A stretch of DNA of 62,668 nt, filler included, from Dugesia japonica (taxonomy: Eukaryota), in NCBI GenBank assembly GCA_001938525.1. It is 6 parts of 6 records of this genome, joined end to end, with 100 filler letters (N's around TTAATTAATTAA, not from the genome) between each part and the next. Parts side by side here need not be neighbours in the genome. Positions count along the whole stretch, not along the records: positions 44,595 to 53,171 come from MQRL01341104.1; 5 more parts are not named here. The stretch is one strand, 5' to 3'. The translations under genes were made by a program, and so were the position numbers. Of the stretch, positions 1-62,668 are shown in pieces (positions within the stretch are counted from its first letter, which is position 1; each line of letters begins with the position of its first letter). The notes below the pieces were generated by a model that did no database searches, was not told the origin of the DNA, and saw only the letters and a list, made by a program, of their open reading frames with translations.

Positions 1-248
1 TTATACCCTATTTCGGAAGGGAACGTAATATTTTTAGTTAAAAATTCTTTACCATTCTTAATAAGAATGTAGTTTGAAAAATATTTTAAAAATCAATGTA
101 AATTGATTCCATAAATTCTATCAACTATTAATACTTAACAAAAATGAAAAATCAATACCTTAAAATTAATTTATCTAACCGATTATAAATGTGGCAAATA
201 AACGATAATAATTTAAATTTTTTGGCTTCCTTTCAATTTCTTCAAAAG

Positions 249-3200
249 AAAATCCATTTCAAATGTTTTCAAGATAAATATTTTGAGAAGTTAATTAACC
301 GAAATAATTATTCAAAAGTTTTACAAGTAAGTTATCAATTTCTTAAAAAATATTAATAATACTACTTAATAGCAAAACGATGATAATCAAATCGAATCAA
401 ATATTTCTGAATCATCATCAACCAGTTCATTAATGAGTTTAAACACAAACATATTTGATAAAACGAATCAAAGTAAAATAATTGATGGTTTAACAAAATT
501 ACAATTGGAATTTTCTCATCAATCAAAAGAATTAAAATTGAAGAAAAAGCAATTAATTGAAAATTGGAATAATAGTAAAAAGAATTTTCTTAAGTTTTCT
601 TTACAGGAAACAATTAGTGAAATTGAAATTTATCAAAACAATTTGTTTTCTTTAGAAATGGATTTTAAAAATTTACAAATTAATAAAGAAACTGTTGATT
701 TAGCAAAACCAAATCATTATTCAAAATCTGCTAAAGAAATCAAATCGAATATTAAAAAGAATAAAGTATTATTGAAAAATCTTTGTGATTTACAAGAAAT
801 TGAAATAGATTTGAATAAATTAAATGAACAATTATTTAGTAATTTTAATGAAAAATATTTCAGAAATAAAATTCAAATTATTGATAAAAATATATTTAAT
901 ATGAAGTTGTCCGACGATATATCATTAAATCATAAAAAACAGATAATAAATTTAAGATTCTGTTCAGATCAATTGTTAGAATTTATATCGAACTTGTTTG
1001 TTGTATATAATAACAAGGAGTATTGGCGAAAATTGATTAAGATATTGAATTTAGAAGCATTCTCATTAGAAAAGTTATCAATTAAAGATTTGAATAATTT
1101 GTTAACAAAATCGAACTCAAATATTGAAGAAATAATTTTACAAATGAAAAATTATATGAATGGAGAAAATTTTCATAAACAACTATTAGATCAAGTAAAT
1201 TTTTTTATTTTTAAATTAATATTGAAATTGATATAGAATGAATGCAATAAATAAAGTTTAGCAAGTTTTAAGTAAAAATAATTACCAACTTGCTAATATT
1301 ATCTTGCAATCTGATTGGTTGCCTACAATATAATTGATATAATAAGGTGTTGCGTTAATTTTAAACCTTTTAAACAACTTTTAATATTTATTTTATGATA
1401 GGTGCAGTAAAATCAATCAAAATATTTTCTGTGGTTAAATCTGACTTTCTCCCATAAATCTGGCAATATGGCTATTCTGTGGTGGTAAAGTGATTTTTCT
1501 TTAGAATCAATCCATTTGCACACTCAATGTTGAACATCTTCGTACGTATTGAGGTGCATATCTGCAAGAGAATGTGCGATTGGTCTGAATAAATGAAAAT
1601 CGGTTGTAGCTATGTCTGTAGAGTACGCTAGATGTGGAAGGATTTCCCATTCTAAGTCTAACAGTGTTTGCTTGAAGATTAAAGAAAGATGTGGTCTAGT
1701 ATCATCATGCAAAAGAATGACTCTGCGTCGATTGCTGGCTATTTCAGGCCAATTTTGATGAATTCATCATTAACTTTTTTCAGTTGCTGTCGATATCGTT
1801 CCCCCGTAACTTTTTCCTTTGGTTTCAATAGTTCATGATACAATATACCTTCCATATTCCACCAGATACAAAACATAACTTTCCGATCATAAATATTGCG
1901 CTTTGCAATCGACGCTGACGCCTGTCCTGAATCAAGTATGATTTCTTTCGTTTAGAATTTTAGAAAAAAATTCATTTTTCATCGCTTATAATAATTCGTT
2001 ACAAAAAAAATTTCCTTCTCTATCTCGCAAGTAAAGATGTGACTATGAATCAGACTTAGTTAGATTCAAAATCTCACAACTCTCCATAAATTTTTATTTA
2101 TTATTACAAGTTTTTTGATTAAAGTCAAAAAAAGATGAAGAATAATTCAAACAAATATCTGATAAATTTTAATAAAATATGTTTAAAAAATACCGATTTT
2201 AATTTTAAAATACTTTTATTTTACATATATCTTTAATAGTTTTTAAACATAATTTCATAAAATAATCTTTATACTTTTAAAATTTTGCCTAATATAATAT
2301 ATAGATATAGGATATTCAAAATCTATGAATCATTCTTATTAGATGAGTTTTGAGTACTCATTGGATTATCAACATCAAAATTCTACTCCATAAAATTTAT
2401 TTCAAATAAAAACTATATCAAACAAATTAAAATCCCGTGTTTTAATTGGTGATCATTTTTTAAATTATTTAAAATTCATTTTAAATTATTTAAAAAAATT
2501 TACTGTATTCTTCAAAATGTTGTTTTCTCTTGTGAATCTTTATTTAACGGAACTTGAAAGTATACATGACTCAAATCAATAGCACTAAAAACTTTTTATA
2601 AGTATTAAATACATATCATTACAATAAGGCTACAACACAGCTGCAACAAAACTTCAACATAAATTCACACAAAATCACGTGCCTGCGAATTTTTAAAACT
2701 ACTCAAACCACTAAAATAGTAATAAATGCAATAGGGTTGCAACAGAGATGCAACCCAGCTGCAACACACATTTATACAACACGGATGTAACACAGATGCA
2801 ACACATGAGCAACATGCATCATCCAAAATCTCATGTCTAGTAATTTCTAATCTTAAAAAATTATTGGAAAAATATACTTGAAACTCATTTTTGCAACACA
2901 AAAGCTACATGCATGCAACATACAATCATAGTTACCTATGGCAACTTATAAACCGATTTCGATGGCCAACTCAAATTTACCATAGAAACCTAAAAATCAT
3001 CACCCAACACCCATTTTGTCATGATTTTCATTTTCAAATATGCACTTTTACACACACACGAAATATCACCTACAAAATACCAAATCTTTACACCATCACA
3101 TGTCATACGTCTTCCTCTTTCATTTAAACCTAAATTTCTTCAAATCCAACAAAAAATCGCAACACTTGACATTTTAAACTGAAAACCGATAACACGTCAT

Positions 3201-6200
3201 TGTAACCAACAGGAGCATTTTTGTAAATAGTTATCTTTGACACTATACAGATTTACAAACCCTATTGAAATATAACACATCAAAGCATAAAAAAAATTAA
3301 AAAAAATTAAAGAAAAGATAATAAAAATAAAAGATAAAGAAAGGATAAGAAAAAAAATTTTTGAAAAAATAAAGAAAATTTTAAATTTAACGCCAAAAAA
3401 TTTTAATCACATTAAATTTCTTAAATCCGTGATAACTAATAACTTAGACAGTTGATGTAATTGAACTATATCATTTTGAAGCACACCAAAAAATATTTGT
3501 AAATTTACCACCAAAATAAATTTTAAAATTAAAACAAAACTTGAATTCCCCGTAACAGCTTGAAGCACAACTCCCACCCCTTGTGGGGAATGGATAACTA
3601 TAGTAAGCTAGTGCGCTCACATCTACCTACTTTGTCTGAAATGAATCGAAATAAAAGTAATTAATTAGAACATTTGAAAGGTATTAAAATTAAATTCAAT
3701 ATAAAGAAATTAAAAAACTTCTGTAATTAACGAAAAACGTTATAAACTTGAAATAACACTGAAATTTAACAACTATTAATTTTTAAATTTCGTTTTTGTT
3801 TAAAGGTTTCTTAAATAATTTTTTGTTTAAAACGTTCTTGGAGTAAACATTCGGATAACCGATTACAAATAAAAAGACTTCTAAGGACCCTGGGTTTGGA
3901 AGATATAAGAATTCAAATAAGCTAGATTAGTGAGACGTAACCAATGGCGAATTTAAGGGTCTTATATGGCCCACAATGCCTAACAGTCGTAATAGTAGTT
4001 ACTAACAAAAAAGAAATTGTTGTTATTCCTTGCATAAAATAATTATATGTCAATAATATATTATTGTTATCATCGGTGTAAAATCTATTCAATTTTATTT
4101 TTACATATTTTAGATACAATCCAAATGGAATGGAAAAAAATACGTATTTTCTACATTACCAAATGACAATTTTCCAGTTATTTGTAATTATAATCAAATT
4201 TTTGACGACTGTATTGAATCAATTCAAGTTCTCAATACATCTCTCTCATCTAATTATACAACAGTTATTATTTTAATTATTTTTTTCTATTAAGCTTGAA
4301 ATAATGAATTTTATAACTTTTAGAATATCATTAAAGACATTTCAAAAATGAAAACTTTATTGCAAACAATTAATACCATAAATTCTCATTTAAGCATTTG
4401 TCAGAAGTTTGTTTTGAAATATAAAAACATTCTCAGAAATGAAAATAAGGAAATTCAAAATTATTTTCAAAACGAAAATGAAAAATTTGAGAAAATATAT
4501 CAATTTGTAAAGAATTTATTAGACTTATTGAAATATCATTCGAAAGTTATCGAATCTACTCAACATACGAAATCCATGGAGTTCTCATTTGAAACATTCA
4601 TGAATGATTTTGATTTCATATCTTGTTCAGTTCATCGATTTATTAATGAACAAAGAACTAATTTTGGAAGGTAAAAGTATCAAATTTTATTTTCGTTTTG
4701 AATATTTTGATTAATAATAATCTATAATTGAATGCGAATCGGACATTAAATGAATTCAAGAAGAAATGCATGTTAGAAAACTGTTTAATTACCATAATAT
4801 TTATTAATGAAAATCTAGAAAAGGAGGAATAAATATATATGTAATACATAGAAAGTTCGGTTCGTTTTCTTTTGTTGGCTTAATTTTTTTGTTTATTTTC
4901 TAGGATAAATACATCAATGAAATATATATTGAAAGAATAATAAGAATTCCCATCTTTGAATTTAAAATGATTATTTTAACAAAAATGTTCATTGTTCATA
5001 AAAATAAAATTTAATTTTATGTAAATTTGGGGCAAAAATGATTTTTTGTTCGTAATAACGAGTGTTAATATTGGATGGTGTTCATAAAAGATAAGATAGA
5101 CTGAATATCGATAAAAAACTTACTCAAAATATTGCGCAATTACACAAAATATTTTAAAATTGAAAAGAAATTATTAGCAAAAATTCAATAAGCGGATTCT
5201 GTATAGCTATTAAACATTAATTTCAAGTTTATGTTTTTAATTAATTTATGTATATGATTTAGTTTAAATAACCTTTTCCATTAAGATTTTATTTCGTCAA
5301 CGATGATGAATTATTAGAAATTTTAAGTTGTTCAATATCACCAAACAATATACAAAAGTACATCAGTAGAATTTTCCCATCAGTTAAATCAATCGAATAT
5401 CGATTAATATCTAATGGGTTTGCAATTGATTCCATTCAGTGCTTTAATGAAGAAAGATTAATTTTATTAAATTCTTTGATAGTTATGAAAAACTCTGATG
5501 TTTCTTTATTATTTACGAACTTACAAAATTCAATTCATGACTCATTATCAAATAATTTAAATAATAATTTGAATCCTTTTATGCAAACCGGATTTAAAAT
5601 TTTCCAATCTGAAACTATATTGAATACAATTGATAAAATATTTTCTCAAAATTTGCTTCTAATTGAGCAGTTGCTATGGACGAAACTGGTTGAATCATCA
5701 ATTATTACGGGCACTTTAAATGATTTTCTATCGGATCTCAGTGGAACTCTTTCTAATTTATTAGAATTTTTGGCAATTTGTTCAAAGGATTTTCAATTAA
5801 AAAATAAAATACTTTTATTGATAAATGAAATCTTTCATCAAAAATCAATTGTTGAAAATCTTATCAATTGTAATGTATCATGTATCATAGATTCAATTTG
5901 GATTAACAATTTACGATTTTATATTAATAATGGTTTAATTTATGTAAAGATTGGACTTTCTACTTTGGAATATGGAACAGAAATTTACGGGTTATCAATG
6001 AATGATTTTTTAGTGAGAACCCCAGTTGTTAATAACTGTTTTTTATTCATTACTGATGCTTTGAGATTGAGTTTTGGTTCGCTTTTATTTGGCCCAGCAG
6101 GTACTGGTAAAACAGAAAATATTAAACAATTAGCAAAATATCTTGGAAAATTAATACTTCTCTTTAATTGTGGGGATACTTTTACGAAAGAAGTAAACTA

Positions 6201-7445
6201 AATATCTGTAAGTTTTATGTTAGAAACCGTTTTTCAGTCATTTAAAAGAATAATGAGTGGAGTTTCAAAAATAGGAGCTTGGGTATGTTTCGATGAATTC
6301 AATAGGTTATCTCCATCCGACATGAACGATGCACTAAATTTGATGGATAAAATTCAATCGAAGCTTCAGTTAGTTAATCAATGCGTATTGCCTAATTTTG
6401 TAGAACATTTAGTTGACGAAGACGTTAGTCTTTATAAAATATTTTTTTGCTAATAATTGAACAGTAAATTACAAATTTTGATTGAACCATTAATATGTTT
6501 TCGTTTGGAATTTCAAACACTAGAAGCAGGGCCGAATTTTAAGAAGAGTAGACCGGGCAACCGCCCGGGACGCCAAAATCTATCTGTNAAATGAAAAAAT
6601 CAAAACTCTGTTGAAACAATTGTTTTTTTCAATTTCACAGATCTCTAATATGAGGTATTTGTGTCCTCAAAAAACCAAATTTCTTTTTTCCATTTTTCGG
6701 TGGATATTAGCATTTTACGATATGAGTTGATGAAACATTCTTATCTTACTTTTTAATTTTCCATCTATCCATAAATTTTCATCCAAATTTTTAGTCATCA
6801 GGTGGTTTCATGCCTTTTGTGTCGAATTAGAGAATTTATCGATACAAGTACTCTAGGTGACGTATAGGTAGTTTTCAAATTTAGGAAAATTGGTAAAATT
6901 TTCGAACCAATATCGTTCAAAATGGCGGTGTTTTTAGATTTAAATCTATAATGACGTTTTAAAGACGTGCCTTACAAAACTTATAAATGCAGATCATTGC
7001 GCGGCTTCTCAGTGCACATCTAATGATACCTAATTTGATTTGATCCAATAAGAATTATGCACAATACAATGAAAAAACTGTACAATTTTTAAAATTGATT
7101 ACGTAATTCATTTTTAGAATGCTTTTTTAATGGGAAAGGAATTATTTTACTTTTAAATTCTCTATCAAATTATGCACCTTGAATAAACAAAAAAAACAAA
7201 TTTTCGAGGACTTTGAAAAGAAATCGAAAGAAAAATTGGCTGGAAAAAAGTTTTACCGACGGGAGGTGGTTGATTTCATGCTGACATGTCTCACTAAGAT
7301 AAATTACGAGTAATCAAACCTATAACATTATAAATAGGAAATTATGAACAAGGTGAGTGAAGAGAACGAAGTAGATCTACAATGTCCAGTAGCAATAAAA
7401 ATTAAAACAAGTTTTTACACATTTATTTCAGAGAAGATGCTGCCT

Positions 7446-7483
<38 letters not shown>

Positions 7484-10400
7484 TAGAGTTTTTAACAATA
7501 AGAGAAAATGTTTTTTTGTAAAATCGTGCATTTCTCAAAATTGGTGATTTTCATTGTCGTACTCTCCTCTCTTACAGATTATACAAGAAATGTTATTTGT
7601 TTACTAAATTTGCTTTTCATAGGTATCACTCCTATAAAAAGTTACACTTACGACGCTTAAACGACACCCCAATCTCTATCTACAAATCCACTTTAATAGA
7701 CACTGATAAATATACACTTGATTCTAGTATAACGCGGTTTCAGTATAATGCAAATTGCAAATTGCACTAAAACTTCGTGTATTTTTTGTTTAACGCAATT
7801 TTTTCTAATTTTATAGGTTTGTAGTCGCTAATTTTGTAATTTGGATATTTCCTATGCGTGCATTAACTGTGCTTTTATTTCATATTGTATGAGTAAACAA
7901 ATTCATACATTATAATATTATAATTACACAGAATATTAATTTTATCATGTTGTTTAGCTCTCGGTTCATTGTGAAACTTGTATTGTTCTAACAATGAATA
8001 AAAATTATAAAGGTCGAACAGATCTACCGGAAAAAATAAATGATTTATTCAGATCTTTCTCAATAACTTCACCTGATACAGATTTAATAACAAAAGCTTT
8101 GATAAATTTCCAAGTAAAATAATTTTCTTAATTATTCGTGAAAATATTTTCTAAAAGGGTTTTCAAAATATTGAAATTTTAACAATGAAAATTCTGCACT
8201 TCTTTAAATTTTGTGAAAATCAAATCATTACGAAAAGTCATTATGATTTCGGATTGAGAACTATAAAGCGTATAATCGAAGATGCTGGCAACATATTTAG
8301 AAAAAATGAAAATGAAGTAAATAACATTAAATAACATTTTATGTCGTGTTTTATTAATAATTATGTCTGAAAAATTATTCTTATTTGTAAAAGAATAAAA
8401 ATATTTAAAATTTCTTATTAAATTTTAGTAAATTGTAAATATTTATTATATTATTGATTTATTATTATATATCCATGTAAAAAAATGAGAAACCTTCATA
8501 TATCAGTCGTTTTATTCAAAACATTACTGACACTCATTCTAAGTTGGGTACACCCGATCTCGTTCGATCTCGGAAGTTAAGCCTACCTAGGCCTCGTTAG
8601 TAGTTATAACGAGAGCTGTGTCAACTGAGCCTGGCTAGTGTTTGATTAGTGATAACCTTACCCATTTCCAGTGCAAGAAGGAGTCCACCACTTCGTATTC
8701 GATGTGTATCAAGTTCAGGTGTTTTTGGTTAAGTCCTTTCAAATTCTCCTATAATTTTCTGCCTTAGAAGAGTTTCATCATTCGATCGTCAAAGGGGCAC
8801 TCAAAATCAGCTGATAGATTCCAATTTCTGCTAGTTGATATCATTATGAGATCCCATGTACGGTGCCCATTTAACGGGGTCTTTAGTCTGAAAGTTGCTT
8901 TTGTCGCGGTGTATCAATACTTGTAGTTCATTTATAACGTGAACAGCGTCGACTGACCTGGCTGGTGTTTAGTTGGAGATAACCTTACGCATTTCCAGAG
9001 CAAACAGGAGTCCACCACTTCGTGTTTGATTGTGTGCGTGTTCCTGTGTTTTCGGTTAGTTCCTTTCAAATTATCTTATAATTATCTGTCTTTAAAGAGT
9101 TTTCATCATTAGATCGTCAAAAGGATACTCAAAATAAGCTAGCAGATTCTAAATTCTTGCTAGTTGATATTCTGGTAATAATCGATCTACGGTGCCCAGC
9201 AATGGGGTCTAAAAAGGGCTTCGTTTATCGCGGCATATTAATACGTGTAGTTCCCTTTAGCTTCACATATTTGCATTACATTCTATATTTCCTCAGCACC
9301 TGGACAAATGATTAAATTTGGAATAGAATCTGTTTTAATAGTTATTGAAAATTTCGATTTATTTCTATTGCTCCATAAAACTGTATTATGTTGCTCAAGA
9401 AACACTATTGTTGTGAATNTTGGTCTGAGTTAATCTCCATTTTCTTTTATAATTATAACTTTACCTATATCTAACTTATTTAAAATCAAGATGGTCAGAT
9501 TTTAATAAATTTTACAAAACCTCTGAATTAATAAATTGAATTATTGTAAAGTAAAATTTGCCCATCTTCCCCATTAATTTTGCCATTGAAGTTAATGTCG
9601 TTTTCACAAACTTGTAATTTTTTTTATTATTTCTACTCATTTAGGCAAACTAAATGCAATATTTATAATATAATCCTTTGTCGTCGTTCTACTGTTTTGT
9701 TTATTAGGTTTCGAAAATGGAAATTCGTAATTTAGAGGAGGCTTCTAGAAATTTTTAATAATAGGATATTTTGTTTCAATATCAATGTTGATGATTTAGT
9801 AAAAAAATACTGATATCGAATAAATCTTCATAGACAGATGATGCATACGAAAATCCTAATGATTCATTTTGTTCTACATTTGAAGCACTTGCAATAGACA
9901 CTTTTGATTCTGTTACAATATTTATGGCTGTATTACTTTCACTATTTTCATGGCTTTCTTCAACGTTTTTTTCGTTTGAAATACCTATCTAATGATTGTT
10001 ATTTAAATATATAATACTATTATCACCCCGTCGCGCTTCTTTAAATCTGAGCTCTGGTCTAGTGTATTATAAAGTTAAAGTTAAAGAGAGTATTATTTGG
10101 TATTCGGGAACATTGTTTGCTTTTCCAAAGTTTTGTGAATTCGTTACATTCTAATATTAAGTTTACTGTAAAGGGAAAAGGAATGGTATTCTGTCCTTGT
10201 TTTTGATATTTTCATTGAATGGAAATCATCACATCATAAGACTGAAATCTACAAAAAGAAAAGTGATATTGGCTTGTATGTTATCCCAAATAGTTTTTGT
10301 GATCCTGCTTAACAAAAGAAAATGGTAATGGGTTTAGTGTTTCGTTCATGGTCATTGTTATCAACTTATTCAAAATCCATTAAAAGTATTGAGCATTTAT

Positions 10401-11375
10401 TAAAGTTACTGCAAGCAAATGGATATAGTAAAATATTTTTAAATTCATTGACTTCACAGACAATTGATAAAATATTGGTTGGTAATAATATTGATTTCAA
10501 TAAAAAGGTTGAAACTATTTTGAATAATTCTGAACCTGATAACATTTTGTTAAACTTTATTGGACCATTTATTTTATCAATTGCTTATTATGAAGGTGGT
10601 AAAAAGTATAAGTGCTCGATTCTAAAAGCTGTTAAGGATCTATTTTTATTGAAAATTGTTTCTACATCGCACAAAATTGTTAATAGCTTTGTTAATAAAT
10701 CCCATACACTGATTGGTCTGTGTCCTAAAATTACAATACATATTTTAAATTTATTAAATATTATTATTAGAAAATTTGAAAATTTTTTTTTAAATTTTCA
10801 AATTTGTATCGAAGATTTAATTTCCCATAATTTTCTCAATTCAATCATTTTCAAAAAATATATTCTTAAATATTTACATTTTGATGCTGAAATAATAAAT
10901 TGATAATATTCCTATGATAGAATACCAATATCAATGAAGAAGCGTGTGTTGTGTCTTCTATGAAAATTAATATTTTACCCAGACTTGAAATTAAAGATTT
11001 GATATTGACAAAGGAAGTAATCGAAGAAATCTTTCATTCGACTAAAGAATCTCTTGATTTCATAAAAGAGGATATTTTTCAAAACAATCTTTTCAAATCT
11101 TTTTCAAATCTTGGTAAATATTTTGTGGAAAAGTTACACCAATTACATAATCTAATGGAATTTCATCAATCGATTATAATCTATGGAGAAACTGGTAGTG
11201 GAAAAAGTTTAATTTGGAAAAATTTGCTGGATGCTTATAAAATCATTTATCCGGAATTCTCATTTAACAAATTTCATTTAAATCCGACAGTAATTGATAA
11301 TAAATCTTTATTTGGATACATCAATGAATCAACAAACAAGTGGATTGATGGACTTATACCAAGTTTGTTCCGCAA
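249..11375 (+). CDS. Divergent dynein heavy chain (cytoplasmic dynein-1-like), partial, multi-exon. Exons approx. 249(or ATG 189)-326, 373-1194, 4114-4263, 4324-4670, 5286-6192, 6238-6423, 7958-8113, 8158-8316, 10921-11375
   Basis: GT-AG joins keep one open frame. Motifs: RFYFVNDDELLEILS, AAA1 Walker A GPAGTGKTE, FNCGDTF, GAWVCFDEFNRL, TMNKNYKGRTDLPEK, HYDFGLR, AAA2 GETGSGKS, WIDGLIPSLFRK. Cut off by the contig end. Confidence 0.92.
1345..2040 (-). mobile_element. Decayed mariner (DD34D) transposase relic in dynein intron
   Basis: Minus-strand translation across frameshifts: IISDEK..KVMFCIWW..GILYHELLKP..ILLHDDTRPH..WEILPHLAYSTDIATTDFHLFR, matching the mariner HDNARPH and YSPDLAPSDY motifs. 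Confidence 0.9.
2050..3631. mobile_element. Probable Maverick/Polinton terminal-inverted-repeat relic in dynein intron
   Basis: Ends GTGCGCTCACATCTACCTACT at 3631, resembling the termini at 34014 and 59909. Internal GCAACAC-type tandem repeats at 2620-2960. Left boundary uncertain. Confidence 0.5.
6526..6600 (+). mobile_element. hAT-type MITE 5' end
   Basis: CAGGGCCGAATTTTAAG...GGGCAACCGCCCGGGACGCC is a typical hAT non-autonomous terminus. Confidence 0.45.
7449..7480. repeat. (AT)n microsatellite
   Basis: Seen directly. Confidence 0.95.
8527..9255 (+). mobile_element. 5S rRNA-derived element (SINE3-like or 5S pseudogene) followed by a ~325-bp tandem dimer
   Basis: TACACCCGATCTCGTTCGATCTCGGAAGTTAAGC..GGCCTCGTTAGTA matches the eukaryotic 5S 5' half and A box. 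Units 8600-8922 and 8923-9246 align along their length. Confidence 0.75.
10080..10720 (+). mobile_element. Penelope-like retroelement reverse transcriptase C-terminal fragment in dynein intron
   Basis: NIKFTV..NGILS(F)DI..TEIYKKKSDIGLY..GLVFRSWSLLS..LLQANGYSKIFLN matches the PLE consensus IKFT.E.E..LPFLD..VYRKPT..L..RA..ICS..L..NGYP. Confidence 0.8.
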
Positions 11376-11493
11376 GTACAATTCAATCTATTTTATTTCA
11401 AATTTACTGTTATTTTGTAATTGATACCATTTAAATTGAATCGAATTATAATTAAATAAAAAAAACTTTCCATAAAGTTTCTATTTAAAAATA

Positions 11494-11608
11494 CAGTCAA
11501 ACTTGTTTTTGTACATTCTTTCTTTATGCGATTTGTTTTGCGAGGTATATGAAAAAAATGGCACAAAAAAATCGCATAAAAAAGACCGAACAAAAGCAGG
11601 TTTGACTG
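11494..11608. mobile_element. pogo/Tigger-type MITE
   Basis: TIRs CAGTCAAACTTG / CAGGTTTGACTG flanked by TA. Confidence 0.75.
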
Positions 11609-12047
11609 TAACAAAATTAGATACATTTAAGTCAAAAATTTCAAGAAATAATACAATAATTCAAAATACCACAATAAGTTTATATAAAAATCGCCAAATT
11701 ACTCCAGAAATAAATTTTAGAATGAATTAATTAAAAGAAGATCAATGACATGGTATGTAGAATATTTATTTAATAATTATTTTTAGAATAAAATTGTCTT
11801 TTTTTCTTTTTCACTTCATTTTAATATTATTTCTGAGTTTAGAAATGAATAATTTATAAATTAAACTTTTTTGCTGCATATCTCTCCTATTTATTCTGGG
11901 GTATTTTAGAAATTTCAATATTGAATTTGGGTATTTCGTAATTTAATTATTAATTCTCCTGTCTCTGAATGGGGTTACAATGTAATCTGAAATCTTATTA
12001 TTTTATTAAAATTTCGTGAAATATAATTAGTATCTATGTGATATTTA

Positions 12048-12147
12048 NNNNNNNNNNNNNNNNNNNNNNNNNNNNNNNNNNNNNNNNNNNNTTAATTAAT
12101 TAANNNNNNNNNNNNNNNNNNNNNNNNNNNNNNNNNNNNNNNNNNNN
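12048..12147. other. Artificial contig linker
   Basis: 44 N + TTAATTAATTAA (stops in six frames) + 44 N. Confidence 0.97.
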
Positions 12148-15100
12148 ATTATTATTATAATTATTCTTATTATTAATATAATTATTAATTGTTATTATTA
12201 TTATTAATATTATTGTTTTTAGTTATTGTTTTTGTAATTAATAAAGACAAACGACCCTTTTTAATTATAAAAAAAACAATTAAAAAGTGATACATATAAT
12301 ATTATATTATCAGAAAATACAGTTTAAAATATGTACGGATAAGAAACGTAGTTTGGAAGCTCCTGCTCCAGAGATCCATCTAAAATTGAACCTTTTTTTA
12401 TATTACGTGTTTTGCGTAAGAACCAAAATCATTATATAAAACATAAAAAATAACTATAAATAAATTATCCTCGTCGTATCCTTTGTCTATTTCAATGATA
12501 TAATGTTACATTAATGATTTACATGATGCAATTCAGAAAACTAAAGTTTTGTCAATATTTTAGAAACTATGGATTTATGTTTCAAGATTTTAAAACATTA
12601 ATAAAAATTATTTTTCACATATACTTTAAAGGTTCTTAGAAAACAAAATTTTCACGATAATAAGAATCTGAACAACTTTACATAGGTTACATAAAATAGG
12701 ATTTAATATCTTTCAGTGTTGATTTAATAATTGCTATGAATCATATTAAAGTGAATAGTAACAATATTTCTAAGTGATAGTTTTAATTTCTAATTTTATT
12801 AATAAAAACGTAAATTTTCTTAAATAATAATTAAATAAATTTATACGGAAAAGTTACTTTATAAACATTCCCATATGTTCCTTTCCCTACAATTTCTATT
12901 AAGGAAAATATTCCAGCCGGGTCCTAAATGATAATTATATTTATTTATGTGAGTTATGAAAACAAAATACCTTAAGACTTTCTAAATTAACAATAGGTTG
13001 AGATAAAGACATTTATAGAGGGAACTAAAATTTAAAAATAAAGTAAAATAAATTTATTTGAAGTAACAATTGATAATTATTATAAATAATGTATTAATAA
13101 TACAAAAAATTATTAATTCATCCATTAGTTGATTTTTAAAGTAAATATAGATAGAATTCGAAATTTAAAACAAATTTAAAAAGGTCAAATTTCGTTATTT
13201 TAATATTATATTTGTAAGAAATAATTTAAGTTTAGTAGATAAATTTAATTTACTTAATTCACCAGAAATATATGAATTCAGCCTAACAAATGCTATCTGG
13301 ATATTTATAGCTTAAATGTGATATTATAAAATAATTTATTGTTACAAAGTTAACAATGTTGCAAATATTTTTGTATTTTAATTGAGCTAAAACAATCTTA
13401 TTTAGAGGTAAAATGTATCTTATTTATTAAAAAAAGTTTTATTGCTGACCTTAAAATTTTAATTTATTGTGATTCCAAAATTACTTTAATATTATTACTT
13501 TTGTTTTGATGATGCATTGTCAGATCTGAAACCTGATTTTCTTAGTTAAAGTAAAATTATCTTTGTTGTATTTAAATCTATTATTATATTTCTCTTCTAT
13601 ATTTAAAACCTTGTATATATCAGTTGTTATTTTAATTTAACAGTAGTCATGAAATATTTTAATTTCTTTGTTTAAGTAAAAAAAAGTGGAAACCGCATAA
13701 AAATAGTGTGGAAATTATTCACCAAGTAATGTAGCCAAACATATTATGCTTTATTATCAAATATATAAGATTTACTTTTAAAGTATAGTAATTAAATTCG
13801 ATCATCTACTGATGTTGTTAAAATCCTCGATTCGGATGATATCAATTGCTTAGCTATAAAGGATAATGGTGGATATTTATCCATGCAAGAAGGTGAACAT
13901 TTATCTACGAAAACTAAATATATTAGGTGCGGTCAAAGTTCACGTTACTAAGAACGACTTCCAGGAATCCCATCGACTGGAACGCTGTAATAGGTTTTTA
14001 TCGATGAAATCATGATTTCTAAATGTTAAAAATTGTTTATTATAAATTTTACGTGTTTGCATATATTGTATTTTTTGGGATTCAGCATATTTGCCAACAA
14101 AAAATAAACGAATTATATATTTTTCTAAAAATAATTTTTTATATTTTCTTAAATTAAAATTACTTTAGATACACCTCCAGTTTCTTTGTCAAAAGAGAAC
14201 ATTTATTTATGGATTATAAATATCAGATTTTAAAGATCTCAGCTTGATTGTCCCTAATTCCAAGTTCTGTGAATGATCTATCAAAAACTGTATAATTTTG
14301 TTTTGGATTACTTTTTGAATTCTAACTTGATACCGTGCAAGAGTTGTTTTACATATTTCATTGTTTCCAATTAATGCAAAATCTTATTTTCATTTAATCG
14401 TAAAGCTTTTATTTTCGTTTATTTGCAATTTGACATCACAATAATGAAATTACATTAATAATTTGATTTCAATTTGACTTACCAGATATTTTGTCAGTTA
14501 ACACAATTGATCTTGATTAGCGTTTACAACACTTCAAATCAAAGAACTAAATGAATCTTTACGAAATATTGACAGAAAATTTCTTGGAATGGTAATGGTT
14601 TCATAATAAACCACAAACAAATGCAACAAGCAGGTAAAGAAACATCAAATTTTGAACCTAAAACAAAATTATTTATACGAAGTACCTTTATGAATTTTTT
14701 TTAAAATTGTTGAATTCTTAAAATGTAATGGAGTTACATCAATGGAACGTCAAGACTCAATTTTGGCTTTATTGTTATGTTATATAAATTTAGACATCTT
14801 CAAATGGTATTTGTGAATATTTCTCCTAGTAAACTACGTGTTTTTGGTTCAATTGCTGCTTTTGTTTTTTACAGTTAATTGATCTATTCTCGTAACTTGT
14901 TCGTTAAAAGTTTTCTGGCATGATCATTCAAAATGTCGTGTGATTATTGAAGAATTTTTAAATTTGATTTCGGATCATTACAATCTTTTTTATATTGATC
15001 AATCTTTTCCTTTAAGTTCGCGATTTTGCTTTTATTGAAACCTTTTTATCTTAAACATAATTACTTTTATTTTCACGAAAAGTCTTATTTTTATCACTTT

Positions 15101-15724
15101 CGCCAGATAAAGATTCTCTTAAAAATCAATTTATGTTTAAAGTTTGGATATTTACGATTTTTTCTTTTTATCTAATGTTGATTATTTATCTAAAAAACTG
15201 GGTGATTTATTTCTAGATCTTGATTTAGCTCTTAATCTTATTGAATAATATTGATCATGTTTAATCTGCATTCGAATTCAGTAATTGCCACATGTTTTAA
15301 TTTTTTTCATATAATTTCATGATTGATTCCATCGAGAATTTCATCAACTTCAGATTCTTAATTTTTATATCATTCCAAAACGACGTTCTGGTTGTCTTTT
15401 TCATTCTCTAATATTTTTCAATTATATAATCGTTTAATATTTCTGTATTTTGACCACAACACAATATTTTTCAGCTGTTTATTTGTTAATGTAATTTAAA
15501 AAGAATATTTATTGTTCTAATATACCACCAAATGTATATTTCTTAAAAATTCAATATATAAAGCCCGACTAACCTTAATGATCTTGAAGGCCACTTTGAA
15601 AATGCGTTTTAATCTCCCGATCCGCATGCATATATAAAATTTGTTATGCACACAACAAATCATTGTTATATTTATCTGTATTAAAATATTTATTAAAAAC
15701 AAATATGATGCACAAATTAAACAT

Positions 15725-16779
15725 TGTTGGGGTGAAACACCAGATTAATAAAGAAAATAAAGACCAGGGGCTCAAAGTCTAACAATAATGAAGAAAGAGG
15801 TAGAAAAGAAACCTAATCAAGAAAGATAGTTACAGTGGAAAGCGTACGAGTATCAACAAAAGAAGGGAAAGAAAAAGCAAGTACGAATAATCACTATGGC
15901 TAAAATATGAAGAAAATAATTAATAAAAGAGCGAAAGAAGATAGACGTGAAGATCTCGAGTGAACAAAGTTAACCCACATCAGTGTTAATAATTAAAAGA
16001 AATTATGGATTTAATAATAAAAATCCAGAAAATTTCTTTTGAAGAACTATTAATTATCCGAAAAATTAATTAATTTTGGAAATAAAATAAATCTAAATTA
16101 GATAAAAATTAGTTTTTATGAATATCTCTGCTCAGAATAATCACAGAGACTCGTAGAAAGAAAAAGATCTGGGGCAATAGGATTTTGCCATTAGAAAACC
16201 ATAACACCATCAGGAGAACCCGCACAGGGATTGGAAGATTGGGCCAATAAGGGTCACAAAAATAAAATAAAGATTGGAAAATCACATGGTGATTTAAAAA
16301 TAGCTCCCAATAAGAATTCTAAAACTCTATAAAAAATTTGGAATTTAGCACAAAAACCAATGGAAAGTAAGAAATATGAACTAAAAATAGAAAACCAATG
16401 ACAATGATGCGGAGTTGCATCGGAAAATGGTATTTAAACTCCACCTAAATCAGAAGAAAGAAACAAAACAATTTCAATTTTATCTATAAGCAAGTAAAAA
16501 GAAATTTTTTATCACTTTTCAAGTATTGAGGGATTTATTGTTAACTACTGAATTAATTTTGCAGTAAGGAAAGATGGTGACATTAATCGCAAATTAATCC
16601 AAAAAGTTGAAGTAAATTTGTCAACGTTTGTTCTCAAATTAATTTGGTATTGTCGAAAGGAAATCAGAATCGGTAGCGAAATTCACTAATCCTCGTCAAA
16701 CAGTATTTGTCTATATTCATTCCTTGCAGAGATCACACTAACTTACTAGTAAGTAAAGTGTTTGTGATTTTTCTTGTGT
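15725..16779 (+). mobile_element. Probable 5' part (U3/R) of a long LTR
   Basis: Starts TGTTGGGGT, the inverse of the ACCCCAACA end of the repeat at 22073. Purine-rich stretch, CCAAT boxes at 16244, 16307, 16357 and 16395, TATTTAAA at 16431. Ends at a gap. Confidence 0.5.
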
Positions 16780-17955
16780 NNNNNNNNNNNNNNNNNNNNN
16801 NNNNNNNNNNNNNNNNNNNNNNNNNNNNNNNNNAATCCTGTTTATTAGGTATTTTATAGGACAATTATAGTAACTAGACGAAAAGAAAATATCGTTCTCA
16901 TAAATGGACATATCAACTCTGATCCACACGTTTCTGATCTTTCTTGCAGCCGATACACCGTTTGGATAACAATTCACATATAATTTTATTATCGTGAATA
17001 AACTAATGCGGTTATTTAGCAGTTATCAGTGAAAACTTCATAAAAAATTCAAACCTGCTTGGGTGTGTCCCAGTAGTCATNNNNNNNNNNNNNNNNNNNN
17101 NNNNNNNNNNNNNNNNNNNNNNNNNNNNNNTATATTACTCGAACATAGACAGCAATTTATCTATTTTTATTTTGCATGTTGAATTGGTTGCTGACATTAG
17201 TTGCAAAGTCAAATTTTGTCAGATAACCATGTGTTTAGAACATTGCTTATCAAAATTACATACCATGCTTCTCGTCTCAGTACTGGTGTGTATTTAAGTT
17301 TGTTAGTGTTAATGTGTATCAATACCAGTGTTAAGTGATAAAAAATTTAGAGTTGATAACAAAGCAACCAATTTGGGCGGTCATTTAAAACTGAAAAATT
17401 TTCGGTATAATAATTAAATCCGAATAAATTATTAAACCGGCATTTCCCCTATTATTATCACATATCTGGGGCATTATCTAATGTTCTTAAATAAAGAGGA
17501 ATGATTAGGATTAATAAGTTTAATAAATCAAACGACTCGGGTAGCAATAATAATAGGATTATCATAACGATTCATTACAAACTTTTGCATTTTTTATTTT
17601 ATTTTATAATTATTAATAACGTATTATTATTACTACTACTGGATTCATCTTTATGCCCATATAAAACGCATTATGTTAAGTGGATATATACCAGCATGAT
17701 AATTGATATTATTTCCATTAGAATTCTTATAATAATGAATCCTGTTAATATTCTAATAAACCTCCTTACGATTACTTTCCGTCGATGTTATCTAGAAAAG
17801 TCCGGGTACGAGTAATGGTAATTGCTAATTATCGTTATTATAAACAGTAATTCTATGCCAGTCATATTTTGAGCATTGACCTAAAGGTAATCAAATCTGG
17901 GAAATTCACATCGTACTGATTAGTGTTAATGTGCCTAAAGTTGAATATTTAGATT

Positions 17956-18138
17956 ATGCCAACCGAACTAAGAAATATGCTCAGATTGATTCGGAAGCAA
18001 CATATGACTGCTCGATTGAGGCAATTACTGGCCCACATTTTGTCACACGGTGAGATCGAGTATCCCGACGAAACCGACCTCCGGTGTTTCGTCGAGATGT
18101 TCTCCTTACCTTTAAAGGTGGACATCGACGAGGAGTGA
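17956..18138 (+). CDS. Small hypothetical protein (cassette 1)
   Basis: GC-richer 60-aa ORF preceded by a TTTAG acceptor (17952) and followed by AATAAA (18189). Confidence 0.45.
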   Translation: MPTELRNMLRLIRKQHMTARLRQLLAHILSHGEIEYPDETDLRCFVEMFSLPLKVDIDEE

Positions 18139-18290
18139 CGATCTTTCCTTAAAATATATTTTGTTTATTATTAGTCCTATTTGTTTAAAATAAAAAAAGT
18201 TTTTTCTTCAAAGTTATCTAGTCTTATTTGTTCTATGTAACTAATTCATACCAATTAATTTGGCTCATAAATTAATTTTAAATAATAGAA

Positions 18291-18560
18291 ATGGATTATA
18301 AATGGGAGCTGATACAAGATCGTATTACCGGTAGGATAATATTTAAGAGATATCGAAATCCCTATAACCGGAATGCCGAAGTAATGGTAAACAGGTCAAA
18401 TCTACCCGCCAGAGCTACCTATGAGGAACGGATGATGGACGCTACTGACCGTCAGGCGTATTATCAGTGGATTGGCCCCAATCGTAGTCGCATCACTCTT
18501 TCAGCGAGAATAATGTCTACGAATTACGTAAACGGAATGCNAGTTTACGAACGAGTTTGA
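18291..18560 (+). CDS. Small hypothetical protein (cassette 2)
   Basis: 89-aa ORF, AATAG acceptor at 18288, AATAAA at 18744. Confidence 0.45.
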   Translation: MDYKWELIQDRITGRIIFKRYRNPYNRNAEVMVNRSNLPARATYEERMMDATDRQAYYQWIGPNRSRITLSARIMSTNYVNGMXVYERV

Positions 18561-18896
18561 GAGAGAACAGCCCGCTCCCTTTAACACCAGTCATGACTCC
18601 TGTAGGGATAGGTGGGTTGATAAATGACACCTTATGGGGTGTTCGCAATGCATTTAGTAGCGGCAACGATGAGAATGTCAACCTCTGTCCTATCAACGAA
18701 ACCTCTGTATAAACTGCTATTTATAAGAATTTGTGTATGAAAAAATAAAATTTAGAAAACGAATTCCTGCATATCTTAGTGTTTTATTTGTCATAAAATT
18801 AACCGAGCATATTTCGTGGCCTTTCGTAATAATTAATGATTAATCAGTCTTAAATTTTTTAACTGTTGTTTGAACATATAATTTACATTTTTTTAG

Positions 18897-19237
18897 TGCA
18901 TTTTTCGTTAAACCGTGCCGTAGCTCCCACCAAGAAATTGAGAGAATCAAGCGATGGTGCGGAAATAACATGGGACCTATATAAGCTTGCAAAGCGACGT
19001 TGGGAGGCTGATACTTCTTCAGCGGAGGCCAAGGTATAGCGGTAAAAGGCCAAATGTGTCGCATTTATAAAAGAGGCTGAAAGAGTATGGAAGACCCAGA
19101 TAGAGTCCTTCACCGAAGTCATTCGGTCCTACTAAGACCGAGAAAATAAACTGGTCAATGATATTCTAAAGCTAAAAGCGGCGATGCCGCTCGAACCTCG
19201 GATGGTCGACAAAGCCACCCAGACATCGTGTTCGTGA
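18897..19237 (+). pseudogene. Small coiled-coil-like hypothetical protein with three in-frame stops (cassette 3)
   Basis: TTTTAG|TG CAT.. frame reads HFSLNRAVAPTKKLRESSDGAEITWDLYKLAKRRWEAD..AEAKV*R*KAKC..RSY*DRENKLVNDILKLKAAMPLEPRMVDKATQTSCS*. Each stop is one C>T from Gln. AATAAA at 19266. Confidence 0.5.
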
Positions 19238-19348
19238 ATTTCGCTGTTCTTACTCCGAATTTGTAAATAAAAGTTTTGATTGGTTCATTTTTTTATAATT
19301 AGTCTTGAATCAGAATGAAGTCACATTTTATTAACATTATTTATTTAG

Positions 19349-19710
19349 TGCCACGAATTATATTCCCTAACAGTTTAAGGCGCTGCCACAGAATAATCCA
19401 GCGACTTCTGTTGAAGCGTCATCTCAAACAACAGACTAAACATGCCTTACTCAAACATCTCGCGCGGCGAAATAAACTAATAAAAAAGCTAGACATCATC
19501 GTGAAAAAACAAGGTGANCTTGCAGANNAAACCAAGAGGATTCTGCAAAACAAAATTGAATTCTTACAGCACTATATNGCTGATTTGTCGAGGCAACTAG
19601 GAAACGCAGCATGGCTTCATTGGGATGACAACGACGATGAAGCTGCCTTCAAATTTTTAGATGACAATCCCATCTAGTGGTTAGACCTGGGTGCTATGGA
19701 TCTCCTGTAA
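19349..19710 (+). CDS. Small basic hypothetical protein with acidic tail (cassette 4)
   Basis: TTTAG|TG CCA CGA.. open frame to 19677, extendable past one TAG to 19710. K/R-rich helix then WDDNDDEAAF. Confidence 0.45.
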
Positions 19711-20779
19711 TATAACATAAAATATAACTTAGTTTTTATAACTTGTTAATTAGTTTTGATTATAATATCATAAGGGAAAATAAGGAACCCGAATTAAAGG
19801 TGTACGAGTGTGTACCTCAAATAAGCGTTGGAGTATCTAACAAAGGGACGTTAGATTCGAATCCTTGAAGGGGATCCCCTGAGGGCCGTTTTTCCCCCGC
19901 CAGCGTTTCTTTGCACCATCAACTCAGGTGGAACACCAACAATATTTTCGAAATTGTTTTGATTCTCCTGAGCCGCAAAATTATCCACAACGAGTCCCAT
20001 GTGGATAGTGGGCGGCGGATATGCCACCAGTGCAAATTGCACGGTGCAATACATGTTAATAATTTTCTTCGTCAATACTTAAACAGGATTTAATTAATTT
20101 ACAGCTTAATCAATTAATTAAATTCACAATTCGTAAATTTATAGTTACCTTTAGCTTTAAGTAATTTTTATTGGTAATTTTAATATAATATAAGTTGATA
20201 TTTCGTAAAAAGACAATAGTTTAAAATGTGAATATCTATAAAACAACAATTTAATTTAATTGAAGCTATTATTTTATTTTAATGAAATAAGTTATATCAT
20301 TAATAACAGNNNNNNNNNNNNNNNNNNNNNNNNNNNNNNNNNNNNNNNNNNNNNNNNNGAATATTCAAAGTCGTATAACTTTTGAAAAGATTCATAAAAT
20401 TTAATTATTTTATCTTAGCCGTTTTGGATTTTACATTTCCATGTTCAGTTTGGCATTGTAATTAATAACTGGATATTACTATATCATAACTGGACATGTA
20501 TAGGAAGGTTAACAGTGATAAGGTTAAGAATAGGTGAATACGTATTTTAAGAAATGTAAAGATAGTTTTTAATTCTGAGCCAAATGATGACAAAATATTA
20601 TCATTATTTTATCATTATATGCAACTATTATCATTATAATATACTTTTTTCAAGGAAATATTTTTCGCTATATTTTTTAGACAATGTATAGGTAACTTTT
20701 TATTCTGAGTTGAGTGGTAACAATTTCATCATAACAATCGATTTAATGAAAAATATATTGATTTATAATGTTGACATTC

Positions 20780-21950
20780 ATCGGGGAGGAAATAAATAAA
20801 TTTAATTAATTCGCTTTTAATAAAATTTTTAATGATTTGATTTATGGTTTTCATGAATTTTAAGGATTCGTGGGGATTTTGTGAATTTTCAGAGATGTAT
20901 GGGATTTTCGGCAATTTTTAGTAGTTTTTNNNNNNNNNNNNNNNNNNNNNNNNNNNNNNNNNNNNNNNNNNNNNNNNNNNNNNNNNNNNNNNNNNNNNNN
21001 NAATTTTAAGGGACTTATTGGGATTTTTCGGGGATTTTAGGGATTCCTTGAGATTTCATGATTTTTGTGGGATTTTTTGTAGTTTTCTAAGGGTTTTTAA
21101 TGGTATTGTGTATGAGTTTTATATGAGGATATAAAACATTTGACTTGTTTGAGAGGTTTTATACGAGTTTTATGAACTTTTTTGAATATTTCATAAATTG
21201 TTTAGCGATTCATGAAGCTATTTTGAATTTTAAGGGATATATGAGGATTTATGGATATAATTTATTGGGTTTTTATCAGTTTTATATATGATGTTATCAC
21301 GGATTTTGCTTGTTTTGACGTTTTATGAGAATTTTAAGAACTTTATTGAATATTTCATGAATTTTTATGGATTTATGGATTTTCATAAATTTGAAAGGAT
21401 TTATGAGGTTTGTCATGAATTTTATTGGATGTATTATGGTTTATTGCGATTTTTCATGATTTTTTTTATTTCATCAAATTTTAGGATTCTTATAAATTTC
21501 ATGAATTTATTGGAATTATTGTGGTTTAAAAAGAGTTTTATAATGGTATTTTATGAGTTTTATATAGTGGCTTTTTACTAGTTTTAAGGACTTTGTCAAA
21601 TATTTCATAGATGTTTAGGATTTTGTAAATTTTAATGGGTTTATGCGGTTTTTCTTTAGGTTTTTCTGAAATTAAATGAAATTATGAGGCTTTTCATGTA
21701 TTTTTAGGAGTTTTAAGGGGTTTTTAAGGAAATTTTATAAATTTAATATGATTTTATAATAGGCTTTAAGTGGTTGAATAATGCTAATATAGAGGTTGTA
21801 AAGACTTTATTTAATATTTCTGAAATTTTTAAAAATTTATTTGTTTTTTCATGAGTTTTTAGGGATACATGAGGTTTGCATTAATTTTAAGGAATTTATG
21901 GCTGTTTTCGTGAATTTTAAAAGGTTTATGAGATATTTATAAAATATTCA
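20780..21950. repeat. Degenerate strand-skewed minisatellite (TTTTATGAG / TTTTAAGGGA / TTTCATGAA motifs)
   Basis: Recurrent short T/G-rich motifs. Confidence 0.7.
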
Positions 21951-22072
21951 GAAAGACTATCTATATGATGCTTAAATTTGTTTTACTTAGTATTTTTTCT
22001 TAGTACTTTCACATGACTTTATGTTATTATTAATGGTTTTATTATTAATATTCTTTAAGTTTTTAATAATTA

Positions 22073-22408
22073 TGTTGGGGTTTTACCCTTTATAGGTTGA
22101 TGATTTATGTGAATAAATTTAGGGGGGTCGAACTTTATATAAAATTAAGTCTAGGGTCATTGATTTGGTAAAACCCCGCGATGAATTTTAATCTGGTGTC
22201 CCCCGAAAATCCAGATCTTCGGAATGAAGCCGTTGACTCGTAGCTCGAGTACAGACTCNCATTCCTTTAGTTCGGGTTCGTTTACATGATACTCGCTTAA
22301 TTTTCTAATCAAAATTAGCTTTTACAATTATCCCTTAATAATTTTCCGTTACTCTATAATTGATTATAATCTTAATAGCTATTTAACAATTCCGAAAAAC
22401 AAAAGAAT
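22073..22408 (-). repeat. Interspersed structured repeat, probable LTR 3' end (copy 1)
   Basis: Reverse complement aligns closely with 53723-54060. Ends GGGTAAAACCCCAACA. Confidence 0.8.
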
Positions 22409-22508
22409 NNNNNNNNNNNNNNNNNNNNNNNNNNNNNNNNNNNNNNNNNNNNTTAATTAATTAANNNNNNNNNNNNNNNNNNNNNNNNNNNNNNNNNNNN
22501 NNNNNNNN
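22409..22508. other. Artificial contig linker
   Basis: N44-TTAATTAATTAA-N44. Confidence 0.97.
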
Positions 22509-22940
22509 AAGACAGAAAATATAAAAATTTGAATTAAAAAAAAATCAAAATACAGAATCTTGGCAACCGCCGAAAATTGAAATTAAATTAAAAGAAAGTA
22601 AAAAATATTTGGAATCTAGTTTGAATTCAAGCAGAAATAAAGTACAGATTAATCGGATCCAAATTGAAACAGTAATTTTAATTTTTGTTCTTTCGTCTTT
22701 TAATGAAATTGTTAATTTTTTAACTAGTTTGTTATTAGTGTTACTTTTATTTTTTTATATAAACTCTCGAGCATAAGTAAAATATTTTAAAATAACATAA
22801 CATACATCCCGGTTATTGCTCTAGAAGACTCTGTCGGGCTCAACAGACTTCCTTATCGAATAAAATAATTATATATAAAATAAAATAATTTGTATATTAA
22901 TAGATAAAATATTGAGATTAAGATCACATAACTTTACAAA
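22509..22940 (+). mobile_element. LTR fragment related to the solo LTR at 56011
   Basis: Shares the colinear blocks CTTGGCAACC(G/A)CCGAA, AACATACATC(C/A)CGGTT and CGGGCTCAA. Confidence 0.65.
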
Positions 22941-22959
22941 TTTTTATTTTAGCATTAGA

Positions 22960-23300
22960 GATTGTGTTGAAAGTGTTTGAATACTTCACTTTCTTTCTGT
23001 TTGAAATGTTCCTTAATTGCTGTTTGGATGATTCTACATGTTTCTCCTATATTGATGTATCTTTACAAATGGTACAAGTTATTTTATAAGTGATATTTTT
23101 CATATTGCGTGTTGCATTTCTACCATTACAAATGCATTTTGGGACCACAAAGGTTTTGTATTGGTTTCTGAAATTGGATACCCAAAGGTGTTTGCGTTTT
23201 GAATATTATTCTTGGATCGTGCTTGATTTTCAATTGTTTATTATATTTTGCATGATTTCGCTACATTTCTCATTAATAAGAAATCATTTAATTCGTATGT
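22960..23300 (-). mobile_element. Penelope-like GIY-YIG endonuclease fragment
   Basis: Minus strand CGPK.CIC..ITYKITCTICK..IGETCR..IKEH..SEVFKH. Homologous to 37865-38165. Confidence 0.85.
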
Positions 23301-23463
23301 TTGTTATTTTTTGGATTTTATTATATTTTGTATTCGAAAATAAATATTTAGAAAGAAATCAATTCCATTTCTAAATTTGAAGATAATCTCTCAGCTCTAA
23401 TTCTTTCACCCTTGACTATTACAATTTTCTGTTTGATGGTAGTATTACTACTCCAGGATAAAA

Positions 23464-23855
23464 CAGGATGCCTCATAAGTTTCCATACATATGAAAAATA
23501 AATATAAAAAAGAAAAGGAAACCATTTTTATTCATATAACATGCTCTACATGGCCACCATGGTTCTAGAAACACGTTTTAATGCGCATTATATACTGCTA
23601 AAAAACACGTGTAAGCACAACTAAAGTTATGCTTGTAATGGCGTCTATGATCCGTTCTTTATTTGATTTATGGTTCGAATCTTTTCCTGATACACCATGG
23701 CCTTCAAATGGTCACAAAGATAAAAATATAATTGGCTAAGATCGGGGGATCTGGTAGGACATTCCATAGGATCACTCCTACCTATCCAAGCATCTAGAAG
23801 CTGCTGATTAATGTTAACATCTTTACCTATGTATGCAAACTTATGGGACACCCTG
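23464..23855 (-). mobile_element. Internally deleted Tc1/mariner-superfamily element (WIGR..PRSPDL type)
   Basis: 27-bp imperfect TIRs CAGGATGCCTCATAAGTTTCCATACAT / ATGTATGCAAACTTATGGGACACCCTG. Residual WIGRSDPMECPTRSPDLSQLYFYLCDHLKAMVY. Confidence 0.85.
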
Positions 23856-24714
23856 TATATGTCAATTGTGAAATGGTTTCATATATGATTGGCTAGTTAA
23901 TATTTCACCAGGTTTCTTTGGCATTAAGGTGTTCAGAAAATGAATCTGAAAGTCAATTGATTTCTCTAAGTGAATTTAATGCTATCATTAATACTATTGG
24001 CTAATTCCAAAATATTCTCTAAAGGAGAACTAGTAACAAAGAAAATATCGTCAATGCNNNNNNNNNNNNNNNNNNNNNNNNNNNNNNNNNNNNNNNNNNN
24101 NNNNNNNATACAAGAAGCAAACCAACTAATAATCAAAGACAAGGTAGAACAAGAAGAGAAAAATTTTATAGATTCAGACTGTTTCAAATGATACGAGATA
24201 AAGAAAAAGTCAAGCTGTTTCGATCAAATAAGATGTTAACATATGCAAATGGCTCACCGATTAAGGTAATTGAAGATTCTTTAATAAATGTAACTNNNNG
24301 AAATAAAACTAATAGAATTAGGATGACTATTGTAGATAAATTGTTCTCAAAAGTCATAATAGGAATAAGAGATATGAAAAAGATGAACATCTCGATTTTA
24401 CAAAACTAGACTGTGTGACTGTAGATGAAATAAAAGTACCTTTCATATCCAAAATATGAGAGCTAAGAGAAAACTAAAGAGCACTGTATCCGGGGGTCCA
24501 AATAATAGTGCGAGAAGTGTGAATGGGGCTCAAATGTGTACAGTAAAAGTTATATTAGACAATACAGTTAAAATTTTGAGAAAAGAGGAAGTAACTGTTT
24601 TAGCTAGTGTATATAGCAATATTTCTTGTTTGAAGGAAGTTTTATTTAGTCCTTATAAAGATAAGTTAGCAAATATAGGGGTTGTTAGAGAAACTCGTAA
24701 AAAAATTAATACTA

Positions 24715-25115
24715 CTCATTGCAAGACAAACTTTTTGTTTGAAATAATTTTTGGTGATCTCTGGAATATCTGTATGTTCTTTGTATCTTTCAAAGAAATC
24801 ACTCACAATATCAATGGCATATTCAGGTCCTTCAATTGGAATTGATCCAAATATAGATTTGTTATATCTATTGAACCAAATTCATCATCACTCTTCCTGT
24901 TATAATTCTTAATTCGTTCGATAAACTCGTAACTATTATTTAAATGAATGAAACTTAATAGTGATTTTAATATTATACATAATGAGAAATGTAGCCAAAT
25001 CATGCCAAATTTAATAAAAAATCGAGATAATAATATTCACAACGCAAGCACATTTGGGTATCCAATTACAGAAACCACGACAAAACCATTGTGGTCCCAA
25101 ATGCATTTGTGATGT
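24715..25115. mobile_element. Penelope-like fragments inserted in the Gypsy element (RT piece on -, linker/EN piece on +)
   Basis: Minus DDEFGSIDITNLY (PLE RT SFDVTSLY motif). Plus 24980-25110 is homologous to 37865-38010. Confidence 0.7.
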
Positions 25116-25117
25116 TA

Positions 25118-25285
25118 GCCATGGCGTAGCTAGGGTATGTGTCGCCTGGCGCAATTCTTAAAATTCCCGTCACCCCATATATTTTTTAAGACTAAATTGG
25201 ACCTTCCTAAAATACTATAACTTAGCTGAGTAATTAATTTACCAAAAAGGAGACTCTAGGCCAAAAAAGGTTTNGAACCACTGAT
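25118..25285. mobile_element. hAT-like MITE ends
   Basis: CCATGGCGTAGCTAGGG..GTCGCCTGGCGC 5' end and AAAGGTTTNGAACCACTG 3' end. They may belong to two elements. Confidence 0.45.
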
Positions 25286-44690: not shown

Positions 44691-47309
44691 TTTATTATAC
44701 TATATGGTTTATTTAGATTTTTGAGTTTATTTTTTTTTAAGTATATTTAACTTAAATCATGCTTGTAGTGATCATTGGCTTTATGACTGTATTGAAAAGA
44801 GTAATCAAGAAATCTCAATGAAATAAATAAATCGAATGTATTGAATACTTGTATTAAATTTGATGAATTTATAGATTATATTTATTATCTTAAATAGATT
44901 GAGTATATTATACGGCTTAATTGTATCAAGTAATTGAATTTATTAATTTTATTGAATGTATTAAGTTAATTTTAATAAATTGGTTTCGAAATTTTATGTT
45001 AGATTATAATTTTTGTGTGATTTATGTAACTTTTATATGTTTTTTTAATATTTACTATGAATTTCAAATTTTTATGTTAGATTAGTGTGACGGATTCTAA
45101 TGTTTATATGTTGGAACAATATTTTCTATGTCAGATGTTTAATTTTTCCTATGTCAGATTAAAACTTTGTGTTATAGATTCTAATTTTTGAATTTTTTAT
45201 GCTCAGCATTAATTTTTTATGTGTTTGATTAAAATTTTAGTGTATTAGTTTCAAATTTTTACAAAATATTTAGATTTTTGTATAATGGGTTTATTCAATG
45301 TGATGGGCTGTCTAAAAGGTTCAGATTTTCATATATTAATTTTGAATTTTAAAGTGTTGGCTTTGAAGTTTAATATATTAGTTTTCGATTTCGTTTCAAG
45401 AGTTTAATTTTTATGTAATGTTAAAATTTACTTTTAAGTGTTGATAGTTTACTTTTGAGTGATTTAATTAGTTTCACATGTTTTAATTTTAGTGTAATGG
45501 TTAAGATTTTAGTGTGATGGATTATAATTTACATATGATGAGATAAATTTTCATATGACTGGTTAAGAAATTTAGTGTTTCGGTTAAGAATTTTAATGAA
45601 TTGATTTCCAATTTAATGTCATGAGTTTATTATTTTCCTTTTGAGTATTAATCTTTATATGTTGGCTTTGGATTTTTTGTGATATATGTTACTTTTTTGT
45701 ACGTTGGTTTTCAATTTTTGAGTATTGGTTTTGAATTTTTATGTAATATATTATAATTTCTATGTATAGGATCATAATCGTTTGTATGTCAGCTTTGAAT
45801 TTTTATGTGTTGAGTTAAGTTTTATATAATGGTTTATAATTTTTAGTCTGATAAGTTAAATTTAGTGTGATAGATTTCAATTTTCATATGTAAATTAAGA
45901 ATTTTAATGTATTGGTTAAGAATTTTACACGATGGATTGTTATTTATGTCTTGGATTAAATATTTTAACTAGGTTACGATGATCGAACTCAAATCTATTA
46001 ATCAAAGTATGCCTCTTAGAGACTTTAGACTTAATTATTAGTGAAAGACTTTTATTAAATCTACTTATCCATATGATTCTTATGATTATATAAGTGTATG
46101 ATATAAGTATCATATTAGATTATGCGAATGATTGATAGATGATTAATACGATTTGTGAGAAAAAATAGAATTAGTAAGTTGAGGTTGAGTTTTCATGAAT
46201 GAAATTCTATTGTCCTGGTCAAAATTTTTCAACAAATTGTTTATTGAATATATATATTTTAATGGGTGGTATAAGGTTCTATATGATATAATTATTAAAT
46301 AAATTGAATGTATGATGGTTAATTGTATCAAAAATTTAATTATGTATTTGTATGAAATTACTATATATTTTAGTAAAAATTTAGATTTGTGTAGAATTGT
46401 ATAAAATGAGTATATATTCTATTGAAATTTAATGCTTATTTTAATGAAATTTATATTTTTGATGATTAAGCTATTAATTTTCACGTTAAAACCAATATCT
46501 TCTATGATGACTCGCATATATTCTGAGATGAATCGTGTATTTTCATGATGAAGTGTCTATTTTTCATGATAAAGTAACTAAATGTCCCTTATGGATATTA
46601 GAATTTATACAGTAAGTAGTGATTACCATACAGTTGACTCTTGTTGTGTTGCATGTATATTGTACTCATATTGAACTCATATTGTATTTATACTATGCAT
46701 GTATGAGAAAAAGTCATAACTGAATAGATTAAATGGGTTTAAATGACTAATTTTAAGTTCACTATACTTTGTATGTTTGATAGAATCAATAAATATCTGT
46801 AAGAACAGCACACAGTTTGTACAAAATGCTATATTTTAGCAAACTTATTAAAATTTATAAATGGTTCCATGACATTTGTATACTCCTCATCAAATTTACT
46901 GAAGATTTTATTGAAAATGAAGTATATTTGTGTTCAATGAAGTTTGAATTAAAGCGATATTATTGTAGTGAAAGTTTGGTTAGAATAGTATTAAAGTATT
47001 GTTACGTATGAAATATTTGTGTATGGTTGATTAAAATTGTTATATCATTCACGAGGTTGTGTAATCTTTATATATTTCTTAATGAAAATTCTTAATGAAG
47101 TTAGATGATACTTTTATTGAAATGAGTGAATAAAGTGAGTGAATGAGATGAATCAAATTTATTGAGTATTATGTTTGTTAATGAAGTGTATTGAGTAGAA
47201 TAAAAAAGTGGATCATGTATATTTAATGAATGTAGTGTATTGAGAGATCATAATTTTATGTACTGATTGCATGAATTAAGTAGATTAAGGGTATAAATAT
47301 ATTTATTAT

Positions 47310-47545
47310 TCATATACTTCTAGTAGTTTTTTGATAATTATTATACACTTCTAGTAACTTTAGGTAATGTTTTATACTTCTAGTAACTTTTTGAATTATT
47401 TTCATATTGTTTTACATAGGAATTTAAAGATTTTATCAACTTCTAGTAAATTTTCAAGAAATTTTGTATACTTCTAGTAAATCTTTAGGATTTTTAAAAT
47501 ACTTCTTGTAATTTTTAGACAAATTTCATATGACTTTAGTAAATA
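47310..47545. repeat. ~30-bp minisatellite
   Basis: Repeated ATACTTCTAGTAA core. Confidence 0.8.
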
Positions 47546-48578
47546 TTTGGCTTATTTTGCTAAGTTGATTAAGTGAATCAAGTATATGTTGAATGTATGA
47601 TCGATTGTATTACATTCATATTTATGTATATTAAGTGATGAGATTATTTATTGGTAACCTGTTGACATTTTTTATTGGTAAGCTGTTGGCATCAAATCCG
47701 TTGTTATGCATCTTTTCATAATATTATCATTGTTCTAAAAATTTTAATTAAATTCAAATTAATTTATAAATAAAATTTACTTCATTGATGTTTCCTTTCA
47801 ATAGAGTTTTATTCATTTTGTTTGTATTCATGTTCAGTATATCTAAAATAAAAAGTACAAAATATTTTTTCAAGAGAAATAAATAACTTACTTGTCAATA
47901 TTGATATGGAATTATGGAAAAATAATGTATATATATATACTGAATACGTAATCAACACACATAAACATATGGCATTTATTTTTTATTGTTACATAATTAT
48001 TGCATACATAAAACATGTGGCAATTTAGCTATTATCTCATCAATTTCGTAACAATTTTTCAAAAATAAAAGATAAAAACACGAGTCACTATATTAAGTAA
48101 TAAATATTTCATCTTGTAAACATTAAAATTCATAAATAACAAAACTATATTAATATACAATAAATAAAAAACATAACTAATTTTAAACTAAAATTTATTC
48201 ATTCCTTTTCATATTCTGCACATGACGTCTCCTTTCTAATTATAGTTTTAAATACATCGAAACATTATCATTAAGATTATTAATTAGAAATTCTTTACTA
48301 AAAACATTCCAATGATGATCTTCCAAATATTCCCGTAATGATTGATATTTTTTTAATGTTATTTATAATACTTATTACAATGAAAAACAAAATTAATGTA
48401 ATTAAATCAAATCACTATCCTTCAAAGAAATATTTCATTTTACTTAGATTAAATACAAATTCTAATAAGAATACTCTAGAATCATTTGTTTTACTGTATT
48501 AATTTAACTATAATTACATACATTTCTTCCAAACATGTATATAAATCGACACTTTTAGTCATTATTCATTATTTAAAA

Positions 48579-49001
48579 ATGCAAGTTACAAATGCTTCAA
48601 CTGTTGATGTCAAATATGGAAAACAACAAAACAATTACAAATGTGATATGGTTTTCAATAGGAAATCATTATTATATACATTTCAAGTACTATTTTATTC
48701 ATCAACAACTACTATCAACGTTTTGATTTAGAATCCAGTCAAGCTAAAAAGATGCATCTATAATATGCTCGTTTCTGAAATAAGCACAAATGATCAACAA
48801 ACGTTAAACGATCTATTTGTTAGAATCAATAAATTGATGAAAATAGAAGATGCCTGCTTTATAAGTTCAAAAGAAGACGATGGTGATGCATTTAATGTCA
48901 AATGCAATATCTCTGTGGAGATATCTGGATACAATAAACTAGAGAAGAATGTTAAACCTATTTGGAAAATAAAATCAATCCAAAGTTTATTTCTTGAATA
49001 A
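48579..49001 (+). pseudogene. Maverick accessory ORF of unknown function (one internal stop)
   Basis: ORFs 48486-48731 and 48765-49001 share a frame. GTATATAAAT at ~48538 lies upstream of ATG 48579. Confidence 0.4.
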
Positions 49002-49135
49002 ATATTATTATCTAACACGTTTTATTGGTTATATTATTTGTTATATTACTTTTACTTAGTTATTACTTTTTATAAAAATTGTTTTAAAACAAACATAAAA
49101 TAAAGTCAATTTATCAAAACTTTATTTATAAAAGA

Positions 49136-49898
49136 TTCAATCCCAGTGTATCCAGCGATTGATTTGTATGACATTTGTCAACTAAAATTAAAATATTAAA
49201 ATATATCAATAAAAATTGCAAAATTACTTAAAGTATTTGGATCTCTTTCGATTTTACATTGATGTTGTTTTCTTAGAGCAATTGCTAGAGCTTGTAGTTT
49301 GATATTCATTTGATTTTGATTTATTACTTCAGGACTTGAATAACTTAGATCGTCTTTGATATTATTTGTTAATGTTTGTTTTTCGTTTTCATAAAGCTCG
49401 TTTGCAACTGTTGGTAGATTCAGCTTGTAAAACTTTACTAGATTATCCATTATGGATGTTATATTTTTCAAAGTCTCTGTGTTGAATTAAAGTTTTTCCA
49501 TAAATTCTAATCTTCTAAGAATCACTAGACTATCCAGAAATTGAATTTGAATAAGAGCTTGTAGGCGAGCTTCCAATGACTTTTCCAACTGATGTTAATA
49601 TAGTATTATTTCATTATTTGAGATTTCCTCCATTGCATCAACAAATGGTTCGAGATTAAACACATTTCCCAAATTATCAGCCACATAAACTTTGCAATTG
49701 TAGAGATAATATTGATAGTTTAAGATAAACAATTTTTGGTTTCTTCTATAATCTTTGGAATCTTGGAACTTCCATGCCATTTCACGAAAGATTTCATGAA
49801 TTCATCATCATCGGCAATATCATCTTAATTATATAGCTCCAACTATTTCATCATTTCCTTCTGTTTCTCTGTCAACATTTTTATTTTATGACATCATG
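49136..49898 (-). pseudogene. Maverick accessory ORF of unknown function (decayed)
   Basis: ORFs 49595-49780 and 49196-49471 share a frame, separated by stops. Upstream CCAAT/ATTGG boxes and TATATAAA at 49910-49962. Confidence 0.55.
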
Positions 49899-49961
49899 AT
49901 AATTTAATTTAGTTTATATAGTTTAAAACACCCAATCAAAAATCATCTTGAATCTGATTGG

Positions 49962-50411
49962 TTAATAATCATGAATCAAACTTTTTAAATCTTTTATTAT
50001 TTCCTCAACTAATTACTAATAATAAAATGTTTTGATACCAAATAATACAATCTTTCCACTTGAAAAGACTTTAACATATATTGGATCATATTTTGTAAGT
50101 CTTAAGCCTGGAAATAATTCGGGTTCATACATACACTTGATTTTTCTTGCTAAATCACTTATATTAACAGATTGTTTTAAATTGATTACAATTGTTAGCG
50201 ACTGTAATTGAATATCTTTGATATCGTATTGTAATTCCTTTGGTTTTATTGGTTTTTTATATCCCATTACTCTACAGTTTCCGGTTTGGAAGAATACGAT
50301 CGTATACTTGCCAGTTTTCTCCACAACTTGAGCTCGTTTTCGTATTGAAAATTTCATTTTGTTGACGACTTCTTGATCCACTTTCCCTTTGTAATTTATA
50401 TTTGCAATCAT
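49962..50411 (-). pseudogene. Miniature intronless TATA-binding protein (TBP) homologue within Maverick, with two nonsense codons before the last helix
   Basis: Repeat 1 IANINYKG..TIVFFQTGNCRVMG. Repeat 2 DIQLQSLT..MYEPELFPGLRL..VKVFSSGKIVLFG. The frame continues past TAG TAA as LVEEIIKDLKSLIHDY*. Confidence 0.88.
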
Positions 50412-50443
50412 TATTAATGACTAATAGATTTTCAAAAAGGATA

Positions 50444-50459
50444 TTTATACATGTATAAA
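50444..50459. promoter_or_regulatory. Palindromic bidirectional TATA element
   Basis: TTTATACATGTATAAA is a perfect 16-bp palindrome between the divergent ATGs at 50411 and 50503. Confidence 0.65.
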
Positions 50460-50502
50460 CAATAATAATTAAAGGGATACGTTTAAACAAGTATAAATTA
50501 TA

Positions 50503-51115
50503 ATGGAATTAAGAAATTATGAAGTCTATCAAATTGTTGGTCCAAGTGGTAGTGGAAAAACTCTGCTTGTATGCATATTATTGAATTCAAATTTATTCAA
50601 GTCAAAATTTAACAAAATAAATTGACATAGAGGAGCAGATGAGGAGCATGGATTGACTTAATCTGAATTTAGTGGTATAAAAATGACCATTATAAATTAA
50701 TTCGATGAAAATTGGAGCAAGAGATTAACTAATGGTGATGTTATTGTTGTTGATGATCTGTATCAGGAAGCAAACAAGGAAAAAAGTCATCGAGAAAAAA
50801 GATATTGAGACATTGTGGTGTTATCTGATATTCATTACACAAAATCTATTTCATCAAGGTAGTGATCATAGAACTCGTTATTTAAATGTGCAATACTTGG
50901 CTATATTCAAAANTCCAAGAGATCAAACTGTTGTTGATTTTCTAGCAAAACTAGCGTATCAAAATAATAGACAATTTCTATTGGATTCATTTAAATATGC
51001 AACAGCAAGACCACATGGATATATTTTTCTGAATTTTATACAGCAATGTCCAAATGATTTAATAGTTTAAACTGATATTTTTAATTCAAAAAGTGTTGCA
51101 GAGTATAAAAAATAA
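50503..51115 (+). pseudogene. Maverick/Polinton A32/FtsK-like packaging ATPase (decayed)
   Basis: IVGPSGSGKT, Walker B VIVVDDL, IFITQNLFHQG..RTRYLNVQYLAIFK.PRD, ATARPHGYIF. Confidence 0.92.
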
Positions 51116-51137
51116 AGGTAAGTTGAAATAATTACAA

Positions 51138-51412
51138 ATGTCTAAATTTACTAAAGTTTTAGTTGAGCCAAAAAGGATTAATTAAACCAAGAAAGTTTGA
51201 AGAAATCAACAATCAAGTCAACAATGATGTAAGTATTTCAAATTATATCAATTCTATAAAGAATGTAATAAAAAGTCTATAAAGAGTCAATCAAGGAAAC
51301 AATCATAGAAATTATCAAAAATTGTGAATAAAACAATCAAAGATTGCGAAAAAGAATGAAAAGATAAAGATTCAATCGACTGGGAAATGGATAAAGCTAT
51401 AAACAATGTATA
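51138..51412 (+). pseudogene. Small decayed Maverick ORF
   Basis: MSKFTKVLVEPK.. between the ATPase and the next ORF, preceded by GTATAAA. Confidence 0.35.
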
Positions 51413-51434
51413 AATGTGTTAATTAATAAATATT

Positions 51435-51755
51435 ATGTCATTTCAACAAAGTCTTCCTTATTTAAAATTATTGTTAAAGACTCCATGAGAGTCGACAGTG
51501 AAAATGTTACAGGCCTTTCCAATGTTTTTTATTGATGATTTATTAGAAATTGTTGTAAATATTGTTCGTGGTAATTTATTTCTAAACAAAGTGAAAACGT
51601 TGGCATTACAACGTCATAAAAGATCGTTGCTTTCACTTGTTAATACAAAGAAAAAGAGATTATTGAGAAAAATAATGTATAAGCGAACAGGTGGATTTCT
51701 TGCGGCATTACTACCAATTGCATTAACAGCATTAAGACTTACAAATCTAATATAA
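51435..51755 (+). pseudogene. Maverick/adintovirus small virion protein with GGFL motif
   Basis: LPYLKLL..LLEIVVNIVRGN..KRTGGFLAALLPIAL matches the conserved Polinton small basic protein (E...N.L.GN ... Q.GGFL..LL). One stop. Confidence 0.75.
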
Positions 51756-51814
51756 ACAATGGGTAATTCAGAATCATTGACACATATTTATCTGAAATTT
51801 ATATCTAACGGTTG

Positions 51815-52560
51815 TAATTGAAATAATATCGACAGACCCAAAAAATCTAGCAGGATTCAAGGGAGAAGAAAAACTAAGGAAAACAACAAAAAGCTNGAAA
51901 AGCGAGACGAAAAGGTGGTTATCGAGCTAGTTATCGTACAGTCTGAACAAACCAATGCTGAATAGATTTCCAACAAGATTGTATAAAACATTTGGTATTG
52001 ATGATTTATGGCAAATGGATTTAATGGAGATGATTCCATTTTCAAAAATTAATAAAGGAAACAAGTATATTCTAATATGTGTTGATGTATTTAGTAGATT
52101 TGCAAGAGCTCTTCCAGTAAAATCAAAATCTGCTAATGATATAGAAGATCTATTAAAAACATTGTTTAAAAACGAACATCCAGACAATTTACAAACTGAT
52201 TTGGGAAAAGAATTCTATAATTCAAAAGTCAAGAATATTATTTCACATCTCAAAATCAATCATTACTTTGTATTCTCACAATACAAAGCAACATATGTTG
52301 AAATATTAAGTCGAACATTGAGAGATGCATTGAAAAGGTATTTTGTATATACCGATAATAAGACCTGAATACACGTCTTATCAAAAATAATTGATAGTTA
52401 TAATCATACAAGTTATAAAGGATTAAATGGAGCAAGACCTGTTAATGCATCATCAGATAATTCATTGAAATTATGGCTATCTAAACAAGATACCAAAGTA
52501 ATCAAGAAACCTAATATATATTGTAATATATTATATATTTTGTCAAACAAAAGTATTTCC
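51815..52560 (+). pseudogene. Maverick retroviral-like (rve) integrase (decayed)
   Basis: SYSLNKP..FPTRLYKTFGIDDLWQMDLMEM..NKYILICVDVFSRFA..LQTDLGKEFYN..KATYVE..RTLR..YNH. Confidence 0.95.
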
Positions 52561-52564
52561 AGAG

Positions 52565-52902
52565 CATAATAACTACAACTCAAGGAACTATTGAATTCAT
52601 TGTACCTAAAAAACCGCAATTTTTTTAACTATCATCATCAAATATTCATATATAGTAATATTGTTGAACCTGTTATTGTTGGCGATGTTAGTGTTCTTTT
52701 TTTGAAATCTGTATAGTTGGAGAATTATGAAGCTGATCAAATAATTTAGATAATAGTCAAGAATCCAATGTATTTAACTATTGCAACATCATGTATAAAC
52801 AATATAAAAATCAATATACGAGACGATAATGGTTATTTAATTAACTTGACTGAAGACTCAAAAACTCATTTAACGCTACATTTTAGAAAAGTAAATGTAT
52901 AA
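52565..52902 (+). pseudogene. Maverick minor capsid (penton) C-terminal part
   Basis: IFIYSNIVEPVIVGDVSV.FLKSV..NPMYL..INNIKINIRDDNG.LIN..LTLHFRK. Confidence 0.8.
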
Positions 52903-53171
52903 TTCTGATATTGTAGCATTATATAGTACCAGTCAAGCTGGTGGAGAATTACCTTACTTTGTAGGAAAACAATATGGATCTGGATGATTGTAAACAATTG
53001 ATCGATTTGCTTTCCCTATTCTTGGTATTATTGACGCTATTGGTATGAAAACAGCTCAAGATGTAATTTTAAATAATGCAAAAGTTATACCATCATTAAA
53101 AGCAAATGTAATGTCTGAATTCAATAATTTTATGTCTTCAGAAGAACTCTCGAAAATGATTTTAAAAAATC
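52896..53171 (+). pseudogene. Maverick/adintovirus Gly-motif core protein (decayed, cut by linker)
   Basis: YSTSQAGGELPYFVGKQYGSG*L*TIDRFAFPIL resembles the Y..Q.G.G..Q.G.G..FR...P.L family. Confidence 0.7.
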
Positions 53172-53271
53172 NNNNNNNNNNNNNNNNNNNNNNNNNNNNN
53201 NNNNNNNNNNNNNNNTTAATTAATTAANNNNNNNNNNNNNNNNNNNNNNNNNNNNNNNNNNNNNNNNNNNN
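53172..53271. other. Artificial contig linker
   Basis: N44-TTAATTAATTAA-N44. Confidence 0.97.
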
Positions 53272-54060
53272 ATAAGGGTTTGAAGGTTGACCAATAGTTT
53301 CGAAGTCCAAAAATAACCGCCAATGAAAAGAAAGCATGTGACCGTTTGGCCAATAAAAGTGTCGAAAATTTATATTCACCAATGGAATAAACGGGGGTGT
53401 AGAAAAAACCGGTATAAATACCGATGAAAATTTCACAAAACTTAACACTTTTAACCAGAAAAATATTGAGTTAATCGGAAAAATTTTACTTTCACAAAGG
53501 TAATTATTTTTCATCAATTCATGATATGGCGATTTCCGACTCGAGAAGAAACGGCAATGGTGGGCTCCTCAAATCGTTAATTTCAACAAAAAATCTGCAA
53601 TCAAAATGTTGAGCTTGCTCCAAATCGGGATCCAGGCTACGTTACTTTTGTTAATTATGTTAACCATTAAATTATTGTGTCTCAAGTGAAATTTTAAATC
53701 ATAATATATTTTTCACTTACAAATTCTTTTTGTTTTTCAGAATTGTTAAATATCTATTACGATTATAATCAATTATAGAGTAACGGAAACTTATTAGCGG
53801 ATAATAGTAAAGGCAAATTGTGATTAGGAATTAAGCGAGTATCATGTGAAACGAACCCGAATCGAAGGAGTGCGAGTCTGTACTCGGATTACGAGTCAAC
53901 GGCTTCATTCCGAAGATCTGGATTTTTTGGGGACACCAGATTCAAATTCATCGCGGGGTTTTACCAGGTTAATTACCCTAGACTACATTTCATATAAAAT
54001 TCGACCCCCCTAGATTTAAGGCATACAAGAATTCAACCCATCAAGGGTAAAACCGCAACA
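53272..54060 (+). mobile_element. Probable long LTR (promoter, intron, structured 3' end; copy 2)
   Basis: CCAAT at 53291, 53320, 53350 and 53379. TATAAATA at 53413. AAG|GTAATT donor at ~53500 and TTTTCAG acceptor at 53740. The 3' 340 bp is shared with 22073-22408 and ends ..CAACA. Confidence 0.6.
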
Positions 54061-54120
54061 GAATAATTATTAACAAAATTAATTTAAGTAGAATATGGCG
54101 AGAAAATTAGTAGGTAATAC

Positions 54121-54270
54121 CAACAACCAATAAGAATGAAGTAAGTTACAAAACCGATCAATGGAAAAGTGATAAGAAATGAGATAAATAGACCAATCGG
54201 AGAGGAGACAGTGTTAGAAGAGAGCAGATTAGAAAAGTATATAAACAAATAAAATTCGCAGTAGAATCAG
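54121..54270 (+). promoter_or_regulatory. CCAAT + TATA promoter upstream of pPolB
   Basis: ACCAAT (~54126), GACCAATC (~54191), TATATAAA (~54238). Confidence 0.5.
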
Positions 54271-54628
54271 ATTTTTAATTTCATCATTATTTACATTTAC
54301 CAGAAATTTTTTATACTCGTGAGTAATTGTTCAAATAAAACTCGTGCACACCGTATGCATTTATCAATTAAAACTCAATGTGATGTAAAGATTTAAAGTG
54401 CTGATGCCAATGTATCTCTTACATATATGTGCTGTTCTAATTTTTCTGTCATGATTGAAGGAAGTGTTTGTTTGAACGTATTTTGTTTATTATAGGTTTG
54501 ATTAAAACGAACAAATGCGATTGTGAATGTTTTATTTAAATGAAGTTTATCTGATATAATAGTATTATAGTTTTTATATTTTATTGGTTATAATAATTTA
54601 GTTTAAGAATTATTTAATTTAGTCAATC

Positions 54629-57600
54629 ATGTCCAGTAATTGTTCATACAATTATTTTTATAGAATGCATGCCCAACATTTATCTGAATTCAATAAGAAA
54701 TCATTATTTTTAAAAATAATTACTAGTTATATTCCGCTGTGTTAGAAATTAAAATTAGAGCCTAAAGTTATAGATATTAATGATGATGAAACAGTAGTTA
54801 AGGTTGAGGTTTTTGATACTCCAGTTGTTGATTCGGTTGTTGGTCTGACTATTCATTCAGTTAATGATCCAACTGTTGATCTAGATGGTTATTTTATTGA
54901 TCTAGATAAGGAAATAAGTGATGGAGACTAGGTTTTGTATAAGTTTATAGAAGAGGAAGCCAACGTTGATGGTTGTCTTAATCTCGGTGAACCTGTTGTG
55001 GAAACACATTTGCATAAATATTATCGAATATTAAAATTAGATGTTTCTANNTATAATATNAGAGAAATTANGTCTGAAAAATTAGTTAAGCAGGTATTGG
55101 CTTCAATTAAANAAATNAAAAATGTCAAAATTCAATTTGGTATTGAAAGGATGAGGAAATTAAGACTTGTAGGATATCTAATAGGACTGTTTAATTGACT
55201 GATTATTGTTTTGATGATGGTATTACGCAATTAAACGAGAAAATAGTTATAAGATCTAAATTAGAAATTAGTTGGACCTTAAACTGAATTTTAGAAATTT
55301 CTTCAAAATTATCTAAAGTTTCTAATATAAGTAGACTCTCTGAAAGTATTTGGATTTATAGTCTAAAAGATTTAAAAGATAAAAATGCTAAAGTCAATGT
55401 GAAAAATAATGATGATTTATGCTTCATATACAGTATTCTTGCTGTACTTGAGCGAAATGATTTTAACATAAACATAGGAATTTCGAAGAACAAAATAAGA
55501 AATATCTAGGAGATTTTGTATTTGGCTGTTCTGACATGCTAATGAGGCTGGCTAATATTCAAAAGTTTGAAAGGCTCTCCAGAAATGTTTTATCTTGGAA
55601 TTTTGTTTCTGTTGACGATTATGAAGATTATCAATTAATTATGAAACATCCTAATTTAGACATTATTCATAAGAGTAAAGTTAAAGGGAGAAATATACTT
55701 GTTATTGTTTGAGCATAAGGACAAATATCATTACACTGCAGTAATGCATTTAAATAGGTTAATGAATTGCAATGTTAAAAATACTGGGATGCGAATTCAA
55801 TCTACTTGTTGTCCAAATTGCTTGAATGGGTTTAAGAATAAGATTTCGTTTGAGAAACATGAATTTCTTTTTGAAAGGTTTCAAGCGGGAACCACTTTGT
55901 AAAGAATGAATGATGAGAAAGAGTTAATATTTAAGGATTACTCAAAGACAATAACTTCTTCTTTTGTACTTTACGCTGATTTTGAATCAGTTTTACCCAA
56001 AGATTCTAAATGTTATGCTATTTTTTATTTATTTTTATTATTTTTTATTAAAAATCTTGTTTTTAGAGTATATAAGTACAACCTGAGTGTATGTTTATAC
56101 TTATGTGTAATACTATAAAAAATTAAATTAAATAATTTGAAAAATATAAGAATTGATAGAATTATAGATTGACAAATTACAAATTTAAAAAACTATTAAA
56201 AATTGCAAAAACTTGGCAACCACCGAATAGAAAAGAAATTTTAAAACAATTATTGGAACTAGATCGAAATTTTAAATAAAATACTCAAGATAAAAAGGAA
56301 ACTCCAAACACCGTCCTAGTATTCTAATTTGGTCCAATTTTTGTTATTTGGAATCACTGTATAATTTAGTTAGAAACCCACAAATTAACACCAATTAATC
56401 AAGTCCACAGAAAGCCAAAGCACTCCCAATTACAACCACCAAGAAATTATAAAATAAATAGTAAATTTACATTACATTTTTGTTCAAATAAAACTTGGTT
56501 AAAATTAGTTTGATTGAAAAGTTTTGAATTAACTTTGTATACAAATATTTTCTATATTTTTTTTCTGTAATATTATAATTTAATTATCAAACACAACATA
56601 CATCACGGTTTTTCCCAACGTTGAGACAGGAGACGCTTCCGGGCTCAAGAAATTTCCTTTACAAATTAAATTAATAATAATAATAATAATAAATTATATA
56701 AAGAAAAATACATATAGAATCCTCCTATCAAGCGGTAATAACCTTTCAACTTAANAAATTATTTTTCATAACACTAAATATTTTCAACGTCATGAACAGA
56801 TTTCTGCTGGACTTTTACTAGTAAATAATTTTACTTATGAAGTTAAGTATTATCAACTCATTAGCTATGATTGCATTTTTGATTTCTTGCAAATGATTTA
56901 GAATATAACTAAAAACATTGTCCAACCTTATTATGAGAAAAAATAGCTGAAAGTCGATTATAATTACACATGATGAAGACATAAGTTCTAAAAGATCTAC
57001 AATCTTTTATTATTGTAGAAACGTAATTAAAAACCTTGAAATATACCATGATCACTTCACTGGTAAATATATAGGAGCTGCTTCTTCCAAATGCGATATA
57101 AGTAGAAAAATAAGGTTTAAACTTGCTATAGTATTTCATAATTTGAAGGGATACGATCTCCATCATTTTTTAAAGTATGGACTTAGTAACGTTTTAAATT
57201 AGGAGATTTCTTGTATTCCTACGATCAGTGAAAACCTTTTAAGTTTGACTGCGCATATATCAAAAGTATCTGTAAAGTTCTTAGATAGTTAACAATTTAT
57301 AAACTCTTCACTTGATGCTGCTGTTAAGACAATAAATTCAACTCCATTAACATCAAAGGAGTTTAAGGATAGTCGACTGATTAAGACTAAGGGGATTTTC
57401 CTTATAATTTTGCGACTAGTTTATAGGTTTTAGAGGAGAGATTATCATTATCACCAATTAGGGATGGAGGTACCGAAGACAGTTATTTGAAAGCTATTGA
57501 GATGTTGAAACTTTGTAACTATAAGAATCTTTTGGACTATATGATGATCTATTTGAAACTTGATGTTTTTCTTCTAGCTAATTTCTTTCAACAATTTAGG

Positions 57601-59038
57601 GCTAAATCTTTAGAGCATAATAGGTTAAAAACACTTAATTTCTTTGGTATTCCTGGAATGAGTTGGGCTTCTGCCTTAATGACTTTAAATGAGCTTTTGA
57701 TTCATTGAGCCTTTGACCAATAATGATATGTACACTTTTTTGAAGGTGGTATCAGAGGAGGTCTTACTTTTTTAAATAAGAATTATGTAGATACAAATGA
57801 TAATAATAAAATTTTTTATAAAGACATAAATAATTTATTTGGTTGGGTTTTAAGCAAAATGCAACCTTTTAAGAATTTTGAATGGGTGTATAGTGACTTG
57901 GAAAATATTCTTGTTGACTTAGATTTAGACTCTTTGTCTTATGGTCATAGTGTTGAAATTGATATGATGATTCCAAACGAGCTCCATGAACACTTAAGTG
58001 ATTTACCTCTTGCTGCTGAACAACAAATTGTACCAGGTACTAAAATTAAAAATTTATTATTAAAACATCACCCAAAGAAAACTATGTAATGCATTGGAGG
58101 TTACGTCAACTGTATTTACAAATAGTAGTTCAAGTGACTAAAATTCATAGAGCTGTAAAATTTGATCAAGATGATATCTTTAAGGCTTATGCAGATAGGA
58201 ACACTGCATTAAGGTCGGAAAGTAAAAATGAGTTAGACAAAAATTATTTTAAGTTACTCAATAACTTTACAGTTAAAAATCTTAATGAATCTCCGTCTTT
58301 GTAACTTTGCTAAAACGTTGGTGACTTATACTTCCAAATCGAGCTATTTAAAAACCTTTAAAATCGACAAGGATCTGATTGCTGTTCAACTTAATAAGGA
58401 TATTATTTGTTGGGATCGTCTAAGTTACATTGGACAATCTGTACTTGATTTATTTAAGCTTAGGATGTATCAGCTTCAGTTTATAGAATTATAAAAAGAC
58501 AATAAGGAAGGGAATTATTGTATAACAATTGTTGCGGGTACACAGACAGCTTCTTTCTAGAAGTTAAAAATATTAAATTAGAGAAATTGCTAGGCTAAAT
58601 GGTTCAAGATAGATTGTGAGACACGTCTAATTATAGTAAAGACCATCTAATTTTCAATGATGACTTGAATTTCATTGTTGGGAAATTTGAAGACGAGTCC
58701 AAAGGCAATTGGTATAAAGGCATAAAGACATAAGGTATATAGATTTTTCTGAGATCAAAATGTTACAGTTTCCATAGCAAAAAACGTCTATGAAGGCTAA
58801 GGAAGTAACATTAAAATGTACTGATATAAATCATCAGTCATACCTTGATTGTTTTAATGATAATCAAAAGGTCTCATTTAATTAATTTAGAATGCTTAAT
58901 AAAGACCATCAAATATTTAGTTCAAATAATCCTAAAATTTCATTAACAAACACAGACGACAAACGAGTATGGATAGATAAAAAGATAAGTCTACCATACC
59001 GACATTGTGAAATACCACCCTGTAGTAAAGACGACTAA
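54629..59038 (+). pseudogene. Maverick/Polinton protein-primed family B DNA polymerase (decayed, interrupted by a solo LTR)
   Basis: NVKNNDDLCFIYSILA, YADFES, HDHFTGKYIGAA (EndoVII-like insert), FHNLKGYD, KFLDS, KGIFPY, YLKLDVFLL, GIRGG, DINNLFG, YFKLLNN, YTDSF, GKFEDE, DDKR..LPY.H. Confidence 0.95.
56011..56773. mobile_element. Solo LTR (763 bp) inserted in pPolB
   Basis: TGTTATG...CATAACA termini and 5-bp TSD CTAAA. Excision restores YADFESVLPKDSKYFQRHEQISAG. Confidence 0.92.
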
Positions 59039-59089
59039 GAATCAAATCAGACAATGTACAGGTGATGATTTGTTATTTATTAATTAAAA

Positions 59090-59909
59090 TTAATTTATTT
59101 TTTCAGTATTTTCAAACAAACCTACAATCAAACCAATTATACAACAAGATTTTGTGAATAATTTTTAGTTTCAAAAATTTTCTTTATCTTTTTATTTTGT
59201 TAATTACTTTATTTTAATGTTTATCGGGGTAGACTCTAATATTTAATGTTTTTTCTCTAACTTTTTATGTATAAGGTTTGTTGATTTTTAACCGCGTTAT
59301 TCATGATGAGCACATTTTACCATATTTTTTCTTGTGTTCTTTATATTTATGTATTAAGTTTCAAATGATAATAATAACTCATGGTTAATTTTATTGGATA
59401 AAAGATTGCGTCCATTAAAATTTTAGTTCAATATAAGTTTCAACATGACAAATATGAGTTTTATCTTTTATTATTCCTTTCAATAAAATCATTCACTATT
59501 TGTCTTTATCTTTGCTTACTCATTAGCATCTTTGCGTGCACTTTGGTTTTCACGGTTTTATTTCTTTTAAGTACTTGATTATCAAATATATTGTTAATAA
59601 AATCAATCATTTGATTATAACTTATTTATTTTAAAAATGTTCTGTGTAAGATACTGGGAAAACCAGTAAATATTTGACGAATCATATTAAAATTACCCAA
59701 ACTGATCAATCCCGGAGAAATATCTAATGTCATAATTTGTGTGCAAAATTTTTCCAACTAAATAGACAGGGAAAATACTGGGCCACTTAATCCCATTTCG
59801 TAATATGACATCATTTTTTAAATTGCCAACTAAATGCATTAGGATTAAGTTTCATTACATAACTAATCTGGGGGGGGGTACTGGCACAGTGCGCTACTAT
59901 CTATCTACT
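59090..59909. mobile_element. Maverick terminal inverted repeat and terminus
   Basis: Directly downstream of pPolB. Ends G-run..GTGCGCTACTATCTATCTACT (revcomp AGTAGATAGATAG, the AG-initiated micro-repeat typical of Polinton ends). Confidence 0.75.
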
Positions 59910-62324
59910 TTTTATTTTACTCAATCACACTATTAATAATAATAACCATTAATAACATTATTTGCGAACACTATTTTGTTTTAATCTATTAATTTCTTTT
60001 GTCTTATCCCACTTTTATCTATAATAATAAATATAATAATACCGATCGGATTTACATTTTATTATACTCTAAGCGTAACAATATAATACGGAATATTTTT
60101 TAAATTTCCAGAATCCCTTGAATTTTTTTATAATTAATTTCGCCATTTTAACATTCTACTTCTATAACAATTATATAATTATAAATACTGTTAATATTCT
60201 ATATCATCTTTTCTTGTTCGCTCATTTTATTTCTTGTTCAGATTGTTTGTTTAATCTAATCTGAGAATTCTTTCTTGTAGTTCATTACTCTTTAATCATT
60301 TAATTTATCTAATTAACTTTTAATAATTATTTTGACGTTTTCCATTATTAATTTAAAATCAGTCATTAATACTTCCTTGCTCATCTATCATTTTACTTTA
60401 GTTATTCGTTTGATTTCTGCTTTACATAATTATTTATTTTCTTTATTAATTTATTTTCACAATTCGCACTTTTAATTACTTCATTATTCCAATTTTATTA
60501 TTAATTGTCCACTGTTTTATTTGTTTCTTTCTTTTCCGTATTTACGATTTTTCTTTCAACGTACTCTTTATCTTTTTTTCTCGTTCTAACCCAACAGTTT
60601 TATAGATAATAGTTTAAAAAGATATTGTAACTTGCTGAAAATTTATTAATCACACGTTAAAATCTCAATTTTAAAACAATCTATTTTTTATTAAACAAAA
60701 CACAATTTCAATAAAAACAATAATTAAAACTATACATTTACAAAAAAACCACTTAAAATATTCTAAAATACTATCACACCTTATATATATATATACAATA
60801 TCAAATATATATATTAATATAGTTGGTATCTGTGGTCGAAAATCATAACCCTCGAATGATGGGACTTTTAGTTTGACCAAATAAATAAAATTGAGTTGCA
60901 TATTCNNATTCAATTCCATTTATTTCAATCTTGATTAAATAATTTCGAAATTTATTGATAATGAGAACTGAGACAAATGTGAAATACTAATATTATTTAT
61001 CCATGAAAATGTACTCATTCACCTGGATTAAATCTATATCAGGATTGCTTGCGTTAAAATGAATAATTATTAAAATTTCTCCAAGTTAATTCATTTATAC
61101 ACTGTCTGTATTAGCTGTTGATGAAATAACTAGAAAACTGTAACAAGTTAATTCATTTAAACTACGCCTAAAAATGTCTAGAAAATTTACCAAGAGCATT
61201 ACAACATGTCAATTCCTTTGATAGAGAGCTAAATAGCAATTAACTAATAAGAAATTAATAAGAAAATACTTTAATATTACTTCATTNNNNNNNNNNNNNN
61301 NNNNNNNNNNNNNNNNNNNNNNNNNNNNNNNNNNNNNNNNNNNNNNNNNNNNNNNNNNNNNNNNNNNNNNNNNNTAGTAATAATACTAATAACAATTTTA
61401 ATTTGTTAATATTTTATGAAGAACATCTAGTTCTGTCTGGATGAAATTTCAATATTTTTTCAAAACAGTTTGTAAAAGTAGTTACCTTTATTTGATCTAA
61501 CGCAAGTTTCTATCACATTTTTGCATCTAATATTGTTATGGATTGCAATATGTTACATATTGCAGTGTTCACATATTTTTGCCAAATTTTGACCTGAAAG
61601 TCTAAGACTTCCTGTATTTCACTAACAAAATCCAAACTTTAATGGAGGCAGTCATTAATATAGAGTGGTCATTTTACGGAGACAGTCACTTATGAGAGGT
61701 TTCACTCTATATATATTTGACACTGATACAAATAAATTACTTTTCACTAAAATACAATTAATAGATTATATTTTGATGATAATTACATAAATCCAGCCAG
61801 CAACTAAGTTTCAAAGTTCACGGCTTGTATGCTAAGACTTATATATGACTATATTGATTATAAATAAATTTATGTCAATACACAACATGTAATTAAGCAA
61901 ATTATATTGACGTAGCTAATAACAATGATGAGAAAAAATTATACATAAATATCGAAGACAAAAAATTAAATATATTTTTATTGACAAATACAAGTGCATG
62001 ATGAATATGAGTCCAGAATTACGAAAATAAAATTCAATACAATCAAGAACATACCAACTCACTATTTCTCATTGTGAGTATGTTTTGAAAAACGAGTTGA
62101 AATTTTTGTGTGGTTGGTGATTGTTTTTCTTAAAATATTTTATTTAACAAATTTTCAAATTGTATGAAAAATTTATATGACGAATTTGTATTTTGTTAAA
62201 TTTTAAATTACGTTTAGAATAATAAAATAAAAAGTTGTTATAAATTTTAAATTACTTTTAAAATAATGAGGTAAAAATTTGTTTTAAGTTTGAATGGAAA
62301 ATTTAAATAACCTTAATTTAAAAC

Positions 62325-62560
62325 AAAAGCTTTGATCAAAATTTTGTTTTTTTGGTTTTTGATAATAATTCTATATTTCGACTTTGTCCTCGTCAAGAAT
62401 TGACTTTTCCTAACGAGGACAAAGTCGAAATATGGAATTGTTATCAAAATCCAAAAAAAACAAAATTTTGATCAAAGCTTTTTTTTAAATGAATTCTGAA
62501 AAAAGATCAAAGGTTACGTCCAACAATTATTCTCGCAATAATTGCAATTGTAAAACAGCC
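62325..62560. mobile_element. Penelope pseudo-LTR fold-back with two back-to-back hammerhead-like motifs
   Basis: Inverted repeat 62325-62481 centred at ~62403. GGAC AAA GTC GAAA TAT on both strands. Homologous to 37480-37640. Confidence 0.8.
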
Positions 62561-62668
62561 ATAAATAAATTAAAAAAACTTGAAAAGCGATCACCAATTA
62601 AAACATGGATTTAAATTTGTTTCAATAAACAAACAGTGTAGGTTATAGTCTTGTTTGTAAACAAATTT

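What the first reader, a model, noticed from the sequence alone, without database searches (positions are those of the whole stretch)
17700..20100. Tandem array of small acceptor-ORF-polyA cassettes
Four GC-richer orphan ORFs on + each start right after an AT-rich splice-acceptor AG (17952, 18288, 18896, 19348). The first three are followed by AATAAA (18189, 18744, 19266), with only ~80-150 nt to the next acceptor and no promoter-like sequence between. This looks like a virus-style alternatively spliced and polyadenylated unit, or an operon-like trans-spliced unit. It lies between LTR-like sequences, so it may be the accessory region of a giant retroelement or an unknown endogenous virus. I recognise none of the proteins.
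Basis: partly seen in the sequence, partly recalled or inferred. Interest (0 to 1): 0.7.

Follow-up and report, generated by a model that had tools for sequence, protein, structure and literature searches.

The report
Mini-gene array inside flatworm transposon repeat
A decayed piece of a flatworm jumping gene, probably one long terminal repeat, carries four small unknown protein genes in a row, each apparently with its own splice entry and most with their own poly(A) signal, an unusual virus-like layout whose use still has to be shown in RNA.

Summary
The layout is real: four 42-47% GC blocks separated by 15-23% GC spacers in a flatworm genome. Three blocks start at or near an AG, and all end at or near a stop codon. 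The signals are weaker than claimed: AATAAA occurs in 54% of AT-rich 140-mers, and only two acceptors are strong. Three of the four ORFs are broken. The array is not between two LTRs. It lies inside a 4.2-kb unit (15725-19941) bounded by TGTTGG...CCAACA, whose right end is homologous to the end of a dispersed repeat: probably one long solo LTR. All four AGs are phase 1 to the frame that ends at the block border, and ORFs 3 and 4 begin AG|TG with no ATG. Flatworm spliced leaders end in AUG and would put three ORFs out of frame, so trans-splicing is unlikely. Cis-splicing from a shared leader ending in A fits. A published planarian GLT2 transposon probe shows the same spacer-AG|TG-open-frame anatomy (read by eye). 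No protein homologues were found. Splicing, polyadenylation and other genomic copies remain untested.

The parts
15725..15733 (+). Left terminus of the 4217-bp unit (TGTTGG...), preceded by ACAT
   Evidence: Motif TGTTGSKGT has 4 matches in the window against 1.0 expected, 2 of 100 shuffles reach 4 (motif defined after seeing the sites); flanks
16746..16754 (+). Candidate splice donor GTAAGT preceded by A; one of several GT sites preceded by A upstream of the array
   Evidence: inference only: GTAAGT occurs 10 times on + in the window
17761..17950 (+). Intermediate-GC stretch joined to block 1 by the HMM; possible leader exon or further decayed cassette
   Evidence: short frames; unexplained
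17951..18152 (+). Cassette 1: AG (17951-52); intact 60-codon ORF from its own ATG (17956-18138); overlapping phase-1 frame with one internal stop that ends at the block border (18150-52)
   Evidence: codon-position bias P 0.03 for the ATG frame; no homologue
18189..18225 (+). AATAAA and YAGTSTT motif 30 nt further on
18287..18712 (+). Cassette 2: AG, ATG at 18291, 89 open codons, then a frameshift; a second frame runs to the stop at the block border (18710-12)
   Evidence: stop depletion P 0.007 for the first 90 codons
18744..18783 (+). AATAAA and YAGTSTT motif 33 nt further on
18895..19237 (+). Cassette 3: T-rich AG followed by TG; 112-codon phase-1 frame with internal stops at 19037, 19043, 19133; coiled-coil-like by eye, with a K-x-T-Q-T word near the end
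   Evidence: no homologue; LC8-binding resemblance is recalled, untested
19266..19306 (+). AATAAA and YAGTSTT motif 34 nt further on
19347..19710 (+). Cassette 4: T-rich AG followed by TG; phase-1 frame open for 108 codons, one stop at 19675, terminal TAA at 19708-10; followed by AATATA (19709, 19721), not AATAAA
   Evidence: stop depletion P 0.012, codon bias P 0.011; all-helical model, pLDDT 65; no homologue
19740..19941 (+). Right end of the unit, colinear with the end of dispersed repeat R (53723-54082 +, 22055-22408 -) up to ...CAACA, followed by ATAT
   Evidence: (1 of 500 and 0 of 500 shuffles reach the score; nhmmer E 0.0016 for the core)
19942..20047 (.). GC-rich sequence continuing past the proposed end; unexplained

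Best explanation
The array is the coding part of one decayed, long (4.2 kb) LTR-type unit of a planarian Gypsy-like retroelement, built like the GLT2 repeat. Each cassette is an alternative last exon. A transcript starting upstream uses one shared donor whose exon ends in A and splices to one of the four acceptors. The join A+TG makes the start codon of ORFs 3 and 4, while ORFs 1 and 2 have their own ATG within 4 nt of the AG. Use of an acceptor activates the poly(A) signal about 30 nt after that cassette's stop, whereas unspliced RNA reads through. One promoter thus yields four small accessory proteins (60-140 aa). Shown: block layout, phases, broken frames, homology of the right end, terminal motifs. 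Inferred: LTR identity (about 0.6), transposon-borne once-coding array (about 0.8), splicing and poly(A) use (about 0.5), planarian host (flatworm hits rank highest among named invertebrate hits).
For: Block ends coincide with stops and block starts 2-4 with AGs in a composition-only HMM. All four AGs are phase 1 to the frame that ends at the block border; open codons after AG 2-4 are 89, 46, 108 in phase 1 against 7, 4, 9 in phase 0. Stop-to-AATAAA distances are 36, 31, 28 nt. YAGTSTT follows only these 3 of 446 AATAAA sites (fair permutation P 63/1500). It is strand-specifically enriched in the unit: 8 of 21 + sites, 0 of 18 - sites; P 0.007 without the three defining sites. The right end is homologous to repeat R up to CAACA, the left end carries the same motif inverted, and the flanks are ACAT/ATAT. 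The GLT2 probe in the supplement of PMC8532177 (first 400 of 485 nt, read by eye on the opposite strand) shows a GC block, a ~100-nt AT spacer, a T-rich AG followed by TG and about 78 stop-free codons in phase 1. The GLT probe shows an AT spacer, an ATG and a stop-free GC-rich frame. Host context: flatworm-like MRCK exon, decayed Gypsy and Polinton-like copies.
Against: No junction, poly(A) or copy evidence was obtained. AATAAA alone is at chance level, and acceptors 1 and 2 are ordinary AGs. Blocks 1 and 3 show no stop depletion (P 0.36, 0.33). The ATG frame of cassette 1 is phase 0, not phase 1. No shared donor can be singled out. The flank match is 3 of 4 bases, and GC-rich sequence continues 106 nt past the proposed end. 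The two R copies share AT-rich sequence beyond CAACA, and no primer-binding site or polypurine tract was found. Spacer 3 also fits an ordinary 86-nt phase-1 intron (GTAAAT at 19263). The GLT2 spacer shows no canonical AATAAA in the part seen. One GLT2 and one GLT primer do not match the window at 3 mismatches, and homology to GLT2 was not computed. No protein homologue in any search.
Confidence: 0.5

Rival explanations
1. Same transposon unit, but the spacers are ordinary introns or the ORFs are read from unspliced or separately started RNAs; AATAAA is incidental.
For: Spacer 3 has a good phase-1 donor (19263) that matches acceptor 4. AATAAA is common. ORF4 has an in-frame ATG 33 nt upstream of its AG. 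The GLT2 probe spans a spacer unspliced (template unknown).
Against: Spacers 1 and 2 have no good donor in the right phase ahead of the in-frame stop. All four blocks end at or near stops. Stop-AATAAA-YAGTSTT spacing is uniform.
Confidence: 0.17
2. Operon-like unit resolved by spliced-leader trans-splicing at each AG.
For: The host is a flatworm. Flatworm operons have short spacers, peaking near 100 bp in Macrostomum (PMC8629364, passages) and set at <=300 bp in parasites (PMC12582326, passages). A leader AUG would be in frame with ORF1 (61 codons).
Against: All reported flatworm leaders end in ATG; joined at acceptors 2-4 this gives 7, 4 and 9 codons. Operon genes are mostly conserved genes; these are orphans in a repeat.
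Confidence: 0.1
3. Not an LTR: a fragment of an unknown endogenous virus or of a DNA transposon with short TGT...ACA ends that carries the cassettes.
For: Inverted terminal motif and near 4-bp flank match; no primer-binding site, polypurine tract, gag or pol tied to the unit.
Against: The inverted match is only 6-8 bp. There is no transposase or viral hallmark, and no hit in viral contigs, PHROGs or BFVD. Conservation of one end between related families and short repeated motifs fit an LTR.
Confidence: 0.12
4. The GC blocks are non-coding regulatory blocks or debris; frames, AGs and AATAAA are chance.
For: Three of four ORFs are broken; two blocks lack stop depletion; no homologues; signals are individually weak.
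Against: Block borders match stops and AGs; ORF4 and the first part of ORF2 are significantly open; pooled codon-position bias P 0.009; GLT2 shows the same anatomy with an open frame (by eye).
Confidence: 0.1

Closest known systems
Schmidtea mediterranea transposons GLT2 and GLT (probes in the supplement of PMC8532177; the paper calls GLT2 a neuronally enriched transposon de-repressed by smedwi-2 RNAi; their filing as Gypsy-type repeats in Repbase is recalled, from no call)
   Same: GC-rich open frames separated by ~100-nt AT-rich spacers; in GLT2 a T-rich AG followed by TG opens a phase-1, coiled-coil-like frame as in cassettes 3 and 4 (by eye)
   Different: One primer of each does not match the window; sequence homology not computed; only ~400 nt of each probe was seen; no canonical AATAAA in the GLT2 spacer seen
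Burro/GYPSM1 giant Gypsy elements of planarians (PMC6431247, section 7 read)
   Same: Same host group; >30 kb with an internal region up to 25 kb, so LTRs of several kb; accessory ORFs are described
   Different: The described accessory domains lie in or just before the polyprotein; no LTR-borne cassette array is mentioned; no Burro domain found here
Retroviral ORFs in or next to U3 (MMTV sag, HIV nef, foamy virus bel) and Drosophila gypsy env with a splice-made start codon (all recalled; one search found no paper on the last)
   Same: Small accessory gene in or near the LTR, reached by splicing; start codon made at the junction
   Different: One or two ORFs sharing the LTR poly(A) site, not four tandem last exons with separate poly(A) signals
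Flatworm SL trans-spliced operons (PMC8629364, PMC12582326; passages read)
   Same: Same-strand genes about 100 nt apart; T-rich YAG acceptors
   Different: Leader AUG would be out of frame for three of four ORFs; operon genes are mostly conserved host genes

Membership tests
Solo LTR of a Ty3/Gypsy element | TG...CA termini with short inverted repeat | tested here: met
   TGTTGG at 15725, CCAACA at 19936-41; right end fixed by homology to repeat R, left end by the motif alone
Solo LTR of a Ty3/Gypsy element | 4-5 bp target-site duplication | tested here: inconclusive
   ACAT versus ATAT, 3 of 4 bases, in AT-rich DNA
Solo LTR of a Ty3/Gypsy element | Other copies paired around gag-pol with primer-binding site and polypurine tract | not testable with these tools
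   No genome held; both R copies lie next to assembly gaps
GLT2 / GLT | Sequence identity to the family | tested here: inconclusive
   One primer each, 0 matches at 3 mismatches: not these parts of these families at high identity; full comparison not run
GLT2 / GLT | AT spacer, AG|TG or ATG, GC-rich open frame | tested here: met
   By eye on probe cells; this is my description, not a published definition
Burro | Giant polyprotein with Gag, BIR, MATH, env, RT, integrase | tested here: not met
   No such domain or long ORF in or next to the unit; expected to be absent from a solo LTR
SL trans-spliced operon | Leader AUG in frame, or own AUG not disturbed | tested here: not met
   7, 4, 9 codons at acceptors 2-4; met only at acceptor 1
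SL trans-spliced operon | Leader-tagged reads at the acceptors | not tested
   No reads were laid on the stretch
Alternative last-exon unit | Junction reads from one donor and poly(A) ends after each cassette | not tested
   No reads were laid on the stretch

The most novel reading that the evidence does not exclude
Long LTRs of planarian Gypsy-like elements (GLT, GLT2 and this family) are themselves compact multi-gene units: four or more unrelated microprotein genes read as alternative last exons, with start codons made by splicing and separate poly(A) sites. Every solo LTR would then be a small, PIWI-controlled, tissue-specific accessory-gene cluster.
Probability: 0.35. Interest if true: 0.75.

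Novelty: new variant of a known kind. Interest (0 to 1): 0.52.

Why it matters
LTRs are normally non-coding or carry one accessory ORF (recalled). An LTR that encodes several orphan proteins through alternative splicing and polyadenylation would be a complex-virus strategy in a retrotransposon. Planarian transposons such as GLT2 switch on in specific tissues when SMEDWI-2 is lost (PMC8532177, section 7 and passages). Their RNA might therefore make small proteins that contribute to the differentiation defects, which existing knockdown RNA-seq could test. This particular copy is decayed and probably makes at most ORF1.

Tried and rejected
Protein searches found nothing: ORF3 (0 hits among 1.84 billion representatives), ORF4 (viral contigs; metagenomes), ORF2 (one pattern-driven match, 0 loci returned), Pfam (ORF2 none, ORF4 one weak IMD hit at E 0.012 below cut-off), PHROGs (0 of 8 pieces), ESM Atlas (phage-tail leads with a recognition score below the threshold, rejected; none). 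Searches covered only near-length proteins. Folds without alignments: ORF2 pLDDT 46, not searched further; ORF4 pLDDT 65, no match at E<=0.001 in BFVD or PDB. Rfam: 0 matches in 17650-22500. Sequencing runs: 24 listed, 7 hold part of the stretch (shares 0.17-0.45, three studies, one organism); no RNA holder listed; none was laid, so this says nothing on expression or copy number. ORF1/ORF4 paralogy: 9 of 29 identical, E 0.026, shuffle P 0.006 but best of 28 pairs, not accepted. tblastx of the array against the rest of the window: nothing below E 0.4. A ciliate-type code was rejected because blocks 1, 2 and 4 end in TAA at the composition border. A rhabdovirus-like gene-end reading was dropped because the blocks are far too short (recalled sizes). 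Earlier findings by place, sequence and the first word set were empty. Paper searches found no description of such an array (two were on poly(A) and trans-splicing). Grohme 2018 is not held, Repbase was not available, and one scanned supplement of PMC11410931 could not be searched; any of these may describe it.
Full report
Setting. The window is about 25% GC. It holds dynein heavy-chain and kinase exons, a decayed Gypsy element at about 24-28.6 kb and a decayed Polinton-like element at about 49-59 kb (the Polinton label is my reading of integrase, ATPase-like and polymerase-like pieces). The kinase exon matches one unnamed protein at 99% and flatworm MRCK proteins at 70-73% over the exon, ahead of molluscs and annelids at 65-70%. 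The host is therefore a flatworm; a planarian such as Schmidtea is my inference. No whole genome is held.

Observation. The AGs and AATAAAs are where stated. The blocks are 46, 44, 47 and 42% GC and the spacers 17, 23, 20 and 15%; 6 of the window's 16 runs of at least 40% GC lie in 17951-20090. A two-state HMM that sees only composition gives GC-rich segments 17761-18148, 18304-18707, 18913-19257, 19348-19707 and 19784-20047. Three starts lie 16, 17 and 0 nt from the stated AG, and four ends lie within 2, 3, 20 and 1 nt of a stop. The first AG is not at a border. The signals are individually weak: 378 of 699 AT-rich 140-mers contain AATAAA, and 2 of 4 acceptors pass a filter that 12% of 4892 AGs pass. 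The spacing is more telling. The distance from stop to AATAAA is 36, 31 and 28 nt (50 nt if cassette 1 uses its ATG frame), and a YAGTSTT word follows 30-34 nt after each AATAAA and after none of the other 443 in the window. Because I defined that word from these sites, I ran a permutation on random AATAAA triples: 63 of 1500 reach the score, which is modest support.

The ORFs are decayed. ORF1 is intact from its own ATG (60 codons). ORF2 runs 89 codons, then a second frame continues to the border. ORF3 has stops at 19037, 19043 and 19133, ORF4 at 19675. Stop depletion is significant for ORF4 (P 0.012) and the first 90 codons of ORF2 (P 0.007, window chosen after inspection), not for blocks 1 and 3 (0.36, 0.33). 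Codon-position bias is P 0.011 for ORF4, 0.032 for ORF1, 0.054 for ORF3 and 0.15 for ORF2; the two host dynein controls gave below 0.001 and 0.063. No search found a homologue. ORF4 models as all-helical. ORF3 looks coiled-coil by eye and ends near a K-x-T-Q-T word like the LC8 dynein light-chain motif (recalled, untested).

Phase. All four AGs are phase 1 to the frame that ends at the block border. After acceptors 2-4 the open run is 89, 46 and 108 codons in phase 1 against 7, 4 and 9 in phase 0. ORFs 3 and 4 begin AG|TG, and their first downstream ATGs open only 4 and 12 codons. Flatworm spliced leaders end in ATG (PMC12582326, passages), so trans-splicing would miss three of the four frames, although the spacer lengths resemble flatworm operons (PMC8629364, passages). 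An upstream exon ending in A would create the ATG of ORFs 3 and 4 and leave the ATGs of ORFs 1 and 2 as first starts. A GTAAGT donor preceded by A lies at 16749, but many GT sites there follow an A, so no donor is identified. Spacer 3 also fits an ordinary phase-1 intron; spacers 1 and 2 do not.

What contains the array. No direct repeats flank it. Instead 19740-19941 is colinear with the end of a dispersed repeat present at 53723-54082 and 22055-22408, up to CAACA (1 and 0 of 500 dinucleotide shuffles reach the scores; nhmmer E 0.0016). The same terminal motif occurs at only one more place, inverted, at 15725. The 4217-bp segment thus reads TGTTGG...CCAACA with flanks ACAT and ATAT. Within it YAGTSTT is enriched on the + strand (8 of 21 sites, 0 of 18 on -), and an unbiased scan ranks GTACGAGT (3 copies inside, none outside) and AGTGTTAA first among 8-mers. 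This fits a long solo LTR. Against it: the flank match is imperfect, GC-rich sequence continues to 20047, the two repeat copies share sequence past CAACA, and no primer-binding site or polypurine tract was seen.

Outside evidence. The supplement table of PMC8532177 lists probes for S. mediterranea transposons; about 400 nt of each cell is held. Read by eye on the opposite strand, the GLT2 probe shows a GC-rich block, a spacer of about 100 AT-rich bases, a T-rich AG followed by TG, and about 78 stop-free codons in phase 1. That is the anatomy of cassettes 3 and 4 in an apparently undecayed repeat. The GLT probe shows a spacer, an ATG and an open GC-rich frame. The paper reports GLT2 as neuronally enriched after smedwi-2 RNAi and says Gypsy-related LTR elements are most prone to activation (passages; section 7). 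It does not classify GLT2 in what I read. One primer from each family does not match the window, so this is at most a related family; homology was not computed. Burro elements exceed 30 kb with internal regions up to 25 kb (PMC6431247, section 7), so LTRs of several kb exist in this host group. Planarian poly(A) sites use AAUAAA in about 41% of cases and AAUAUA as a variant (PMC5068929, passages); the latter follows ORF4. PMC11410931 (passages; supplements) and PMC10954484 (one passage and primer rows) add nothing on structure; PMC8797187 and PMC10187017 were irrelevant.

Mechanism and odds. Most likely the unit is a long LTR whose cassettes are alternative last exons: one leader, four acceptors, a poly(A) site used when the acceptor before it is used, and read-through for unspliced RNA (0.5). 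Rivals are ordinary introns or unspliced use (0.17), a non-LTR element or virus fragment (0.12), trans-splicing (0.1) and chance (0.1). Splicing and polyadenylation are inferred; no reads were laid on the stretch (one search lists runs only).

Novelty. Single accessory ORFs in LTRs and splice-made start codons are known (recalled), and three earlier findings of this scan report single ORFs in solo LTRs of other genomes (unchecked AI notes). Eight paper searches found no account of a multi-cassette array in an LTR, but Grohme 2018 and Repbase were not available. Verdict: a real, decayed, transposon-borne array, a new variant of a known kind if confirmed; interest 0.52.

Noticed in passing
window 50016-50420 (-): TBP-like ORF (Pfam PF00352, E 5e-13) inside the decayed Polinton-like element, next to ATPase-like and integrase ORFs.
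   Followed up: partly
window 8540-9253: A 5S-rRNA-like head (by eye, recalled likeness) followed by two 327-bp units 77% alike; possibly a 5S-derived SINE.
   Followed up: no
window 53272-54060 and 22055-22408: Repeat R: two copies 86% alike, both next to assembly gaps; the longer one also alternates GC-rich and AT-rich blocks with a strong acceptor near 53741, possibly a sister family with cassettes.
   Followed up: partly
window 373-11424 (+): Very divergent dynein heavy-chain gene with long exons (Pfam AAA_6, DHC_N2).
   Followed up: no
window 24023-28600 (+): Decayed Gypsy element with RT, RNase H and integrase zinc-finger remnants; no link to the array found.
   Followed up: partly
window 19728-20093 (+): A frame with one internal stop runs across the proposed right end of the unit; no codon bias (P 0.11); unexplained.
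   Followed up: partly
window 22962-23347, 24980-25118, 37786-38165: Copies of a repeat with a GIY-YIG remnant, Penelope-like by my reading.
   Followed up: no

What the first reader, a model, noticed from the sequence alone, without database searches (positions are those of the whole stretch)
49962..50411. A Maverick/Polinton (adintovirus-like) element encoding its own miniature TBP
Seen: an intronless ORF of about 150 codons with both TBP repeats (YEPELFPGL and VFSSGKIVLFG in repeat 2). It has no N-terminal extension, a shortened repeat 1 and apparently no first long helix. It sits on the same gap-free contig as, and head-to-head with, the ATPase-integrase-penton module. Known: TBP homologues occur in large nucleocytoplasmic DNA viruses and are not part of the standard Maverick gene set; I do not recall a description of one there. 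Inference: this small dsDNA virus/transposon lineage captured and remodelled TBP, perhaps as a late transcription factor or a decoy for host TFIID. This copy is probably dead (TAG TAA before the last helix), but intact relatives may exist.
Basis: partly seen in the sequence, partly recalled or inferred. Interest (0 to 1): 0.88.

Follow-up and report, generated by a model that had tools for sequence, protein, structure and literature searches.

The report
Maverick mini-TBP with own promoter box
A decayed virus-like Maverick element in an animal genome carries a broken copy of a stripped-down TATA-binding protein that is intact and conserved in many related elements, where it likely switches on the capsid and packaging genes through a promoter box those genes share.

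Summary
Confirmed. Window 50411-49962 (-) is a two-repeat TBP-fold gene (AF2/VIA: 131 residues on yeast TBP 66-222, rmsd 2.7 Å, Z 11), broken by two stops and lying 91 bp head-to-head with a Maverick packaging ATPase. It is not a host retrocopy: it belongs to a family under purifying selection, and 13 of 27 fetched family loci show Maverick hallmark genes, none host genes. The family keeps the TFIIB stirrup and three of four kinking phenylalanines, lost most of the repeat-1 helices, and has a conserved polar DNA face. YATAAAC is enriched on the sense strand (79 vs 18 expected; antisense 1 vs 16). It lies before 41 of 44 virion, packaging and integrase genes but only 1 of 24 TBP genes. It is not enriched in three Polintons carrying other TBP types. 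The window's spacer holds a host-type TATA+Inr for TBP back to back with YATAAAC for the ATPase. Best reading (0.65): an early-made viral TBP that likely drives late genes, as herpesvirus vTBP does; binding is untested. In print I found only a 'TBP' label in a figure legend (Starrett 2021). This scan noted the family before on other genomes, and the box lead came from one such note.

The parts
49962..50411 (-). Mini-TBP gene, pseudogenised (open 50411-50019; two in-frame stops at 50018-50013, before the last helix)
50442..50449 (-). Host-type TATA box (TATAAATA), 31 nt before an initiator-like element; predicted promoter of the TBP gene
   Evidence: sequence; Inr consensus recalled
50416..50420 (-). 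Initiator-like TCATT just upstream of the TBP start codon
   Evidence: sequence
50454..50460 (+). YATAAAC box 49 nt before the ATPase start, back to back with the TBP TATA box
50503..51112 (+). A32/FtsK-like packaging ATPase, broken (stops, frameshift)
   Evidence: 56-66% identity to intact ATPases of L004/L006/L009/L019, which hit Pox_A32
51398..51404 (+). YATAAAC box 37 nt before the core-like gene
51435..51752 (+). Small conserved basic gene following the ATPase (core-protein-like; label inferred), broken
   Evidence: 41-45% identity to L004/L006/L009/L019
51751..51757 (+). YATAAAC box before the small ORF/integrase
51814..52515 (+). rve integrase, broken and 3'-truncated
   Evidence: Pfam rve E 1.5e-13
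52633..52893 (+). 3' remnant of the putative penton gene (label from position and recall; fold not tested); contains YATAAAC at 52794-52800
52901..53113 (+). Small conserved gene lying between penton and MCP in relatives (cupiennin-like; name recalled from Starrett 2021), broken
   Evidence: 52-58% identity to L014/L019
49196..49897 (-). Unknown helical gene downstream of TBP, broken; YATAAAC at 49918-49912 upstream; 5' end approximate
   Evidence: 69% identity to P0179; no family found
48620..48998 (+). Conserved small gene that also neighbours the TBP gene in L003/L004/L005/L008/L009/L013 (SSB-like; resemblance recalled, untested); 5' end approximate
   Evidence: 24-32% identity with a shared C-terminal motif
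55729..59005 (+). Protein-primed PolB remnants, on the next contig beyond the N gap 53172-53271
   Evidence: tblastn to L023/L024 PolB, E 1e-38; Pfam DNA_pol_B_2 only weak, E 0.019

Best explanation
The ORF is a dead copy of a Maverick-encoded, remodelled TBP that in intact elements likely acts as the late-gene switch. Shown: the TBP fold, the Maverick context, purifying selection and the YATAAAC box in front of virion, packaging and integrase genes. Inferred: the TBP gene is made early, in this copy from a host-type TATA+Inr promoter. The protein then binds YATAAAC about 35 nt upstream of the late genes through its conserved polar DNA face. It recruits host TFIIB and RNA polymerase II through the intact C-terminal stirrup. 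Loss of the repeat-1 helices would free it from the partners that bind there on host TBP (TFIIA, TAFs, Mot1, Brf1; binding sites recalled).
For: Family: 28 hits among 42 candidates at 30-70% identity, 24 of them covering at least 96% of the query; 65 cluster representatives at E<=1e-30. Context: 13 of 27 family loci carry ATPase, integrase, PolB, protease, capsid or PLA2 genes; 10 more share a gene with those loci; none shows host genes. The L024 capsid gene is a double jelly roll (E 1e-14). Selection: pN<pS in 210 of 210 pairs; dN/dS 0.08-0.27 in the closest pairs with finite dS. Residues in 52 short members, yeast numbering: kept N69 51, F116 52, E186 50, E188 52, F190 52, P191 50, F207 52; fixed replacements V71N 52, F99P 49, V122R 51, T124M 52, N159S 52, I194R 51, L205N 51. 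Motif: sense 79 vs 17.8+-4.2, antisense 1 vs 15.6+-4.0 in 13 loci. Upstream of 41 of 44 late-type genes, 1 of 24 TBP, 1 of 10 SSB-like and 0 of 2 PolB genes; 3 hits in 17,142 nt of ORF interiors. With unselected first ATGs: 41 of 70 ORFs in 8 family loci, 3 of 42 in L084-L088, 0 of 21 in L089. Precedent: herpesvirus vTBP reads TATTWAA with a polar, Asn-rich face (PMC12529657).
Against: No binding, start-site or timing data. RNA reads come almost wholly from other copies, and their strand pattern over TBP and ATPase cannot be read as sense mRNA. Host TBP can use such boxes weakly: TATAAACG gave 27% of TATAAATA (PMC10005294). 9 of 44 late-type upstream regions also hold a canonical TATA, some as TATATAAAC. 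Only 7 of 24 TBP genes have a canonical TATA within 120 nt. L087, a 6.2-kb fragment with no TBP seen, has 3 sense motifs vs 0.6 expected. No complete element that certainly lacks TBP was available as a control. The loci are related (L014 and L016 are near-duplicates), and I chose some starts after seeing motif positions. In this AT-rich window alone the motif is not in excess (39 vs 42.5). One of four kinking phenylalanines is lost, so DNA binding may be weak.
Confidence: 0.65

Rival explanations
1. Host TBP/TFIID reads YATAAAC as a weak TATA box. The mini-TBP is a decoy that sequesters TFIIB or TBP regulators, for host shut-off or protection from repression.
For: The TFIIB stirrup is among the best-kept parts. 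TATAAACG retains 27% activity with plant TBP (PMC10005294), and PDB 1qn3 is titled as a C(-25) TATA variant bound to wild-type TBP. 9 of 44 late-type regions hold a canonical TATA.
Against: A decoy needs no invariant DNA face, yet seven replaced DNA-face columns are fixed in 49-52 of 52 members. The box is not enriched in Polintons with other TBP types (L064, L085, L089).
Confidence: 0.14
2. The mini-TBP binds YATAAAC but as a repressor or timer that keeps virion genes silent in the integrated state, or it works only as a cofactor while another element protein (C2H2 zinc finger, KilA-N) supplies the specificity.
For: Some family elements encode C2H2 and KilA-N proteins. Loss of one phenylalanine and of helix H2 could cripple activation.
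Against: The TFIIB-recruiting acidic stirrup is invariant (E188 52 of 52), which fits activation. The C2H2 and KilA-N genes were seen only in part of the loci, and several themselves lie behind the box.
Confidence: 0.14
3. YATAAAC is a terminator or poly(A)-type signal or a codon by-product, and the TBP-fold protein has a role outside transcription, such as replication or packaging.
For: The box often overlaps the stop codon or last codons of the upstream gene and resembles AATAAA.
Against: In the window it precedes an ATPase that has no same-strand upstream gene. Its spacing to the next ATG clusters at 32-38 nt, it often lies inside the upstream ORF, and it is nearly absent from ORF interiors (3 in 17 kb) and from the antisense strand.
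Confidence: 0.06
4. A one-off host TBP retrocopy landed in a Maverick.
For: The gene is intronless and broken.
Against: It is 70% identical to family members but 20-28% to cellular TBP. It nests in a 31-row clade (SH-aLRT 99) set apart from canonical TBPs by a 0.96 branch (98). Neighbours on both sides recur beside TBP in other elements.
Confidence: 0.01

Closest known systems
Cellular and archaeal TBP (Pfam PF00352)
   Same: Two-repeat saddle fold; C-terminal TFIIB stirrup; three of four kinking phenylalanines, N69 and P191 kept.
   Different: About 150 aa with no N-terminal tail; repeat-1 helices H1 and H2 largely deleted; F99 lost; DNA face polar; 20-28% identity.
Beta/gamma-herpesvirus vTBP (KSHV ORF24, EBV BcRF1)
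   Same: Virus-coded TBP mimic in a virus relying on host Pol II, a variant TATA box on late genes, and a polar Asn-rich DNA face (PMC12529657, abstract and passages).
   Different: ORF24 is a large multidomain protein, lacks the TFIIB-binding acidic residues and needs five other viral activators. The Maverick protein is a bare saddle that keeps the stirrup. Structural match to BcRF1 is weak (E 0.013).
Nucleocytoviricota TBP homologues
   Same: Viral TBP fold; best named BFVD matches are of this kind.
   Different: Only 10-17% identity. Those viruses mostly have their own RNA polymerase (recalled); no polymerase was seen in near-complete L024.
Mavericks/Polintons (adintoviruses; Starrett et al. 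2021, PMC8502044)
   Same: ATPase, integrase, pPolB, protease, penton, double jelly-roll MCP and PLA2 gene set.
   Different: TBP is not in the described conserved set. It appears once, as a label in the Fig. 5 legend on MELD viruses with adintovirus-like PolB, in the section on non-animal datasets; no family or promoter is described in the passages read.
Polintons with unshortened TBP (L064 with PC4, L085, L089 with TFIIB; found here)
   Same: TBP gene inside a Polinton cassette.
   Different: They lack the family's DNA-face signature where aligned (L064, L085), fall outside the family on the tree (L089 not included) and show no YATAAAC enrichment.

Membership tests
TBP superfamily | Two-repeat saddle fold | tested here: met
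   AF2 model; Foldseek E 1.3e-7; VIA Z 11.1-11.2, rmsd 2.7 Å over 131 residues
TBP superfamily | Pfam PF00352 above cut-off | tested here: met
   49.1 bits vs cut-off 22.9, repeat 2 only
Canonical cellular TBP | Four intercalating phenylalanines | tested here: not met
   F116, F190, F207 kept in 52 of 52; F99 position is Pro in 49 of 52
Canonical cellular TBP | Repeat-1 helices H1 and H2 intact | tested here: not met
   Yeast 80-87 absent in 52 of 52; 135-142 absent in 49-52 of 52; AF2 shows no long H2
Canonical cellular TBP | Acidic TFIIB-binding stirrup (E186, E188) | tested here: met
   50 and 52 of 52; role from PMC10005294 passages
Canonical cellular TBP | Binds TATA DNA and TFIIB | not testable with these tools
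   Needs biochemistry; no complex prediction was run
Viral late TBP mimic (herpesvirus vTBP type) | Variant TATA box restricted to late/structural genes | tested here: met
   41 of 44 vs 2 of 36 upstream regions; enrichment. 'Late' is assigned by gene type, not by timing
Viral late TBP mimic (herpesvirus vTBP type) | Homology to ORF24/BcRF1 beyond the TBP fold; no TFIIB stirrup; extra Pol II-binding domain | tested here: not met
   About 150-aa bare saddle with stirrup kept; BcRF1 match only E 0.013
Viral late TBP mimic (herpesvirus vTBP type) | Required for late transcription | not testable with these tools
   RNA lay inconclusive
Maverick/Polinton (this copy) | Packaging ATPase and rve integrase | tested here: met
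Maverick/Polinton (this copy) | Protein-primed PolB | tested here: met
   Remnants at 55729-59005, E 1e-38, but across an N gap, so membership of the same copy is not proven
Maverick/Polinton (this copy) | Major capsid protein and protease | tested here: inconclusive
   No tblastn match in the window; may be deleted or in the gap. Present in relatives L011, L014, L019, L024
Maverick/Polinton (this copy) | Terminal inverted repeats and target-site duplication | tested here: inconclusive
   No inverted repeat bracketing the element among the 25 of 30 pairs shown; gaps flank the region

The most novel reading that the evidence does not exclude
Animal Mavericks run their own early-to-late transcription programme using the smallest two-lobed TBP I am aware of. 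Its DNA face has been re-specified to read YATAAAC. Polintons as a class have repeatedly carried basal factors (TBP, TFIIB, PC4), giving a natural orthogonal TBP-promoter pair and direct evidence that these 'transposons' have a viral lytic cascade.
Probability: 0.55. Interest if true: 0.85.

Novelty: new variant of a known kind. Interest (0 to 1): 0.72.

Why it matters
How Mavericks turn on their capsid genes, and whether they behave as real viruses, is an open question. A dedicated TBP with a matching promoter box gives a concrete, cheaply testable mechanism (binding assays, reporters, start-site mapping). It would be an independent parallel to herpesvirus late transcription in a 15-20 kb genome. 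It would also be a natural altered-specificity TBP that shows which surfaces are dispensable for Pol II initiation. This particular copy is dead; the value lies in the family.

Tried and rejected
No whole genome is held for this window, so copies in this assembly could not be searched. IMG/VR scans: the family alignment gave only 2 loci, both canonical-type TBPs; the ATPase alignment gave none; the capsid alignment had no usable pattern; the integrase alignment gave 4 loci. The run search listed no RNA holder (no evidence either way). The RNA lay showed no start-site pile-up at the boxes and ambiguous strands. The ESM Atlas confirmed TBP for the ORF but gave no family for the downstream helical gene; there is no sign that it is TFIIB (Pfam blank). 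No TFIIB was found among the 119 of 252 ORFs of L003-L032 scanned with Pfam. The capsid alignment had no PDB sequence hit; only the fold search identified it. The careful tree did not finish; the quick tree was used, with no root or donor test, so the origin (host, archaeal or giant virus) is unresolved. Patikoglou 1999 was not held, so which TBP lobe contacts which half of the box is recalled. No complex prediction was run: only stand-in TFIIBs were available. The Pfam hit to a neurotoxin domain (E 0.041, below cut-off) was rejected as chance. Literature: ten searches found no description of a Maverick TBP family or of this promoter box. The Starrett supplement was cut, and its slide files and Table S1 were not seen; they may name this gene.

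Full report
OBSERVATION. The reading frame starts at 50411 on the minus strand, runs 131 codons, meets two in-frame stops and continues 16 codons to 49962. Pfam assigns TBP to residues 66-128 (E 5e-13), and all 35 PDB sequence matches are TBP chains. An AF2 model built with 28 relatives has pLDDT 88.6. The listed Foldseek rows among the 44 matches at E<=0.001 are all TBP. VIA aligns all 131 residues to yeast TBP 66-222 (Z 11.1, rmsd 2.7 Å; next non-TBP row Z 6.6). Both repeats are therefore real, although repeat 1 is invisible to Pfam.

SETTING. The left of the window is animal-type DNA: dynein heavy chain, Frizzled, kinase exons, mariner and gypsy remains (85 ORFs scanned). On contig 44595-53171 the gene is flanked on the right by ATPase (50503), a core-like gene, integrase, a penton remnant and a small gene. 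On the left are an unknown helical gene and a small conserved gene. The helical gene's only homologue, P0179, has the same longest-contig length (6631) as the closest TBP relative P0003, which suggests the same contig. The small gene also neighbours TBP in six fetched loci. PolB remnants lie beyond an N gap. No capsid gene or terminal repeats were found. The genes checked around it are broken, and the TBP copy is the lone or rare exception at several near-invariant family columns, so this copy is a decaying insertion. The host holds many diverged copies: 10,756 contig records were laid from one DNA run, mostly under 95% alike.

FAMILY. A protein search gave 28 hits among 42 candidates at 30-70% identity. 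A profile search gave 65 representatives at E<=1e-30. Of the 80 metagenome loci kept (of 515), 26 are family-type; L083 adds one. Of these 27, 13 carry hallmark Maverick genes, 10 share a gene with those 13, 3 share a gene only among themselves and 1 has no neighbour; none shows host genes (Pfam was run on 119 of 252 ORFs). L024 is near-complete: PolB, KilA-N, PLA2, TBP, ATPase, zinc finger, integrase, and a double jelly-roll capsid (E 1e-14). In most relatives TBP is co-oriented with the ATPase, so gene order is fluid. pN is below pS in 210 of 210 pairs; dN/dS is 0.08-0.27 in the closest pairs with finite dS, and dS is saturated in 97 pairs. On a quick ML tree of 89 rows, 50 family rows form one side of a 0.96-long branch (SH-aLRT 98); the window lies in a 31-row short-form clade (99). 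The donor is not resolved.

ANATOMY. Numbering follows yeast TBP through a collinear fungal TBP; counts are of 52 short members. Kept: N69 (51), F116 (52), the stirrup E186/E188 (50/52), F190 (52), P191 (50), F207 (52). Lost: most of helix H1 (80-87) and helix H2 (135-142), and F99 (Pro in 49). Fixed new residues on the DNA face: V71N (52), V122R (51), T124M (52), N159S (52), V161T/S (51), I194R (51), L205N (51). Twelve longer members keep the helices but share V122R, T124M, F99P and L205N in 12 of 12, so the DNA face likely changed before the helices were lost (inference). TBP kinks DNA at steps 1-2 and 7-8 with two phenylalanine pairs, and the C-terminal stirrup binds TFIIB (PMC10005294, passages). 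That the N-terminal pair works at the 3' end of the box is recalled. If so, the remodelled lobe faces the position where the element's box departs from the host consensus (C at 7).

PROMOTER BOX. In 13 family loci (70,588 nt) YATAAAC occurs 79 times on the sense strand (17.8+-4.2 expected, maximum 27 in 60 shuffles) and once on the antisense strand (15.6+-4.0). It lies within 120 nt upstream of 41 of 44 virion, packaging or integrase genes, mostly 32-38 nt before the ATG. It precedes 1 of 24 TBP genes, 1 of 10 SSB-like genes and 0 of 2 PolB genes, and occurs 3 times in 17,142 nt of ORF interiors. Some starts there were chosen after seeing the motif, and three were a few bases off. The unselected count is 41 of 70 ORFs in 8 family loci, against 3 of 42 in L084-L088, 0 of 21 in L089 and 2 of 36 in L090-L092. 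Three Polintons carry an unshortened TBP (L064, L085, L089) and show no enrichment. L084 and L086, with no TBP in the fragments held, are enriched for TATAAAW instead (25 vs 10.8; 15 vs 6.1). L087 is a partial exception (3 vs 0.6). In the window's 91-bp spacer, TATAAATA (50449-50442, minus) sits 31 nt before an initiator-like TCATT at the TBP start, back to back with TATAAAC (50454, plus) for the ATPase. The head-to-head layout thus looks like a bidirectional promoter rather than an accident. Canonical TATA occurs before only 7 of 24 TBP genes, with an initiator at the right distance in 5. In this AT-rich window as a whole the box is not in excess (39 vs 42.5); the evidence comes from the family.

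EXPRESSION. Three RNA runs gave 112, 1754 and 201 reads, of which 1, 36 and 0 were at least 95% alike, so the RNA comes from other copies. One run covers the TBP region, but the same mate-strand excess is seen over the oppositely oriented ATPase. It cannot be called TBP mRNA. This test is inconclusive.

MECHANISM. Shown: fold, context, selection, residue pattern, box distribution. Inferred: early synthesis by host machinery, binding to YATAAAC, recruitment of host TFIIB and Pol II, and late activation (0.65). Rivals: host TBP reads the box and the protein is a decoy (0.14; TATAAACG keeps 27% activity, PMC10005294; 9 of 44 late-type regions hold a canonical TATA); repressor or cofactor (0.14); box not a promoter (0.06); retrocopy (0.01).

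KNOWN. Herpesvirus ORF24 is the functional parallel: variant box, polar Asn-rich face, but no TFIIB stirrup (PMC12529657, abstract and passages). Giant-virus TBPs match at 10-17% identity. Starrett 2021 (PMC8502044; sections 3.2 and 3.4, passages, first part of the supplement; figures not visible) has 'TBP' once, in the Fig. 5 legend for MELD viruses with adintovirus-like PolB; the preprint's legends do likewise. PMC11161782 has no TBP or TATA term, and PMC4028283 has no TBP term. PMC10675990 mentions sporadic TBP genes in algal mirusvirus-like elements (passage). Ten searches found no description of this family or box. This scan's earlier notes report it on other genomes; they are not independent support.

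VERDICT. A real feature. This copy is dead; the family is functional-looking and undescribed in the papers I could search. New variant of a known kind (viral TBP mimic); interest 0.72.

Noticed in passing
L089:8395-9590: A 20.6-kb IMG/VR contig named as part of a giant-virus MAG is a near-complete Polinton with adjacent TBP (E 7e-14) and TFIIB (E 5e-11) genes; some 'giant virus' TBP/TFIIB records may be Polinton genes.
   Followed up: partly
L064:1302-2728: A Polinton (PolB, ATPase, integrase, capsid, protease) with a two-repeat TBP next to a PC4 coactivator gene (E 4e-21).
   Followed up: partly
L085:10818-12713: A Polinton inside a bacterial MAG (likely a binning contaminant) has an unshortened TBP flanked by two related ORFs that recall PC4 (no Pfam hit).
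   Followed up: partly
L004, L006, L009, L019, L021, L024, L025: The box is often embedded in the last codons or the stop codon of the upstream gene; all seven aligned ATPases carry Tyr-Lys-Gln at or near the end, which can spell it. Its distance to the ATG implies 5' leaders of only a few bases.
   Followed up: partly
window 48560-49000: The SSB-like gene is the part most evenly covered in all three RNA runs, from a diverged copy and with one strand dominant in the clearest run; relatives appear to have an intron (splice-like signals).
   Followed up: no
window 49196-49897: Unknown 229-aa helical gene with a single homologue in the database and an upstream YATAAAC; no family.
   Followed up: partly
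window 53728-54018 and 22114-22404: An 88-89% identical repeat pair in inverted orientation; one copy lies between the virion module and the PolB remnants.
   Followed up: no
window 4324-11421, 31213-31464, 34601-39644: Host exons for a dynein heavy chain, a Frizzled-family protein and a protein kinase; mariner (1742-1951) and gypsy-like (26809-27737) remains.
   Followed up: no
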